A stretch of DNA of 64,000 nucleotides, taken from a virus. Taxonomy: Duplodnaviria > Caudoviricetes. Location: IMG/VR virus record IMGVR_UViG_3300020048_000002; one strand, given 5' to 3'. The notes under the pieces are model-generated. The model worked only from the letters and a program-made list of their open reading frames with translations. It ran no database searches and was not told the DNA's origin. The position numbers and the translations under genes are program-made. The number at the start of each line of letters is the position of its first letter. Position 1 is the first letter of the stretch. This document shows, piece by piece, positions 1 to 64,000 of this stretch.

Positions 1-373
1 GAGCCTCGTAGGGCTCTTCGATCCCGTGCATGAAATCAACAAGATCCACCCGTGGAGGGGCAGTCTCGGTCAACGGGATTTGCGCCACTCGAAGGTAGTC
101 CCCTGGCAGGATGTCCTTCGCCTCTAGTTCGAGGGGCTCTTCACCTCGGAGCACGGGGTAGCGGTGATCCGCCGTAGACCCAACGGGTTCATCGATCTTG
201 GCAACGTGGAGAAGCGTAATCTCCTCCGATACGGGTCGAGCCCCTACCTCAAACTCACGCCAAGCTCCCGTATGGGAGAGCACGAGATCCGTGTCGGGGT
301 CTAGATCCTCGATAGGAACCTGCTGCACAACTCCGTCCCGCCGCACAAGCACGGGCGTCCCCTCAACGTGACA
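1..373 (-). mobile_element. N-terminal part of the intein in the portal gene
   Basis: Block A CHVEGTPVLVRRDG...VPIEDL and block B GSTADHRYPV, followed by AKDILPGDYL. Confidence 0.85.
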
Positions 374-1378
374 ACGGTCAAGGATACTAGAACCGATGTC
401 CTCTCCGGCCCCACGGCGACCCGCTAACATGTAGGCAAACGAGCCTTCGTCAGGGTCGGTCCCGAGTGGAATCAACTGGCTAGAGGCGATGTAGTCCCGA
501 ACTTCGTGGGGGATCTCATCTACCATCTCCTCGGCGATCGGATCCCCTTGCGCCGCACGTTCGATCAACGCTCGATCACGGTCGCTCGGGATGAGTTCGA
601 GCCGCACCTTGTCGGTGTAGTTGAACGTCGTGATCTTCACTTGATCGATGGGGAAAACCAAGAGGCGATCCCACCCCTGGTAGTGCTTCTGGTAGTACCG
701 AAGCTCCTCATCCTCGCGATTGGGCTTCTCGACCCAAGCGACGTCCTCTTGTTCTTTCGCCTCACCGTCATCCGTTAGGACAGACTTTTTGAGGACCTGC
801 TTCTCGTACCCAACGTCGTTCGGGACGTGGACTTCGGAATCCTCAGCAAACGCGATGACCGTTCCGTCGAGCCAGTAGTGGTGAACGAGCGTAATCAGCC
901 GGTGAAAGAGCTTGACCCTCTTCGTCATCCGCTCGAAAAACGTGAGGATGTACTTGCCGTAGTCCTCAACGGAATCGAATCCGGGCGGGCAGATGCGGGG
1001 CTTCGGTGCGGCCAACCGTACCTTCGAGAGCGGAAGCTCCGTGTGAAGGTCGATGGCCTGAGCCACCATCTCGTCGGTGTTGTAGAAGTGCCGGTAAATC
1101 TCTCGCTTCTCGCGAAGCGATTGCGGCAGTTCAAGGAAGTCGGTCGAAAGCTGGGGAGAGAAGAAGCTCTGGTTGCCCGACAGGACCGTGTTGGTGCCGA
1201 TGTCGCCGCCGTACATGGCGGTCTTGCCCCGGTATTGCTGCCGAGCCGCCCTCTCCTTGTCGGTCAAGGGCATGACACCACCCGAACCGACCTTGGAGAC
1301 ATACGGGGTCGATCGAACAGATGTCGTGGGGCGCGACTGCCCCGAAGACCTAACATTGGTGAATTTACCTTGCGGCAT
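1..1378 (-). CDS. Probable portal protein containing an intein, truncated by the window edge
   Basis: Not in the ORF track. Manual translation from ATG 1378 is open to base 1 (MPQGKF...YRHFYNTDEMVAQAIDLHTELPLSK...SSILDR|CHVEGTPV...). It resembles large-phage portals and lies near terL. Confidence 0.65.
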   Translation of the reverse strand, partial: MPQGKFTNVRSSGQSRPTTSVRSTPYVSKVGSGGVMPLTDKERAARQQYRGKTAMYGGDIGTNTVLSGNQSFFSPQLSTDFLELPQSLREKREIYRHFYNTDEMVAQAIDLHTELPLSKVRLAAPKPRICPPGFDSVEDYGKYILTFFERMTKRVKLFHRLITLVHHYWLDGTVIAFAEDSEVHVPNDVGYEKQVLKKSVLTDDGEAKEQEDVAWVEKPNREDEELRYYQKHYQGWDRLLVFPIDQVKITTFNYTDKVRLELIPSDRDRALIERAAQGDPIAEEMVDEIPHEVRDYIASSQLIPLGTDPDEGSFAYMLAGRRGAGEDIGSSILDRCHVEGTPVLVRRDGVVQQVPIEDLDPDTDLVLSHTGAWREFEVGARPVSEEITLLHVAKIDEPVGSTADHRYPVLRGEEPLELEAKDILPGDYLRVAQIPLTETAPPRVDLVDFMHGIEEPYEA

Positions 1379-1793
1379 GGTTCACCATCTCCTCTCCATA
1401 CAAGGAAATAAGATCGGTATCTGTGGTCACCGATCTTCTCCCCTCGCGGGCCAAACGAGCCCGTTCCTTCTGCGCTTGCCGTTGAGCGGCATCCTCTGCC
1501 TCTACACGATCTCGATGGATCGCGGCTACGAGACGGTTCACCCCCGCAGTCCGTCGAATCCCTCCGTCCACCATCGACCCGAAACGTGTCCAGGCGTTCG
1601 CGTAGGCGACGTACCGGCTCGTGTAGTCATCAACAGGAGACTTGCGAACCCGCTGATAGAGCGTCTGAGACAGCTCCACCATGCGAGAAGCCAGCTTCTC
1701 CATGTCCTCCCGGACGGATTGAATCTCACGCACCAAGTCCTCATGGTCTTGGTGCGAAGAAGTCGGGTTGGATTTCGGCTCTTGGGGCATCAC
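1365..1793 (-). CDS. Hypothetical helical protein
   Basis: 142-aa ORF overlapping both neighbours. Confidence 0.7.
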   Translation of the reverse strand: MMPQEPKSNPTSSHQDHEDLVREIQSVREDMEKLASRMVELSQTLYQRVRKSPVDDYTSRYVAYANAWTRFGSMVDGGIRRTAGVNRLVAAIHRDRVEAEDAAQRQAQKERARLAREGRRSVTTDTDLISLYGEEMVNHAAR

Positions 1794-2308
1794 ATCGATG
1801 TCTGTACGCCGAGAAACTGACGGTTCGAGGGCTTGGGCACTTGCGCCACAAACCCCGTGTAAAATGCGGGAGCCAAGAGATTGCCCGAGAGGGTCAGCTC
1901 GTCCTCTTTCGTCCAGAGGCCCCGGAGGGACAAGTAGAGCACGTCATTCGGCCCGTAAGCAAGAGGGACGAGAGGCCCTCCTCCAATGCGGCTGGCATAC
2001 GTGTACCGCTCGTAGGAGGAGGTCAGCATCAAACACCCTCCTGAAAACATCGTGGCTTCACGATAGACCACTTGATTCCGAGTCGTGCTGACGAACCTAT
2101 CTCCAGTCTCGTCAGAACCCCAAACAAGGAACCCGCCGTACAGGCCGTTCGAGTACGTCACCGTCCGTACGTCGGGCACCACCCCAACCCACTGGACACC
2201 CTGCCCTCCGGGCCACCCACCCTGAGCCATGGCTGAGTCTACGGCAACAGTCTGCCGGTCCCCGTAGTAGAGGACAACGCAATCACGGCTACGAAGAATC
2301 TCGGCCAT
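1790..2308 (-). CDS. Putative virion protein, paralog of 2311-2832
   Basis: Shares GQGVQWV, WGSDE, YExYTYxSRIGGGPLVPL and SLRGxWTKEDE with its neighbour. Confidence 0.7.
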   Translation of the reverse strand: MAEILRSRDCVVLYYGDRQTVAVDSAMAQGGWPGGQGVQWVGVVPDVRTVTYSNGLYGGFLVWGSDETGDRFVSTTRNQVVYREATMFSGGCLMLTSSYERYTYASRIGGGPLVPLAYGPNDVLYLSLRGLWTKEDELTLSGNLLAPAFYTGFVAQVPKPSNRQFLGVQTSM

Positions 2309-2310
2309 GG

Positions 2311-2832
2311 TCAGACACTCACTTGCACGGTCAAGTAGTCACTTGTCGTTGCACTCGGAGCTTGTACCACGAAACCAATGTAGAAGCTGTTGGGGGCTCT
2401 CGGGTCTCCCGATAGCGTCCACTCATCTTCTTTCGTCCAGTATCCCCGAAGGCTGAACACAAGCCGGTCACTCGCGTTGTACGTGAGAGGTACAAGCGGA
2501 CCGCCCCCAATACGGCTCAGGTAGGTGTACTTTTCGTAGGTACTTGTCGAGATGACCCAACCCCCAGCCCCCAAGACGAGATAACGGTACGTCGGAAACT
2601 GGCGAGTCATGCTCGTGTACTGGTCGCTCGACTCGTCCGACCCCCACAGGGCGAACCCAGCGTAGTACCCGTCCGACTGCCTTACCGTAGGGAGATCCCC
2701 ACTTGCCGCTACCCACTGAACTCCCTGACCCCCTCGCCAGCCAGAGGCAGCCAGCGTCGCATCGACGGCGACGGCGTAGGCATCCCCCTTCACGAGGATG
2801 ATCGAATCACGGGTGCGAACCAAGTCCGTCAT
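2311..2832 (-). CDS. Putative virion protein, paralog of 1790-2308
   Basis: Tandem paralog in the head module. Confidence 0.7.
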   Translation of the reverse strand: MTDLVRTRDSIILVKGDAYAVAVDATLAASGWRGGQGVQWVAASGDLPTVRQSDGYYAGFALWGSDESSDQYTSMTRQFPTYRYLVLGAGGWVISTSTYEKYTYLSRIGGGPLVPLTYNASDRLVFSLRGYWTKEDEWTLSGDPRAPNSFYIGFVVQAPSATTSDYLTVQVSV

Positions 2833-3086
2833 CAGATGGCCTCGTCCGTCTTGTTCCTACGTCCGGGCGCTTGACCCCACTGAATGACCACCTGTTTCAG
2901 CAACTCAAGCTGAGGCAGCGAACCGCTGCTCACTTGAACCCACTCACCCCCTAGTGAGCGAAAAGCTGTTCGCATCACCATAAAGTCGTGCTTTTCGACG
3001 ATCAGATCCTCCCCAAGCAGGTGATCCACGATTTGTCGAATCACCCGGTTTGCGAAGACCTTGGGGACGTTCGTACTCTCGTCCAT
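2832..3086 (-). CDS. Hypothetical protein
   Basis: 84-aa ORF whose stop overlaps the next start. Confidence 0.6.
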   Translation of the reverse strand: MDESTNVPKVFANRVIRQIVDHLLGEDLIVEKHDFMVMRTAFRSLGGEWVQVSSGSLPQLELLKQVVIQWGQAPGRRNKTDEAI

Positions 3087-3112
3087 ACTACCAAGGATCG
3101 GGGAAAAGGGCT

Positions 3113-5122
3113 TTACCGACCACGACCACGCAGCGAGCTAAAACCACCCGTCCGTTTCGGGGCCGATCGATCCGAGCCCCCGTGGAACTTGGCTCGGTTC
3201 ATCTGGTACCTGGTGAGCGACATCGTGTTGCCCCCAACGGCCCCGTAGCCCATCGGGTGCGTAGACATCGTGACTTTGGACGTGGAAAGCCGCTGAGTAG
3301 ACAGCCAGACCGAACGAACAAATGCGTCCGCCTGATCGTCATGGTAGCCGCCGTTTGGAGGAGCCGCCACCATGACAACGTTCTTGCTCGACTGCTCCGC
3401 CTGAAGGGTCAAAAGCTCCTGAATGAACGGGGAGTGTCTCTTTTTGGACTCCTCTCCAACAGGCCAGTTGTAAAGCCGGAGCTTCCGGTCGAACATCATG
3501 AGCTTCGCGTTCTGGTAAATCTTGCTCGCGAAGTCGCGAGTGAAGAACTCCGACTTGAACTGGTTGAGCCCTTTCTTGCGGAGGGCCTGCTCTAGCGGGA
3601 TACCGTTCCAACGGTCGAAGATCCCTTCGACGATGAAGAACCGCTTGGTCAGACTGAAAATCCAGTTAGCAATCTCATCGAAATCCAGCCGCTCCACCTC
3701 AGCCAACCGACGAGCGTAGTCGCATGAGTACCCGGATAGGTGTGGGTTGGCTTGTTTCCAGTCGACCCCAGCATACCAAGTCTCGTGGTAGTCAAGGACG
3801 ATCTTGTCCCCATCGACGTGCGTGATGAAGATGCTCGTGCCGTCGTTCATGAGGCCGATGTCGATCCCCATCGAGTACGGGTATCGAGGAATGCCCATGT
3901 CCGCTGGCCGAAGGGTGGGGTCGATACAGTCAATGAGATCCACCTCACGCTCAATCCAGCCGCGAACACGGTCGGAGAACTGAGCCCCGTACTCCGTCAT
4001 GAAGGTCGCGGGGTCCGCGTGGTACTTCTGCCGGAGGAACTCGGGCTCGACCGTGGGGTTCACCTCCCAGGTCGGGGCCTGGATGGCGAGCATGTTGGCC
4101 GATCCTGGCCCGTTCGACATCGCCAAGTGGTAGAGTTCATAGAACTTTCCCGACTTGTTGAGCGGTGAGGAGATGCAGATGATCCGGGATTCGACCGGCC
4201 CGATGGGCACCGTCGTATCGGCAGGGTCCTTGGGGCTGAAAGCCAATGCCGATGGCGTGACCGCGTTGTAGATCTGCTCGGCCGACGAGTTCCCCTTGTC
4301 CTGAAAGTGGGCCATCTCGTCGAGGATGATGACGATGTTACCCGACCCACGGAGGCCCTTGGCGACACACGACTTGAAGGTGACCCTCATGGTCGCCTTA
4401 CCGTTGAAGGAGACGAACTTGCCGTTCTCGTGTCGCGCCGTCTCGCCGTACTTCTTGATGTCGTGCGGCGTTCGGAACTGAATGTGACTGAGGGTGTTGT
4501 TGGCGATGTAGGGCTTGAAGTACTCGCACCGGGAAAGGTGGGTCGTCACCTCGTTGAACAGGAGGCTCGCCTGATCCTTGTCGGTCGCAACCGAGATGAT
4601 CTGGATTCGGTTGCCGGACGGGAGGCCGTAGTAGCCCTGCGGGTGCTCTAGGTTTAGGAGCCGGTAGACCTCGTAGCTGGCAAAAATGCCGCTGAGAGTC
4701 GTCTTGCCTGCCCTTCTCCCGATACTGAGCAAAAGTTCACGTCTCTCGTGGTCTTGCTCCCCGATGTTGCAGCGTCCCTCGTTGTGGAGGTAGCGGACAT
4801 ACTCGGCCTCTGTGAAATGGTAGAGCACCTTGGTGCGGAACATGTCACGCACCTCGATGGTCTTGAGCTTATCGTCGAGCGGGATGTGGTAGTAGAGCTT
4901 GACGATGACGCGCTGTACAGGATACAGCCGCATCCCCAGACCCCACGACTGCTCAATGTAGTCGAGGACGTTGAAGATCGAGGGGCGCTTTGGACCTGAA
5001 GCGGCAACCGTTGAAGCGGGCTGCGCCGCCTGCTCAACGGTTGCTTTCGCCTGCTGCCCAGCCTGACGAATGAGCGAGGATAGAGCAGGGCCTTTGCTCC
5101 GCTCAGCCTTGGGGGCTGCCAT
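3113..5122 (-). CDS. terL: Terminase large subunit
   Basis: Walker A GRRAGKT, Walker B IIILDEMAHF-type motif, ISSP coupling motif, nuclease motifs GIDIG and HDDQADA. Confidence 0.92.
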   Translation of the reverse strand: MAAPKAERSKGPALSSLIRQAGQQAKATVEQAAQPASTVAASGPKRPSIFNVLDYIEQSWGLGMRLYPVQRVIVKLYYHIPLDDKLKTIEVRDMFRTKVLYHFTEAEYVRYLHNEGRCNIGEQDHERRELLLSIGRRAGKTTLSGIFASYEVYRLLNLEHPQGYYGLPSGNRIQIISVATDKDQASLLFNEVTTHLSRCEYFKPYIANNTLSHIQFRTPHDIKKYGETARHENGKFVSFNGKATMRVTFKSCVAKGLRGSGNIVIILDEMAHFQDKGNSSAEQIYNAVTPSALAFSPKDPADTTVPIGPVESRIICISSPLNKSGKFYELYHLAMSNGPGSANMLAIQAPTWEVNPTVEPEFLRQKYHADPATFMTEYGAQFSDRVRGWIEREVDLIDCIDPTLRPADMGIPRYPYSMGIDIGLMNDGTSIFITHVDGDKIVLDYHETWYAGVDWKQANPHLSGYSCDYARRLAEVERLDFDEIANWIFSLTKRFFIVEGIFDRWNGIPLEQALRKKGLNQFKSEFFTRDFASKIYQNAKLMMFDRKLRLYNWPVGEESKKRHSPFIQELLTLQAEQSSKNVVMVAAPPNGGYHDDQADAFVRSVWLSTQRLSTSKVTMSTHPMGYGAVGGNTMSLTRYQMNRAKFHGGSDRSAPKRTGGFSSLRGRGR

Positions 5123-5125
5123 GCA

Positions 5126-5809
5126 CTACCTCAATGCGTCGTTTGCGCGCTCTTCCCAACCCTCGATTTTTGTCGAGAAACGGTTGAAAAAGAGGTCGAT
5201 TTGCTCAGGGGTCAACGTGTCCGTTGCCGCCTCTCGCATGATCTCAATCCACAGGGCAAATACCTTCTGGAACTTCTCGGACCGGAGATCGATAGCGTCG
5301 GTGCCGAGCTTCTTGATCTCCATCTCAATGTTGGCGATCTTCGTTAGAGCGTCAACACGACGGGAGGATACTTGTGCGGTATCCTTGCCAAATTTCTCGT
5401 TCTCAATCCGCTGGAACTGTAATGCCGCAGCTTCCTTCGCAACTTCGGTGCGAATGATTTTGAGCATTTGCCCCGGATCAGAGGACGATCGAGCTGCCTG
5501 GACAAGCGTATCGGAGTCGATGAACTTGGCCTTCTCCTCGCTCATAAGAGCGTGGTACTGAAGGTCCGAGGTCGTCGGCATCCGTTCGACTTTACGGGGT
5601 CGGCCAGGCCCACGAGCTACCTTGAGGGCGTTCCCGCTCTTACCCTTGCCGCCCAAAGTAGGGGCGGCATGAACGGGCAGTAACTTCAAGACCGTATCTG
5701 CCCGCTTTTTCTCCGTTGCCCCCGGCTTGCTCTCTGCTCCCATTGGATCTTCATCTTCGGAATCGAAGTCATCCGATTCCATATCATCATCATCTTCTTC
5801 TGATTTCAT
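5126..5809 (-). CDS. AT-hook DNA-binding protein, candidate terminase small subunit
   Basis: GPGRPRK AT-hook, acidic N-terminus, helical C-terminus; directly upstream of terL. Confidence 0.45.
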   Translation of the reverse strand: MKSEEDDDDMESDDFDSEDEDPMGAESKPGATEKKRADTVLKLLPVHAAPTLGGKGKSGNALKVARGPGRPRKVERMPTTSDLQYHALMSEEKAKFIDSDTLVQAARSSSDPGQMLKIIRTEVAKEAAALQFQRIENEKFGKDTAQVSSRRVDALTKIANIEMEIKKLGTDAIDLRSEKFQKVFALWIEIMREAATDTLTPEQIDLFFNRFSTKIEGWEERANDALR

Positions 5810-6195
5810 TATTCTCTCCCAACAGGTTCCGTGCCCCCACCCCCCTCTGTACGGATGAGATACTGAGATAGGTTGGACACGGTATCATAACCCTTGTCCT
5901 TGGGTACCTGCTTGTCGATGGCCTTCTGGAGATCACGACCCGTCTCCGCGAAGTTCCGTACCCCCATCTGAGCCGGGGTGCCAGCGAACACGTCCTCGGG
6001 CCGGATGTCCCGCTTGTGATCCTTCACGGTGTCCTCGCGATGGTTCACGCCTCGGGCGTGCTCCTTCACGATGTCCTTGTCGATGCCCTTCGGTTTGTTG
6101 ATGGGGTGCGTGTGCTTGACCGCTTCCTGCCGGGCCTTGGGAGGTTGGTCGGCCTGGAGGAAGCGGGCTACAACCCGACGGGCCATCAAAGTCAC
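5809..6195 (-). CDS. Hypothetical protein, possibly virion-associated
   Basis: 128 aa with N-terminal MARRVVARFL motif. Confidence 0.65.
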   Translation of the reverse strand: MTLMARRVVARFLQADQPPKARQEAVKHTHPINKPKGIDKDIVKEHARGVNHREDTVKDHKRDIRPEDVFAGTPAQMGVRNFAETGRDLQKAIDKQVPKDKGYDTVSNLSQYLIRTEGGGGTEPVGRE

Positions 6196-8156
6196 AGCTT
6201 GACTCCCTGACCGGCTGAGCCGAACTCGACACCGAGAGTCTCAGCTACCTTCACGGGGTCGAGTTCAACATCGAGCCCACCGTGCTGGAGTTGGTACTCG
6301 GCCATCATCGTAAGGCCGTTGTTCATGAGGCTCTCGTAGCTGACCTCCGTGGCCTTACCCGACGCCAACACCTCACGCTGCTGGGCCGCCTTGTTGATGT
6401 ACGGAGGCTCTTCAACAAGTTGCTTGCCTACGACCGAACAGAAGCCTGGCTTGTTCTGGTGGACGCACGAGCCACACTTCGACCCCTGCTTGATGTAAGG
6501 GACGAGGCGCGAACGGTGGAGGCTTGCAGCCTCCTTGCATCCCTTGCCGTAGTCATCGTAAACGGTGGGATCGACGTAGTGGATGCCCTGAAGGCCCTGC
6601 TCCGCAATAACGGGACGGAGTTCGTTGACGGCAGCCGTCAATTCAAAGGTCTGAAACCGAGACTTGAGCGAGGCCAGTAGGTCGGCTCCATAGAGCCCCT
6701 CGTTCAAGAAGCGGCGGGCAGTCTTTACAATCTCACGCTTCTTGGGGTCCTCCCAAGGAAGGGCGTTCTCACCGACTCGGTTCATCGTATGGGCTTGAAC
6801 CAAGGATTGCGCCATCCGGGTTGCGGGAGTCTGTTGTTGCTGGACGACATGAGCCCTAGCGAGCTTGTTCATGCTTGCCAGCATGGTCCGATGCGTCTGA
6901 CCCTCAGCCAGTGCAGACGACACGTCCAACCCAGCGGCACGGTACTCCGAGGCTGCCTTCTGAACGGCTTCTTCTGTGTAGAGGTCCGATGCCTCTTTCA
7001 CGAGGGGCTTGCCGTACATGAGGCAACGGGCCATCTTGTTGTAGATACACCCGGAGCATTTTGAGCCCGCCACAACCCCACGGATTCCAGGGTTGTGGGT
7101 AGCCAAGAAATCGGCCCCGTCGCGACAATCGGAGAAGCTGTCCTGCGTCGAGTAGACGAAACCGTAGAGACCCGCCTCCTTGAGAAGGGGGCGCAAGTGC
7201 TCCGACATCGCCTGGATGTCAGTCGATTGTGCCGCGTGCTTTAGCACGGACACCAACTCTTGCTCCCCTCGCCCCTTCAGCATCTCTCGGCGAACAAGGG
7301 CCACGAGAGATTCACGGGCCGACTTGCCCACGGGCGCAACGTAGTCCGTTCGAACTTGTTCCGCCTGACGCATGAGACGGGCAACGTTGTCGACGGGCTT
7401 CGGGGCTACGACATGCTCAGGCTTGAAGTCGTCTGCCAACATAGCGAGCCGTACCCGCTTCTTGGGCTCAACTCCAGCGACCACTTCAACGACCTTTCCC
7501 TTGGCCCTCTGCGTTTGCTCGACCTTGTCGGCAAGAGCATCGGAGTAAGGGACCTCCAGCTTGATTTCCTTGTGGAATACCGAGCAGGTGGTCTTGCCGG
7601 TCACACCCGACGAAGCGTGAACGCAGTTGCCACACTCAGCCTTAGCGACAACGAACTGTGCGTCGCCAGCATATCGACGAACGAAGTCAACAGGCTTTTT
7701 CGACCCCGTGTGGCAACCGGGGAAATCAGCCGCTTCGATGTACACCTTGCCTAGCAGGCCACGCTCTGCGAGAACGCTGGCAAGAACGCCCTTAGCGGCC
7801 TGAAGGCTCTCACGGTCAAAACGCTTGAGAAGAGCCTCCCGGAAGTGGCCGTGATCCAAGCTCTGCATTAGCGTGAGCCGAGCGACCTTACGGATGTCCT
7901 CGGGCTTGGCCCGAAGATGACCGTGCTCTTGGGACATGTCCCCCATCGTGTGCGGGAGGCTACCCTTGTTCTCGACATAGGACGAAGCGGGCTTGTCCTC
8001 GTGGCTCCAGAGAGCTTCGAGGTCCGGCACCACGTCAAGGTTCTGCTTCGGCAACGTATCTTGTGCGCGATACTCGGCCGGATCGACCTCCAACCAGTCG
8101 AGGTTGGGGACCGAGCCCCCCTTCAGAAACGCGCCTAGATCACCAAGGTCAGCCAT
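6192..8156 (-). CDS. Protein with three repeats of a four-cysteine domain
   Basis: 654 aa with three ExGLxGxxY...C...CxxC...C units. Confidence 0.75.
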   Translation of the reverse strand: MADLGDLGAFLKGGSVPNLDWLEVDPAEYRAQDTLPKQNLDVVPDLEALWSHEDKPASSYVENKGSLPHTMGDMSQEHGHLRAKPEDIRKVARLTLMQSLDHGHFREALLKRFDRESLQAAKGVLASVLAERGLLGKVYIEAADFPGCHTGSKKPVDFVRRYAGDAQFVVAKAECGNCVHASSGVTGKTTCSVFHKEIKLEVPYSDALADKVEQTQRAKGKVVEVVAGVEPKKRVRLAMLADDFKPEHVVAPKPVDNVARLMRQAEQVRTDYVAPVGKSARESLVALVRREMLKGRGEQELVSVLKHAAQSTDIQAMSEHLRPLLKEAGLYGFVYSTQDSFSDCRDGADFLATHNPGIRGVVAGSKCSGCIYNKMARCLMYGKPLVKEASDLYTEEAVQKAASEYRAAGLDVSSALAEGQTHRTMLASMNKLARAHVVQQQQTPATRMAQSLVQAHTMNRVGENALPWEDPKKREIVKTARRFLNEGLYGADLLASLKSRFQTFELTAAVNELRPVIAEQGLQGIHYVDPTVYDDYGKGCKEAASLHRSRLVPYIKQGSKCGSCVHQNKPGFCSVVGKQLVEEPPYINKAAQQREVLASGKATEVSYESLMNNGLTMMAEYQLQHGGLDVELDPVKVAETLGVEFGSAGQGVKL

Positions 8157-8165
8157 GTCGTCCTC

Positions 8166-9671
8166 TCACTTCCTGTATGGACCCTGGATAGGATCTCGCT
8201 GGTGCATCCAATCCGGCCGCATCTGGGTGGTAGTGTAGTCGTACTTCACGTACGGTACGTCGGGTTGTTCATACTTGTATCCCAGGTTTGGTCCCGGCGA
8301 TCGGTACGAGTTGTACCCAGAGTTGCCACCGTCTCCCGGAAGCTCGGAGCCGCCGACAACCACATCAAGATCGTTGCCCTTGGGTCCAGCGTAGTAGTCC
8401 GACCGGGCAACCGGATCGAGTACGTCCAAAGGCATCAAGGCAGAGGACATCACGGGCATACCCATGCCCGACGTGGCCCGCTCCGTAATCGCAGTCGAGT
8501 CGCTCTCGGTGTCCCGTGTCTTACCCCCGGGGTCCCAAGGGAGCCCAGACCGAGGCCCGTACACACCACGCGATCCGGACGAAGGGTTGCTCTCTCCGTA
8601 ACCCCCAGCACCTTGCCCGTGTGCATCGTCTCCGTTGCCACGACCGATACCAAAGTCGAACCCCTCTGTTGCGGTAGGGTCCGTGTTTGAGTCGGGGAGA
8701 TTGGACTTTGCGGCCTTGCCCGAGAAGTTGTTTTCCCACTCGGAGGGATAGATGTAGTCGTTTCCGACCCCCTCGTCACGGCTCCAAGCATCCCCAGTCG
8801 GAAGGCTCTCTTCTCGGTTGTACGAACCGAACGGGCCTTGGGCGTCACCTCGGTCGAGGTGATCAACCCGTGGACCCGGGAGCGAGTTGACGGGCAGGGA
8901 GGAGTTGGCCGTCCGGTTGTAGCTGTAGCCCGCCTGCTTCATTTGGGGGCGGCCCGTGCGAGCGGGGTTAGGCCCTTGGCTGTCAGCGGGTCCTCCACCA
9001 CGAGGGAGCTTCGATCCCTTAGAGGAGTCCTCTTCGTTGCGGAAACGACTGGGCGACCAAGCGGAGGGCTCAGAGCGAGCCGGTTCCTCCGACTCGACTT
9101 CCTCCATGTCCTCCTCAGCTTCGCCTTCGGGGTCCTCCATGTAGTCCGTGGCGTCGCTAAGGAGACGCTTCAGCTCGGAAACGTCCTGCTTCTCAAGATC
9201 CGCTAGCTTCGGCTTCCAGTGTGGGGCGTTGACCTCATCGTAGATCGCATCGCAGATCGTCGAGAGGTGCTCACTCGCCTCAAATAGCTTCGCCCGGATG
9301 TCTTTGACACCCATCACGTAGCCCTGACCTCCAACGAGGCCATCGGGCGAAAAGGCCACTGACTTGAGTCGGCTGAACTGTCGGTGTGCCGTGAGGGTGT
9401 GGCCTAGAGCTACGCTAGTGGCCCACAGCATCTTCACCAACGGCTTCATCGCCTTGGGGTCGAAGTTGTGGCTAACGGGGATTTTGCGGCGTGAAGGGTT
9501 GTTGAACTCCTTCTTGTGAGGAGGGGTGTACTCCCCTCCCTCGGCTGCCGTGCGAACAATCGGGCCAGGGATCAAGTCCACGACATTGCCCACGCGATCG
9601 TAGACGGGGGTGACAGAACGATGCTCCGCAACCTCGCCGAAAGCCTGCCGAACTTTTTCCTTGGCGCTCAT
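8166..9671 (-). CDS. Hypothetical protein with a long low-complexity C-terminus
   Basis: 501 aa; helical N-domain and G/S/P/D-rich tail. Confidence 0.7.
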   Translation of the reverse strand: MSAKEKVRQAFGEVAEHRSVTPVYDRVGNVVDLIPGPIVRTAAEGGEYTPPHKKEFNNPSRRKIPVSHNFDPKAMKPLVKMLWATSVALGHTLTAHRQFSRLKSVAFSPDGLVGGQGYVMGVKDIRAKLFEASEHLSTICDAIYDEVNAPHWKPKLADLEKQDVSELKRLLSDATDYMEDPEGEAEEDMEEVESEEPARSEPSAWSPSRFRNEEDSSKGSKLPRGGGPADSQGPNPARTGRPQMKQAGYSYNRTANSSLPVNSLPGPRVDHLDRGDAQGPFGSYNREESLPTGDAWSRDEGVGNDYIYPSEWENNFSGKAAKSNLPDSNTDPTATEGFDFGIGRGNGDDAHGQGAGGYGESNPSSGSRGVYGPRSGLPWDPGGKTRDTESDSTAITERATSGMGMPVMSSALMPLDVLDPVARSDYYAGPKGNDLDVVVGGSELPGDGGNSGYNSYRSPGPNLGYKYEQPDVPYVKYDYTTTQMRPDWMHQRDPIQGPYRK

Positions 9672-9674
9672 TGC

Positions 9675-9947
9675 TCAACCCTTTAGAGGTTCGCCGTTTT
9701 CGTCGAAGAGGCGCTCAATGTAAAACTGACCATCCGCTTCCTTCTGGAGCGACCAGAGGTCTCGATTGGACTTGTGGATGAGCGTTTCCGTCGAGAGACG
9801 AGTGAAGGATTGCAGTTGCCCGACGGAAGCCACACGCACACGAGCCGCCTTTTGCAGGGGCTTCACCATGGCAGGATTTCGCTCGAAAAGAGCGTCAAGC
9901 CCTGTAGCTCCGGACACTTCCATCTGGCCTAAATCGAATCGTGCCAT
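9675..9947 (-). CDS. Hypothetical protein
   Basis: 90 aa with GAGG SD upstream. Confidence 0.65.
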   Translation of the reverse strand: MARFDLGQMEVSGATGLDALFERNPAMVKPLQKAARVRVASVGQLQSFTRLSTETLIHKSNRDLWSLQKEADGQFYIERLFDENGEPLKG

Positions 9948-9954
9948 GTCAACC

Positions 9955-10854
9955 TCACGAGATCACAAGCGTTACGGTCACATCGACCGAGCTGTTGCTG
10001 CTGTAACCACTGATCCGTAGCTTTTCCGTGTAGGTGCCCGTGGGGCAGCTCTCAGGTGGGGCAACAGCCACAGTAACCAACTGGCCTCCACCACCGGCCA
10101 ACTGGCCCGAGGTTGGATTGTAGCTTGACAGCCAGGGGGAGTTGCCCGTGAGCCGCTGAATCACGTAGTCGAGCAGAGACGCCGGGTCTCCTGTGTTCGT
10201 CAACGTGAACGACTGAGCGGGGATTGGCGGATAGGGACCGCTCAGGGGCTTCGTCACGTAGAACGTGATGGCCCCCGTGCTAACGGAAATCGCAGCCTTC
10301 GGACGCACGACGATGGTCACCGGGATAGTGACCGGGTTGTTCGTGGCGTTCGGGTCTTGGAGCGTGACCGTCTGAATGTAGGGGCTATTGATGGCAAGTA
10401 GGTCGGTCGTGTTCACCACGATTTCGATCTGCCCCGTCTCACTCGAAGCGATGTTCCCCAGTTGCTCGGGGTTCGAGACGACGTAAGGAGCATCCGTGGT
10501 GACCGTTGCGTCGAGCAAGGAACCAAAAACCCCGATGTTCGTGATCGAAATCGCCTGAGCTTCACCAAACCCACGCCCCTCATCCTGCGTGAAAGTGAGC
10601 GTCAGCGGGTTGATCAAGAACGTGGGCGTAAAGCTCGCCAGCAGGTTCCCTATGGAATCTGCCATCGACTGCACCACCGGCCCAGGGATGGGGATACTGT
10701 CCCGGAGAATCCCGAAAGGGCTGATGATGTCCCGGATCGTAAAGACCGGCGACGGTCCAGTCACGTCCATGCGCGTCGTCCACTTCCAGTAGCCGTGGTT
10801 CGTCGGCTGCTGGAACTGGTAGTCCTGGTAGCGCAGGTTTGCGGCGGTGGGCAC
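9955..10854 (-). CDS. Ig-like/BACON-type beta-rich structural protein
   Basis: Two T/V/P-rich Ig-like units (QSFTLTNTG...PWLS.NPTSGQL). Confidence 0.6.
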   Translation of the reverse strand: MPTAANLRYQDYQFQQPTNHGYWKWTTRMDVTGPSPVFTIRDIISPFGILRDSIPIPGPVVQSMADSIGNLLASFTPTFLINPLTLTFTQDEGRGFGEAQAISITNIGVFGSLLDATVTTDAPYVVSNPEQLGNIASSETGQIEIVVNTTDLLAINSPYIQTVTLQDPNATNNPVTIPVTIVVRPKAAISVSTGAITFYVTKPLSGPYPPIPAQSFTLTNTGDPASLLDYVIQRLTGNSPWLSSYNPTSGQLAGGGGQLVTVAVAPPESCPTGTYTEKLRISGYSSNSSVDVTVTLVIS

Positions 10855-10898
10855 GGATCGACCTCACGATCCGTGTCTCGATAAAAGGAACCACGGGC

Positions 10899-11999
10899 CT
10901 AAAGCCATACCTGGCCCCGATAAATCTTGCCAACAAGCGAGACGCCGACGCCGTAAGCCCTCGCAACTTCACCTTGTGTCGCACCCTCAGCAAGGCGAAC
11001 ACGAATCTCCGCTACCTTCTCAGCCGTGAGCTTTCCCGAACGCTCCGACGTGCGTCGCGTCCTGTTTTGTTCAGCCCTGGTGGACCAACGGCAGTTTGCA
11101 ACCCACCCGTGAGCCTCGCAGTCCGAACAACGGCCACACGAGTAATGCCCAGCCCGGTCTTCACGCAAGATCGTGTGTGTGGGGTCCGGTTTTGTCCCAA
11201 CGTCTGCGAGAAACGCCTCGAAGCTGTCTCGCCACCGTTGACACATCGTGATGCCCTGACCCCCGTAATATCTGTACCTTGTGTGGTTGGAGTTGAAGCA
11301 ACGACTCTTGGCTCCGCTCCATGTACGATACTCTGAGGTGCCGTGTTGCCCATGCAAGGCGTTACCGTGGTCTAACCCTCGCGGCATTGGACGACGGTTC
11401 GCGCTCTGCTCGCTCTTGGTTGCCCACCGGACGTTGCCCGGTTCGTACCCAAGTGACCCGTCAATGCGATCCAAGCTGTGTCGAGGCGATGGTTTCGAGC
11501 CAACGTGATTGTAGAAGGCCACGAAATCTTCTGCCCATTCCGGACAGACACCGATGCCCCGACCACCCCAGTTCGCATAGTTGCTGCTCTTGGGGTTGAG
11601 ACAACGGTCCTTCATGGAAATCCACGCACGATACTCAGGCGTGTGGATAAGGCCGTGCTTGAAGTTCGTCGTTCGACCAGGGTCCCAAGGGCGACGGACC
11701 CCCTCAGCCGTCCCGTGAGGGCGGCGATTTCGGGCCTGTTCTTCCCAGGTAGCCCAGCGGCAGTTCCCGGGTTCGTAGCCCTTGTCGTTATCTACCCGTT
11801 CAAGCGAATGCTTGGAGGTAGGACGTGAGCCGACGTGAGCGAAGAACGCCTCAAAGTCGCCCGCCCACTCAGGGGCGACGCTGATCCCACGACCCCCGTA
11901 GTTCGGGTACGCAGCGTGCTTCGGGTTCAAACACCGCTGCTTGATCTGCTGCCAGCACTTGTACTCGGGTAGCTGGGACCGGCCATGCTTGAGGTACAT
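10899..11999 (-). CDS. HNH homing endonuclease-like protein with three tandem units and a C-terminal HTH
   Basis: Three EYxxWxxxKxRC.N....Y..YGG.GI.....W...F..F units, SLDRID..GYEPGN.RWAT motif, terminal HTH. Confidence 0.8.
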   Translation of the reverse strand: MYLKHGRSQLPEYKCWQQIKQRCLNPKHAAYPNYGGRGISVAPEWAGDFEAFFAHVGSRPTSKHSLERVDNDKGYEPGNCRWATWEEQARNRRPHGTAEGVRRPWDPGRTTNFKHGLIHTPEYRAWISMKDRCLNPKSSNYANWGGRGIGVCPEWAEDFVAFYNHVGSKPSPRHSLDRIDGSLGYEPGNVRWATKSEQSANRRPMPRGLDHGNALHGQHGTSEYRTWSGAKSRCFNSNHTRYRYYGGQGITMCQRWRDSFEAFLADVGTKPDPTHTILREDRAGHYSCGRCSDCEAHGWVANCRWSTRAEQNRTRRTSERSGKLTAEKVAEIRVRLAEGATQGEVARAYGVGVSLVGKIYRGQVWL

Positions 12000-12064
12000 A
12001 GCCGGAGGTTATCCATTCTACACCACTGAGTCAACCGCAAAGAAAGAACCGTACCTCAGAATGT

Positions 12065-12703
12065 TTAGAAGCACTTGTCCATGCCTCTCCCTTGCCATTG
12101 CGGGAGCCTGACCTCGCGAAGCATGTTGAAATTCTTACTAGAAATGGTGGAGAACACCTTCTGGTAAGGAGTAAACTTCTCGTTTGCAGCCGCCAAGCGT
12201 TCCAGGGCCTTGACGGCTCGGAAGAAACGATGACGCACCCGACCCTGGGTCAGATTGAGACGGGTCGCAACTTCGCTCTGGCACGTTGTTTCCCACATGC
12301 CGATCAAAATATCGATGTCGATCTCGGCGAAGTCGTCCTTGAGATCCTCTCGAATCTCGTCCGCCGTGATCTGAGGGATGCTCAGGAGGAACTTGATCCG
12401 CTTGATCCCTCGGTCGAGGCGGTAGCTCACGGCTGCCTGCGTCACCTCAAAAATGGCGGCGATGTCGGCTTGCCGCTTCCGCTTGATGAAGTAGAGGTAG
12501 ATGAGGTCGGCTTCCCGCTTCGGGATACGGTCGAGGAGCGGAGCGATCCTGCTTTCGTAGTCGGCCTCTGCAAAGATGCTGTCCGCCTCCTCAAAGCCGT
12601 CCAGTTCGGACTCGAAGCTAGGCGAGATGAGGCGATTTGCAAGTTGCATAGGGTCCATCGGGATCACGTAGCCCGACGCCGCCATCTTACCCTCGCCACT
12701 CAT
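12065..12703 (-). CDS. Sigma70 region-4-like protein with two tandem HTHs
   Basis: LDRIPKREADLIYLYF...QADIAAIFEVTQAAVSYRLDRGIKRIK and QSEVATRLNLTQGRVRHRFFRAVKAL. Confidence 0.7.
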   Translation of the reverse strand: MSGEGKMAASGYVIPMDPMQLANRLISPSFESELDGFEEADSIFAEADYESRIAPLLDRIPKREADLIYLYFIKRKRQADIAAIFEVTQAAVSYRLDRGIKRIKFLLSIPQITADEIREDLKDDFAEIDIDILIGMWETTCQSEVATRLNLTQGRVRHRFFRAVKALERLAAANEKFTPYQKVFSTISSKNFNMLREVRLPQWQGRGMDKCF

Positions 12704-14652
12704 AGGGCTGCCCCAAAAAAGGCCGGGATGACTCGTGTCGGAGCCATCTCGATGTCCGCTAGAAGACCCTCAGCAAGCGCACGATCTGCCGCTGGAGAGG
12801 CAAGCTGTAGATCCAACTCGGTACAAAGGGACATGAGCTGAACGTTCAAGCGGACCTGCTTTTCTGCTCCACGGAGCTTGTCTCGGAGGGACTGGCTCAA
12901 ACCAGCCAGGTTGGACACAAAGATACCATCGACCGTGCCGTACAGTTGTAGGAGCTTGCTGGCTGTTTTGCTCCCACACCCAGGTGCCCCCGGAATGTTG
13001 TCGGAGGTGTCTCCCCCCAAAGCACGGAAGTGGACCATCCTCTCCGGAGGCACACCGTACTCAGCCAGTACAGAATCAGGGGTACAGATCTTTTCTTTAC
13101 CCACTCCCACAGCCGGTACAAGAACTTGTGTGGTCTCCGTGACCAACTGCATGAAGTCTCGGTCGTTCGAGACAATCAGGTTGCGCTGTCCTTCCAGCCG
13201 ACCTCGAACCAGGGAGGCGATCACGTCGTCGGCTTCTTCTCCTTCGGCTTGCACCTGCCAGACCCCAAACGAGTGAAGGGAGTCCTTGAGCCAGTTGACC
13301 TCAAACGTGCTGCGAATCGAGTTCCGGTTGGCCTTGTACTCAGGGAAAACCGCTCGTCTACGGGTCGAGTGGTTGTCCCAGCACACCCAGATCTCGGCTG
13401 ACGGGTGCTTCTTCCTCAGACTCGATAGGCTGTTGAGAAACCCTACGACAGGTCCCGTGGACCGCCCCTTGGAGTCCCTCAGCTCACCTAAACCAGGAGC
13501 CAACGCGCATCGCGCCAACATGTTGAAACCGTCGACGACAAGGTTCTCGACCATACTGCTCCCGGCAAGTGTGCGCTCGAACGAAAGAACCGAGCGTTCA
13601 AGATCCAAAAGTTTCAAGGAGGCGTCGTGCAGGAACTTGAACCGCTCCCATTCTTGGATGAGAGAGTCCCACGGAAGTACCCGCTCGATGCTCCTAAGAG
13701 CCGCCGCTGTTTTTTGGACGAAAGAGTCCCAAGAGGCGATCCGCTCCACAGCCACCTGTGCTGAACGGATGACCTGAAGATCCAAAGGTTGCTCAAAGGC
13801 TCGGATGTAACCTTGTAGGTTGGACCCCCTCTGCAACCACTTGGTCAACTTGTGTGTCACCGACTGATTTTTTCTCATATCGGCGATCTGTTCCTCGTGG
13901 TCGTGAAGGCGTATTCTGGCCTGGTGAAACCTCCCCAGGGTGAGCCAGCCCGTCAACCGTTGGTATGTACGGTAGGTCTGCCCCACATGACCTAATTTGG
14001 AGGGATCCCAGTAAAGAACAGGCCGCACCGTGTCGAACCAGGCGCGATGCTCCCGAGTCTTGAGCACGTACGAGGGTAGAGCTGCCTTGCTGACCAAGTG
14101 AAGGAACGAGCGAGGTAGCATGATGAGCGAGTCTTTCGACCTCAACTCAATCCGCACCTGCACCGAGTCCTGTTCGGGGATGTCCTCGATTACGAGAGCG
14201 GTCAGGTTCTTGTACGCCCCTGAGTTGACGATCACCGTGTCGCCAACGTCGATCCCTTGGTCACTATGCAAGCGCATCTGGCGCTTGAACTTCTCGATGT
14301 CCCGGTCGTGGACCAGAGCGACAGATCGGTTATCGGACGGATGTCGAACTACCCCTTGGACGTAACGGGTGTCGTCTAGGCGGGATAAGGACGAGGCAAG
14401 TTTCGGTAGCACCGGCAACTTGACGAAGGCGTAGCCCTCAACGAGATACGTGACCACTCGATCTTCGCCCACCTGCGTCACCACAGCGGGGATGAACACG
14501 ATCGCCTTCGGGCCGAGGTGGTGGCGAATCGAAGCTGCCACCAAGTCGGGGTCCTCCCCCTCCGCCATAGGACCGAGTTCCAGAATGACCCACTCCGTGG
14601 GCAACTTATCCGGCACCCCAGATTCTTTCTGGCTACCCAACCCGAGTTTCAT
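12700..14652 (-). CDS. NusG (NGN+KOW) fused to a 5'-3' exonuclease of the FEN/PolI-N family
   Basis: NGN: WVIL...VFIP...LVEGYAFVKL. KOW: VGDTVIVNSGAYKNLTALV. Nuclease: LVVDG, PEYKANR, EADDVIA, SNDRDF, GDTSDNIPG..GCGSKTA. Confidence 0.85.
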   Translation of the reverse strand: MKLGLGSQKESGVPDKLPTEWVILELGPMAEGEDPDLVAASIRHHLGPKAIVFIPAVVTQVGEDRVVTYLVEGYAFVKLPVLPKLASSLSRLDDTRYVQGVVRHPSDNRSVALVHDRDIEKFKRQMRLHSDQGIDVGDTVIVNSGAYKNLTALVIEDIPEQDSVQVRIELRSKDSLIMLPRSFLHLVSKAALPSYVLKTREHRAWFDTVRPVLYWDPSKLGHVGQTYRTYQRLTGWLTLGRFHQARIRLHDHEEQIADMRKNQSVTHKLTKWLQRGSNLQGYIRAFEQPLDLQVIRSAQVAVERIASWDSFVQKTAAALRSIERVLPWDSLIQEWERFKFLHDASLKLLDLERSVLSFERTLAGSSMVENLVVDGFNMLARCALAPGLGELRDSKGRSTGPVVGFLNSLSSLRKKHPSAEIWVCWDNHSTRRRAVFPEYKANRNSIRSTFEVNWLKDSLHSFGVWQVQAEGEEADDVIASLVRGRLEGQRNLIVSNDRDFMQLVTETTQVLVPAVGVGKEKICTPDSVLAEYGVPPERMVHFRALGGDTSDNIPGAPGCGSKTASKLLQLYGTVDGIFVSNLAGLSQSLRDKLRGAEKQVRLNVQLMSLCTELDLQLASPAADRALAEGLLADIEMAPTRVIPAFFGAAL

Positions 14653-14658
14653 GTGGCT

Positions 14659-17391
14659 CTACCCTCGACCGAGTAGCCACGTAAGCTCGAACTCACGTCG
14701 CCACTGATCCGGGGAGAGTACACGGTTGTCCTCGTCATCTGCTTCTGTACTATTGAAGCTGAAATTTTGAGCCGTGTGCCCACGGCCCCTTGGCATCTGA
14801 CGAGGTACGGATTGGTGGTCATAGTCCGTCAGAGCGGCAATATCCCCGGACTCGCGGTTGCCGATCCCGTCAACTCGTACCACACCTTTGCCAGTTGGGG
14901 AAGTTTTCGGGGTCACCGTCGCCTGGACAGGCGTAGGGGCTGAGACTGAACTGACGGGGGTAGGGGTGGCGGGGGTGGGAGTTTGCACGGAGGCAACCAC
15001 AGGCGAGGGAGCCACCTGGATTGAAATGACGGGTGCCGCAACAGTGGCCTGCGCGGGTACGCCCGACGATAGTTGAAGGATCGTACAAAGCAGGGACACT
15101 TTGGTGGCGTACCTTTGCTGGAGAAAGTGCTCCGCCAGCCGGACCGTGGAGTCCCCATACGTCTCGTACACCCTCTGCCCAAGGGTCTTGTCTACGTACG
15201 CAAAGTCGGCAAACATGCCATATCGAAGGCGAAACGAGTTCATGGCAGCCTCAGCCAATCCAGCCGAGACCTCCTCGGGGCTGACTCGCTCGCACAGACC
15301 CTCGACAAGTTCAATGGCCCTCTTCGGTGATCCGAGGGCCAGGAGTACCTCGTAGTAGGTCGAGACGACCGACAGGTGCAGGTACTCTCGGACATTCTCG
15401 ATGCTAACCCGGCCCATTTGGGCGATCATCTCTAGCCGGTTCACCACGTCACGAACGTGGCCACCCGAATAGTCGATGACCGTGAGAACAGCGTCATCCT
15501 CGTGGTCGATCCCGTGATGATCGAGGATCTTGTTCATCCGAACCAGAATATCCTCACGGGTGATCTTGCGGATCGCGTACTCCTCACACCGGGACCGGAT
15601 CGGGCCTCGAATCTTCTCGGGCTCAGTCGTGCAGAAGATCCCCACCATCTTCTTCTCCTCCAAGGGCTTGAGGAGCACGTCCTGAGCATCCCGGCTCATG
15701 CGGTGGGCTTCGTCGAAGACGTAGACCCGCTTCGGTGCATTGAAGAGGGCGAAAGGTAGGTCTTCGACGATAGCCCGGATGTTGTCGATGGTGCCGCCAG
15801 AGGCCGCATCCTGCTCGACATAAGCCCCCGGCTGCCCGTTGAGCATGTCACGGCAGTTGTCGCACTCGTTGCAGGGCTCGGGATCCGCCTTGTCGAGATT
15901 CTGGCAGAGCATTGCGCGAGCGTGAATACGCGCAAGCGTCGTGTTGTGGTTCATGAACCCGTTGGCCGAAAACGATTCGCCCACGGGTACATTGAGATCG
16001 TAGACCTCGGCTTCACCACGCTCGACGGATACCACCGGGTCGTAGAAGTAGCGGGTAGCGGATAGGTGCTTGAAGTGCTGCGTAGCTCGGCCCTCGTAAG
16101 CACCTTTAGCGATGCGCTCCACCTGCTGATCCGTACACGAGATACGCCCACGACGAGCACGGAAGAAGTGGCTCGTTTCACGGTTACGTTCGGTAGGGCC
16201 AATTTCCGTGTAGAATGCGGACAGGTGGGGTGCTTGATGCGGCACCACCTCATACTTATTCGAGAGGGACCGCTTTCCGGTGGCGTGCTTCCGCTTTAGG
16301 AAGTCCCGCATCACCCCTTGTTTACGGGCCGATACGAAACCAATCTTGTCGGCAAAGGTTTGCAAGGACGTGCCCATCACCTTGATGCGCCAATACGTCC
16401 CGTACTTTGCGTGCCGCTTCGGGAAGCGACGAGACAAGATACCGAGGTTCGCTAGTAGCACTTGGACTTGTCTCGCAAGCTCGGGAGACTTGGTGAGGGC
16501 CTCAAATCCGTTCGCGGTCCCATCGCACTCGAAGTAGGCGCGAAGGAAGGCCCGCACAACGGGTTCGGGCGAAGCCATAACGGCCCAAGGAACAACCTTC
16601 TCTCCCGCCTTGCCGTAACCGAGTCCGATGTAGGAGAGAAACGACCGAAACTGCTTTCGAGAACAACGAAGCGAACTTAGCCCAGGTCGTCGCTTATCGG
16701 GAGTGTCGGTGCCCGACCCCCCAAGCTCGTTGAGCAAGTGCAAGATTTCTTGCTTCACGTCGGTTTCGGCACAAGAGATGGCTACGTAGCGGTCGCTCGT
16801 ACAAGAACCGTCTCCGACGAGGTAGCCCAAGAGGGCACCCCAACGCTCGTCGAGAGTAGATGGGGGAGTGAAGTCAACCGAGGATTGATCCGAAAGCGCG
16901 GGCTCATACTTGAAGCCCGAGAGATCGGGTCCGCTCCCCCACATCCCGTTTCGGACGATACAGGCGTAGTCATCGACCGTCATGTCCCCAAGCTGTCGCC
17001 ACCCGATAGCCCCATCGGACTGCATAACCCGGATGCGATGGTTGGGCGTCCCCTCTAGCTCAAAGCCTAGATAGGTGCGGATACGGACGGTTTCACGCCT
17101 CCCTCCACGATAGGAGTAGGCCGAAACGGAGGTACCCGTTTCTTGCACTACTCCGACCTCTAGGGGGTCGGTTTGATTTGGCCCCATAAGGGACCGAATC
17201 GGTACAACGCCGCGTGACGTGGGGACAAGGGTATCCCCCGTCACGCACTTCCCCTGCCCATGGCCGCCCGCGAAGATGTACGACACGTCAAGGGCCGTCC
17301 CCTTCGCAAGGCGAGCCTTGAGAAGTTGGACAGTGCCCTGCTGCCCTAGAACGTCCCCGAACTTGAGGGGCCTATGAAGTGTATCCCACAC
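14659..17391 (-). CDS. dnaX: DNA polymerase III gamma/tau clamp-loader ATPase with intein
   Basis: HRPLKFGDVLGQ, GGHGQGK|intein|TTLAR, C...CNECDNC zinc site, DEAHRM, IRSRC. Confidence 0.93.
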   Translation of the reverse strand: MWDTLHRPLKFGDVLGQQGTVQLLKARLAKGTALDVSYIFAGGHGQGKCVTGDTLVPTSRGVVPIRSLMGPNQTDPLEVGVVQETGTSVSAYSYRGGRRETVRIRTYLGFELEGTPNHRIRVMQSDGAIGWRQLGDMTVDDYACIVRNGMWGSGPDLSGFKYEPALSDQSSVDFTPPSTLDERWGALLGYLVGDGSCTSDRYVAISCAETDVKQEILHLLNELGGSGTDTPDKRRPGLSSLRCSRKQFRSFLSYIGLGYGKAGEKVVPWAVMASPEPVVRAFLRAYFECDGTANGFEALTKSPELARQVQVLLANLGILSRRFPKRHAKYGTYWRIKVMGTSLQTFADKIGFVSARKQGVMRDFLKRKHATGKRSLSNKYEVVPHQAPHLSAFYTEIGPTERNRETSHFFRARRGRISCTDQQVERIAKGAYEGRATQHFKHLSATRYFYDPVVSVERGEAEVYDLNVPVGESFSANGFMNHNTTLARIHARAMLCQNLDKADPEPCNECDNCRDMLNGQPGAYVEQDAASGGTIDNIRAIVEDLPFALFNAPKRVYVFDEAHRMSRDAQDVLLKPLEEKKMVGIFCTTEPEKIRGPIRSRCEEYAIRKITREDILVRMNKILDHHGIDHEDDAVLTVIDYSGGHVRDVVNRLEMIAQMGRVSIENVREYLHLSVVSTYYEVLLALGSPKRAIELVEGLCERVSPEEVSAGLAEAAMNSFRLRYGMFADFAYVDKTLGQRVYETYGDSTVRLAEHFLQQRYATKVSLLCTILQLSSGVPAQATVAAPVISIQVAPSPVVASVQTPTPATPTPVSSVSAPTPVQATVTPKTSPTGKGVVRVDGIGNRESGDIAALTDYDHQSVPRQMPRGRGHTAQNFSFNSTEADDEDNRVLSPDQWRREFELTWLLGRG
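15943..17247 (-). mobile_element. LAGLIDADG intein in the dnaX P-loop (435 aa)
   Basis: Starts CVTGDT, has TPNHRI, LGYLVGDG and LRAYFECDG, ends FMNHN before Thr. Confidence 0.93.
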
Positions 17392-17411
17392 GTTGAGCCC
17401 CTGGTAGCGGG

Positions 17412-17915
17412 TTAGACCGAAGCCGTAACGCCTTCTGCCGCAGACGCACTCACTACGTCCTCAATCAGACTATCGATGTCTACAGTCTTAGCCACCGAGG
17501 CAAACCCTAGCAGCTCGTCGTTCCAAGCGCCGTGACGACGCAGGATGGCGGTAAACTCAGCCACATCGGGCTCACGGGTCGTCCACTTCATATCCCCCGA
17601 CTGATCGTCCTCCTCCCCCGTGCAACGTTCGAGGAGGTGATCCACGAGGGCTTGCCTTTGAGCCTCGTTCATCTCATTCCACTGGTCGTTCGCAACCTCA
17701 ATCAAGAAGTCGCACTCCAGTAGATACTCCAACGCCCCGCCAATCTTGCGGGCCTTGCCTGGAACAGGCCGACCGTTCTTTGAACTGGCCTTGTCCACGC
17801 TGATGTACCGGATCCGGGCGGTCGCAAGCTCCGGGTGGTACATCGGGATGAGGTGTTGGGCTACGGTTTCTACCGTCTCGGCCTCGCTGTACATCTTAGG
17901 CATCGAAAACTCCAT
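17412..17915 (-). CDS. Putative phage metallopeptidase-like protein
   Basis: QRQALVDHLLERC (degenerate HExxH) and PDVAEFTAILRRHGAW. Confidence 0.55.
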   Translation of the reverse strand: MEFSMPKMYSEAETVETVAQHLIPMYHPELATARIRYISVDKASSKNGRPVPGKARKIGGALEYLLECDFLIEVANDQWNEMNEAQRQALVDHLLERCTGEEDDQSGDMKWTTREPDVAEFTAILRRHGAWNDELLGFASVAKTVDIDSLIEDVVSASAAEGVTASV

Positions 17916-18621
17916 CGGCTACAGACCGAAGCACGGTCTGAACGAACGACCCCAGTTGATCGTCTCCCCATGCTTCCCACAACTCCCCTGGGTCCTTGAT
18001 TGGACGGGTTGTCCCGGTAGCATGGACTTTCGGATAATACACCGAGCGAACGTCAAAATCACGACCGAATTCTCGTGAGAACTGACGCATCGCCGACTGG
18101 CCTGCCGCATCTGCATCGTACCCCACCCACACACGACGAACAAGTCGACGTAAAGATGGGATCAAGGACTCCGGCACACGAGCCGTCAATGTTGCGGCGA
18201 TGTACGGCACATGGCGTTGTAAGGGGAAAAGATCGAAGGCCCCCTCGACGAGCCACACTTCCTCTTTCGCCCAAATGTGTGGGGCTGCCTGACCTAACCC
18301 AAAAAGGACAGGCTCTTCCTTGTAGGGGATGTAGTCGAGGTAACCCTTCCGAGCACGATCCACATGCCGAAACTGGAAGCCTTGGACAACCCCAAGAACG
18401 GTGGTCAAAGGTAGAACGAAAACGTCGTCCAAGCGTTGACCCTGGTGTGCCCACCGGAGGAAGTCATCGGCTCCGGGTAAGTTTGGGAGTTTGCGATCAA
18501 GGTACCCGATCTTGAACAACTCTATCTGCTCGTCGGAAACCCCACGAGAATGCAACTCATCCCGAGCGGCGTCGGTAAGATTAGACTGAGCAAAGCCGAC
18601 TAGATCATCCACCCAAGTCAC
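17896..18621 (-). CDS. DnaG-like primase core (Toprim) without a zinc-binding domain
   Basis: RGVS.EQIELFKIGY, LFGL, VWLVEGAFD and YDADAAG motifs. Confidence 0.8.
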   Translation of the reverse strand: MTWVDDLVGFAQSNLTDAARDELHSRGVSDEQIELFKIGYLDRKLPNLPGADDFLRWAHQGQRLDDVFVLPLTTVLGVVQGFQFRHVDRARKGYLDYIPYKEEPVLFGLGQAAPHIWAKEEVWLVEGAFDLFPLQRHVPYIAATLTARVPESLIPSLRRLVRRVWVGYDADAAGQSAMRQFSREFGRDFDVRSVYYPKVHATGTTRPIKDPGELWEAWGDDQLGSFVQTVLRSVADGVFDA

Positions 18622-19220
18622 GGGACCACCGTAACGAGGGAACGATCGGCGTTGTGTACCATGACCCCCACGTAATCCCCCGTGCGAACATACGTGCCAA
18701 CGAAAGTCGGGATGGTGGCCACGAGAGCCGTGCCCTCTAACATGTCCGCCATCATGATGTGGACCCCTTCAACCTCAGCCACCTCCCCCTTCGATCCCAT
18801 TCTCTCCCAAGCCTGTTCGAGATTCATCTCGGGAAGCATGTCCCCGAGAAGAGCAGGTGAAATCACAATGGATCGAGGTTCGAGCCCATGGGACCTCATC
18901 CGGTATACCGCATCCCGCACAGTTTTACACCGGTTCGACCAAGATTCGCTCTCAGAAAGGGTGACTAAGGTGCGGTGCAGAGCAACGAGCAGGTGGCTCT
19001 CGTTGTCTAGAGGACAGTGTGAAAACCCGAACCGAAGAACCCCCTGACCTGAAGGGCGCGTAAGCAAAAAAGCCCCTCGCATATTCGTCACTAAAAAAGG
19101 GCCATCGGAGGTCTGAGCTAGCCTCTCGTTCATCGCAGGTACAGAGAAGCCGCCTGTTCTGGCGGCTCTTTGTTGTACCCTCTCGGTGATGAAGAGTCGT
19201 TCAAGGGGCTTGAACGTCAT
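18618..19220 (-). CDS. Hypothetical protein
   Basis: 200-aa ORF overlapping its neighbours. Confidence 0.6.
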   Translation of the reverse strand: MTFKPLERLFITERVQQRAARTGGFSVPAMNERLAQTSDGPFLVTNMRGAFLLTRPSGQGVLRFGFSHCPLDNESHLLVALHRTLVTLSESESWSNRCKTVRDAVYRMRSHGLEPRSIVISPALLGDMLPEMNLEQAWERMGSKGEVAEVEGVHIMMADMLEGTALVATIPTFVGTYVRTGDYVGVMVHNADRSLVTVVP

Positions 19221-19773
19221 CTTGCTTTTCCTCGTGCCCCGGCGGTTGAAGGAGGTACTCCAACTGAGCTGTGTCGGGTCGAACGGGCTCTAGCCGCACC
19301 CTGAGCAAAGCGTACCACCACCTTTTCCACCAAGGGAGATGGAAGTTCGGGTTCGACTGCTCCAACACCCAAAGTAGCTCATACACGGCGGGCAAGTGGG
19401 TCTGGAGCCAAACAGCGTCCTCAACCTGCTCTTGGAACTGAGCTAGGAGGCTCTCTTTCGACTGCGAGGGGGTGAAGTAGGGACACCGTTGAGCATCGAT
19501 AGGATCATCACAGATCGTACCGGACCACTCTTCTGCCTTGTCCGACCCCAACATGCACAAGCCGATTGTGCGCACCATGGGCAGGTGACGCCTGTCATTC
19601 CGGTTGTACCCCTCGTTGGGCTCTCCCGCAATCTCTTTGCGGGCATCCAGCTCTTGGCGATGGTTGTGGGTACACTTGTGGGGAATGCGCTTGGACGCTT
19701 CTTCTACCCGAGCATCCAACTCCGCCAGCAAGAGCGTTCGAACCCTAGCCCGGATTTCATCGGAAGTTTTCAT
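19201..19773 (-). CDS. Hypothetical Cys/His-containing protein
   Basis: Start reassigned to ATG 19773, which overlaps the upstream stop. Confidence 0.6.
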   Translation of the reverse strand: MKTSDEIRARVRTLLLAELDARVEEASKRIPHKCTHNHRQELDARKEIAGEPNEGYNRNDRRHLPMVRTIGLCMLGSDKAEEWSGTICDDPIDAQRCPYFTPSQSKESLLAQFQEQVEDAVWLQTHLPAVYELLWVLEQSNPNFHLPWWKRWWYALLRVRLEPVRPDTAQLEYLLQPPGHEEKQDDVQAP

Positions 19774-20453
19774 CTGTGTCCTCGCATACGCTTGAGCCCC
19801 AAGCTCCACGTACCGTCCGCTTCCGTCTCTTCCGAGCCGTGGTAGGCGGTCTGGGCGTGATCTAGGTAGGACTGCTTATGTGTGATCATGAGCAAGTCGA
19901 TCCCCGTCGTTTCTGCGAGTTTCCGTAGAAACCTGCCCGCTTGCTCCGTGTACTCGTCCGACACGGCGGCGAGCGTTTCGTCCAACAACAGCAGGGGCCA
20001 CTTCTTTAGGCGTAGCAACGCTAGTAGGCGTAACACAAGCGATGCGACACTGGACGGGCCGCCCCCGAAAGACTCCAAGGGGTGTCCCCGAACGGCGGCT
20101 TCGTCTTGTCCCTGGCGAAGGAGAAAATCGATAGCGATCTTGTTGTACTTCGTTCCGACCTCGGCCTCGAAGGTGAGATCTTGGTCGTGGAAGATCGTGC
20201 CCAAACCTTCTGTAACAATCCCCTCGATTCCGCGAACCTGATCGAGGACGAGCTTGTCCATAAGCATACGAAGAAGCTCACCTACCTTGGTGAGCTTCTC
20301 AATATCCTCCGACAACGTACCGATCTCAGACTCTTTCTCGACTACGTCGGCGACCAAAGCGTCCCGAGCAGCTTGCAGGCGCATGGCCCGCTGAGACAAG
20401 TCCCGAGATCTGGCAATCAGTCCTTGGACGGCATGAACCGGGTCACTCGACAC
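19770..20453 (-). CDS. Rad50/SbcC C-terminal half
   Basis: Coiled coil, then signature-like SFGGG, Walker B LLLDE and H-loop ITH; no Walker A. Confidence 0.8.
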   Translation of the reverse strand: MSSDPVHAVQGLIARSRDLSQRAMRLQAARDALVADVVEKESEIGTLSEDIEKLTKVGELLRMLMDKLVLDQVRGIEGIVTEGLGTIFHDQDLTFEAEVGTKYNKIAIDFLLRQGQDEAAVRGHPLESFGGGPSSVASLVLRLLALLRLKKWPLLLLDETLAAVSDEYTEQAGRFLRKLAETTGIDLLMITHKQSYLDHAQTAYHGSEETEADGTWSLGLKRMRGHR

Positions 20454-21667
20454 TGGTAGCTGTTCTCCGGTTGCTTCTCTACACCGCTTCCGCCGATGAC
20501 CTTGCCATCTTTGTCGATCAAGAACTCGTCGATGGTACGAATCATCGCTTGGTCCTTGGGACGACGCTCATCGGCGAGCAGGAGAGTCACTCGCAGCTCC
20601 AGCCGATCTCCCTTGGCTCCGTCAAGAAGGTCGATGAGGTGGTAGAGGTTGATGTTGAACGAAAAGTCCCTCGCCTCGCTACCCTCCTTCGGGTTGATCG
20701 GCACGGGGAAGCTCTTCGCCTTGGAGTTGCCCTCGATGACCGTGAAGCTCAACTCGTTCGAGGCTGCCGTGTAGGTCAGCCGGATCTTGTCTCGCTTGGC
20801 GTCGAGTTCTGTCCCCGTGTACTTGAGAGCGTTGACGAGAGCACGCACCGGCACGTCGAACACGAACTTGTCGTTCTTGAGGGCGTAGTAAGCGTACTTC
20901 TGGTGGGACTTCGCATGGTGTGCCCATCCGAGGACCCGGCCCTTGCCGTCGATGGCGAAGGTCATGTTCTGACCTGTCTTCACGGTGACCGTCTCGTCGC
21001 ACTTGGCAAGAAAGCTCGAAACGAAGGGGATGTGTTGCCCGTGTAGCCCAAGACCCTTGCCCTTGAACGCATCGCAGGCGAAGTAGAAAGCCTGCGTACC
21101 GTTCGCGGCAAACAGGGTTCCATCCCCCTTCGACCATGCCTCGTTCGAGGCATCGAACACCTGGATGGCCTTGTACTGATCTTCCGCTTTGCTGTCTTGG
21201 GGCTTGGCGAGAAACGGCTTGGCGAGTCCGATGGCTTCTCGGAGTAGGGCCACCGGGTACTCTCGCTCCGAAGTGGCGTTCTCAACATCCTTGTCGCATC
21301 CGGCCATGAGCTTCGGATCGTAGCTCGTGCGTTCTGCCCCAGCGCCGCTCCGGCTCGTGTATTTGACGATGTGGGTGTCTCCTTCGCTCGTTGCTTCGAA
21401 CGAAAGCACTTCGTCTTGGAGGAATCGGAACCCTTGGACGTAGTCCGACGGGTAGATGAAGGCACCTTCGCCCTCGACCGCTTCGATCGGAAAGTCAGCC
21501 CGAGCTACACGAAGAGAGTCACGGGAGTAGACGTAGCAGGTCTCACCTCGCACCACGAACAGGTACCCAGATCCCCCTTGCGGAGTGATGGGCCTCGGGG
21601 GAACGATCGACACGATGTCCAGAGCGGTGTTGAGATCCGCAGCCTTCACCTGAAATTTCATCTTCAT
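20417..21667 (-). CDS. DNA polymerase III beta sliding clamp-like protein
   Basis: 416 aa; beta-clamp-like N-terminus (MKFQVKAADLNTALDIVS), three-domain length, clamp-loader genes nearby. Confidence 0.6.
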   Translation of the reverse strand: MKMKFQVKAADLNTALDIVSIVPPRPITPQGGSGYLFVVRGETCYVYSRDSLRVARADFPIEAVEGEGAFIYPSDYVQGFRFLQDEVLSFEATSEGDTHIVKYTSRSGAGAERTSYDPKLMAGCDKDVENATSEREYPVALLREAIGLAKPFLAKPQDSKAEDQYKAIQVFDASNEAWSKGDGTLFAANGTQAFYFACDAFKGKGLGLHGQHIPFVSSFLAKCDETVTVKTGQNMTFAIDGKGRVLGWAHHAKSHQKYAYYALKNDKFVFDVPVRALVNALKYTGTELDAKRDKIRLTYTAASNELSFTVIEGNSKAKSFPVPINPKEGSEARDFSFNINLYHLIDLLDGAKGDRLELRVTLLLADERRPKDQAMIRTIDEFLIDKDGKVIGGSGVEKQPENSYQCRVTRFMPSKD

Positions 21668-21676
21668 CTCTCCTGT

Positions 21677-21952
21677 TTACTTCTTGGAGTCATACCCTGC
21701 GAGGGCAGTCTCAACGGCAACGAGATCTGCCTCGTAGGTTGTGACCATCTCGGTCAACTGCGCCTGTACCTTGTCCCGCTCCTCACGGAGGGTCTTCGGG
21801 TCGTACCCAGCGGCCTTGATCTCCACGACGAGCTGAGCCAACTCCTCTTTCTTGGCCTGGAGCTTCCCAGACAGAGTTGACTTCTTCGTGTTGACGGCCT
21901 CCGTCCGCTTGGCGAGGTCATCGATCTTCTTGCGTAACTCATCGGGGGTCAT
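21677..21952 (-). CDS. Small coiled-coil protein
   Basis: Heptad-rich, about 91 aa. Confidence 0.65.
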   Translation of the reverse strand: MTPDELRKKIDDLAKRTEAVNTKKSTLSGKLQAKKEELAQLVVEIKAAGYDPKTLREERDKVQAQLTEMVTTYEADLVAVETALAGYDSKK

Positions 21953-21963
21953 TCTGCTCTCCC

Positions 21964-22866
21964 TCAAAATCCGAAGTCTTCTACACCGGAATCGAAGTCT
22001 CCGGTTGGCTTGAATCGCATCGTCGAGAAGGATTTACCTTCCGGGCACACCGGCTGGTAGGCACAAAGGCGGCACTTGTCCCCCAGTTGAATAGGGAACG
22101 TCGTTTTCAGAGCTTCCGACGCCTCAGCACCACGAAGCACCGAAAGATGACGCTTACCATCTTCGATCTCTCGGATACTCGATAGCACCCCTTGCTGCAA
22201 GTCATCGAGGGATGCCGCATCGAAGCCCACCCAGTCCAAGCTCGAATCAGGCTCTTGCCGCCAGAACACAAAACCAAGTCGGTCGGGCAAGATTCCGTGG
22301 TGGTGCCGGTAAAGCATAGCGTACCACCACAACTGCTGAGGATCTACGTACTTGTCTCGGTGTCGAGAGCCCTTCCCATCTAGGATAATCAGGTCACCGT
22401 GAGGCTTGGACCTGCACATGATGAAGTCCGCCCGGCCTCCGATCATGTGACCTTCGATCGTTCCGTCGAGTTTGACCTCTGCCTCGGCTAGCTCCCCCAG
22501 CAGGCGGTGCCTACGGATGATCGCGATCCCTCTTGGGATCGTATCAAGGACGTCCTTTCTGAGCGCATCCAGGGACTTGTAGTTGGACTTGGGGTCTTTC
22601 CAGTCCACGGCCCCCGTTTTCATCTCTTTGGCAAGGATGTCCTTGAGGGTGAAGTCCACCCGAGAAGCGAGCGCAGTGGCCACTTCGGGTTTCATCCACA
22701 GCCTTTCGTTGTAGAACAACTCAAATAAGAGCCCCACCGTCGAGCCGTAGAGGCTGTTGACTCGATTGTCCGGGGTTTCGAGCTTCGTCTTGGCAACATA
22801 CCGATGCCAGTACTGTCTCGGGCACTCCTTGTAGGATTTGTGCCCTGAATAGGAAAGGTACATCAC
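21964..22866 (-). CDS. PD-(D/E)XK nuclease, AddB/Cas4-like with four cysteines
   Basis: LSYS..CPRQY, GRADF, ILDGK, QLWWY and CRLCAYQPVC. Confidence 0.8.
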   Translation of the reverse strand: MMYLSYSGHKSYKECPRQYWHRYVAKTKLETPDNRVNSLYGSTVGLLFELFYNERLWMKPEVATALASRVDFTLKDILAKEMKTGAVDWKDPKSNYKSLDALRKDVLDTIPRGIAIIRRHRLLGELAEAEVKLDGTIEGHMIGGRADFIMCRSKPHGDLIILDGKGSRHRDKYVDPQQLWWYAMLYRHHHGILPDRLGFVFWRQEPDSSLDWVGFDAASLDDLQQGVLSSIREIEDGKRHLSVLRGAEASEALKTTFPIQLGDKCRLCAYQPVCPEGKSFSTMRFKPTGDFDSGVEDFGF

Positions 22867-23843
22867 CCCACCTCCGCTCGGGCACGTTCTAGGTACCCCA
22901 AGGCTAAATCTCGAACATCACGGGCAAAGTCAAGCGACTGGACGTTTGCCTCAATACTGAGGGAGGGATCGTACTCCGCACTTGCACGCAAGGTTGCAAC
23001 GAAGTTGTCGATCTCCTTTCCCTCACGCTCTTCCCGCTCCTTTCGCTCGACATCGAACACGTCGGAGGCCGGAGCGACAACCATGGGCAACGATACGGTA
23101 AGGATGCCACTGGGAGTCACCTCCAAGAGAGTGGCTTTCGGGGTCCGCTCGGTGTTCTCTCGGATGAGAGCACCCCGACTCAGAGCCCCCTGGTTGACGA
23201 ACTGCTTGCCGTCGATCTCGACGATCCCCTGGTCCTTATGCCAATGACCAAACGCCCACACGTCGGGTCCATCGGGTGTCACGAGATCGTGGTATCGGAA
23301 CACGGGCTCACCGAAGAAATCCTCGACGGACGGGGGAGGGTCGGCACCCGCAAGGTTGTGGACAACGGCGATGAGGAAATCATCCCCAGGTTTCTTCTGG
23401 ATAGCTTTTAGCTCGTCGAGCTTGCGGAACGGGCTGTAGGGTACCCCGACAACACGCACCCGCATCCCACCGTCCTCGAACACCGCTTCCCGTAGGTGTT
23501 CGAACACCTTGGCTGCGTAGAGCACCCCAAGAGGTTGCTTGGGGATAGACTCAAGGTTGTTGTAGGCGATGTCGTGGTTGCCCTCGACGCAGTAGACGGG
23601 GCAAGGGTAGGCACGGTGAATCTCAGCCGTGCGGGCCACAAGGGCGTGGGGGTTCCTCGTGGCTGCCTTGACGTGGAAGTAGTCCCCTCCGTCGAGGACA
23701 GCCCGAACGTCACGCTCCTTGGCGAATCGCCCGACCTGCTCCAGATTGGACCAAATCTCGGAGGGGTAGTCGGCCTTCCATGAAGCCGGGCTGCGGTCGC
23801 TGACGTGGGTGTCGGTGCGGAACAAGAAGGCAAGTCTAGGCAT
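22863..23843 (-). CDS. Mre11/SbcD-like metallophosphoesterase nuclease
   Basis: DTH, GDYFH, GNHD and GHWH motifs. Confidence 0.88.
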   Translation of the reverse strand: MPRLAFLFRTDTHVSDRSPASWKADYPSEIWSNLEQVGRFAKERDVRAVLDGGDYFHVKAATRNPHALVARTAEIHRAYPCPVYCVEGNHDIAYNNLESIPKQPLGVLYAAKVFEHLREAVFEDGGMRVRVVGVPYSPFRKLDELKAIQKKPGDDFLIAVVHNLAGADPPPSVEDFFGEPVFRYHDLVTPDGPDVWAFGHWHKDQGIVEIDGKQFVNQGALSRGALIRENTERTPKATLLEVTPSGILTVSLPMVVAPASDVFDVERKEREEREGKEIDNFVATLRASAEYDPSLSIEANVQSLDFARDVRDLALGYLERARAEVG

Positions 23844-25047
23844 CTTGGCATTCCCCTAGCGGTCGTATGCAAGTAGGGCATACACCAAGCGCATCCCGTT
23901 CCTCGTTGAGAGCTTGTTCTTCTTTGACGGTTTCCTCCAGATCCCTCTCTAGATCTGAGCAGGTCTGAGTGAGCGCCTCGTACTTTTGGGTGAACACGTC
24001 AAGGTTGCGCAGGTTGGACCACCCGGCGTGGAGCCCTTCCGGGGATGGTACGGAAAACCCATCCAAAGATTTTCCCGAAATCAACCAACCCTTGATTTCT
24101 GCAAGTTGCTGAACCCAGCGATTGAGTTGCTGCAACGAACTAAGGCCGGTAGTCAAAGAGGTCGCACTTGGGATCTCTACTTGCTCCACCGAAGCAAGGT
24201 GCGTAACCCCTTGGCGACGATCCTCTAGCTGAGTCATGTAGGCGTTGATCGACTCAAGCGCCCTAGCCATATCCTTAATCGATTTGGGATCGGGCACGAC
24301 AACCGACGCCCCCTTCGCCAAATCTCGGAGTGTTGCGGCAAGGGCCGTGGCACTCTGCAAGAACGTATCAACCTGAGCCAAGACTCTCTCTTGGCGTAGA
24401 ATAGCGTCTTGGCTCTCGGTGGTGCGCTGGACTGCACCGAGAACGTCATCAAGGCCGTCGTAAGCAGTTAGCTTGGATCGGAGTGCAACCACGTCCTTCT
24501 CACGGACCTTGCGAGTAGAGACTGCTTCCTTGCGATCCTTCTCAGCCAAACGCATTGCCGAGTTGATGCGATCAAGACGAGCAACATCGGAAAGGGTGTC
24601 GGCCACCGCCCCGCCAGTCTGGTCAAGCAGGAAGATGGGGCTGAACTGGTCCGATACTTGAAGCAGCTCTTGCTTGTCTCCTACCTTCACCGGAGCAAAC
24701 ACGGGCTGTAGGAAGTCCGGGGTGCCTCTCTCCGCCTTGTCGTAAATTACACCGTTGAACGTGTAGCGGTTGAGAGAGTCCCCCTTCTCCCAAAGCAGGT
24801 CGAAGCCTTCCGTTTTGAGGTGGACAGACGCAAAACACTTGCAGGTCTTGGCCTGCTTGGTTCGCCGCAGGCAGCCCGCCCCGTGCCGGACGAACGAAGA
24901 CACGGAGGCCCCCGTGAGAGCCGCCTTGATTGCTCTCACGAGGGCACTCTTACCGATGTTGCTTCGCCCCACGACAACGGTGAACCCGTCGATCTGGAAC
25001 GACGCCTTCTCGATCGACTGAAAGTTGCGAATCTCTACGTCAAGCAC
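23836..25047 (-). CDS. Rad50/SbcC N-terminal half ending in the zinc hook
   Basis: IRNFQS, Walker A GRSNIGKS, coiled coil and terminal CPTC. Confidence 0.85.
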   Translation of the reverse strand: MLDVEIRNFQSIEKASFQIDGFTVVVGRSNIGKSALVRAIKAALTGASVSSFVRHGAGCLRRTKQAKTCKCFASVHLKTEGFDLLWEKGDSLNRYTFNGVIYDKAERGTPDFLQPVFAPVKVGDKQELLQVSDQFSPIFLLDQTGGAVADTLSDVARLDRINSAMRLAEKDRKEAVSTRKVREKDVVALRSKLTAYDGLDDVLGAVQRTTESQDAILRQERVLAQVDTFLQSATALAATLRDLAKGASVVVPDPKSIKDMARALESINAYMTQLEDRRQGVTHLASVEQVEIPSATSLTTGLSSLQQLNRWVQQLAEIKGWLISGKSLDGFSVPSPEGLHAGWSNLRNLDVFTQKYEALTQTCSDLERDLEETVKEEQALNEERDALGVCPTCIRPLGECQDA

Positions 25048-25050
25048 GGG

Positions 25051-26301
25051 TCATTCTGCGTCCGACGCTTCCACAACTTCTTCGCTGACCCCGCCCGAGG
25101 CACCCCCCAGTTCGTCATCCAAATCGGACAGGAGAGCGTCGTCGTTGTCAATCTCCTCGTCCTTGATCACGGTAGCGGAAGCAGCGATAGCGGTTGTGAC
25201 CTTGGTGCAGAGATCCGCATACACCTTCTGGTTCTCCACCAGGAAGGCCCGGAACTTGTCTCGACCTTGGATTCGGTGCTCCCCAAACGAGAAGTACCCA
25301 GCACCCTCCTTCTTGACGACACCGAGCGTGCTACCGGTTTCAATCATGGAGAAGTAGTTATCAAGGCCAAAGCCGTAGCGAATGAAGAACTCGCCGTCCT
25401 GTCCTTGGGTGCCGTCGAGCTTGTTCTTGACGATCTTTACCTTGGTCTTGTTGCCATAGGGGAACCGCTTGCTCTTACCCGTGAGCGGATCCTTCTTCTC
25501 GATGATCTCAGAGCCGATTCGGCTGAACCGGAGCCGTAGGCTTGCGTAGTACTTGACGGCCTTACCACCCGCCGTGTTGGTGGGCTCCCCAGGGCCGGTG
25601 TTGCCGATGGTCGCACGCTCCTGGTTGAGCAGAATGAGAGCCGTGCCAGGCTTCGACGGGTCCATGCGCTTCGTTTCACCCGTACCCGTCTTAGGGCACG
25701 TAGCTAGCCACCCAGCCACCTTGGGCAACGTCTCGCTCATCTTCTTGGCTACAGCGCCTACCTTGGCGGTCTCGTCGAGCTTCTTGTCCAGCTCGTCTTG
25801 GGGCACCATGGCAGCAACCGAGTCGACGATGATCAGATCGACTCCGGTGTTGATCCCAATCCAGATCATCTTGAGCCCCTCTTCCATGGTGTCGGGCGCA
25901 AACACCATGAAAGAGTCGTCGTACTTGACGCCAATCGACTTGGCGTAACCGTGGTGAATGGCGTGCTCAAAGTCGAGGAACATGACTGTACCCCCAGCCT
26001 TCTGCACCTGGACGGCTGCCGAGAGCGCCACCGTGGTCTTACCGCTGGACTCCGGGCCGAAGATTTCGGTGATCTTACGGCGAGGGTACCCGGGGCATGT
26101 GAGCCCTTTTCCATCGGAGGTTGGAGAGCCTCCGATCAGAGCATTGATGATCAAGCTGCCCGAATCGACGTGCGCGATGGTCGAAAACGTGGGCTCCAGG
26201 GGCTTTTGCCCGGTAGACTTGAGGATCAGGGCCTTCGTAGCATTGGCTACGGCCCCGACATTGGAGGAAGTTTCAGTCTTTTTGGCCTTAGCAGGACTCA
26301 T
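25051..26301 (-). CDS. recA: Recombinase RecA
   Basis: GPESSGKT, DFEHA, IIVDSVAA, GGKAVKYYAS and KIVKNK. Confidence 0.95.
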   Translation of the reverse strand: MSPAKAKKTETSSNVGAVANATKALILKSTGQKPLEPTFSTIAHVDSGSLIINALIGGSPTSDGKGLTCPGYPRRKITEIFGPESSGKTTVALSAAVQVQKAGGTVMFLDFEHAIHHGYAKSIGVKYDDSFMVFAPDTMEEGLKMIWIGINTGVDLIIVDSVAAMVPQDELDKKLDETAKVGAVAKKMSETLPKVAGWLATCPKTGTGETKRMDPSKPGTALILLNQERATIGNTGPGEPTNTAGGKAVKYYASLRLRFSRIGSEIIEKKDPLTGKSKRFPYGNKTKVKIVKNKLDGTQGQDGEFFIRYGFGLDNYFSMIETGSTLGVVKKEGAGYFSFGEHRIQGRDKFRAFLVENQKVYADLCTKVTTAIAASATVIKDEEIDNDDALLSDLDDELGGASGGVSEEVVEASDAE

Positions 26302-26942
26302 GGAATCTCCGAGAAACGGAAAAAGCGTTGGCCTTCTTTGAAGGCTGCCCCTTGGTGAACGGTTTCGCCTTTTCTCTTACCCCGAGTGAACGTGTGAACC
26401 TTGGCGAAAGATCGATGTTCAGCCGGAGTCAGATCCCCGTCGACTAACGACCCTCGGACGTACTCGAAGAACCGAGCGGCAAAACGTGCGATGTGGTAGG
26501 CGTCCGCCTCGTTGTGATTGAACTTGCCCTTGATCCCCGTGTCCGCCTTTGCCGCGTCCACCATATCCGCCTTGAACATCTTGCCCTTGCGGAGGTTAGG
26601 ATCTTCCTTCGTCAGCATCTTCAAGGTGCCGGGATCAAAGTAAACGACGTCCCGTCGCCGAACGTAGATGGCCTCGTTGACCATCATGAACAGCGCATAC
26701 AGGCCCTCGCTATACTGCTCCCCAAATGGAGGAGACTCGACACCTACTGCTGAGATTGCAGGATGATCGTCGAGAACTCGACCGACCGACTCACGAAGCT
26801 CGATGTACCGTTGAACGAAGATCGACTTGGAAGAGGTAGCAAACCTCCCCCGAGCGATGACGCGCAACGGTCCAACGGCTTCTGAGTCGTGGACGCACCA
26901 ACCAAAACCGGTGAGGGACGGATCAAGTCCAAGAGCGATCAT
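26298..26942 (-). CDS. ruvC: RuvC-like Holliday junction resolvase
   Basis: LGLDPSLTGFGW, VGVE and NEADA. Confidence 0.8.
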   Translation of the reverse strand: MIALGLDPSLTGFGWCVHDSEAVGPLRVIARGRFATSSKSIFVQRYIELRESVGRVLDDHPAISAVGVESPPFGEQYSEGLYALFMMVNEAIYVRRRDVVYFDPGTLKMLTKEDPNLRKGKMFKADMVDAAKADTGIKGKFNHNEADAYHIARFAARFFEYVRGSLVDGDLTPAEHRSFAKVHTFTRGKRKGETVHQGAAFKEGQRFFRFSEIP

Positions 26943-26950
26943 AGAAGCAC

Positions 26951-26986
26951 CAGGCGGGGCTCGAACAGTAGTCCAAGCCCCGCCTG
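26951..26986. terminator. Intergenic GC-rich hairpin after the putative ssb gene
   Basis: CAGGCGGGGCT...AGCCCCGCCTG; no clear U-tract. Confidence 0.45.
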
Positions 26987-26993
26987 ACTGCCA

Positions 26994-27863
26994 CTACACA
27001 CTCTGGAGGATGTCGTCCATGTCCGACGACGTCATGGCAGACACGTCCGCCACAGCAGGACCACCCAATCCGAGCTTCGCCCGAAGCTGATCGGTGGTCA
27101 GCTCTCGGAACGGAACGAGCTTGTCGTACATCGGAATGGCCTTCGAGAGGACCATGTTGCGGAACGCATCAGCCTTCTGCCAGATGGCCGGACCAACGAA
27201 GCTGATCGCGATGTTCTGGTACTTGTCGTCCTTGCATTCGAGCTTGATGTCCTGCGAGTTCAAGCCCATGCCATTGTCCCGAAGGCCCGCCTGGAGCTTC
27301 CACAGATCCTCGTAGACGCGCTTTCCGAAACGCCACGGGACGAGGTTCCAGTCCGTGCGGAGACGGTCCTTGTCGAGGTTACCAGCCCGATCGGTGGGGT
27401 ACGTGAGGAGAAGCGTCGTGTGGTACGGCTTCGGAGCCTCGATCTTGTTCCACACGGCATCGGCCTCGGGACCGTCCTTGCCCTTGCGGTTGATGACAAA
27501 GCCGAGTCCCTGCTGATAGCTCGCCATCATGCGACGGAACTTGACCTCGGAGAGATCGAGGCGATCTGCCTGAGTGAGGCTGTCGACCGTCTTGCCGAGC
27601 TGGGCTGCACGATCGTCCAACGCCTTCTTCGCAGCAGCACGGAGGTCAGCCGCCGTAACGGTTTCCCCTCGGGCACGAGCCGCCTGCCGGAGACGGTCAG
27701 CCGCCACGAGGTCGACGGGGTGGAAGTAGACGAACGCCGCTCGAAGCGTCTGGTTCTTCGTCATCTTGAGCCAGAGATCCCGGTCGTTTGCCGGTTTGCT
27801 GTGCTCGTCAAGCGAAACGTCGTCTTCAGAGTTGTAGTCGGGATCAAACGGGTTGTTGCTCAT
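26994..27863 (-). CDS. Probable single-stranded DNA-binding protein (gp32-like)
   Basis: Acidic termini, aromatic-rich core (WRFGKRVY), recombination-operon context. Confidence 0.5.
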   Translation of the reverse strand: MSNNPFDPDYNSEDDVSLDEHSKPANDRDLWLKMTKNQTLRAAFVYFHPVDLVAADRLRQAARARGETVTAADLRAAAKKALDDRAAQLGKTVDSLTQADRLDLSEVKFRRMMASYQQGLGFVINRKGKDGPEADAVWNKIEAPKPYHTTLLLTYPTDRAGNLDKDRLRTDWNLVPWRFGKRVYEDLWKLQAGLRDNGMGLNSQDIKLECKDDKYQNIAISFVGPAIWQKADAFRNMVLSKAIPMYDKLVPFRELTTDQLRAKLGLGGPAVADVSAMTSSDMDDILQSV

Positions 27864-27934
27864 GTTCGTGTTCCTTATCGGGGTGCCCCCGCCGACAAGA
27901 GCCGGTTAGGCGGGTGGAGGGGGACACACCAGTT

Positions 27935-27961
27935 GAAAAAACCAGGGGTTATCCCTGGTTC
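27935..27961 (-). terminator. Intrinsic terminator-like hairpin
   Basis: Minus strand reads AACCAGGG-ATAAC-CCCTGGTT-TTTT. Confidence 0.6.
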
Positions 27962-27983
27962 CTACCAGTATACACCTTCCGGT

Positions 27984-28760
27984 CTAGATTGTCTTGAGAA
28001 GTTCTTCGAAATCGTCCTCCAGGTCGGACATAGTTTGACCCTCGCCCCCGTCTAGGAAGGCTTGGATGGCCATTTCCGTAACGTTTTCGGGCACCTCTGG
28101 TGATTTGACCTCAACCGGAGGCTCAGAAGGCATTTCTGGGGCAGGGGGTTCGACCGCCAGAGCTGGCTCGACCGATGCGGCGGATTCCCCCACGAGGAGC
28201 CGTTCTAGTTCTTTCTCGTCGATGTCCTCGCCCCCGAACGCCGGGTTGACTTGAGGTCTGCGTTCATGGTCGAACCTCCTCTCGTCGCCGTACATGGCCC
28301 CCGTGTCGATCTCGTCGCGAATCAGGCTCCTCTGGAGCTTGATCTCACTCATGGTGGAGGTCAGCTCCTTGTGCCTGTGGCGAACAGCTTTCTCAACATA
28401 CTCGATGTCTTGAATCTCGGCCTTCAGTCGCTCGATGATCTGACGTTCGTCTCTGAGGAAAACCGATACGGTAGCCTTCCGATCCTCAATCGAAGGCAAA
28501 CGACGCACTCGCTCGTCGTTTGCGAGCAGGTCATCTGCGGACACCTGATAGGCCGCCTCTCGGGCTCGTAGCTCACGAGCCATGTGCTGCTTTTCCTGAT
28601 GGACCTCTAGCTGGATGCGACTAACCGCATTGAGAAAGTTGCGGGTCTTAGCGATGAGGTCATTCAGGTAGAGTGGCCCAAGACTGCGAGGATCGGGTTG
28701 AAGTTGAACGGCATAGCGGTCCAGCTCCGTGTAAATGGTGGTGATTCGTTCGAGCTTCAC
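27984..28760 (-). CDS. Coiled-coil protein with acidic tail, possibly a recombination mediator
   Basis: 258 aa, helical; function inferred from context only. Confidence 0.5.
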   Translation of the reverse strand: MKLERITTIYTELDRYAVQLQPDPRSLGPLYLNDLIAKTRNFLNAVSRIQLEVHQEKQHMARELRAREAAYQVSADDLLANDERVRRLPSIEDRKATVSVFLRDERQIIERLKAEIQDIEYVEKAVRHRHKELTSTMSEIKLQRSLIRDEIDTGAMYGDERRFDHERRPQVNPAFGGEDIDEKELERLLVGESAASVEPALAVEPPAPEMPSEPPVEVKSPEVPENVTEMAIQAFLDGGEGQTMSDLEDDFEELLKTI

Positions 28761-29137
28761 GTTTCCTCGATGGCGCTAAGCAGCTTGGAGATCCCGTTCT
28801 CGTAGCGAGCGATGACGGTACGGACCTCCTCCTGAGCCACGGAGGCCGACATCATCCCTCGCTTCACAGCATCATCGTACACCGAAGCTACGACGTGCCT
28901 CCCAAGGATCAGCCGTGCGAGCTTCGTATCGTCTGGGGTGAACCCCTCCCCGTCTCGATGGTTCGTCGAAACAGAGTAGAAGGCGCTCATCTTGCGTCCA
29001 TCTAGGGTCCGCACCTCCAACGAGTGCGAGACGGTGATTTTCTCGACGGAGATCGCGTCCGTTACCGACTTGAGCCGATCCTGCTGGCGCTGAGACAAGT
29101 TGGCAAGAGAGCTATCGAGCTTCTTCTCGTCGTTCAT
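28757..29137 (-). CDS. Hypothetical protein
   Basis: 126 aa; GGTGTA motif 10 nt upstream. Confidence 0.65.
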   Translation of the reverse strand: MNDEKKLDSSLANLSQRQQDRLKSVTDAISVEKITVSHSLEVRTLDGRKMSAFYSVSTNHRDGEGFTPDDTKLARLILGRHVVASVYDDAVKRGMMSASVAQEEVRTVIARYENGISKLLSAIEET

Positions 29138-31364
29138 GCCCCTCTCTTACACCGGAGGAAGCTACGACCGCCTCAGAAACAGCACGACCAAATGCTGTGT
29201 TCCTCTGTACCACCTTGTCGTTTCCGATGGCCTTGTAAATCGAGAAGGGATCCCCGAGGAGCCAGCACTTTTGCTTGGCTCGTGTGACGGCCGTGTAGAA
29301 GAGGTTGCGCTGAAGCATCCTGCCGTGGCTTTTGACCACGGGGAGGATCACGGTGTCGAACTCTGAGCCCTGAGACTTGTGGACCGTGATGGCGTAGGCG
29401 AGCCGAAGAAGCTCCGCTGCCTCACTTTTCGGGATGTGTACGATGGTGTCTACGGCACCCGAACCTACCCCGTGAATGCGGACGACCAGCGTCTCTCTCG
29501 TGATCTCTACGAGTTTCCCCATGTCGCCGTTGTAGACCGAGAGCTTGTAGTTGTTCTTGATGACCATGAGACGGTCGCCCACACGAGCATGGAAGTACCC
29601 GGCCTTCCACTCGGGCTGTCCTGCACTCGGGTTCAATGCCTCACGGAGACGGTCATTCAGGTTGTTGACCCCCACCTGACCATCGTACTTCGGTGTGAGG
29701 ACTTGGAAGTTCGCATCTCTTGTTTTGAGCTTGACCGCCATCTGGACGATGAACTTCGCGATCAGGTCCTCGTCCACCATGTGAACGAACTGAAACTCGC
29801 TCTCCGGGGGCCGCTTCTCCAAAGAGAGGGTTTCTCCCCGATTGATAGCGTGAGAGGCAACCACGATCTCGCTCGTGTGTTGCTGCCGAAAAATCTGATC
29901 CAATCTGACGTTGGGGATCTGTTCCGAGGTAAGCAACTCCCGCAGTACGTTTCCAGGCCCAACGCTAGGTAACTGTGCGTCATCGCCAACCAAAATGAGA
30001 ATCGTGTCCGGATGCAGAGCGTCGAGAACCCGGAAGAATAGCTCCTGGTCCACCATCGACATCTCGTCCACGATCACGGCATCGGTCTGGTACTTGTTGG
30101 CGTGGTGGTAGGTCCAACCCTCGCCGTCATACCCAAAAAGTCGATGGATCGTGTGCGAGTCAGAACCGGTTACAGCGGCTAAGCGTTTTGCTGCAATCCC
30201 GGTTGGGGCCATGAGGCTGTAAGACAAACTACGCTCACGGAACAATCGAACGAAGGCCCGCACCAAAGTCGTCTTGCCGGTGCCAGGGAGACCCGTGAGA
30301 ACAAGCACACGATTCTCCACCACCTTACGGAGCCCGTCTCGTTGGGCCATAGATAGCGTGATGTCGTTTACTCTCTCGTAGTCTGAAACGAACTTATCGA
30401 GGTCGAGATCGAAGTTCGACTTCGACACGAACTTCGCCAGCATGGAGGCACTCTCACGTTCATGCCTCCATGCGTTGGGCAAGTAGACTCCCGCCAAGGG
30501 ATCGACGTACACGTCCCGTCGAGCCGCCATGCGATCGACGGCTTCCACGAGAGCTTTTTCGAGGTCATCCACCTCGAAGGATTCCATGAACTCTCGTTGC
30601 ATGAGAGTGTCCACCATGGAAGGAAGATCCCCACGACGTAAGTACAAGTGCCCTTCCTGGGACTCTTGCCGGAGGAGGTACAGGATAACCCCCTCAAAGC
30701 GCGCAGGGTGGTTTCTGGGGAACCCCTGCTTGAAGGCTAGCTTATCCGCAAGGGCAAACGAAAACCCTGAAATGCCCACGAGACGGTAAGGGTTCTCCGA
30801 GATGACGTCGATTGCCGAAGCGTCAAAGGTCGCATGGATCGTCCGTACCGTTTGAGCATCGACCTGGAAGTCCGCCAAGAACAGACTGAGGTCCGTGAGA
30901 CTCCGAGCTTTGGTCCAGCTAATGACCGCCCGATCCACTTTTGACCTGAGCGGGCTGTCGACCGGCACGACGGCCTGAGCTTCGGCAGCCCTTCGAGTCA
31001 AGACCTCGAAGGTATCCTGACCGAACTCAGTCACTAGGAACTCGGCCACCTCGTCGTCCATATCGGCGACGCACTCGGAAAGGAACTTGGTGATGTCCTT
31101 GGGGTACTTCGCGTAAGGAGCCCACCCAGACGGGATGAACTGCTTGCCGTACTTGGCATGAGCCCCCCAATGACCGACGAAACCAACCGTCACACCCACC
31201 GTGATCTGCAAGAGGCCAAACAGAGAACCCGCTACGGTAACAACCTTGTCCTCCACGGCTGGACTCGATTCGTCTACCGTCATTGAGAATACGTAGAATC
31301 CTTCACCCTTGTGGCGGATCGAAACAACACGACCGGAAATTACAGCCACGGAATCAAGCTCCAA
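29112..31364 (-). CDS. recD2: RecD2-like SF1 helicase
   Basis: NPYRL, GLPGTGKT, APTGIAA, DEMSM, GDDAQL and AYAITVHKSQGSE. Confidence 0.93.
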   Translation of the reverse strand: MELDSVAVISGRVVSIRHKGEGFYVFSMTVDESSPAVEDKVVTVAGSLFGLLQITVGVTVGFVGHWGAHAKYGKQFIPSGWAPYAKYPKDITKFLSECVADMDDEVAEFLVTEFGQDTFEVLTRRAAEAQAVVPVDSPLRSKVDRAVISWTKARSLTDLSLFLADFQVDAQTVRTIHATFDASAIDVISENPYRLVGISGFSFALADKLAFKQGFPRNHPARFEGVILYLLRQESQEGHLYLRRGDLPSMVDTLMQREFMESFEVDDLEKALVEAVDRMAARRDVYVDPLAGVYLPNAWRHERESASMLAKFVSKSNFDLDLDKFVSDYERVNDITLSMAQRDGLRKVVENRVLVLTGLPGTGKTTLVRAFVRLFRERSLSYSLMAPTGIAAKRLAAVTGSDSHTIHRLFGYDGEGWTYHHANKYQTDAVIVDEMSMVDQELFFRVLDALHPDTILILVGDDAQLPSVGPGNVLRELLTSEQIPNVRLDQIFRQQHTSEIVVASHAINRGETLSLEKRPPESEFQFVHMVDEDLIAKFIVQMAVKLKTRDANFQVLTPKYDGQVGVNNLNDRLREALNPSAGQPEWKAGYFHARVGDRLMVIKNNYKLSVYNGDMGKLVEITRETLVVRIHGVGSGAVDTIVHIPKSEAAELLRLAYAITVHKSQGSEFDTVILPVVKSHGRMLQRNLFYTAVTRAKQKCWLLGDPFSIYKAIGNDKVVQRNTAFGRAVSEAVVASSGVREGHERREEAR

Positions 31365-33255
31365 CCATCGCTAGGAAGTTCTCTTCAGAGATGCACGTTG
31401 TCCCAAGTTTACGTGCATTCACAGCTTTCGACGAGTCCGAAGTTGGATCTGCTATGACGAGGTAGGTCAGGCCCTTGGCGACGTTGCTCTTCACCACCCC
31501 ACCATGCTGAACCACAAGACCGAGCAGCTCCGACCTCTTCCGCTGCATCGTCCCGGTAAAGCAAAAAGTCTTTCCGGTTAGCTTGCCCTTGATCTTCTCC
31601 TTGATCCGTACACCGGCCCGAAGGAGGTCCGATACAACACGATCTCCGGTTCCGTGTGTCCAGCGGTAGAGCGCCTCTGCCTTGATTGGACCCAAACCAG
31701 GAATCGCCTGAAGTGCTGCTAGTTCCGCCGCCTGAATAGCGGCCCAAGAATCGTGGCCAGCATCGGTGACCATCTGGATCGTCTGCGTTGCACACAAGGG
31801 GATAGAGAGAGCCCCAAGCAGAAGCTCGATCGGAAGCTCAACCTTTTCCCACAGGAGGTTGCGTAACTTGTGGGCAACATGCTCGCTCACCCGGTCGATC
31901 TCCGTGAGGTGCCCCACGTCTAGGCGGTAAAGGTCCGCAGGTGTCTTGACCTTTCCGCTCTCCACAAGTCTCTCAATGAGAGTGTCCCCCCACTCCTTGA
32001 CGTCGAGCGTGTGGATGTACCGCTTGATGCGCCCCACGGCTTGAGCCGGACACTCCGCCGTGTTGGGGCACACGAGGTATTCGCCTTCTTTGACGACATC
32101 TGCTTCGCAACAAGGGCAGGTTGACGGAAATACGACGTCCCCACCCTCACGAGAGACGACGGACATGATCCTCGGGATCACATCGTTTGCACGGGCAACG
32201 AGAACACGGGACCCAAGATTAGCCCCAATCTCCAAAATGTACTTCTGGTTGTACAGGCTCGCCTGAGACACCGTTGCCCCCATGAGGTTTACGGGGTCAA
32301 AATGACCAACAGGCGTAAGCCTCCCCGTCCCACCAACCTGCCAGTCGATGCGACGGAGCGTGGTCTCTTTGGCCGCCGGGGCAAACTTGAACGCCACCGC
32401 TCCACGGGGACGCCCATCCTTGTCGCCGAGGGATGTCTGCTTCGCTAAATCCTCAACCCGGACGACGAGGCCATCAATGTCGTAGTCGAGGGTGTCCCGG
32501 TGTCCCTGTTGATAGTGAGCCCAAACGTCAACCGGGTTTTCAACCACACTCCACTCGGGTACCTGAAGACCCTTCCTTGTTAGCCACAGGAGTTGCTCCG
32601 ACTCCGTTGCGAAGTCCCAGCCGTCCACCACCTGGTAGAAAAAGACGGACAGGTGCTCACACCCTTTACCGTCGTACCGCTTGGAGATCCCGGACGCTGC
32701 GTTGCGAGGGTTCGCGTAGTCGGGGAAGTACTCTGCATGATCCGACTTGAGGAGTACAATCTCCCCTCGGAGTGAACCGGAGAACCCAGAGAGGGTGGTC
32801 GGGACACCCTTCATCTGGATGGCGTTGAGAGTGATGTCCTCCCCCACCTTACCGTCCCCACGGGTAATCGCCTGCTCGTACTTTCCCCGTGAGTAGCGGA
32901 TGTGGATACCTACCCCGTCAAGTTTTTCGGTAACGAAAAGGGGCTGGTCCAACGACCCAACCCCTTTTCGCCACGCTGCAAGTTCTTCGGGGGTGTTCAC
33001 CTTGTCGAGCGACCCCATGACAAACCCGTGCTCAGCCTTTTTCCACTCAGAGGCCGTGGGAACAGGGGCACCAACGCTCGTGACCTCGGGGGACGAAGGA
33101 GCAAGCTCCCTTAGCTCGTCCACCCAGGCGTCGTACTGGTCATCGGAGACAGTGGGGGTACCGTTGTAGTACGCCTCTCTTGCCGCCTTGATCTTCGACT
33201 CAAGCTCAGGGATTCGGTGCTCATCGGGCTCAGAGAGAAGGGCCATGAGGTCCAT
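31354..33255 (-). CDS. ligA: NAD-dependent DNA ligase
   Basis: AYY..SDDQYD, EKLDG, TRGDG, zinc finger and BRCT. Start reassigned to ATG 33255. Confidence 0.95.
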   Translation of the reverse strand: MDLMALLSEPDEHRIPELESKIKAAREAYYNGTPTVSDDQYDAWVDELRELAPSSPEVTSVGAPVPTASEWKKAEHGFVMGSLDKVNTPEELAAWRKGVGSLDQPLFVTEKLDGVGIHIRYSRGKYEQAITRGDGKVGEDITLNAIQMKGVPTTLSGFSGSLRGEIVLLKSDHAEYFPDYANPRNAASGISKRYDGKGCEHLSVFFYQVVDGWDFATESEQLLWLTRKGLQVPEWSVVENPVDVWAHYQQGHRDTLDYDIDGLVVRVEDLAKQTSLGDKDGRPRGAVAFKFAPAAKETTLRRIDWQVGGTGRLTPVGHFDPVNLMGATVSQASLYNQKYILEIGANLGSRVLVARANDVIPRIMSVVSREGGDVVFPSTCPCCEADVVKEGEYLVCPNTAECPAQAVGRIKRYIHTLDVKEWGDTLIERLVESGKVKTPADLYRLDVGHLTEIDRVSEHVAHKLRNLLWEKVELPIELLLGALSIPLCATQTIQMVTDAGHDSWAAIQAAELAALQAIPGLGPIKAEALYRWTHGTGDRVVSDLLRAGVRIKEKIKGKLTGKTFCFTGTMQRKRSELLGLVVQHGGVVKSNVAKGLTYLVIADPTSDSSKAVNARKLGTTCISEENFLAMVGA

Positions 33256-33297
33256 GGCCCTTCTCTTACACCAGTCAGGCAGCAACCGAAAGCGACA

Positions 33298-33546
33298 CTA
33301 GGCGTTACCCTTTGCGTGAGGTACCCCATCCATCGGGATCTCCCCCGCCTCCACCATCTCGGCAATCTGGTTGATGGTCGAGAACGGGGCCACGATGAAG
33401 CGGACTTCCTCGCCCTTGTAGCGTTCGAGCACCGCTTGAACGTCAACGTAGTCGAAGCCTCCCTCGGGCCGCTCGCACCGAAGTACGAGGCGGCCCGTCA
33501 TGGGATCGAGTTCGACAACACCTTCCGCAACAACACCGAGGTCCAT
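33298..33546 (-). CDS. Hypothetical protein
   Basis: 82 aa from ATG 33546 with GAGGGA SD. Confidence 0.6.
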   Translation of the reverse strand: MDLGVVAEGVVELDPMTGRLVLRCERPEGGFDYVDVQAVLERYKGEEVRFIVAPFSTINQIAEMVEAGEIPMDGVPHAKGNA

Positions 33547-33554
33547 GTCATCCC

Positions 33555-36500
33555 TCACAGAATCGAACAGGCACCACCGGCACACGCGACCTCGCTCGTC
33601 AAATCGGTTTCGTCCGATTCTTCGAGCATAGTCGTGTAGTCCACCGGCTTGTAGCTTTCGAGGATCGCGTTCCAACGAACCTCGTCCGCCGGGGTCGTGA
33701 CTTCTTCGTTGGGGGCGAAGGCAAAATCCTTGTCCCCCGTGCTGGCCAACAGGCTGACCCCGGTGAAAAAGTCACGGTTCTCCCAAAGGTAGTCCGCAAC
33801 CTTGTCCCACTCGTCGGGACGCACCGTGACGGTGTTGGAGACGTTGTGGTTGAGGCCAGGCGAATGCTTGGGGTCAGCGGTACCGGGAAGAACCCAGTTC
33901 TGTTGGGTGCTCTTGACCATCTCAAGGAACTGGATGGCCGAAAGATCCGACTTGACCGTAGCTCCAGCGGGAGCCTCGACCGGGAACTCGATGACGTACT
34001 TCCCGTCGGGCTTGCGGACGCACATGTGCGGGTTCACAGCCTTGAAGGCTTGGAACACATGCTCTAGTTCATCCGCCGTGACCCGTCGAATGTAACGGCG
34101 AGCGTGGTGTGGGTGGTGACCGGAACCAACGCACCCAAGCTCCAGGGACGTCGTGTTGTGGCTCTTGACGGCACCGTCATAGAACCAGTGCGTACCCTCA
34201 ACCTCGACATCAAAGGTTGGCATGATACCGAGTGAACGAACCGATCGAATCTTACCCGGGATCTGCCTGCCACGAGTCGTCTCGTTATCTAGTTGCCAGC
34301 CAGTGAAGTCAGAGCTTTCGACAAATGTACAGCACTTCACACTTTGAAGGGCGAGGTGATCAAACGCTGCACGATCAGTTGGCGAAGCCGACAAGCTGAG
34401 ATGGTAGAGATGCCGTTGCTCTTGATAGCTATCGCCTTGACTCTGCAAGGATCGCCCAAATCCCAAGCCCACCGCCCAAGCAACCTGCTGAAAGTGCCGA
34501 GCAAAGTCGTCGGAGGCCGTCGAAATTTGCGGGCGAGCCCCAGTAGTGGTTTTGTTCAAGCACCCATCAGAGTCAAGCAGGCCCGCTACAAACGATACGA
34601 TGTGCCGCCAAGACGAGGATCGGACGCAACGAGGAATACGCTCAAGGGTATCTCCCTCTGCGTACTTTTCGATCCCGTTCCGGGTCAACCAGAGCCAAAG
34701 GTGCTTAGACCCAATCTCAAGCGACGCGGCATCCCTGTCGGCAAGTTCATGAATGTTGGCCTCCAGTCCGAACTTTTCTTGCAGAATGCGGCGAGCCTTG
34801 GCCAACACGGATCGGTTACCGTCAACAAAACGAAGACGGTATTTCGTAAGCGATTGTGCCCCGTCCCCCCAAAGATAACCGATGAGCCAAGCGAGATCAT
34901 CGTCCATCACAGCGGGTTGCTGGATGGGTTTTGCAGCCGAACGCATCGTCAAAGCTCGCACGTTGACGGTCGTCATCGTCGAAGGTACTTCGTTTCGGTA
35001 GATTGACGTGTTCACCGATAGTACATCGCCAGGAGCCAATCGATTCGCAGCGACCCAGTCGTTGACTTCTTCTCGTTTCGAGCTTCCTTGGTGAGAATGC
35101 CGATACTCGACGAACCACGGGTGGTTTGGCGTGGATCGCACCACGAGCCCGTAACTCATCTCAATCTCCAACACCTCTGAAGACCCATTGTCGAACGTGC
35201 GAGTGATGGGAGACATGGTTTCCCCCTGAAGCGCCGACAACTTTTCTGGTTGGGGTGCCCACGTCTCGCCAGTCGGGTGGTGCCAGCACATCTCTTCTAG
35301 GGTCAAGATGCCCTTGTCCGTCGTTGTAAGGGCGTCCCACGGACGACAACCAGAGGGCTTCACACAAGTTGTACGAGCGGCTGGTTTGATCCCAATCTTC
35401 GCCGAGTACTCCGCGTTCCAAGCCTTGATCTTACCAGCGATCTCTCGCTGGTACTCGGGGTTGCAGGCGATGTGAGGGGCATCCAACATACCCGTCATCC
35501 CAATCCCGAGGAGAGCCTCACGCGCGGCCAACGTCTCGCTGACCCAGCCAAGGTAGGGCATCTTGGTGTAGCCCGCCTGAAGGGTACCGATGATCGTGGC
35601 CGCCTTGGCAGCTTCCTCAAAGTCAGCAAGACTCGTGAGCTTTGAGGCGTTGATCTCACAAAGGTTGCAGAAAGCCCACCCCGTATAGGTCTGCCCCACC
35701 GTAACTTGAATATTACGCTTGGCGAGCTTGGCTTGCTCCTCCTCGGTGACAACGAGCTTTGGGTTGAGCCCAATCTCACAGCAGGGGTTGGTCCCGTAGT
35801 CGTAGTCGTTCGTGAAGTAGAAACCAGGCTCACCCCACTGCCGAGTCATCCCGAAGATTCGCTTGAACTGCTTCTTCTTCACCTCGTCGCGCTTCAACAC
35901 GACCGAGTTGTTGGAGTTGGCGAGGTAGGGCTCGGTCGCCCACCAGTTTCCCGTCTTGATGTGCATCATCTCGGAATCGTCGAGCGAGAAGAGGCAAATC
36001 ATCGCCGAACGCCGGATACCACCCGAGAGAACTGCGTCTGCCGCATGACACATGATACGGTGACATTCGACCGGACGGAGCTTGCGGCCCTGAGCGGCTG
36101 CGAGGACGCCACGGATTTTCTCCAGTGAGTCCTTGAGCTTCAAGTGACCGGGAGCACGACCCCCCGAGGTACGGAGCGGGGTCCCCGCCGACCGAATCTG
36201 GTGGTAAGCAAACTCAAGGTTGACCCCATCGATGTAGCTCTGGATGAGAGCCTTGAGAGCGTCCGCCCACCCCTCGATGGTGTCCTCGATAACGTGGTGT
36301 CGAACGATCTTGGTATCGATGTAACCGATACTGGGGAGCTTTTCGATGTGGTCGAACTGTACCGAATACCCCACGCCGCAACCCGCTAGGAGGAGGAACA
36401 GGGCTTCGGAAAAGACCTCGGGGCGGTCCACCAAAGAGAACGAACAATTGAAAATCCGGTTGTTATTCGCGAGGATAGCCGAACCACCGAACTGCATGGA

Positions 36501-37049
36501 CCGCATGGAAGGGAGAACTCGCTTGTCCCGCACGCGATCAAAGGCCCAACGAATCTCGTCGGCCATCTCGGGGTACTCTCCCAAGTGCATCTCCTCAACA
36601 CGCCCGACGGTCTCTGTGTAGACCTCACGGCGCTTGTACGCTGGGACGTAACGTGCGTACTTTCCAGCGTGGATGTAGTCGGAGATTGCTTTCAGGTCAG
36701 GGGTCTTTTGGGTTCGACCTTGACGTGCCTCGGCCCGCTTGTGTCGGTAGAGGATGTACGCACGAGCGACCCCAAACTGGCCTTGCTTCATGAGAGCGGT
36801 CTCAACCGCATCTTGAAGCACTTCCACATCAACCGTCTCATCCGACACGGCGTTCAAGACCATGTTGACGACACGGTTGATGGCCCGCTCGTCCAAGGAA
36901 CCCTTGGACTCTTGCCATGCACGGCTCACGGCACCCTTGAGCTTCCCCGCATCGAACGGCTGAAGCGTTTGCCCATCCCGCTTGCGGGTATGCTTTGGCC
37001 CACGGGACGAACTATCAACAGAGAGCGTGAAATTCTCAGGTGCAAGCAT
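33555..37049 (-). CDS. nrdJ: Class II (B12-dependent) ribonucleotide reductase with ATP cone and intein
   Basis: KRDG..PFD ATP cone, FNCS, GGIRRSA, NPCCEI, TCVKPSG|intein|TTS and C-terminal CAGGAC. Start at ATG 37049 after GGAGGA. Confidence 0.92.
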   Translation of the reverse strand: MLAPENFTLSVDSSSRGPKHTRKRDGQTLQPFDAGKLKGAVSRAWQESKGSLDERAINRVVNMVLNAVSDETVDVEVLQDAVETALMKQGQFGVARAYILYRHKRAEARQGRTQKTPDLKAISDYIHAGKYARYVPAYKRREVYTETVGRVEEMHLGEYPEMADEIRWAFDRVRDKRVLPSMRSMQFGGSAILANNNRIFNCSFSLVDRPEVFSEALFLLLAGCGVGYSVQFDHIEKLPSIGYIDTKIVRHHVIEDTIEGWADALKALIQSYIDGVNLEFAYHQIRSAGTPLRTSGGRAPGHLKLKDSLEKIRGVLAAAQGRKLRPVECHRIMCHAADAVLSGGIRRSAMICLFSLDDSEMMHIKTGNWWATEPYLANSNNSVVLKRDEVKKKQFKRIFGMTRQWGEPGFYFTNDYDYGTNPCCEIGLNPKLVVTEEEQAKLAKRNIQVTVGQTYTGWAFCNLCEINASKLTSLADFEEAAKAATIIGTLQAGYTKMPYLGWVSETLAAREALLGIGMTGMLDAPHIACNPEYQREIAGKIKAWNAEYSAKIGIKPAARTTCVKPSGCRPWDALTTTDKGILTLEEMCWHHPTGETWAPQPEKLSALQGETMSPITRTFDNGSSEVLEIEMSYGLVVRSTPNHPWFVEYRHSHQGSSKREEVNDWVAANRLAPGDVLSVNTSIYRNEVPSTMTTVNVRALTMRSAAKPIQQPAVMDDDLAWLIGYLWGDGAQSLTKYRLRFVDGNRSVLAKARRILQEKFGLEANIHELADRDAASLEIGSKHLWLWLTRNGIEKYAEGDTLERIPRCVRSSSWRHIVSFVAGLLDSDGCLNKTTTGARPQISTASDDFARHFQQVAWAVGLGFGRSLQSQGDSYQEQRHLYHLSLSASPTDRAAFDHLALQSVKCCTFVESSDFTGWQLDNETTRGRQIPGKIRSVRSLGIMPTFDVEVEGTHWFYDGAVKSHNTTSLELGCVGSGHHPHHARRYIRRVTADELEHVFQAFKAVNPHMCVRKPDGKYVIEFPVEAPAGATVKSDLSAIQFLEMVKSTQQNWVLPGTADPKHSPGLNHNVSNTVTVRPDEWDKVADYLWENRDFFTGVSLLASTGDKDFAFAPNEEVTTPADEVRWNAILESYKPVDYTTMLEESDETDLTSEVACAGGACSIL
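34155..35348 (-). mobile_element. LAGLIDADG intein in nrdJ (398 aa)
   Basis: Starts CRPWDA, has TPNHP, IGYLWGDG and VAGLLDSDG, ends KSHN before Thr. Confidence 0.93.
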
Positions 37050-37063
37050 TTGCCTCAATCCTC

Positions 37064-38032
37064 CTAGACAGCCACCGCCAGCACAGCCAACTCGACAAGG
37101 GTCCTTTTCGAGCGGGCGGCACTCTTTACATCTACATCTAGTTTTTTGAGGCGGGTCATGTGCCCCACGAGGGACTTCATGGGGTGCCTCTGCACAACGG
37201 GCAAGAAGTGCGTCTTGCATCGCCAAGGGTGCATTCCGAGTGCGGTTGCTACCTCCTCCTCAGAGGCACCCTTGTCCACCATGGCTCTCGCCATGACGAT
37301 TTTCTCAGCCTGTTTGATCATCGAGTACGATATGGGCACATGGGCTTCCTCTCCCATGACCTTGTAGACCGTCGAAAGAAGGTTCATTGCCTTCTTCCGG
37401 TCCTTCGCAAAAGCTGCTTCCGCCACTTGATAGGGCTCCGCTGTCGGCGAAGGAGAGACGACGAGCTTGACTTGCTCTGCACCAACCTTGCCGCCAGTTC
37501 CGACGAGCGTGTGGAGCTTGGTTAGCTCGTTCGACAGCCGGTACAGATTGGGGCCAACAAGCTGGAATAGAAGGGTCGCAATACCTTCGTCGAAGGCGAG
37601 TTTGAGTCGACGAGCCTCCCCTTCGATCCACTTCACGAAGTCGTTGTTCTCACCCCAAGTCTTGAGCTTCTTGTGCTCAAACAGGCGACCCTTCTTTGCC
37701 GCCTGCGACCAGACCTCGGGACACTTCTCCGAGCGGACAATAGCGACGAGTATGACACTATCGTCGTTTGCATCCTTAGCCGCAATATATGCCTTTAGGG
37801 CCTTGTCCCCTTTGACCTTGTTGGCCTCGTCTACAATGACAAGACGCTTACCCCCATCCATGTTCCCTGTCTCGCAGATCCCAACGAGTTCTCGATCGTC
37901 AATCTCGTCCCCGGAAACTTGGACAACCTGTCGATCTTTCCAAGCACGAGCGCGGGCAAGGTCAAGGTCGAGGAAGTAGTCCTCGCCTCCAAAAGAGACA
38001 ACAAAGGCTTGAGTGCCAGTTTTCGCCGCCAC
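37064..38032 (-). CDS. holA: DNA polymerase III delta subunit
   Basis: FGGEDYF, RLVIV, LSNELTKL and LGMHPW...LDVDVKS. Confidence 0.8.
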   Translation of the reverse strand: MAAKTGTQAFVVSFGGEDYFLDLDLARARAWKDRQVVQVSGDEIDDRELVGICETGNMDGGKRLVIVDEANKVKGDKALKAYIAAKDANDDSVILVAIVRSEKCPEVWSQAAKKGRLFEHKKLKTWGENNDFVKWIEGEARRLKLAFDEGIATLLFQLVGPNLYRLSNELTKLHTLVGTGGKVGAEQVKLVVSPSPTAEPYQVAEAAFAKDRKKAMNLLSTVYKVMGEEAHVPISYSMIKQAEKIVMARAMVDKGASEEEVATALGMHPWRCKTHFLPVVQRHPMKSLVGHMTRLKKLDVDVKSAARSKRTLVELAVLAVAV

Positions 38033-38035
38033 GAA

Positions 38036-38992
38036 TCAGACCCCCGAGAAGGTTTCCAGGAATATCGTTTTTGCGTGAAAAGCTAGCTGGATTCGAGTTT
38101 CACGGGCTAGGGCAAGGGTCGCTTGTAGCTTCTGAAGTAGGTTCTGCCACGTCCCCCGTGACGTTGACCTCATGGCCTGTAGCGACACCATGAGGTCAAC
38201 GTTGAGCACGCTCTCGGGTGAGACTTCGAGCATGAGTAGGTCGTGAAGCAGAGTAGTGAGAAACCAGAGGGTGAGAGGGAGGTCTTTTTCGAGCTGATCG
38301 ATGAGTAGGAAGAGTCCCGCAACATCGTTCATTCGAGCGAAAGTCAACAGGCTCAACGCCTTGTCGCGTAGAGCCAGTCGACCCGAACCCCAGTACTGAA
38401 TCGCCTTGCCAATCGAGCCTTGGCTAATACGAGAGTAGACAAGAGCTTTCGTGGGATTCGACTCGAAGAGTTTGACCTTATCGAGCACGAAGGCTTCAGG
38501 TAGTGGGCGGAAGTTCAGGGTGCCGCACCGAGAACGAATCGTCGGAATGACTTTCGCCGCCGACTCTGCCAACAGGAGGAAGCGAGCCGTCGAGGGAGGC
38601 TCTTCCAAGGTCTTGAGCAAAGCGTTGGCGGCTGGGGTCGTCATACGATCCGCACCGTCGATCACAAACACTCGAACACGAGCTTGCGTAGGGTAGACGT
38701 AGGCAGCTTCGATCACGGATCGAGCTACGTCGACTCCAAGGTCCTTGTCCTCGGACGCAGCGACAAGAACAAGATCAGGGTGCGTGCCATGATCGACTTG
38801 AACGCAGTCGTAGCACTGGCAAGAGGACGCCCGTCCCCCCGAGCAGAACATCTCCTTGACGGTCTGTAAGGCAGCGTACCGTCTGCCCGTGCCAGGCAAC
38901 CCCACGAGGAGTAAGGGGCTCGTTATCCCCCCTTCGACAACACGCCTGAGAAAATGTACCGCAGTCTCTTGGTGTTGGACGTCACTTAGCAC
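38036..38992 (-). CDS. holB: DNA polymerase III delta-prime subunit
   Basis: C...CQCYDC, HPDL, ADRMT..AANALLKTLEEP and TIRSRC. Confidence 0.9.
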   Translation of the reverse strand: MLSDVQHQETAVHFLRRVVEGGITSPLLLVGLPGTGRRYAALQTVKEMFCSGGRASSCQCYDCVQVDHGTHPDLVLVAASEDKDLGVDVARSVIEAAYVYPTQARVRVFVIDGADRMTTPAANALLKTLEEPPSTARFLLLAESAAKVIPTIRSRCGTLNFRPLPEAFVLDKVKLFESNPTKALVYSRISQGSIGKAIQYWGSGRLALRDKALSLLTFARMNDVAGLFLLIDQLEKDLPLTLWFLTTLLHDLLMLEVSPESVLNVDLMVSLQAMRSTSRGTWQNLLQKLQATLALARETRIQLAFHAKTIFLETFSGV

Positions 38993-39170
38993 TCGAAGGC
39001 TCCGGTAGGGCTGGCAAAGCTGACGAGCGGGGGGCGTCTACCGGCACGAGCTGCATGACGAGATGAAAGTGCTGGCCGCACTTCCCGCATACGTGCCTGT
39101 GAGGCTCGACCCCACTCGCAACCAGAAGCCCCTTACACCGGAGGCAACGCAGAATGGATTCGGATTGCAC
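38982..39170 (-). CDS. Small zinc-ribbon protein
   Basis: CLRC...CGKC. Confidence 0.55.
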   Translation of the reverse strand: MQSESILRCLRCKGLLVASGVEPHRHVCGKCGQHFHLVMQLVPVDAPRSSALPALPEPSSAK

Positions 39171-39176
39171 GGACGG

Positions 39177-39392
39177 TCAGAAGTGGACGGGACCGCCAGT
39201 GGTGATTCCCCAGGACGCCTTGCACTTGACGCACTGGTACATCCGGTGGCCGCCTACTGTACCCGGGTGCTTCACCTCAATCGCCAGGATCGAATCACAC
39301 TCAGATCGCTTGCACTTCATGTGGACCCGGGGAGCGTCAGTAGACGCAGGGGAGGAGAGACCCGGAGCGGTCCCGGCAGGATCGATCGGCAT
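39177..39392 (-). CDS. Small zinc-ribbon protein
   Basis: CKRSEC...YQCVKC. Confidence 0.6.
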   Translation of the reverse strand: MPIDPAGTAPGLSSPASTDAPRVHMKCKRSECDSILAIEVKHPGTVGGHRMYQCVKCKASWGITTGGPVHF

Positions 39393-39401
39393 GGCGGCTT
39401 C

Positions 39402-39785
39402 CTAGTAAGGGGAGGTGGGGTACTCTTCGGGAAAGAGCCCCGTGAGAACATCGAGAATCCGCGTGTAGAGAGGATCCTGGACGATCGCACCGGGATCATA
39501 CACCGGTTCCACCTGATTCGTGTAGGGCAGAGGGTACTTCGCCGGAAAAAACGAGTCGTCTCGAAGGTACGGCTCGATCTTCTTCCAGTCCTCCGCCAGC
39601 ACCGCCACCTGGAAGTCTTTCGACTCCAGCTTGATTCCGTACGTACCTCGCATGTTGATCGAGCCGACCGACACAGGAAGGATGCCTCGGATGTACACCG
39701 TCATGGCCAAGGCCAGGTTGGGCAAGTCCTCTTGCCTCAACCGGCTGAGTCGACGACCGAACAGGTAGGAGAGCCGACTATCCAT
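39402..39785 (-). CDS. Hypothetical protein
   Basis: 127-aa ORF. Confidence 0.6.
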   Translation of the reverse strand: MDSRLSYLFGRRLSRLRQEDLPNLALAMTVYIRGILPVSVGSINMRGTYGIKLESKDFQVAVLAEDWKKIEPYLRDDSFFPAKYPLPYTNQVEPVYDPGAIVQDPLYTRILDVLTGLFPEEYPTSPY

Positions 39786-40173
39786 CCTTGTACCTCTCTC
39801 TCGCTGGTAACAGAGGGGTCTTGCGGGGCCTTGGAGGCTCTACCACCGGGACAGGCTTCACGAGAGGTACCCGTTTGACGGGCTTCGGGATCTTGGGCGG
39901 GAGCGGCGGTTTCGCGTACGGCTTTGGGATCGGGATCGGATCTCTCGGTTTATGCGGTCTTTTCGGCTTCTGTGGCTTGCGAGGCGGAGTGGGCTTGCCT
40001 CGTTGGTGTTCGGGCTTGAGGTCATCGTGACTGACGGACTCGAAGCGAGACCCGTCCTCACGTAACGTCTCAGGGGTGACGTAAACGATACGGCCCGTGT
40101 CCTTGTTCCGGACCGGGACTTCGTTCGTCGCCTCTAGGTACCGAGCCACAACTCGGCGTGCCATCTCGTCCAT
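39778..40173 (-). CDS. Pro/Lys-rich basic protein
   Basis: Starts MDEMARRVVARYLEA; polyproline basic tail. Confidence 0.6.
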   Translation of the reverse strand: MDEMARRVVARYLEATNEVPVRNKDTGRIVYVTPETLREDGSRFESVSHDDLKPEHQRGKPTPPRKPQKPKRPHKPRDPIPIPKPYAKPPLPPKIPKPVKRVPLVKPVPVVEPPRPRKTPLLPARERYKDG

Positions 40174-40208
40174 GCAAGTAGAAGGGGAGCAAAAGACGAA
40201 ACGCAAGC

Positions 40209-40928
40209 TCAGGGCAGGTCCTTCTTCGACCGGGCATCGAACACGGAGGCCATGGCGCTTCCGAGAATCCCTGTAAGAACCAGCAGGATGTCCTTGACCA
40301 TCCCGATCCCCTCCGTACCGGACGCCCGTGTCATCCACTGCACCACGATCAGGACGGCCAGCATGAACACGAGACCGACCGTACCCTTGAAGATCAAACG
40401 AAGAACCGAGATCTGAGCCGTGAGTCTCCGCTCTTTCGCCAAAATATCTTCGGTCAGAAGGCGGGCAGCCTCAGCTTCTTTCGCCAACTTCTCCGACCGA
40501 GCAAGAGCCTCCGATAGCTGGCGCTCCCGCTCCAAGTCTTTTGAGCAGTCCCGAAGAACGGCTACGAAGTACTGCTGAGAGGAGTTCCGGATGTGCGCAA
40601 CGTTGATCTGCACATCCAATAGAGCACCCCCTCGGGTGACGATCTGAAGTTGCCTCCAGGCACCCATGATGCCGGAAGGCCGGATCGATGGAGCATCCAT
40701 GTAACTCGAAACAAAACCCCGATGTTGTCTCCCAATGCTATCCGGCATGAGAGTCCGAACATCGACTCCAACAAGTTCTTTTCCGCTCATGTATCCGAAC
40801 AAGCTCGCAGCCGCAGAGTTCGCGTGCAAGACACGAATATCCCCGCTGCGATCTGTCGGGACGTCTCCGACAAGCATGGAAATCTGTAGCCGATCGGCTA
40901 CAGAGGTGAGCGTTTCAAGAAGGTCCAT
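40209..40928 (-). CDS. PAS-domain membrane protein
   Basis: ANSAAASLFGY..ELVGVDVRTLMP....QH, then coiled coil and two C-terminal hydrophobic helices. Confidence 0.8.
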   Translation of the reverse strand: MDLLETLTSVADRLQISMLVGDVPTDRSGDIRVLHANSAAASLFGYMSGKELVGVDVRTLMPDSIGRQHRGFVSSYMDAPSIRPSGIMGAWRQLQIVTRGGALLDVQINVAHIRNSSQQYFVAVLRDCSKDLERERQLSEALARSEKLAKEAEAARLLTEDILAKERRLTAQISVLRLIFKGTVGLVFMLAVLIVVQWMTRASGTEGIGMVKDILLVLTGILGSAMASVFDARSKKDLP

Positions 40929-40984
40929 CCATGAGGAGCGCCTGAAAGGGACTTTCGTGCTGCTCTTCTGGTGGGCCTCTCAGC

Positions 40985-41150
40985 CTCTCCGAACCACTCT
41001 CACTTCGACGACTACCTACCGAACCACTACTCGACGTACTACTTGAACCCGTACTACTCGTCGTATCTGTTGGATGACTTGCTCTACTTGAACTTGCTGT
41101 AGGACGACTTGCTGAACTCGTACTTGCTGAACTTGTTGAAGCAGTTGAGG
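40985..41150. repeat. Degenerate short-repeat tract
   Basis: Recurrent CCGAACCACT, GTACTACT, TACTTGAAC, GACTTGCT and ACTTGCTGAACT with 3-nt periodicity. Confidence 0.65.
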
Positions 41151-41189
41151 TATGTGAAACAATGGAGGAGATGGATCTCAGGTTTCTCT

Positions 41190-41430
41190 AGACTCTTCCT
41201 ACTTAGAAGTAGGAGGGATAGATCTGATCGGTCTAGTCTATCCTGCTAGGTACTTCGGAGGAAAGAGAGGGGGTTTCCGATCCCTGGTCTTTCCTTCTCC
41301 TGCCGAAGAAGTGGGTACCTCTTCGGTTGCCGTTAGAAGCTCCTCTTACGAGGCATCCAGCTTCTACCTGAGCAACGGGCTTTTCGGAGGTGGGTATACC
41401 TCCAGAAGAACCTTACAACTTCTGTTCCCG
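41190..41430. other. Cluster of inverted repeats (structured RNA or origin candidate)
   Basis: TCCTACTT/AAGTAGGA, GGATAGA/TCTATCC, CCGAAGA/TCTTCGG, TAGAAGCT/AGCTTCTA, GGAGGT/ACCTCC and CAGAAG/CTTCTG. Confidence 0.55.
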
Positions 41431-41431
41431 G

Positions 41432-41830
41432 ATGAGGGTGGGAGAGGTTCTAACTGGAGGGCTGGATCGGGTCAAGCGAAAATCGGTTGCCCTTCCGAGC
41501 AACCTGACGGAAAGAAGAGAGATGCAACCCTCCACCCTACTAGACTTGTCGGATGTTCAGGGCACCCCCCGAGTAAAGCTCACCCTCCCACCCCTTCGAG
41601 TCGGAGATCGTGTGCGCCTTGCGTTTCGTGTCCAGCGGAACCACAAGGGGAGGCATGAGGTGCTCGATGTCTCAGGGGACTTTCGAGTGACGGCTTCCGT
41701 GACGACACTGGAGCACCAGCACCTATCGGTTGAATCTGTCGGAAAGACCCCCTCTTGGCGAGCCGTGAGGAAGGACATAGCTTTCCGGCGTCAGATACCT
41801 CCCGCCATTTTCCCACCCACCGTCCTATGA
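41432..41830 (+). CDS. Hypothetical protein
   Basis: First plus-strand gene after the switch; start uncertain. Confidence 0.5.
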   Translation: MRVGEVLTGGLDRVKRKSVALPSNLTERREMQPSTLLDLSDVQGTPRVKLTLPPLRVGDRVRLAFRVQRNHKGRHEVLDVSGDFRVTASVTTLEHQHLSVESVGKTPSWRAVRKDIAFRRQIPPAIFPPTVL

Positions 41831-42111
41831 GCACACCGGAAAGGCTACCTACCGCGATCTTCGTACCCAACGAGGAGGACTTCATCATTTACCGGGGTAC
41901 CCCGGACGAGATGGTCTCCTCGATGGCTCAAGCCATGGGCGCTGACTCCATCGAGGAAGCCATCCAGGGCCTCATTTTCAACCTAGCCTTGCACTGGAAG
42001 GTCTTCATCCGGTTGCCCGAAGACCCGTCCCTCGGAGAGAAGGACCTGGCGGCCTTCTTCGTTCACGCCCTGCTCGACACGAAGATTGCCCGCCCCATGG
42101 CTCAGGCTTGA
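41827..42111 (+). CDS. Hypothetical protein
   Basis: ATGA overlap with the previous gene. Confidence 0.55.
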   Translation: MSTPERLPTAIFVPNEEDFIIYRGTPDEMVSSMAQAMGADSIEEAIQGLIFNLALHWKVFIRLPEDPSLGEKDLAAFFVHALLDTKIARPMAQA

Positions 42112-42235
42112 CCGTAGAGGGCCTCTCAAGCCTTCCGAGGGCCTGGCTGCCTTCTGGTCGGAACGCCCCGCCTGTAGGCGGGCTACAGGCGAAAACGCAG
42201 GTCGCTCGGGATCCGGGTCGGTGTATAGGGACCGC

Positions 42236-42811
42236 ATGACAATCCTCGGGCTTCTTCCTGACCATGAGATCCTACGTCTGCGAACGACCCTCATCGAGCC
42301 GTTCGACGAGAAGTGTGTTCAGCCCGCAAGCTACGACTTGACCCTACACCCGGAGGCTCTTGCACCTCCGGCCACACGGTTCTCACGGACCATCGATCTC
42401 CGTACGGACCATCCCCTGGATGCGATGCGTCCCGTCACTATCGGGGACGGGTTCGACTTGCTACCGGGGGCTTGTCTCATCGCCTCGACGGAAGAATACA
42501 TCTACTGCCCTTCCGACATCGTGGCGCGTGTCGAGGGCAAATCGAGCCTTGGTCGACTCTTCCTGGCGGTACACGTTACGGCAGGATGGGTGGACGCAGG
42601 TTGGCGTGGACAAATCACCTTGGAGGTGGTCAATCACGGCCCTTGGTCGGTTCGGTTGTGGGCCGGGATGAAGATCGCGCAAGTGAACTTCACCCGCATG
42701 GCGAGCCCCTGTGCGGTTCCCTACGGTTCCCCGCAACTTGGCAGCCACTATCAAGCCCAAGAGGGACCAACCGCCGCCGTAGGGAAACGGTCGTTTGAGT
42801 CAAAGCGTTAG
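42236..42811 (+). CDS. dcd: dCTP deaminase
   Basis: QPASYDL, EGKSSLGRL..VHVTAGWVDAGWRGQITLE and YQAQ. Confidence 0.92.
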   Translation: MTILGLLPDHEILRLRTTLIEPFDEKCVQPASYDLTLHPEALAPPATRFSRTIDLRTDHPLDAMRPVTIGDGFDLLPGACLIASTEEYIYCPSDIVARVEGKSSLGRLFLAVHVTAGWVDAGWRGQITLEVVNHGPWSVRLWAGMKIAQVNFTRMASPCAVPYGSPQLGSHYQAQEGPTAAVGKRSFESKR

Positions 42812-42944
42812 CCGTTCAACCACTGAACGACCAAGACCATGGCGCAAGTGTAAAGGCCCCCAAAGAACAAGCCGACATGAAAACCCTCTTTCCAAGCGGG
42901 CATGTCGGCTTCGTCGTTTCGGCTCTTGTGTAGGTTGTTGTCCA
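42808..42944 (-). CDS. Small membrane protein
   Basis: Manual ORF ...MPAWKEGFHVGLFFGGLYTCAMVLVVQWLNG*, directly after a class A motif. Confidence 0.5.
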
Positions 42945-42950
42945 CCCCTG

Positions 42951-42980
42951 TAGTACGACTCAGGTGGCTCCAAAATCAAC
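42951..42980 (-). promoter_or_regulatory. Class A promoter-like motif
   Basis: GTTGATTTTG-N10-AGTCGTACTA, copy 1 of 3. Confidence 0.7.
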
Positions 42981-43329
42981 CGAGATACGCGACGACCTCC
43001 ACACGATTTTCGTCGAGCTTCGTGAACTGGAAGCCCATCGCCGTGTTGGAGACTTCCACAGGGGAGAACGGGTCTTGCGGATTCGACTGGCTGACGTCCA
43101 GGTGCAGGTGCGCCGACTGGTCCCGAACCTTCCAGGAGTCGAGCATGTCGGTGAACTCGAATCCGTGCTTCTCCAGGACGTTTCCTGCCGCCGAGTGCGC
43201 GTGACCCACGGATCGGAATCGACCGTTGCCGTCAAGCCCCGCCTTCCGGAGGTCGGCGTTGATTTCTCGGATCGTGCCCTGGTCCATCTTGACGGAGGCG
43301 GCAGCGGTGCGTCGGTCGTAGCTGTACAT
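42976..43329 (-). CDS. Hypothetical protein
   Basis: Starts MYSYDRRTAA. Confidence 0.65.
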   Translation of the reverse strand: MYSYDRRTAAASVKMDQGTIREINADLRKAGLDGNGRFRSVGHAHSAAGNVLEKHGFEFTDMLDSWKVRDQSAHLHLDVSQSNPQDPFSPVEVSNTAMGFQFTKLDENRVEVVAYLG

Positions 43330-43377
43330 CGTACCCACCCTTCTTTGATAAAAGGTTCACCTTCCGACTACAGCCGG

Positions 43378-43686
43378 TCAGCCCTTCTGTCCGGCGAAGC
43401 CGGAGATTTGCTCCCAGCCGGAGCCGCCGTGCGTCGGGCTAGATCCCTTGCCGTACCAACGGTCATGGGAGTTCGATCGGAACCCGCGTACCTCTCGGAC
43501 AGGCTTGCGCTCCCCGATCTTGATCCCGTAGCCCTTCACGAGAGCTACGATGGTCGATAGGTGAATCCCTACGGCTTCGGCAATCGCCTCGACCTCCTGG
43601 AAACTCACTTCGGCCCGATCTTCGTCCGAGACGTCCTCGACGAACGCCTCGACCGCTCGTTCGGCTTTTTGAAGTAGCTCGCTCAT
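43378..43686 (-). CDS. Hypothetical protein
   Basis: 102 aa directly after a class A motif. Confidence 0.65.
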   Translation of the reverse strand: MSELLQKAERAVEAFVEDVSDEDRAEVSFQEVEAIAEAVGIHLSTIVALVKGYGIKIGERKPVREVRGFRSNSHDRWYGKGSSPTHGGSGWEQISGFAGQKG

Positions 43687-43691
43687 GCCCC

Positions 43692-43721
43692 TAGTACGAC
43701 TCAGGGGTACTCAAAATCAAC
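43692..43721 (-). promoter_or_regulatory. Class A promoter-like motif
   Basis: Copy 2 of 3. Confidence 0.7.
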
Positions 43722-44232
43722 GCTCGTCGTCCAAGAGGCGAGAAAAATCTGTGCGTCGCTCAAACCGTCGGAACTCGTCGAGGAAGAACCTGCCGTCCAC
43801 CCAAAAAGAAACGTGGTTGAGCCCGTCACGTAAAATGTGAACTTTCCCCTGCTTGGGGTCGATGTCGAGGATCATGTAAAGTTGGCCTGACTTTGCCTCC
43901 CACTCCTCTCCCGCCCGACAAGGCAAGGGGACGACCTTGAACGGAGGTGGGTCATGGGCTCGAAAGTAGTAGCGAAAATCTTCGGCCAACATGATACGTG
44001 AGGGTTCATCTTCCGCCTGATACCGCACGGGACTCTTTGGGTCGAACGAGTCTCCCTGAACGTCCAGCACGGCGACAAGCTGCCCCGTGGCACGCTCTAC
44101 CCATCTCGCTCCCTTGAGGATGGGTCGAAACACTTGGGTCGACTCGGAAAACGTGAGCGGGCACGCACGGCAAGCCCAGGCGTTACCTTGCCTCTCGACA
44201 GAGCCCTCTTGTTCGCATCTAGGGCACCGCAT
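43717..44232 (-). CDS. Zinc-ribbon protein
   Basis: CPRC...CRAC. Confidence 0.6.
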   Translation of the reverse strand: MRCPRCEQEGSVERQGNAWACRACPLTFSESTQVFRPILKGARWVERATGQLVAVLDVQGDSFDPKSPVRYQAEDEPSRIMLAEDFRYYFRAHDPPPFKVVPLPCRAGEEWEAKSGQLYMILDIDPKQGKVHILRDGLNHVSFWVDGRFFLDEFRRFERRTDFSRLLDDER

Positions 44233-44263
44233 CGTGTTTTTCCTACTACGTGTCCTCTAGCGT

Positions 44264-44656
44264 ATGTCGAACGAGACGTACCTGTACTTGGAGCAGCTTG
44301 GGGTACTCCCCCAAGATTTGCAAACCTTAGCGCAAGTTCCTCGATCTGAAGCCGTCCGATTGCTCGAAGCATTGAAAGAAAGGGTACGTCGAAACTGGAA
44401 GCGTCTCGCTTTCCAACTCCACCCGGACCGCACGGGCAACGACCCTCAAAAGACGGCGCATTTCCAGCGGCTCACGGAAGTCCGAGAAAAGTTCGAGCAG
44501 GTCGAGCTGTTACCGGAGCCCGTCCCCACGGCGGTCTACTCCTACACGTCAGCTCAGGCCCCGTACAGTCCCGGTGTTGTGTTCCATCGAGTTCCCCGCC
44601 CTACACGACCCACAGGAGTCAACGTGGGTCGTGTAGCCTCGAACATGAAGCCGTGA
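44264..44656 (+). CDS. J-domain (DnaJ-like) protein
   Basis: WKRLAFQLHPDRTGND...FQRL. Confidence 0.75.
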   Translation: MSNETYLYLEQLGVLPQDLQTLAQVPRSEAVRLLEALKERVRRNWKRLAFQLHPDRTGNDPQKTAHFQRLTEVREKFEQVELLPEPVPTAVYSYTSAQAPYSPGVVFHRVPRPTRPTGVNVGRVASNMKP

Positions 44657-44673
44657 CGGTGTAAACTCGTCGA

Positions 44674-45012
44674 GTGATCCGCACCGTCAAGGTACAAGCC
44701 ATTCTTCTCGACCCCCTCGGGTACTTTGACGTGATTCCCGAGCCCATCGTCGAGTTCATGCGCCTCTGGGCGTCTCGACTCGAACCCGAGATGGAGCCCA
44801 CGGACTTCATGACTTCCTACTACGTTCTCCTAGAGGACGTGCAGAAGGGGGACGTCAAAAGCTGGCTCACCCCCTGCGTAAAGCTCCACCCGTGGATTTT
44901 TGCGATCTTTCCCCACTTGCTCCCCGCTCTCCTCCCCCGAGAGGAAGCTCAGAGAGTTCATGCAATTTGGGTGGAGAGCTTGAAGGCTCTCCGGTGTAAC
45001 GAAGAAGGGTGA
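44674..45012 (+). CDS. Hypothetical protein
   Basis: 112 aa; GGTGTA motif 10 nt upstream. Confidence 0.6.
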   Translation: MIRTVKVQAILLDPLGYFDVIPEPIVEFMRLWASRLEPEMEPTDFMTSYYVLLEDVQKGDVKSWLTPCVKLHPWIFAIFPHLLPALLPREEAQRVHAIWVESLKALRCNEEG

Positions 45013-45488
45013 ACATCTTCGCGCTTTCTGAAGACCCCGCCGAGGCCGCTCGATGGACCATCGACAAGCACGCAAACAAGATGGTCTTGGAGACGGCTCA
45101 GATTCTCTCTACCATCTCCTGGCAGTTCGGGGTCCCTGCTCCTTACAAGCCCACACATGCACGACACCCGTGTACCCTATGGGCCGCAGAGACTTACGCC
45201 AACTGGCGGTGGCTCCTCGAACACGGACTTGCTCTCTCCGCTGAGTATCGGCGAAGATACGAAAAGACGCACGCATCGGAGCGGGTCATCTCATGGGCGT
45301 CTGAGCATGGGGGGCACCCGGAACGCACCTTGACCACTCGGACACCCTTTGCTCAGGCCATGCCTGACGTGTATAAGCGGGAAGATCCCGTTCTAGCGTA
45401 TCGATCGTATTATCTGGGGGCCAAGCGGGACATGGCGAGCTGGAAGGCTCCCGCTGAACCGCCCCCTTGGTGGAACACCCAAACCTAG
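45009..45488 (+). CDS. Pyrimidine-dimer glycosylase (DenV-like) family protein
   Basis: MNIF...DKH..KMVLETAQIL, YKPTH.HPCTLW, TPFAQAMP and YR.YY. Confidence 0.8.
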   Translation: MNIFALSEDPAEAARWTIDKHANKMVLETAQILSTISWQFGVPAPYKPTHARHPCTLWAAETYANWRWLLEHGLALSAEYRRRYEKTHASERVISWASEHGGHPERTLTTRTPFAQAMPDVYKREDPVLAYRSYYLGAKRDMASWKAPAEPPPWWNTQT

Positions 45489-45497
45489 AGGTAGATC

Positions 45498-45602
45498 ATG
45501 CCGAAGTATCAAGTCGAAGTGACTGAGGTCAAAGAAGGTAGCGGTTGCGGCTGGCTCATCGTCATCCTCGTCATTCTCTTCTTCCTTCTTTCTAGCAAGT
45601 AA
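45498..45602 (+). CDS. Small membrane protein (34 aa)
   Basis: GAGG SD; MPKYQVEVTEVKEGSGCGWLIVILVILFFLLSSK. Confidence 0.55.
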   Translation: MPKYQVEVTEVKEGSGCGWLIVILVILFFLLSSK

Positions 45603-45898
45603 TGGCCACGCTCGAACTCACGGACGACGAGGTTCAGGTTCTTGCCCGTTTACTCAAACGGGCGGGCAACCATGCGGTGAACCAAGGGCACAGTCCAGGC
45701 AACTTCAGCTTGCGTTCCGAGTTGCTTCTCACGGTAGGTCAAGCAACAGCGATGGCCCCAAGACTACGTGCCGAGATGGCAAAGACCGAGGGCCTCTCGT
45801 CGGATGGGGCGAACTCAACGAACGGCTACTTTGACGACTGGGCGCTGTTCCGTCATTTTGAGGTCAAGGTCACAAGACTCTTGCCGGGGGGCAAGTGA
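45602..45898 (+). CDS. Hypothetical protein
   Basis: TAATG translational coupling. Confidence 0.6.
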   Translation: MATLELTDDEVQVLARLLKRAGNHAVNQGHSPGNFSLRSELLLTVGQATAMAPRLRAEMAKTEGLSSDGANSTNGYFDDWALFRHFEVKVTRLLPGGK

Positions 45899-46167
45899 GC
45901 GATGGCGGTAAAGTCCGTGTGAAAAAGCCTTCAGCGGACACCATGAAGCTCACCAAGGATGAGGCGGATGCTCTTGTGCAGGGCATCAAGAACCACGTCG
46001 CCAAAACACCAGTTCAAGAGGAAGCTCGCAAAGAAGCCAAGAAGAAGGTCCTTTTGCAGCTACCCGAGGATGTCCACAAACAACTCAGGCATCGCTGCAT
46101 CGATGATGGTGTCACCCTCGGCACCCTCATCGAAAGGGCCATTGCGGCGTACCTGTCTAAGCCGTGA
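45895..46167 (+). CDS. Ribbon-helix-helix DNA-binding protein
   Basis: KKVLLQLPEDVHKQLR...TLGTLIERAIAAYL. Confidence 0.7.
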   Translation: MSDGGKVRVKKPSADTMKLTKDEADALVQGIKNHVAKTPVQEEARKEAKKKVLLQLPEDVHKQLRHRCIDDGVTLGTLIERAIAAYLSKP

Positions 46168-46775
46168 CCCTGTGGCTCCCCCTTTTACTGTGGCTGTTTC
46201 AACCCTGCCCCTTGGACATGGTTCAAGTGCGGGGTTTTTGCATTGACCGTTACGAGGCTCCAAACATCGAAGGGGCACTCCCCCTCGTCATGCAGAGCCT
46301 CGTCGATGCCGAAGCCTTCTGCGGAGCACGGGGCAAACGAGTTTGCCGAGAACGAGAATGGGAAGCTGCTTGCCGGAGCCACGACAACCGCTTGTGGAGC
46401 CGGGGGAACAAGCCCGAACGAAAGACCTGCAACAACGGTCACCAGTGGGTAGCTTACGACATCGATCGTTTTGCGAACCCTCGAACACAAGCCGATGAGG
46501 TTGCTCGGCTCTTCCGTGCAAGTCCTTCCGGTTCCTTCCATCGATGCCATACGCCCGAGGGCGTTTTTGACCTCGATGGCAACGTCGAGGAGTGGGTGCT
46601 CTCGGACAACCCCTCTTCTCCTTGGCGCGGGACACTCAAGGGTGGGTTCTGGGCCAAACCCTACACACAGTGCCTCGGATCCAACGACGTTCACGAGCCA
46701 ACGTTCCGGTTCTACGAGACAGGCTTCCGCTGCTGTGCGAGCCAGAACCCGTTGTTTCGTCCTCTAGCTCAATGA
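46164..46775 (+). CDS. FGE-sulfatase/SUMF1 (C-type lectin fold) domain protein
   Basis: FCIDRYE, EREWEAAC, GVFDLDGNVEEW and GFRCC; hydrophobic N-terminus. Confidence 0.85.
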   Translation: MTLWLPLLLWLFQPCPLDMVQVRGFCIDRYEAPNIEGALPLVMQSLVDAEAFCGARGKRVCREREWEAACRSHDNRLWSRGNKPERKTCNNGHQWVAYDIDRFANPRTQADEVARLFRASPSGSFHRCHTPEGVFDLDGNVEEWVLSDNPSSPWRGTLKGGFWAKPYTQCLGSNDVHEPTFRFYETGFRCCASQNPLFRPLAQ

Positions 46776-46781
46776 ACAACG

Positions 46782-46820
46782 AAGCCCCCTGTTGCGCAAA
46801 CCGTGCAACAGGGGGCTTTT
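46782..46820. terminator. Terminator between convergent genes
   Basis: AAGCCCCCTGTTGC...GCAACAGGGGGCTT followed by TT. Confidence 0.75.
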
Positions 46821-46840
46821 CGACAACCAGAGTTTACGTG

Positions 46841-48879
<2,039 letters not shown>

Positions 48880-48984
48880 AGGGTAAACTTTAGGTAAAGT
48901 GCTAATGCCTTGGCCTAGTAAACGAGATGAGCTTTGAACATGGCATGGAACTAGATGAGCAACCTTGCGGTTGGAGGTTCTCCG

Positions 48985-50184
48985 ATGCCGTGGACAAAGA
49001 GTGATGTAGCCAAAGCGCAACGCATCCTAAAGCGCCATCATGTAGCCCATTTCCAAGAGGCCCTGCAAGAGATCAGCGTCGTCTTAGGCCGAGAGATCAC
49101 ATCTGCCGCACTTCGTGGCTTGTTTCAGCGGCGCAGGTTAGGCCCACCGTCGTCCTTCTGCAAGCAGTGGGAAGAAGAAAGCCAGCCCGCAAACCTGAAG
49201 CAGATGGACCCTCTCCAGGCTAAGCTGGTCGAGGTCACTCGAAAAGGCCCTATTCAGTTTTCCGCCCTGTGTGACAAGCTCAACCTGTCCCCCTCAAAGA
49301 CTCGTGAGCTAATCGGAAAAGCCAGGCAAGCGGGCGTAGCTCTGCATGTAGAGCACGATCACGTTGGGATTCGGCACGCCCACGAAGAGAAGGTTACGAC
49401 GGTCGGGATCGCGCCTGTCATCGGGGAGAGGCAGAAGGTAGCCGTCATCTCCGACACGCACCTGGGCTCGAAGTATTGTCTGAGAGAACAACTTCGAGAC
49501 TTCATCGAGTATGCGTACGCCCAAGGCGTGCGAGACATTCTGCACCCCGGAGACGTGCTCGACGGTATGTACCGTCACGGACTCTGGGAAGTGAGTCATT
49601 CCGGGCTTGAGGCGCAAACCCAAGACCTGTTCGAGACGTTGCCCAAGAAGCCAGGGCTCAAGTACCACTGCATCACGGGGAACCACGACTGGACCTTCGC
49701 CGAAGCAAGTGGGGTCGATGTGGGGTCCTACATGGTGACGTACTTCCGTGAAAGAGGGCGAAACGACCTTCACTTCTACGGGAATCGAGGGGCTTTCCTA
49801 CGGATCAAAGGGGCTCTGGTCCACCTTTGGCACCCCCGTAGCGGATCGAGCTACGCTAAGTCCTACGGGATCCAGAAGCACATCGAGAAGTACTCCTCCG
49901 CAGAAAAACCCAGCATCCTTCTTTGCGGGCACTGGCACGTCTACTGTCACGTCTACGAACGTGGGGTTCACGGAATCGCTTGTCCGACGTTTCAAGGCGG
50001 AGGATCTGCGTTCTCGAAAAGCCTGGGCGGTGCCCCTGCGATTGGAGGGCTCCTCCTTTCATGGGACCTCACGGAGCACGGGACTCTACGGAACTTCACC
50101 TTGGAGAAGCGGAGCTACTTCGAGAACGAGCGTCCTCAAACCGTAGAAGATCGCGAAGAAATCTTGGTGGGAGGCCGATCATGA
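48985..50184 (+). CDS. HTH plus calcineurin-like metallophosphoesterase
   Basis: SDTHLG, GDVLDG, GNHD and GHWH; start after GGAGG. Confidence 0.8.
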   Translation: MPWTKSDVAKAQRILKRHHVAHFQEALQEISVVLGREITSAALRGLFQRRRLGPPSSFCKQWEEESQPANLKQMDPLQAKLVEVTRKGPIQFSALCDKLNLSPSKTRELIGKARQAGVALHVEHDHVGIRHAHEEKVTTVGIAPVIGERQKVAVISDTHLGSKYCLREQLRDFIEYAYAQGVRDILHPGDVLDGMYRHGLWEVSHSGLEAQTQDLFETLPKKPGLKYHCITGNHDWTFAEASGVDVGSYMVTYFRERGRNDLHFYGNRGAFLRIKGALVHLWHPRSGSSYAKSYGIQKHIEKYSSAEKPSILLCGHWHVYCHVYERGVHGIACPTFQGGGSAFSKSLGGAPAIGGLLLSWDLTEHGTLRNFTLEKRSYFENERPQTVEDREEILVGGRS

Positions 50185-50795
50185 TCGAGAACATCGAGAT
50201 CGATCCGAAGATCAAGGTCCGAGAGGTCAATGACCTCCTCGTCTGCCCTCAAGTCGTGAGGGTGAAGTCCTTCACGGAGGACGCTCTCCACCTGTTCGCA
50301 CACGAGATGAGCATGGCACATTACAGCGGCCAGCCCATCATCCCTATCGTCATCGACTCCTACGGAGGTGATGCTTACGCGCTGTTCTCCATGGTGGACA
50401 TCATCCGGACCGCGAAAAGGCCGGTTGCGACCATCGTGGAGGGCAAGGCCATGAGCTGTGGGGCCGTCCTCTTTACGTGCGGGGCCGAAGGGTACCGGTT
50501 CATGGGTCCCAACGCGACCTTGATGCTGCATGACGTTTCGACGGAGGACATGACCGGAAAGGCCGAGGACGTTAAGGTCGGCGCAAAAGAGACGGGCCGC
50601 CTAAATCGGCGTATGTGGAAGCTCATGGAGCAAAACGTCGGGCAGCCCAACGGCTATCTGTGGAAACAAGCTCAGGCCCGAGGTCGAACCGATTGGTACA
50701 TGGACCCGAAGGAAGCCCTCCGGCACAACATCGCCAACCACATTCGGGTTCCTTCGTTACGAACTGTCATTCGAGTCGACACGGTGCTCGAATGA
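50181..50795 (+). CDS. clpP: ClpP-family protease
   Basis: IDSYGG, AMSCG (Ser), LMLH (His) and DWYMDPKEAL. Confidence 0.8.
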   Translation: MIENIEIDPKIKVREVNDLLVCPQVVRVKSFTEDALHLFAHEMSMAHYSGQPIIPIVIDSYGGDAYALFSMVDIIRTAKRPVATIVEGKAMSCGAVLFTCGAEGYRFMGPNATLMLHDVSTEDMTGKAEDVKVGAKETGRLNRRMWKLMEQNVGQPNGYLWKQAQARGRTDWYMDPKEALRHNIANHIRVPSLRTVIRVDTVLE

Positions 50796-50905
50796 GAACG
50801 AATCCCCCCACGCACGACCCCGATGAGGACAGGGCTTTACTCGGGATGGTTTTGATCCTGATCGTAGCAACACACGTTGCGGCCAAGATCCTTTGGGGTC
50901 GGTAG
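50792..50905 (+). CDS. Small membrane protein
   Basis: 37 aa with one hydrophobic helix; ATGA overlap. Confidence 0.4.
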   Translation: MRTNPPTHDPDEDRALLGMVLILIVATHVAAKILWGR

Positions 50906-50976
50906 CTGGGGCGCTAGGATTCGAACCTAGATAGCAAGAGTCAGAATCTTGCGTCCTGCCGTTAGACGACGCCCCA
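50906..50976 (-). tRNA. tRNA-Gln(CTG)
   Basis: Acceptor TGGGGCG/CGCCCCA, anticodon arm CAAGA-TTCTGAC-TCTTG, T arm CTAGG-TTCGAAT-CCTAG; CCA not encoded. Confidence 0.92.
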
Positions 50977-51011
50977 ATATGCCTCGGTTGTACTTGCCGA
51001 CAATCGAGGCG

Positions 51012-51698
51012 TCAACCTTCTTGTGGTAGGCTGTCGAGCAACGACTCCAGGGCTTTTCGTTCGTGGGCCTCTCGGAGGGTTGCTTGCAGCCTATCGGAAC
51101 GAGCTTCTCCCGGGTCGAGTAGATGCCCGGCTTCGTTCCCCCAAACATCCCAGCCGGGGGCGCACGTACGGGCAAACATCTCAAGCCGAGGCACGTCCCC
51201 AAACAACTCCTCGATTCGGTGACGGAAATCTTCGGGCTTCTGAGAGTGCGCTCCTCTAGGCGCAAACACGACTTGCCCCTGACTCTCCGTCTGAAGCGGA
51301 AGGGTTCGCCCCGTCTTGTGTGTGGAACCCACCAGCACAAACTCCGTCGTTGGCTTCACGAACGACGGACGCACACCCTGCCCATGGATGACCTGCCCAG
51401 CGTTGGTCGTTTTGACCCACACATAGGCAACCCCACGGTAGTGGAATCCCCAATCGCGGATAAGGTCCACCGCTTCGTCGAGCTTAGGCCCGGTAGCCCA
51501 CAGGAGGAGAGCGGCAGACTTGGCAGCGAGCGATCGTACCGGGAGCGCACGAAGCTCGCTGTAGTCCATCATGTTGTAGTGCTTACCGGCCGCCTGATCC
51601 TTGTCCGGATCCCCGTAGTAAGACCAACAGGGGTCGGAATAGATGACCGAATACCGGCCCTTGGGGGCCAAGGCAAGGTCTAGCGGAAGCACGCCCAT
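51012..51698 (-). CDS. MT-A70 family adenine methyltransferase
   Basis: YSVIYSDPCW, LLLWAT, WGF.Y, HSQKPE and RLEMFAR..GWDVWGNE. Confidence 0.88.
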   Translation of the reverse strand: MGVLPLDLALAPKGRYSVIYSDPCWSYYGDPDKDQAAGKHYNMMDYSELRALPVRSLAAKSAALLLWATGPKLDEAVDLIRDWGFHYRGVAYVWVKTTNAGQVIHGQGVRPSFVKPTTEFVLVGSTHKTGRTLPLQTESQGQVVFAPRGAHSQKPEDFRHRIEELFGDVPRLEMFARTCAPGWDVWGNEAGHLLDPGEARSDRLQATLREAHERKALESLLDSLPQEG

Positions 51699-51716
51699 GC
51701 GAGGGCTTTTACACCA

Positions 51717-52346
51717 CTAGAGCACAACAAGGGGGCTCAACTGCACCTTGTTGACCGTGCCGGTCATGCTGGAAAGCGCCATGGGCACATCAAGGCCGAT
51801 CTGAAGCCCCTGGATGCGGAACGAGGTCCAGGCCGCCAAGGGGTCTGTCACTGACCATTCGGCAACCGGCACGAAAGCGTTGTTCACCTTGAGGGCCGCG
51901 TAACGAAGCCCTTGAACAAGCCGGGTCGAATCCCAGACCAGGCGCAGAACGAGAGGTTGCCCAGCAGGGATGGATGCCCCTGTCGGAGCCGACTCAGCAA
52001 CCGAGTTTCCTGCGGCATCTTGCACAACTACGAACGGACGATTGTTCGCATCGAGAGCAAGCGCCATGTACGGGGTGTAGACGTCCAACTGGGCACTCAA
52101 CGCAACAACGTTCTGCGTCATGCCTCCAGCACCCGTCGTCACATACGCCTCCAAGGTTCCCCGCAAACCTGCGTGGAGCACCTTGCGGCTACCCGTTCCC
52201 CGCTCCTGGATGTTGGCCCCAGCCAGGAGTTGCGTTACCCCTTGGTGGTTCTGGCCAACGCTGGGTCCTACACTCGGCTGAGGGGCCACAAAGTTGATGT
52301 CTCCAATGAGACCGGACGGGTAGATGATGGAAGCGGGCTCACTCAT
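51717..52346 (-). CDS. Beta-rich (LamG-like) putative virion protein
   Basis: Beta-strand pattern LRLVWDS...LKVN; weak assignment. Confidence 0.5.
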   Translation of the reverse strand: MSEPASIIYPSGLIGDINFVAPQPSVGPSVGQNHQGVTQLLAGANIQERGTGSRKVLHAGLRGTLEAYVTTGAGGMTQNVVALSAQLDVYTPYMALALDANNRPFVVVQDAAGNSVAESAPTGASIPAGQPLVLRLVWDSTRLVQGLRYAALKVNNAFVPVAEWSVTDPLAAWTSFRIQGLQIGLDVPMALSSMTGTVNKVQLSPLVVL

Positions 52347-52390
52347 GCCTTTGTTCCTCGGATAATACTTTACCGATAATCAACAAAGGC

Positions 52391-52645
52391 ATGGCCTTTC
52401 AAATCGGCGACTGGGTAGCTCTTCGGCCAGGGGTCGAACTAACCAACACACCATCTACAAGTGTGTCTTACTCCGCCACGGGCTTCATTCTGGAGTTCGA
52501 TGGGGTGGACACGTACGACGTCGCTCTTGTGGCTAGTGAAACGGTTTCCGTCAGTGCTTCCGACCTTCGAGTCATCGGCTCGCTGACTCGTGCTCGAAGT
52601 GATGCGTTTGGCCTCACCCCAGAGCCTCCCTTGTTCCCCTCCTGA
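52391..52645 (+). CDS. Small SH3/KOW-like protein
   Basis: FQIGDWVAL...G.I...YDV...VSASDL. Confidence 0.55.
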   Translation: MAFQIGDWVALRPGVELTNTPSTSVSYSATGFILEFDGVDTYDVALVASETVSVSASDLRVIGSLTRARSDAFGLTPEPPLFPS

Positions 52646-52755
52646 AACTTTGTTGGACGGCTTCAGGCCGTTTAGGTGCGCCACATTCGGCGCACCCGTC
52701 CAACTAAAAACTGGATCCGGGCCGTGTTACCAGGGGCGTTGAGCTGCCTAATGCT

Positions 52756-53100
52756 CTACCCCTGAGCATCCCCCGCATCGTCTTGTGCGACGGGGCTATC
52801 TTGCACAAGGGCTGGGGGAAGTTGCATCGGCTCAGGGTTCGCGATGCAGTCGTCGATGTAAACCCGAAGAGGATGGGCCACGTCGAGGATGTGGGTCATA
52901 CCCTCAGCGGTCAGGCCCCCAGTGACGAAGAACCCGGCCAGATCCTTCGGTGGGACGAACGGTTTACGGTAAGGCGCGTTCAAGATCTCGTCCAAAGAAA
53001 CTGGGCTTGGCGCAGCTCCCGAGGCCCTAGCTGCTTGCTCGTCCCGGTAAAGCTCAGCCATTTTCAGAAGGTGCTTGCAGTATTCGCTAGAGGGCTTCAT
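52756..53100 (-). CDS. Hypothetical protein
   Basis: 114-aa ORF. Confidence 0.5.
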   Translation of the reverse strand: MKPSSEYCKHLLKMAELYRDEQAARASGAAPSPVSLDEILNAPYRKPFVPPKDLAGFFVTGGLTAEGMTHILDVAHPLRVYIDDCIANPEPMQLPPALVQDSPVAQDDAGDAQG

Positions 53101-53187
53101 ACTCGAAACTCCGACGTCGTGGTGTCTAGCCTAAGTCGCGGGAAAGGTGAATTCGCTAACTTTCCTTTCGGCTTTCTCTAGTGTACC

Positions 53188-53808
53188 ATGCAAACCTTCC
53201 CCGACGACGTAAACAGACTGCTCCGCACAGCGTCGGCCAAGAGCCGTACGGCCCATAGGACCTTTGAGTGCCGAGCCTTCAAGTCTGCTGAGTGGAACGA
53301 GTGGACCGAGGAATGGGCGACCCGTATCTACGGGTTCCTCGCAGAGGCGCTCGGACCGATGGGGAAAGAGCCCCTACCCACCATCCTGCCCATGTCGCAA
53401 GGGCATCACATGGCGTGGGCCACGGCGAGCTTTGAGCCCGACTCGGGTCAGATTCGACTCTCGGACTGCATCGAGGGGATGCCCGGTCAAACCCTCGAAA
53501 AGCTGACTCACGAGATGACTCACGCGAGTCTGGCTCAGTTTCCAGAGGGAGACAGTTTCTACGAGGAGGGCTTTGTGGACTATTCCGTCTGGGTCATGTC
53601 GCACGCACCCGTTTGGGGCGAGCACCGAGAAGCCATGATTCAAGCGGCAGCCTACAACATCGCCCAACGTCGAGAGCGTGCCCTGAAGCAGTTGTCCGAC
53701 TGGGATGTGAAAAGGTGGGCCGGGGGCCTGTATGCTAACATGGCCCATGGACCGTTCATCATCGCCCGTCTACGGATGCGCAAGGCCGAAGGCAACCCAG
53801 TGTGGTGA
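53188..53808 (+). CDS. HExxH zinc metallopeptidase-like protein
   Basis: LTHEMTH...YEEGFVDY (gluzincin-like). Confidence 0.7.
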   Translation: MQTFPDDVNRLLRTASAKSRTAHRTFECRAFKSAEWNEWTEEWATRIYGFLAEALGPMGKEPLPTILPMSQGHHMAWATASFEPDSGQIRLSDCIEGMPGQTLEKLTHEMTHASLAQFPEGDSFYEEGFVDYSVWVMSHAPVWGEHREAMIQAAAYNIAQRRERALKQLSDWDVKRWAGGLYANMAHGPFIIARLRMRKAEGNPVW

Positions 53809-54062
53809 CTGAGGTCTGGTTCGTCTACGTTCTCTACAGCATCAAAACAGCCAAGCTCTACACGGGGATCTCGAAAGACCCCCAGCAACGGCTTGAGCGA
53901 CACAACGCTGGAAAGGGAGCCAAGTACACGCGCCAAGGGAGACCTTGGCGCATCGTCTACTTGGAACCGAAGGAGTCCCGAGGGGATGCCCTTCGACGGG
54001 AGTATGAAATCAAGGGCCTCACACGGGCCGAGAAACTACTCCTGGCCGGGCTCGCAGCTTAG
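53802..54062 (+). CDS. GIY-YIG nuclease family protein
   Basis: WFVYVL...LYTGIS..RL.RHN.GKGAKYT...RE. Confidence 0.9.
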   Translation: MVTEVWFVYVLYSIKTAKLYTGISKDPQQRLERHNAGKGAKYTRQGRPWRIVYLEPKESRGDALRREYEIKGLTRAEKLLLAGLAA

Positions 54063-54919
54063 AAGGCCGAGCTGTCTACGCTGGCATTTCGACTCGATGC
54101 TTGAAGATGCTTGTTCAGCACCTTCTTGATCTTGTCCTTGTAGCCGTTGGCCTTGCTCCACATGCCCATCGACACCGGGACACCTCCGGCACCCAAAAGC
54201 TCAGGGAGGTGGAGCCGCTTGGCCAGCAGCGACTCACGCCCCTTCTTCGGATCTCCGATGATCTCGATGTCCTCGTAGCCCTCCAAAACCATGTCGAGGT
54301 AACCAGGAGCCCACGGGGCGATCTTTGCGAGATCACGCTTGACCGCTCGCATGTCTAGGCGGAAGAACATTTCCTTGAACGTGTCCGCTGCATTGGGGTC
54401 GTCCAAGTCGATCATCCCAGAAGGGGATTCATCCTCGTCCGTGTCGTGGAGCGACACCTCACGACGACGACTCTGAGACTTGACTGCATCCTTGACGGCG
54501 TTGCCTACACTCGTGAGCACGAAGCCCTGAGCCGAGGTCAAAGAGGAACCCTCTTGGATCAGCTCGGGGTGGAGGAAGATCTTCGTCATGACCGTCATCA
54601 TGGCGTCTTCGACCAAGTCGGGATCGCGTACCTTGCGAAGGAACGTCAGCTCCACCTTGCGTCCAAAGTCCTCGAAGTACCCTCGTGGCAGCGTGTCCGC
54701 AGGCTTCCGTGCCTTCGGGTCCCATCGGGGACCGGGATCCGGCATCCCCTGAACGTCCCGTAGCAGGAACACGGACCCGATCGTCTGAGCAAATGGCCCA
54801 GCAATCGTGGAGAGAGCCGTGAGAACACGGGCAAAGCGAACCCCCCAAGGGAGCGAGCGGAAAATGCTCGCTCGGAGTTCCATCGCCGCAAAACGAAGGG
54901 AGGCAACGCGATCCATCAC
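54059..54919 (-). CDS. Divergent sigma70/ECF region-2-like protein
   Basis: DPDLVEDAMMTVMTKI...FVLTSVGNAVKDAVKSQSRRREVSL resembles ECF regions 2.2-2.4; region 4 is atypical. Confidence 0.55.
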   Translation of the reverse strand: MMDRVASLRFAAMELRASIFRSLPWGVRFARVLTALSTIAGPFAQTIGSVFLLRDVQGMPDPGPRWDPKARKPADTLPRGYFEDFGRKVELTFLRKVRDPDLVEDAMMTVMTKIFLHPELIQEGSSLTSAQGFVLTSVGNAVKDAVKSQSRRREVSLHDTDEDESPSGMIDLDDPNAADTFKEMFFRLDMRAVKRDLAKIAPWAPGYLDMVLEGYEDIEIIGDPKKGRESLLAKRLHLPELLGAGGVPVSMGMWSKANGYKDKIKKVLNKHLQASSRNASVDSSAF

Positions 54920-54941
54920 CTCCCCCGACTTATCAAAGGAT

Positions 54942-55739
54942 TCAACCCTGTCTGAGACGTTGAATCCTGTAAGTCACAGACCGAGACAGCTTCAGCCTAC
55001 GTGCTGCCTCCAGAGCCGTGCAACCCTCGGAGAGTAGGGAGCAGAAGTCGGGTTCAGCCGGACCTAGCTGGAGTTGTTCGATCGCAGATTGGACCTCAAC
55101 ACGAGCAACCACCCGACGCGCTGCTTCGTTTACGTCGGAGACGACATCGAACAAATCCATCTCGGCCTCGTGATCGGATTTTGGCCGGATGTGAAAGTCG
55201 ATGGGTCGATCCTTGTGTCTTCGGTGAAACGTCCGACACCAGTTGGCCCATGCGTTGTGAACCGCCTGTTGAAGGTACGTTCGGAAGTGAGCCCCCGTCG
55301 AATGAGGGATCAGGCGCTCAGAATCCGCGATCTTCTCGTGGTGCTCGTAGACGGAAAACTCGTACTTTTCGACATCATCTGTCGCCCAAAGTGCATCTAG
55401 GGAGTCCACGTCCCCAGCGATCGGTGTAGGCATCCAGGAGATTGTCCGATCCCCGCTGTGGTACAACGCTTGAGCATCACACCACGAGTCCACCGAGATC
55501 CCAAGATGCTGACATACCTCCTCGGTCGTCAAAGCATCCGGACGAGCTTCCGCCGCCCGTCGGTGGAACTTCTCGACGATACGAGCCTCCACCAGACGGA
55601 GCAAGACCGACTGATGGATGTCCTCGAAATTTTCGTTCCGGCGGTTGTACCGCAGAACGAGACTCGCGATGTACCCTCCGTACATCGCGATGAGTTCATC
55701 GTTGTTCTGGGGGATCTTTCCCCCCGTTTGTTCCTCCAC
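54942..55739 (-). CDS. ECF-like sigma factor with an internal HTH insertion
   Basis: YGGYIASLVLRY...FEDIHQSVLLRL [insert] FRTYLQQAVHNAWANWCR ... EGCTALEAARRLKLSRSV. Confidence 0.65.
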   Translation of the reverse strand: MEEQTGGKIPQNNDELIAMYGGYIASLVLRYNRRNENFEDIHQSVLLRLVEARIVEKFHRRAAEARPDALTTEEVCQHLGISVDSWCDAQALYHSGDRTISWMPTPIAGDVDSLDALWATDDVEKYEFSVYEHHEKIADSERLIPHSTGAHFRTYLQQAVHNAWANWCRTFHRRHKDRPIDFHIRPKSDHEAEMDLFDVVSDVNEAARRVVARVEVQSAIEQLQLGPAEPDFCSLLSEGCTALEAARRLKLSRSVTYRIQRLRQG

Positions 55740-55753
55740 GCTTACCTCCCCCC

Positions 55754-55783
55754 TAGTACGACTGAGACAGGCTCAAAATCAAC
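55754..55783 (-). promoter_or_regulatory. Class A promoter-like motif upstream of the sigma-like gene
   Basis: Copy 3 of 3, followed by GGAGG SD. Confidence 0.7.
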
Positions 55784-56005
55784 CAAGCCTGTTCTTTTGT
55801 CCGTGGTTGCCGCCACAAACTAGGGAACACACGTCTACCAAAAGGCCCTAAACAAAGCAACAAAATGCCGGAACATACCCAAGACTTTACTTGAAGGATG
55901 CTTCGGACCGGTGTAAGACCTCATTGTGAAAACGGTTGCCGCCGTTCTCGCGTTCCTCCCCGCGATGCCTCCGTGCCCTCACGGAGGCATCGCCCTTTCA
56001 GCCCC

Positions 56006-56563
56006 ATGGACACCACAAGCCCCCACAAACTGCAACAGGTGTTGATCGAGTGCGAAGCGATGCACGCGATCAACACGTTCATGCGACTCGGCCCCACCAA
56101 CAAGAATGTGTGGCAGGCGGTGAAACGAGCCTACGATGTGCGCGGCCCGAGTGAAACCGTGTTGGACTACGTGACGACAGAGGCGTTAGCACACCTTGTA
56201 CGTCAAACGTCCAAAGAGCCTCCCGTAACATCCCCCGCACCGGTATCATCTTACATCGGGGAGACTTTGGGTCTCGCTTGGGTCGCTTGGAAACAGGGTC
56301 ATGATCGACTTGCCAGGGAGCTGATTGAGAAAACCCACGAACCAGTCCACAAGCGGATCATCGTATCGGGCCGGACCAGAGGGATGGACATGTTCGCCTT
56401 CTCTTTCTGGCACCGGGGGATCGAACATTTGCTCGACGGAAAGCTAGACGAAGGCAAACGCATGTGGCAACGCGCCATCGAGGTCGCCACTGTTTTTGGC
56501 TCAGAAGCTAGCCCGACTCTTCAGTGGACCCACGCTGCCTCTTTCTACACTTTACCTCAGTAG
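56006..56563 (+). CDS. Hypothetical helical (TPR-like) protein
   Basis: Start probably ATG 56006. Confidence 0.55.
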   Translation: MDTTSPHKLQQVLIECEAMHAINTFMRLGPTNKNVWQAVKRAYDVRGPSETVLDYVTTEALAHLVRQTSKEPPVTSPAPVSSYIGETLGLAWVAWKQGHDRLARELIEKTHEPVHKRIIVSGRTRGMDMFAFSFWHRGIEHLLDGKLDEGKRMWQRAIEVATVFGSEASPTLQWTHAASFYTLPQ

Positions 56564-56574
56564 AAGCGAGATTT

Positions 56575-58155
56575 TCACGAGTCGAAGTAGTTTTCGCTCA
56601 GAAGCCTCGCCCGAAGGTAATCCGGGTCTGCGTAAGGCTCGTCTTCACGGATGATGAAAAGCCGGAACCGTCCATCCTCTCTTACCTGCCGTGCCTTCTC
56701 ACGATCCCGTTCGACAAGCTCCTCGTAAGTGCTTCCCTCTTCGAAGAACCATACGGATGCTGGGTCGTAGTGCTGCGAGCCCTGAAACTCACATAAGAGT
56801 CGGTACTCGGGGAAGAAACCGTCAAAACGAAAACGGCCCCCTGTTCGAGGATTGATGAACGTCCCATCGTTCCACTCGGTTTCGTAGCTCGATGTCTCCA
56901 ACACTTCGGCCAGTGTCTCCAAGAAGATAGCTTGAGAGACCGCTGTGTGTGAGATGGGTAACCCATGCTTTGCACACTCACGGCGAATCGTTACAAAGGC
57001 ATGACCGAGACCCACTATTGCACGCCCCACCGAAATCTTCCCGTTCTTGAGTGCGAAGGGGAGGAGCTGTTCGGGGGACAGGCTGACCTCGTTGCCGCTT
57101 GTCCAGTATCGTTTCTCTCGAACGGCTGCGACAGATTGGCTCATGGTTCGAATACGGCTATCCGAGCCTTTCGTGAGGCCCTTCGACCATGTAAGACGAC
57201 CTGCCATCTTGGCGGCATGACTCGCTACCCGTTCATCCGTGCCCTTTGTGAGACCCGCATTCCACCGACCCGCGTTCGCAGCCATCTTGGCTCGGGTTTC
57301 GGGGGAGATAGTGCGGCCCTTCAGGGGTGAAACTCGAACAATAGAGGTAGCCTTTGGGCGTTCGGCTTCTACACAGTCAGGGCAACGGGTTTCGTGGGTC
57401 GTGGGCGCAAAGGTTAGCCCCACCGTTCGGAGTGCCCCACAGGAGGAACACGGAACCGTGCGAGTCTGCCCTTTACGGGGAGACTCCCGATGAGCTTGCC
57501 GAGCCTGCTCGGCTCGTGCCTCCCGTAGTGCGTCGGCTTGTACTTCGGCCCCATTGAACCGAGCCCGATAGGCTTCCACGGAGAGATCGTGTTCGGCCCG
57601 AAGGTGCCCGTCGATCCGCACTCCACGGTGCCCACAAAGTCGGCACCGTAGGTAGTCCTGGCCTTCTTGTTTACCCGCCCATTCGGCCTCGGCTTGAGCT
57701 TCGAGGTAAGCTCGATGAGCCTCGGGGTCACCGTGTTGGGGACGAGCCATGTGCCCCGACAAGCCCTTCTCGCCCACGCATCCTAGCCCACACACCGGAC
57801 AAGTGCGATCGGCCCCACGCTCCTTCCCTTCACAACCAAGGCAAAGGATGCGGTTGGAACGTGCCCGTTGAAGCACGTTCAAGGTCACGGGAGCCGAACA
57901 CGAGGAGCAAAGCTCCGTCACTTCGGCGATTGTACGAGGCTTACCCGCCGTCGCACGTCCTGTCTCAGCGGCAGCCTTTGCTTGGATGGTCTTTCCTCTG
58001 GCGTCGAATGCTTCCTGCCCGAACTCTCCCACCCACCACTTGCGAAGGGTGTTGGGGCTGACACCTAACCGCTGGGCCAACGCCTTGAAAGGCTCCTCCG
58101 TATGGAAGAGTGGAAAGGTGTCGGCAGGTAGAGGGGCGTTTGGGTTTTTGGGCAT
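56575..58155 (-). CDS. Modular homing endonuclease-like protein (HTH, zinc fingers, MucR-like, NUMOD3 repeats, Vsr/PD-(D/E)XK nuclease)
   Basis: LGVSPNTLRKW, several CxxC, HLRAEHDLSVEAYRARF, two W.xGLTK repeats and FRFDGF...EFQGSQH...D.EK. Confidence 0.75.
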   Translation of the reverse strand: MPKNPNAPLPADTFPLFHTEEPFKALAQRLGVSPNTLRKWWVGEFGQEAFDARGKTIQAKAAAETGRATAGKPRTIAEVTELCSSCSAPVTLNVLQRARSNRILCLGCEGKERGADRTCPVCGLGCVGEKGLSGHMARPQHGDPEAHRAYLEAQAEAEWAGKQEGQDYLRCRLCGHRGVRIDGHLRAEHDLSVEAYRARFNGAEVQADALREARAEQARQAHRESPRKGQTRTVPCSSCGALRTVGLTFAPTTHETRCPDCVEAERPKATSIVRVSPLKGRTISPETRAKMAANAGRWNAGLTKGTDERVASHAAKMAGRLTWSKGLTKGSDSRIRTMSQSVAAVREKRYWTSGNEVSLSPEQLLPFALKNGKISVGRAIVGLGHAFVTIRRECAKHGLPISHTAVSQAIFLETLAEVLETSSYETEWNDGTFINPRTGGRFRFDGFFPEYRLLCEFQGSQHYDPASVWFFEEGSTYEELVERDREKARQVREDGRFRLFIIREDEPYADPDYLRARLLSENYFDS

Positions 58156-58181
58156 GACAAAGCCTCCGAAAGTCGCCGCTT

Positions 58182-58210
58182 AGGATACGACGCTCTCGGA
58201 GGCTTGTCAA
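58182..58210 (-). promoter_or_regulatory. Sigma70-type promoter
   Basis: TTGACA-N17-TATCCT. Confidence 0.75.
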
Positions 58211-58253
58211 GTCGTGCTAACTGTTCTGACTTTCTAACTCAGCTTCTTGGCCA

Positions 58254-58300
58254 CACCTACATCAAAACCCTGCTTTTTGCGGAGGTCTTAGATGTAGGTG
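58254..58300. other. Hairpin right after the sheath stop codon
   Basis: CACCTACATC...GATGTAGGTG. Confidence 0.45.
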
Positions 58301-58307
58301 CGTGTAA

Positions 58308-61300
58308 TCAAAGCTGCGCTCGAACGTTGAAGGTCAAAACGATATACAAAAGCGGGAAAACAGGCTGGTAGTAAGCCTCGAACCGCAGCACGGTGGGGTC
58401 GTTGGGGTCGACTGCCGAGCTGATGCCCGTGAAGGCTGCCACGATCTCAGCCGAGACGAGCTGCTTGAAAAGGCTCGTCATGGTGAGGTTGACCTCCTGG
58501 ACGCGACCAGCAAGGAACTTCGTTCCGACGAACCGATCGAGAGTGAACCGGCTCTGCTGCTGAACGTGGTCGGAGATCTGCGTGACCGTGGGGAGGCGCG
58601 TGAGGATCGAGTCCATCTTGGTCGTGAGACCCTGACGAACACGAACGATCGGATCGAGGTCCTCTAGGAGAGTCACGCCCTTCACGGCTGTCTGGTTCGC
58701 TTCCACCGGATCCAGGATGCGGGGGATTCGGGTGAAGCCTTGGATCTGACGGCGCGTGTACGGCGTTGCCACGTCCACCGAGGGGCTCACCACCGCACCG
58801 GCCATGGCCGCTGCGAAGAACGAACCGTCGACAACCGACTCGAAGCTCTGTCCGAGTTGGTCCGTCAGGGTGACGATGGCGACGTCGGGGTAGAAGGCCA
58901 CGATACGGTTCGAGTTGAGGCTCGATGCGATCGTAGCTGCTGCCGAGGGCGTCGTGTTCGGTGCGAACCCGATGAAGCCCATCCGTTCCGCTTGGTTCTG
59001 GATGAGGCTCTGCGTCTCGCAGTGTTGGACGAGTTGGGCGTACACCGCCGTGGACGTGGCAAGCGGGATGATGAGATCCGGCTTGATGTTGCCCGGGAGC
59101 GGCGTCGTCAGCTCGTTGAGGGCTGCGATGAAGTTGGAGTCCGGTGCCTGGTTGCTGTTGGCTGCCTTGAGGACCTGCTTGATACCCACGAACAGGGCAC
59201 CGTTCAGGATCGCCAAGTAGGCCGCTAGCGTGACTCGGTTCTCCGCCGAGGTTCGACCGAAGTTCGCCTCGATGGTCTTCAGTTGCCGGAAGATCCGGGT
59301 CGTGTAGTCCTGCTTGAGGTACTTGTAGCTGATGTAGTACGGGTCCCCGTTGGCAGGCTCGATACCCGTTGGAGCAAACGTCTGAAGGTTTGCCGTGTCC
59401 TCGGGGGCGACGCCAACGGTGTTGCTCACCGTCAGCTCCATGCCGGGAACCGAGTAGAACGGGATGGCCGGGTTCACGAGGAAGGTCGGGCTCACGTTCA
59501 TCGTGAAGCTACCACCAATCGTGTAGCTCCCCGTGCTCGACGGGAGGATGGTGAAGCGTAGACCCGTCCCCGTATCCGTGTACGTCTGCCCCGGAATGCC
59601 CGTACCGGACGAACCAGCCGGGTTGTTCGAGCTGACCGTGAAGATGTCCTCTGCGTCCTCGCCAACGTCTCCATCCGTCCCGACGGTGATGTTGACCCCG
59701 GTCGTGAGGTTGAAGGCCGAGTTCGCACTGGCCACGAACCCGATGCTCGAAGTCGTTAGACCCGTGGCAAGCGAGATGATGCCCAGGTACGTGCGACCCT
59801 GGATGCTCGTCGGGAACGCTACACCCGCCGTCAGGAAACCTGCCGTCGAGTTGAGCGTGTTGGCCACCTCTTGAGCCGAGACTCGAATCTGGCTTGCGGC
59901 CTGATTCTGCACGAACCCAAGCGTTGCGTTGGCATTGCCGTCGAGGATCACGAGAGCCGAAGTATCGACATTCGTGGGGCTCATCAGACGGAGCTTGTCG
60001 AGGTTGCTCAGGGTACCCGCAGAGGCAAGGCCCGCCAGGACGAGGTTGATGGCCGCTGCTACTGCTGCCGTGGCAACCGCCGCACCTGCCGGGAGCGTGG
60101 CCGTATAGTCCACACCATCGACTCGAACCTTGAAGGTGTCGTTGACACCCGTCGTGATGGCGAACGGGCCTGCAATCTCCCCGAGGAGTGTGGCGGGCTT
60201 GTTCACCGAGTTGGGCGACCCGAGAGCCGACGAGAAGGTCGTGAAGCCGAGTGTCGATTCCGCCGTCCCTTGGGCGACGTAGACCTTCGACACAGCATCG
60301 AACCCGCCCGGAAGTGCGCCCGGGGTCGAGTACGACTTGACGATGAAGTGGATGTCTCCCGTGCCGGGACCACCAACCTGAACGCGAGAGCACAGGCTGT
60401 TCGGTGCCGTACCGCTGAAGGCCGGGTCGGCATCGATGGCTGCGTTGATTTCGCCGACGATGAACGCGGGCGTCTGGTTACCCGTCGTGAGCGTCACAGC
60501 GATCGATACACCATCGATCTCCAGGTTGAGGTCCTCGGAGCCGCTGAGGATCGACACCTTGCCGAGGTCGGGACCCGACTGAATCGGCGTGACCGCACCA
60601 CCGACGAGGAAGCCCTTCGTCGCTGCCGCGAGGTTCGAGGTGTAGTTCACCCCGTTCAGCTTGGTGACCCACGTTGCCGAGAACGGCGTGTAGAACGAGT
60701 AGGGCTCAGCACCCTTGATCACGTACTCCGCGTTCGTCGGATCTGACTGGTCGAACGTGATCGTGACCGTCTCGCTGACCGCCGTCCCAGCTCCCGTGTG
60801 GAAAGCGTCCGGCACCTGCTCGGCCCCACGCGGCCACTGCACCGTCTCGGGCAGGCCGACCTTCGTACCAAACCGGGTCTGGTAGAGGTTCGAGTTGGAG
60901 AGAGCCGACGTTACCTGATACTGACCGACGCCAACCGCTCCGGCGACCTTGTTCGTGAACGTGAACGTGTCGTCCTGGAGACGGCTGTAGTAGAACGTGG
61001 CGTACGCCTGGTAATCCGGCGGCACCGGGTCCTTGAGGCTGATACGACGGGTTGCACCATCGACCGTGGTGACCATGGCAGCCCCACGCTGTAGAGCGTC
61101 GTAGAACGAACGACCAACGTACACCTCGACAAGATCGGGGCGGTTCGTGGTGAGGTCCTGACGGCCATTGGTGACGAGGTTGTAGTCCGTGATACCGAGC
61201 GGCGTGTTGCGCCCGTTCCCCATCGTGGGGATCTCAGGGAGGAGGAAGTCCGTCGTCGAAACGGTCGCAGGGATCGTCGTCGAATCGACGACACGCTCAC

Positions 61301-62579
61301 ACTCACCGAGGTACATCTTGTCGTCGTTGAGTACGCCGACAATCTGAGCGTCGTCGAAGGGCGTTGCACCCGCACTCGTCGAACCGGCAGCCACCGTGTA
61401 GCTCGACCCCCAGTGGATGATGCTGGTGTCCGCCGTCGGGTTGCTGACTACGAAGTCCGTGTTCGCGATGTAGTCCGAACGATCCGGAGCGATACCACAC
61501 TGAACGACCTGCGTGATCAACGTGTTCGGCAGGTAGTCGAACGTGTCTTGCCAGGTGTTGGCGAAGTAGTTGACCGTGACGAGCGACCCGGGGGCCGGGG
61601 GGAGGGGAAGGGTGATCGTGCCGTTCTGGCCGTCGACCGAGCTGGCCAACACCTGCACGCTGTTCACCTTCACGACCACCTTCGAGGGGTCCGTCGTGGT
61701 GAGGCCAGAGCCCGAACCGTCCGTGATGGGGCGGTTGAACACCTTGAAGACCTTGTTACGTCCCGTCGACTGGAAGTTCGACCAGCCGAGCGGTCCGTTG
61801 GCCGAACCGTCGAGGACCTGGAACTCCTGCGAAGCGAGGAACTGGAGGTGCTCCTTACCTTCGTTGTCGATGAAGACCGCCGTCGAGAAGTTCGAGATCC
61901 CGAGGATGTCGATCTGGGCCTTGAGGGTTGCGGCAGAAACCGAACCGGCCGAGAACACCACCGTGTAGCTCGTTCCGTTGACGCTGAACTTGAACGTGTC
62001 GTTCAGGCCCAACGTAATGGCAAACGGACCCGTAGCAGGGCTCGTGAGAATCGCCTGGTCCTCCGTGACCTGATCCGACAGCTCGTCGAGGAACGCCGTG
62101 TCCCCACGGTGGAAGTAGTACGAGCACCGCACGACGTCGGTCGGCTGCGTCGGGATCTGGAGAGTCACGAGACCACGCTGGCCGTTGACCACCGCGACAG
62201 TCGTCGGGATGCCATTCACCGTGACCGTGACCGTACGGGCATCGTTCGTTACCCGACCAAGGCCCTGACCGTCGACGATGGGGTAGTTACGAACTCGGAA
62301 CTGCGTCCGAGTACCATCCTGCGCCCCAAGGACAAGGCTGTTGGGGTTGGTCGAATCAACGACCCAAGCCAGCGTAACGTCCTCGTTGTTGATGCGCTGA
62401 TCAGCCGTTGCCGACGATCCGCGAACGAGAGCCACGTTGTCCTGGTTCAGCTCTTCCTGCCCCGTGCCGATGATGACGGGAAGGCGGAGTCCAGCGACAA
62501 GCTGTGCGACGTTGGACTCCGTAAGGGTCCGCGTGTAAATGCCGGGCGGGACGTAGGTAACAAAAGGTCCGAGAGCCAT
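58308..62579 (-). CDS. Contractile tail sheath protein (1423 aa)
   Basis: N-terminal YVPPGIYT...PVIIG and C-terminal VRVRQGLTT...YQPVFPLLYIVLTF. Confidence 0.88.
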   Translation of the reverse strand: MALGPFVTYVPPGIYTRTLTESNVAQLVAGLRLPVIIGTGQEELNQDNVALVRGSSATADQRINNEDVTLAWVVDSTNPNSLVLGAQDGTRTQFRVRNYPIVDGQGLGRVTNDARTVTVTVNGIPTTVAVVNGQRGLVTLQIPTQPTDVVRCSYYFHRGDTAFLDELSDQVTEDQAILTSPATGPFAITLGLNDTFKFSVNGTSYTVVFSAGSVSAATLKAQIDILGISNFSTAVFIDNEGKEHLQFLASQEFQVLDGSANGPLGWSNFQSTGRNKVFKVFNRPITDGSGSGLTTTDPSKVVVKVNSVQVLASSVDGQNGTITLPLPPAPGSLVTVNYFANTWQDTFDYLPNTLITQVVQCGIAPDRSDYIANTDFVVSNPTADTSIIHWGSSYTVAAGSTSAGATPFDDAQIVGVLNDDKMYLGECERVVDSTTIPATVSTTDFLLPEIPTMGNGRNTPLGITDYNLVTNGRQDLTTNRPDLVEVYVGRSFYDALQRGAAMVTTVDGATRRISLKDPVPPDYQAYATFYYSRLQDDTFTFTNKVAGAVGVGQYQVTSALSNSNLYQTRFGTKVGLPETVQWPRGAEQVPDAFHTGAGTAVSETVTITFDQSDPTNAEYVIKGAEPYSFYTPFSATWVTKLNGVNYTSNLAAATKGFLVGGAVTPIQSGPDLGKVSILSGSEDLNLEIDGVSIAVTLTTGNQTPAFIVGEINAAIDADPAFSGTAPNSLCSRVQVGGPGTGDIHFIVKSYSTPGALPGGFDAVSKVYVAQGTAESTLGFTTFSSALGSPNSVNKPATLLGEIAGPFAITTGVNDTFKVRVDGVDYTATLPAGAAVATAAVAAAINLVLAGLASAGTLSNLDKLRLMSPTNVDTSALVILDGNANATLGFVQNQAASQIRVSAQEVANTLNSTAGFLTAGVAFPTSIQGRTYLGIISLATGLTTSSIGFVASANSAFNLTTGVNITVGTDGDVGEDAEDIFTVSSNNPAGSSGTGIPGQTYTDTGTGLRFTILPSSTGSYTIGGSFTMNVSPTFLVNPAIPFYSVPGMELTVSNTVGVAPEDTANLQTFAPTGIEPANGDPYYISYKYLKQDYTTRIFRQLKTIEANFGRTSAENRVTLAAYLAILNGALFVGIKQVLKAANSNQAPDSNFIAALNELTTPLPGNIKPDLIIPLATSTAVYAQLVQHCETQSLIQNQAERMGFIGFAPNTTPSAAATIASSLNSNRIVAFYPDVAIVTLTDQLGQSFESVVDGSFFAAAMAGAVVSPSVDVATPYTRRQIQGFTRIPRILDPVEANQTAVKGVTLLEDLDPIVRVRQGLTTKMDSILTRLPTVTQISDHVQQQSRFTLDRFVGTKFLAGRVQEVNLTMTSLFKQLVSAEIVAAFTGISSAVDPNDPTVLRFEAYYQPVFPLLYIVLTFNVRAQL

Positions 62580-62725
62580 TAGAAATCTCCTCAGCGGGGT
62601 TAGTGGGAATCTTCATCCCATCTGGGTCGTGCATCGAGACGCTACGTTTTGTGGTCTGATCCGCATCTACATCTCGTGAGCCCCGCATGAGGCTGAACTC
62701 TACAGTGGACGCCGCCAACGGAAGA

Positions 62726-63175
62726 TTATCGACCGCGACGATTTTCCTGAGCCGTTTTACTTATCTCGACGGCACGCTTCGCGATTTGCTTGCGTTTATC
62801 GAAATCCTGCTTCGACAACGGCTCGTAGGTAACGAAGTCCTTGCCCTGCTTTCGCGTCAGGGCATGGCTTCCCGTCGCTTCTCGGATGGCTTTCTTTCCC
62901 TTTTCCTTCGCGTCGTACTGAGCCCAGCGTAGATCCGCGTCCTTGCCTACGATTCGGTCAGCCGTAGGGTAGTCGTCCTTGTGGACTCCGGTGTTCCCTG
63001 GGGCAGCCTCTTTTGGTTGCGCAAAGGCGAACGCAAATCCCTCTTGGTCCAGCACTCGGGGTGCCGTGGACTCACAGTTGGGGCACTTGTGCGTCGGATG
63101 GTCTCCGATTTTGAGGGTGCGCTCGAACCGGAGAGAGCACCCCTCCTCCTGGCACTCAAACACGTACTTCGGCAT
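62726..63175 (-). CDS. FmdB-family zinc-ribbon protein
   Basis: MPKYVFEC..C...FE...CPNC. Confidence 0.8.
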   Translation of the reverse strand: MPKYVFECQEEGCSLRFERTLKIGDHPTHKCPNCESTAPRVLDQEGFAFAFAQPKEAAPGNTGVHKDDYPTADRIVGKDADLRWAQYDAKEKGKKAIREATGSHALTRKQGKDFVTYEPLSKQDFDKRKQIAKRAVEISKTAQENRRGR

Positions 63176-63184
63176 ATTTTGATC

Positions 63185-64000
63185 CTATATGATTCGTTCG
63201 TAGTCGCTGTTCCGGTTGGGGATCACCGGGTTTGTCGCGAAGAAGAGCTTCGACAGGACCGGCTGAATACCCGCCGTCGTCTCCGTTGCCTCCTGTACTA
63301 CCTTGGAGAACGTGAGCGGCAACGGGATATGGATCTCCCAGTCCGCTCGAAGCTGCAAACCGATCGAGGCGTTGTAGTAGTAGTTGTCCCCCGTCTCGTC
63401 GTAGACTTCTTCGGCCTCCCCGCCCATGGATATGTCTACGATTTCAATACCTTCGGTCTCTAGGAAGGGTTTGCGTTCCCCCCAAAGGTACATGACGACG
63501 AGATCGGCAATCTCCTCCATTTGGATGGGGTCCTGAGCGATGACGTCGAAGTCGAAGCTCACCTCGAACTTTCCACCGTACGCCTTTGCGGCCTCTACCC
63601 GATCCTCGTAGATGACCACGGCCACCTTGTCCCCCGTCTTGGCTCGCTTGCCAAAAGCCATGATGACGCCAGGAAGGGTCGTGTGGTCCGACTGGTTCCA
63701 GTAAAAGTCGATCGGCCCGATGCTGGGCACAGCGTAACGGTAGTCTGCCGTTAGGGTCGAAGAAGGCGCTACACGAACGGTCAAGGCCAAAGCCCCCGTC
63801 TTGTAGTTGACCGTGTAGTCTGTGCCCTCTTTGAGCAACGTGTTCTTGTTGACCCAGAGGCGAACCGTCCCTTGGACAGGGATGTTCTGAAGCTGCGCCT
63901 CACGTTCAATCCCAGACTCAAACCGCAAGACGGCTTCATCCGTGACCGTCAACAAGGGGTCCACGATGAACTGCCCTGGTTGTTGCGGGTTTTCAGGGGC
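63185..64000 (-). CDS. Putative tail/neck structural protein, 5' end outside the window
   Basis: Frame is open to base 64000; LKEGTDYTVNYKTG motif; upstream of the sheath gene. Confidence 0.6.
   Translation of the reverse strand, partial: APENPQQPGQFIVDPLLTVTDEAVLRFESGIEREAQLQNIPVQGTVRLWVNKNTLLKEGTDYTVNYKTGALALTVRVAPSSTLTADYRYAVPSIGPIDFYWNQSDHTTLPGVIMAFGKRAKTGDKVAVVIYEDRVEAAKAYGGKFEVSFDFDVIAQDPIQMEEIADLVVMYLWGERKPFLETEGIEIVDISMGGEAEEVYDETGDNYYYNASIGLQLRADWEIHIPLPLTFSKVVQEATETTAGIQPVLSKLFFATNPVIPNRNSDYERII

What the first reader, a model, noticed from the sequence alone, without database searches (positions are those of the whole stretch)
12065..14652. NusG fused to a 5'-3' nuclease and coupled to a double sigma-4 protein: a candidate RNA polymerase-tethered 'torpedo' factor
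Seen: one uninterrupted 650-aa ORF contains an NGN+KOW module, a roughly 180-aa Trp-periodic helical spacer and an intact FEN/PolI-type 5'-3' nuclease with its acidic catalytic motifs. Its stop overlaps the start of a protein with two sigma region-4-like HTHs. A possible internal start (GGAG then ATG 13554) could also yield the free nuclease. Established: NusG/Spt5 binds elongating RNA polymerase, and eukaryotic torpedo termination uses a 5'-3' exonuclease. Inference: the fusion carries a nuclease on transcribing polymerase, to terminate or degrade host transcripts or to clear R-loops at replication conflicts. I do not know of a described fusion like this.
Basis: partly seen in the sequence, partly recalled or inferred. 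Interest (0 to 1): 0.85.

Follow-up and report, generated by a model that had tools for sequence, protein, structure and literature searches.

The report
NusG-like protein fused to flap nuclease
A huge freshwater phage, like well over a hundred relatives, joins an RNA-polymerase-riding factor (NusG-like) to its only DNA-replication flap nuclease, always beside a gene with two sigma-region-4 DNA-binding domains, which suggests an undescribed physical link between phage transcription and replication.

Summary
Window 12700-14652 (-) is one uninterrupted 650-aa ORF with three parts:
- An NGN+KOW module. Its profile hits NusG in the PDB at E 2.4e-9, and nearly all top Foldseek hits for the AF2 model are NusG/RfaH/Spt5.
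- A 174-aa arm of ~36-residue helical repeats.
- An intact Pol I-type 5' nuclease.

Its stop overlaps (ATGA) the start of a 212-aa protein that has two sigma-region-4-type HTH domains and no region 2.

The fusion is not an assembly error. An independent assembly spans it with no indels, and 19 of 22 substitutions are synonymous. More than 120 protein clusters at 38-71% identity share the architecture.

New findings:
- The ancestral, obligate unit is the NusG-like gene plus the sigma4x2 gene (65/65 IMG/VR loci). It sits between the dnaX replication operon and the terminase/portal genes.
- Only one clade carries the nuclease. There it is the genome's sole FEN, beside a PolA-type polymerase.
- Split and stand-alone forms also exist.

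A classical RNA "torpedo" is possible but not favoured. My best reading is an RNAP-bound phage elongation/late-gene module that carries the replication flap and RNA:DNA-hybrid nuclease. I found no paper describing it. The scan noted the same family twice on other DNA.

The parts
12700..14652 (-). 650-aa ORF (P0001): NusG-like domain, repeat arm and 5' nuclease fused in one protein
   Evidence: Full-length homologues in >120 clusters. Independent contig without indels.
14263..14601 (-). NGN domain (residues ~18-130), with the invariant L-x-x-G-Y-A-F strand (L70, G73, Y74, A75, F76)
   Evidence: Profile versus PDB NusG. RfaH NGN aligns at Z 10.2. Invariant columns.
14083..14256 (-). KOW domain (residues ~133-190)
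   Evidence: Pfam KOW in 53/59 members. NusG/Spt5 KOW structures align at Z 8-9.4, rmsd 1-2.6.
13555..14076 (-). Helical arm (residues ~193-366): five long helices built of ~36-residue repeats, with Trp at 236/272/308
   Evidence: AF2 secondary structure. Autocorrelation peak at offset 36, and linker lengths clustering near 125/140/170-175 aa.
13552..13563 (-). GGGAG, 4 nt, then ATG (M367): a possible internal start at the arm/nuclease boundary
   Evidence: Sequence. Same position as the start of the separate FEN gene in split relatives L005/L006/L012. Met not conserved, 19/120.
13054..13542 (-). Pol I-type 5'-3' exonuclease/FEN catalytic (PIN-like) domain, residues 371-533
   Evidence: PF02739 E 4.5e-31. 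Acidic residues kept in alignments to 6vde/1taq. NCBIfam DNA polymerase I N-terminal part, E 1.9e-55.
12799..13053 (-). H3TH (SAM-fold) duplex-binding domain of the nuclease, residues 534-618
   Evidence: PF01367 E 2.9e-20. The G-D-x-S-D-N-I-P-G and G-x-K-T-A motifs align with Pol I.
12715..12732 (-). Conserved C-terminal hydrophobic motif (V-I-P-A-F-F here; family consensus [IL]-L-x-A-F-F) ahead of a variable tail
   Evidence: Family tails. The motif is within the last 40 aa in 101/120 members. 10/120 also end in a QL[DT][LI]x or QQATLF beta-clamp-like peptide, against 0.14 expected.
12065..12703 (-). 212-aa partner protein (P0002), start overlapping the fusion's stop (ATGA). It has an acidic disordered N-terminus, two sigma-region-4-type HTH domains, a C-terminal helix, and no sigma region 2.
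   Evidence: Follows the NusG-like gene in 65/65 related loci.
12380..12541 (-). First sigma region 4-like HTH of P0002 (residues 55-108)
   Evidence: Sigma70_r4 E 1.1e-12. SigF region 4 8jzt_A E 3.2e-7 with the family profile. TM 0.8-0.86 to sigma region 4 structures.
12185..12364 (-). Second HTH domain of P0002 (residues 114-173)
   Evidence: Second Sigma70_r4 stretch. AF2 helices 114-173 at pLDDT >90. Invariant T-C-Q...Q-G-x-V-R-H-R-F block.
14659..17391 (-). Upstream gene of the same operon: DnaX-type clamp-loader subunit interrupted by a LAGLIDADG intein. It ends 6 nt before the fusion's ATG.
   Evidence: Synteny Toprim, metallopeptidase, DnaX, NusG-like, sigma4x2 in all relatives.

Best explanation
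SHOWN:
- This is one real protein of a ~311-kb phage.
- Its N-terminus is a phage-specific paralogue of NusG (NGN + KOW).
- Its middle is an arm of ~36-residue helical repeats.
- Its C-terminus is an intact Pol I-type flap/5'-3' nuclease, which in related complete genomes is the only such nuclease.
- The next, translationally coupled gene encodes a protein with two sigma-region-4 HTH domains and no region 2.
- The NusG-like gene and the sigma4x2 gene are an obligate pair across a broad group of huge phages. They always lie at the end of the primase/clamp-loader operon, and in this window co-directionally upstream of the terminase and portal genes.
- These phages have no recognisable RNAP beta subunit, and this window encodes a sigma-region-2 (ECF-like) protein, so they most likely use host RNA polymerase.

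INFERRED:
- The pair rides on host RNAP core as a phage-specific elongation/antitermination (late-gene) device. The NGN would sit on the beta' clamp helices and a sigma-4 domain on the beta flap.
- In this clade the arm holds the replication nuclease on that complex.
- The nuclease would then remove 5' flaps and the RNA strand of RNA:DNA hybrids (R-loops, transcript-primed DNA ends) wherever transcription and the PolA-type replisome share the template.
- On this reading it couples transcription to replication. It does not chew free nascent RNA.
For: Fold and family of the N-terminus. The invariant G-Y-A-F strand aligns with the F-P-G-Y-V-F strand of NusG. NGN domains contact the beta' clamp helices and beta gate loop in all domains of life (10.1101/324400).

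Nuclease: it is intact and closest to bacterial Pol I 5' nuclease.

Conservation:
- The fusion occurs in >120 clusters and in 44/65 IMG/VR loci.
- Purifying selection: 19/22 substitutions synonymous.
- The sigma4x2 gene follows in 65/65 loci and is more conserved than the fusion, 55-82% versus 41-68% identity.
- Nineteen loci of a sister clade keep the same synteny with a stand-alone NusG-like gene plus sigma4x2 and no FEN.

Gene content of related genomes (several complete):
- Exactly one PF02739 match, the fusion, in 5/5 fused-clade genomes.
- PolA-type polymerase present; no PolB, no Pol III alpha, no RNase H1.
- No RNAP beta in 5 genomes.
- This window encodes a weak sigma-region-2 (ECF-like) match.

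Position: terminase and portal lie co-directionally downstream.

Modularity: natural split forms keep the arm with the NusG half and start the FEN gene at the M367 position, so the two halves are separable modules that stay together.
Against: - No experiment or co-fold shows that the NGN binds RNAP, or that sigma4x2 binds the flap. Both are homology inferences at ~17-20% identity to NusG.
- As the only FEN, the protein may be needed at the lagging strand rather than on RNAP.
- A subset of relatives ends in a canonical beta-clamp-binding-like peptide, which points to the replisome.
- The sister clade does without any FEN, so the nuclease is not needed for the NusG-like/sigma4x2 function.
- Terminator-like and promoter-like sites downstream are no more frequent than in shuffled sequence.
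- FENs need a free 5' end, which moves away from an elongating polymerase.
- Absence of a Pfam RNAP-beta match does not exclude a very divergent phage RNAP.
Confidence: 0.4

Rival explanations
1. Torpedo. The NusG part holds the nuclease at the RNA exit of RNAP. The nuclease degrades nascent or cleaved RNA 5'->3' and dislodges the polymerase, terminating or destroying host or phage transcripts. This would be a covalent analogue of Spt5-Xrn2/Rat1 or Spt5-FttA.
For: - The NusG/Spt5 fold is confirmed.
- Pol I 5' nucleases and XRN nucleases belong to the same FEN-like group of the PIN-like superfamily (PMC5499597).
- Spt5 is reported to coordinate Xrn2 exoribonucleolysis on Pol II (PMC11695829).
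- FttA works with Spt4/5 on archaeal RNAP (PMC11616081).
- The long arm could reach the RNA exit channel.
Against: - The domain matches PF02739+PF01367 with an intact duplex-binding H3TH. It does not match XRN_N or beta-CASP.
- To my knowledge, characterised members cut flaps and RNA:DNA or DNA duplex ends, not free ssRNA processively.
- It is the genome's only FEN beside a PolA lacking one, so replication explains its presence.
- The sister clade keeps NusG-like+sigma4x2 with no nuclease.
- A tethered exonuclease cannot chase a 5' end that leaves the polymerase unless the RNA is first cleaved, and no endonuclease partner is evident.
Confidence: 0.1
2. Replisome-only. The protein is simply the phage's Okazaki-fragment and primer-removal nuclease, held at the fork by the sliding clamp. 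The NusG-like part is a passenger, fused because the genes were adjacent and translationally coupled, or else it binds something other than RNAP.
For: - It is the sole FEN, with no RNase H1, in genomes with PolA, a beta-like clamp, a clamp loader and an NAD ligase.
- The gene sits directly after dnaX.
- Clamp-binding-like C-terminal peptides occur in 10/120 relatives, against 0.14 expected.
- In L072 the FEN is a separate gene ending in S-F-S-L-F-D.
- Phages with PolA commonly carry a separate FEN (T5 D15; PMC3632103).
Against: - A neutral fusion would not be expected to persist from 71% down to 38% identity with a dedicated repeat arm of regulated length and with the NGN-KOW as conserved as the nuclease.
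- When the gene splits, the arm stays with the NusG half and the genes stay overlapped.
- This window's own protein lacks the QLxLF-type tail.
Confidence: 0.2
3. Replication-coupled late transcription, as in T4. The nuclease (with the clamp) recognises nicks and flaps on replicating DNA and, through the NusG-like domain and the sigma4x2 protein, recruits or activates host RNAP on replicated templates. This would parallel T4 gp45 clamp + gp33 (beta-flap binder) + gp55 (clamp-helix binder).
For: - The module sits at the replication/late-gene boundary.
- The predicted binding sites of NGN (beta' clamp helices) and sigma-4 (beta flap) are the same two RNAP sites used by T4 gp55 and gp33. This is established knowledge; the gp33-flap structure is cited in PMC7824862.
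- Clamp-like peptides occur on some tails.
- Stand-alone NusG-like proteins carry acidic/hydrophobic C-terminal peptides in place of arm+FEN.
- From memory, not retrievable here: phage T5 needs its D15 5' exonuclease for late gene expression (Chinnadurai & McCorquodale, PNAS 1973).
Against: - NGN domains are elongation factors and are not known to open promoters.
- No clamp-binding test was possible.
- The motif in this window's protein is not a canonical clamp peptide.
- The support rests entirely on analogy.
Confidence: 0.15

Closest known systems
NusG and its specialised paralogues (RfaH, UpxY, LoaP, ActX)
   Same: Same two-domain NGN+KOW fold, with weak NCBIfam hits to UpxY and NusG. Like the specialised paralogues, it is encoded next to long co-directional gene sets. 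Like UpxY with UpxZ, it comes with a dedicated partner gene.
   Different: Only ~17-20% identical to NusG/RfaH in the structural alignments. It is phage-encoded, carries a 125-175-aa repeat arm and a nuclease, and its partner is a double sigma-region-4 protein. No ops-like signal has been identified.
5' nuclease domain of bacterial DNA polymerase I, and the free FENs (ExoIX/Xni, mycobacterial FenA, T5 D15)
   Same: PF02739+PF01367. All aligned metal-binding acidic residues and the H3TH motifs are kept. Best PDB hits are mycobacterial and Taq Pol I. As in T5 and T7, the phage's PolA-type polymerase lacks this domain and the nuclease is encoded apart.
   Different: Attached to a transcription-factor module, not to a polymerase, and not free.
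Spt5-Xrn2/Rat1 (eukaryotes) and Spt4/5-FttA (archaea) termination complexes
   Same: A NusG/Spt5-family factor working with a 5'->3' nuclease on RNA polymerase. XRN and Pol I 5' nucleases share the FEN-like fold group (PMC5499597; PMC11695829 and PMC11616081).
   Different: Those are non-covalent complexes with RNA-specific exonucleases (XRN_N, beta-CASP). Here the link is covalent and the nuclease is a duplex-dependent Pol I-type FEN. RNA torpedo activity is untested.
Phage T4 late-transcription machinery (gp45 clamp, gp33, gp55)
   Same: Small phage proteins that occupy the beta flap and beta' clamp-helix sites of host RNAP and tie late transcription to replication. In this window the genes lie beside clamp-loader genes.
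   Different: No sequence or fold relationship. A NusG-like domain takes the place of a sigma-2-like one. The coupling is hypothetical.

Membership tests
NusG/Spt5 family | NGN alpha/beta domain | tested here: met
   AF2 residues 18-130 at pLDDT >85. RfaH NGN 8pen_P aligns at Z 10.2, rmsd 3.1, 97 aa. Foldseek NusG hits reach E 8e-10. 46/59 members hit PF02357.
NusG/Spt5 family | KOW beta-barrel following the NGN | tested here: met
   53/59 members hit PF00467. NusG/Spt5 KOW structures align at Z 8-9.4.
NusG/Spt5 family | Binds RNAP beta' clamp helices and bridges the cleft | not testable with these tools
   Only indirect: the invariant G-Y-A-F strand aligns with the F-P-G-Y-V-F strand of NusG. 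No complex prediction is available.
Pol I-type 5'-3' exonuclease / FEN (PF02739+PF01367) | PIN-like domain with the conserved acidic metal ligands | tested here: met
   D374, D425, the E-x-D-D block, the D-x-D block and G-D-x-S-D-N align with Taq and mycobacterial Pol I. These columns are >=90% conserved in the family.
Pol I-type 5'-3' exonuclease / FEN (PF02739+PF01367) | C-terminal H3TH duplex-binding domain | tested here: met
   PF01367 E 2.9e-20, residues 534-618.
Pol I-type 5'-3' exonuclease / FEN (PF02739+PF01367) | Flap endonuclease / 5' exonuclease activity | not testable with these tools
   Needs enzyme assays.
Sigma-70 family (for the partner P0002) | Region 4 HTH | tested here: met
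   PF04545 E 1.1e-12 with two stretches. SigF region 4 at E 3.2e-7. TM 0.8-0.86 to region 4 structures.
Sigma-70 family (for the partner P0002) | Region 2 (core binding, -10 recognition and melting) | tested here: not met
   No Sigma70_r2 match in Pfam or NCBIfam. All sigma alignments cover only the C-terminal region-4 part of the models. The N-terminal 50 residues are acidic and disordered. P0002 is therefore not a sigma factor.
Torpedo termination nucleases (XRN/Rat1, RNase J, FttA/aCPSF1) | XRN_N or beta-CASP RNA exonuclease domain | tested here: not met
   Pfam and NCBIfam give only Pol I-type 5' nuclease families. The fold group is shared with XRN (PMC5499597).
Torpedo termination nucleases (XRN/Rat1, RNase J, FttA/aCPSF1) | Processive 5'->3' degradation of nascent RNA that releases RNAP | not testable with these tools
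   Needs biochemistry.
Operon-specific NusG paralogues (RfaH/UpxY/LoaP type) | Encoded at or near the long operon it controls, with a specific recruitment signal | tested here: inconclusive
   Terminase and portal lie co-directionally downstream. No recruitment element was found, and terminator-like sites are not enriched.
Beta-clamp-binding proteins | Terminal QL[SD]LF-type peptide | tested here: inconclusive
   Present in 10/120 relatives against 0.14 expected, and L072's FEN ends S-F-S-L-F-D. This window's protein ends ...V-I-P-A-F-F-G-A-A-L, without that peptide.

The most novel reading that the evidence does not exclude
The protein is a covalent RNA-polymerase-nuclease coupling factor. 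Together with the sigma4x2 partner it would dock a flap/5' nuclease (and possibly the phage sliding clamp) onto host RNAP. It would act either as a bacterial-virus counterpart of Spt5-Xrn2/FttA termination or as a T4-like switch that licenses late transcription only on replicating, nicked DNA. Either outcome would be a new mechanism of transcription-replication coupling, and the first NusG-family protein with a catalytic effector domain.
Probability: 0.25. Interest if true: 0.9.

Novelty: new variant of a known kind. Interest (0 to 1): 0.68.

Why it matters
NusG/Spt5 is described as the only transcription regulator conserved across all life (10.1101/324400, abstract), and I know of no member with an enzymatic domain. 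A conserved fusion to the phage's sole replication nuclease, with an obligate double sigma-4 partner, gives a concrete and clonable handle on two questions. One is how huge phages, which use host RNAP and a bacterial-type replisome, coordinate transcription with replication. The other is whether nuclease-assisted control of RNAP, known from eukaryotes and archaea, also exists in the bacterial world. The stand-alone, split and fused forms offer natural controls for experiments.

Tried and rejected
- **Assembly error:** rejected. An independent contig spans the fusion without indels, and hundreds of homologues share it.
- **Conserved internal start at M367:** rejected as a general feature. Met is present in 19/120 relatives, though the position equals the FEN start in split lineages.
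- **Triple fusion P0041/L001 with sigma4x2:** real in that contig. It differs from its sister by reading frame only and may be an indel, so I treat it as weak evidence.
- **GenBank phages:** no full-length or NGN-KOW match. The partner matches only one uncultured 485-kb phage, LR745208.1.
- **Whole genome of the window:** not held, so gene-content tests were done on related IMG/VR genomes.
- **Expression:** no RNA holder listed among sequencing runs.
- **ESM Atlas search of the arm:** no usable hit. I do not claim the arm's fold is new, because it was not folded alone.
- **Rfam on 8000-19000:** nothing.
- **Sigma-70 promoter and terminator scans:** no more sites than in shuffles.
- **Literature:** no paper combining NusG with a flap/5' nuclease in phages. 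NusG is absent from the main text of the jumbo-phage comparative paper, the huge-phage paper and the PIN-superfamily classification.
- **T5 D15 / late-gene paper:** recalled from memory. It could not be retrieved and is marked as memory only.
- **RfaH Y54/F56 equivalence to Y74/F76:** also from memory; not confirmed in the text I could read.
Full report
**1. What is there**

On the minus strand, 12700-14652 is one open frame of 650 codons (P0001).

- Pfam finds the two halves of a Pol I-type 5'-3' exonuclease/FEN at residues 371-533 and 534-618 (E 4.5e-31 and 2.9e-20). It gives only a weak KOW hit at 136-166. PHROGs adds a 'transcription antiterminator' family over 69-175.
- The next ORF, 12065-12703 (P0002, 212 aa), starts inside the stop of the first (…CT-ATGA-GT…). 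It matches sigma-70 region 4 twice.
- The gene upstream (14659-17391) is a DnaX-type clamp-loader subunit carrying a LAGLIDADG intein. Before that come a phage metallopeptidase and a Toprim primase-like gene.

**2. Is the N-terminus really NusG-like?**

Yes.

- I aligned residues 1-200 with 58 homologues (A1). The profile hits Thermotoga NusG at E 2.4e-9, and other NusG, RfaH and Spt5 chains below that. It covers the second half of the NGN and the KOW.
- Scanned singly, 46 of 59 members touch Pfam NusG-NGN and 53 touch KOW.
- An AlphaFold2 model of residues 1-370, built with 58 sequences, has mean pLDDT 87.
- Almost all of its top 50 Foldseek matches in the PDB are NusG, RfaH or Spt5 (best E 8e-10).
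- An aligner independent of Foldseek places the RfaH NGN on residues 18-127 (Z 10.2, rmsd 3.1 Å, 97 residues). It places NusG/Spt5 KOW domains on 133-190.
- The strand L70-x-x-G73-Y74-A75-F76 is invariant, including in distant stand-alone relatives. It aligns with the F-P-G-Y-V-F strand of NusG.
- NGN domains contact the beta' clamp helices and the beta gate loop in all domains of life (10.1101/324400). Whether this one does is an inference.

**3. The spacer**

- Residues ~193-366 are five long helices.
- Over the family, sequence autocorrelation peaks at an offset of 36 residues (-0.49, against a background of -0.93 ± 0.12; the best value in shuffles was -0.88). Offset 72 ranks third. Trp236, 272 and 308 are 36 apart.
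- Arm lengths in relatives cluster near 125, 140 and 170-175 residues. The arm is therefore a repeat array of variable copy number.
- Its sequence is poorly conserved compared with both flanking modules.

**4. The nuclease**

- Best solved relatives are the 5' nuclease domains of mycobacterial and Taq DNA polymerase I (E 3e-35 and 3e-26).
- Every acidic residue aligned with their metal ligands is present, as are the Y-K-A-x-R arch motif and the H3TH motifs.
- NCBIfam likewise matches only the first ~250 positions of the DNA polymerase I models.
- So this is a canonical, duplex-dependent FEN. It is not an XRN or beta-CASP RNase.

**5. Is the fusion real?**

- A contig from a different study (freshwater metagenome) covers 12017-14607 in one piece with 24 substitutions and no indel.
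- Of 22 substitutions in the two genes, 19 are synonymous. Two of the three replacements lie in the arm.
- A search of 5.8 billion proteins returns more than 120 clusters with the same full-length architecture at 38-71% identity. All are metagenomic, many from contigs of 200-450 kb. JGI's pipeline labels some '5'-3' exonuclease/transcription antitermination factor NusG'.

**6. What the relatives add**

The gene order Toprim, metallopeptidase, DnaX, NusG-FEN, sigma4x2 recurs in distant relatives.

A scan of IMG/VR with the NGN-KOW profile gave 65 loci:

| Form | Loci | Notes |
|---|---|---|
| Fused | 44 | |
| Split | 1 (L012) | same split as L005/L006 |
| Stand-alone NusG-like gene (176-216 aa), no nuclease nearby | 19 | same synteny |
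| NusG-like gene, small ORF, separate FEN gene (L072) | 1 | |

- In all 65 loci the sigma4x2 gene follows. It is better conserved than the fusion (55-82% versus 41-68% identity to this window).
- In the split form, found in four contigs from two sources, the arm stays with the NusG half (320 aa). The nuclease gene overlaps its stop and begins at the position of M367 in this window.
- An exhaustive profile search finds 176 representative clusters at E ≤ 1e-30. The best 150 comprise 64 stand-alone forms, 47 fusions and 38 NGN-KOW proteins with an extension but no nuclease.
- The ancestral unit is therefore NusG-like + sigma4x2. The arm and nuclease are an addition in one large clade.

**7. Genome context in related genomes, several complete**

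- Five fused-clade genomes (three complete with terminal repeats) each have exactly one PF02739 match, the fusion. Five stand-alone-clade records (only one at least 90% complete) have none.
- All five genomes checked (four fused-clade, one stand-alone-clade) have a family-A DNA polymerase. None has family B or Pol III alpha. None of the ten has RNase H1.
- No RNAP beta subunit is detectable in five genomes.
- The window encodes a weak sigma-region-2 (ECF-like) match, bacterial-type delta and delta' clamp-loader subunits, an NAD ligase, RecD2, RecA and SbcCD-like proteins.
- It also encodes a probable divergent beta clamp at 20417-21667. This gives a weak Pol III beta hit (E 0.037). Its orthologue in a complete relative (44% identity) gives a DNA_pol3_beta_3 hit.
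- Downstream and co-directional lie the large terminase and portal genes.

**8. The partner protein**

- AF2 (pLDDT 83.6) shows a disordered acidic N-terminus, a sigma region-4 HTH (55-108), a second three-helix HTH (114-173) and a C-terminal helix.
- Only region-4 domains match in the PDB, by sequence (SigF region 4, E 3.2e-7) and by fold (TM 0.8-0.86 over ~60 residues).
- There is no region 2, so it is not a sigma factor.

**9. Mechanism**

The shown facts are the architecture, the intact catalytic set, the obligate pairing, the position between the replication and packaging modules, and the status as sole FEN.

My best inference (about 0.4) has two parts.

- NusG-like + sigma4x2 form a phage-specific elongation/late-gene module on host RNAP. 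The NGN would sit on the clamp helices and a sigma-4 domain on the flap tip, the two sites that sigma itself uses.
- In this clade the repeat arm holds the replication flap/RNA:DNA-hybrid nuclease on that complex. This would link transcription with PolA-based replication through R-loop removal or the processing of transcript-primed ends.

The rivals are:

- **Replisome-only nuclease with a passenger NusG domain (0.2).** It is supported by beta-clamp-like terminal peptides (QLDLF, QLTIx, QQATLF) in 10 of 120 relatives, against 0.14 expected.
- **T4-like replication-coupled activation of late transcription (0.15).**
It gains some plausibility from two points. XRN and Pol I 5' nucleases share a fold group (PMC5499597). 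Spt5 is also known to partner 5' nucleases in eukaryotes and archaea (PMC11695829 and PMC11616081). It is weakened by the FEN's duplex-binding anatomy and its likely replication role.

**10. Novelty**

I found no paper describing the fusion or the NusG-like/sigma4x2 pair. Databases hold many copies, some carrying an automatic double name. The same family was flagged twice by first readers of this scan on other DNA (e1-5325863, e1-5379151), without follow-up. I class it as a new variant of a known kind: a NusG paralogue with a catalytic effector and a dedicated partner.

Noticed in passing
window 14659-17391 (-): The DnaX-type clamp-loader gene is interrupted by an intein with a LAGLIDADG endonuclease (910 aa, against ~460-480 aa in relatives without it). 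Some relatives (L007, L025, L034) carry it too.
   Followed up: partly
window 10899-11999 (-): This 366-aa ORF is made of three ~115-aa repeats (…G-G-R-G-I…W…F…H-S-L-D-R…G-Y-E-P-G-N-x-R-W-A-T…E-Q…N-R-R) plus a C-terminal HTH. It has no family match. It is present between sigma4x2 and the next gene in only a minority of related loci (full length in L013, L020, L026, L027, L050), so it is probably a mobile insertion.
   Followed up: partly
window 20417-21667 (-): This 416-aa ORF has no Pfam hit and is probably a very divergent beta sliding clamp. It gives a weak hit to T. maritima Pol III beta (E 0.037). Its 44%-identical orthologue in a complete relative gives DNA_pol3_beta_3 at E 1e-4.
   Followed up: partly
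window 33555-37226 (-): This 1223-aa ORF has an ATP-cone and a LAGLIDADG domain. It is probably a ribonucleotide reductase carrying an intein, which would be the second intein in the window.
   Followed up: no
L053-L071 (IMG/VR), NusG-like ORFs: Stand-alone NusG-like proteins of the sister clade end in acidic/hydrophobic peptides after the KOW (…S-L-D-E-L-L-E… or …L-D-x-A-x-G-x-E-F-I-P-E). These look like short docking motifs occupying the place of the arm and nuclease.
   Followed up: no
L072:2023-2313 (+): In the one lineage with separate NusG-like and FEN genes, a 96-aa Cys/His-rich ORF lies between them. The FEN there ends in S-F-S-L-F-D, resembling a beta-clamp-binding peptide.
   Followed up: no
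window 12065-12703 (-) and A3: The partner protein has a conserved N-terminal peptide (G-Y-V-I-P-V-D-P-x-E-L-A-N-R-F) separated from the HTH domains by a variable acidic, low-confidence stretch. This is again typical of a docking motif.
   Followed up: no
related complete genomes G007, G008, G010: Their family-A DNA polymerase genes are single ORFs of 930-1044 aa with no 5' nuclease domain. In G001 the polymerase match is spread over a 1763-aa ORF, probably because of inteins.
   Followed up: partly
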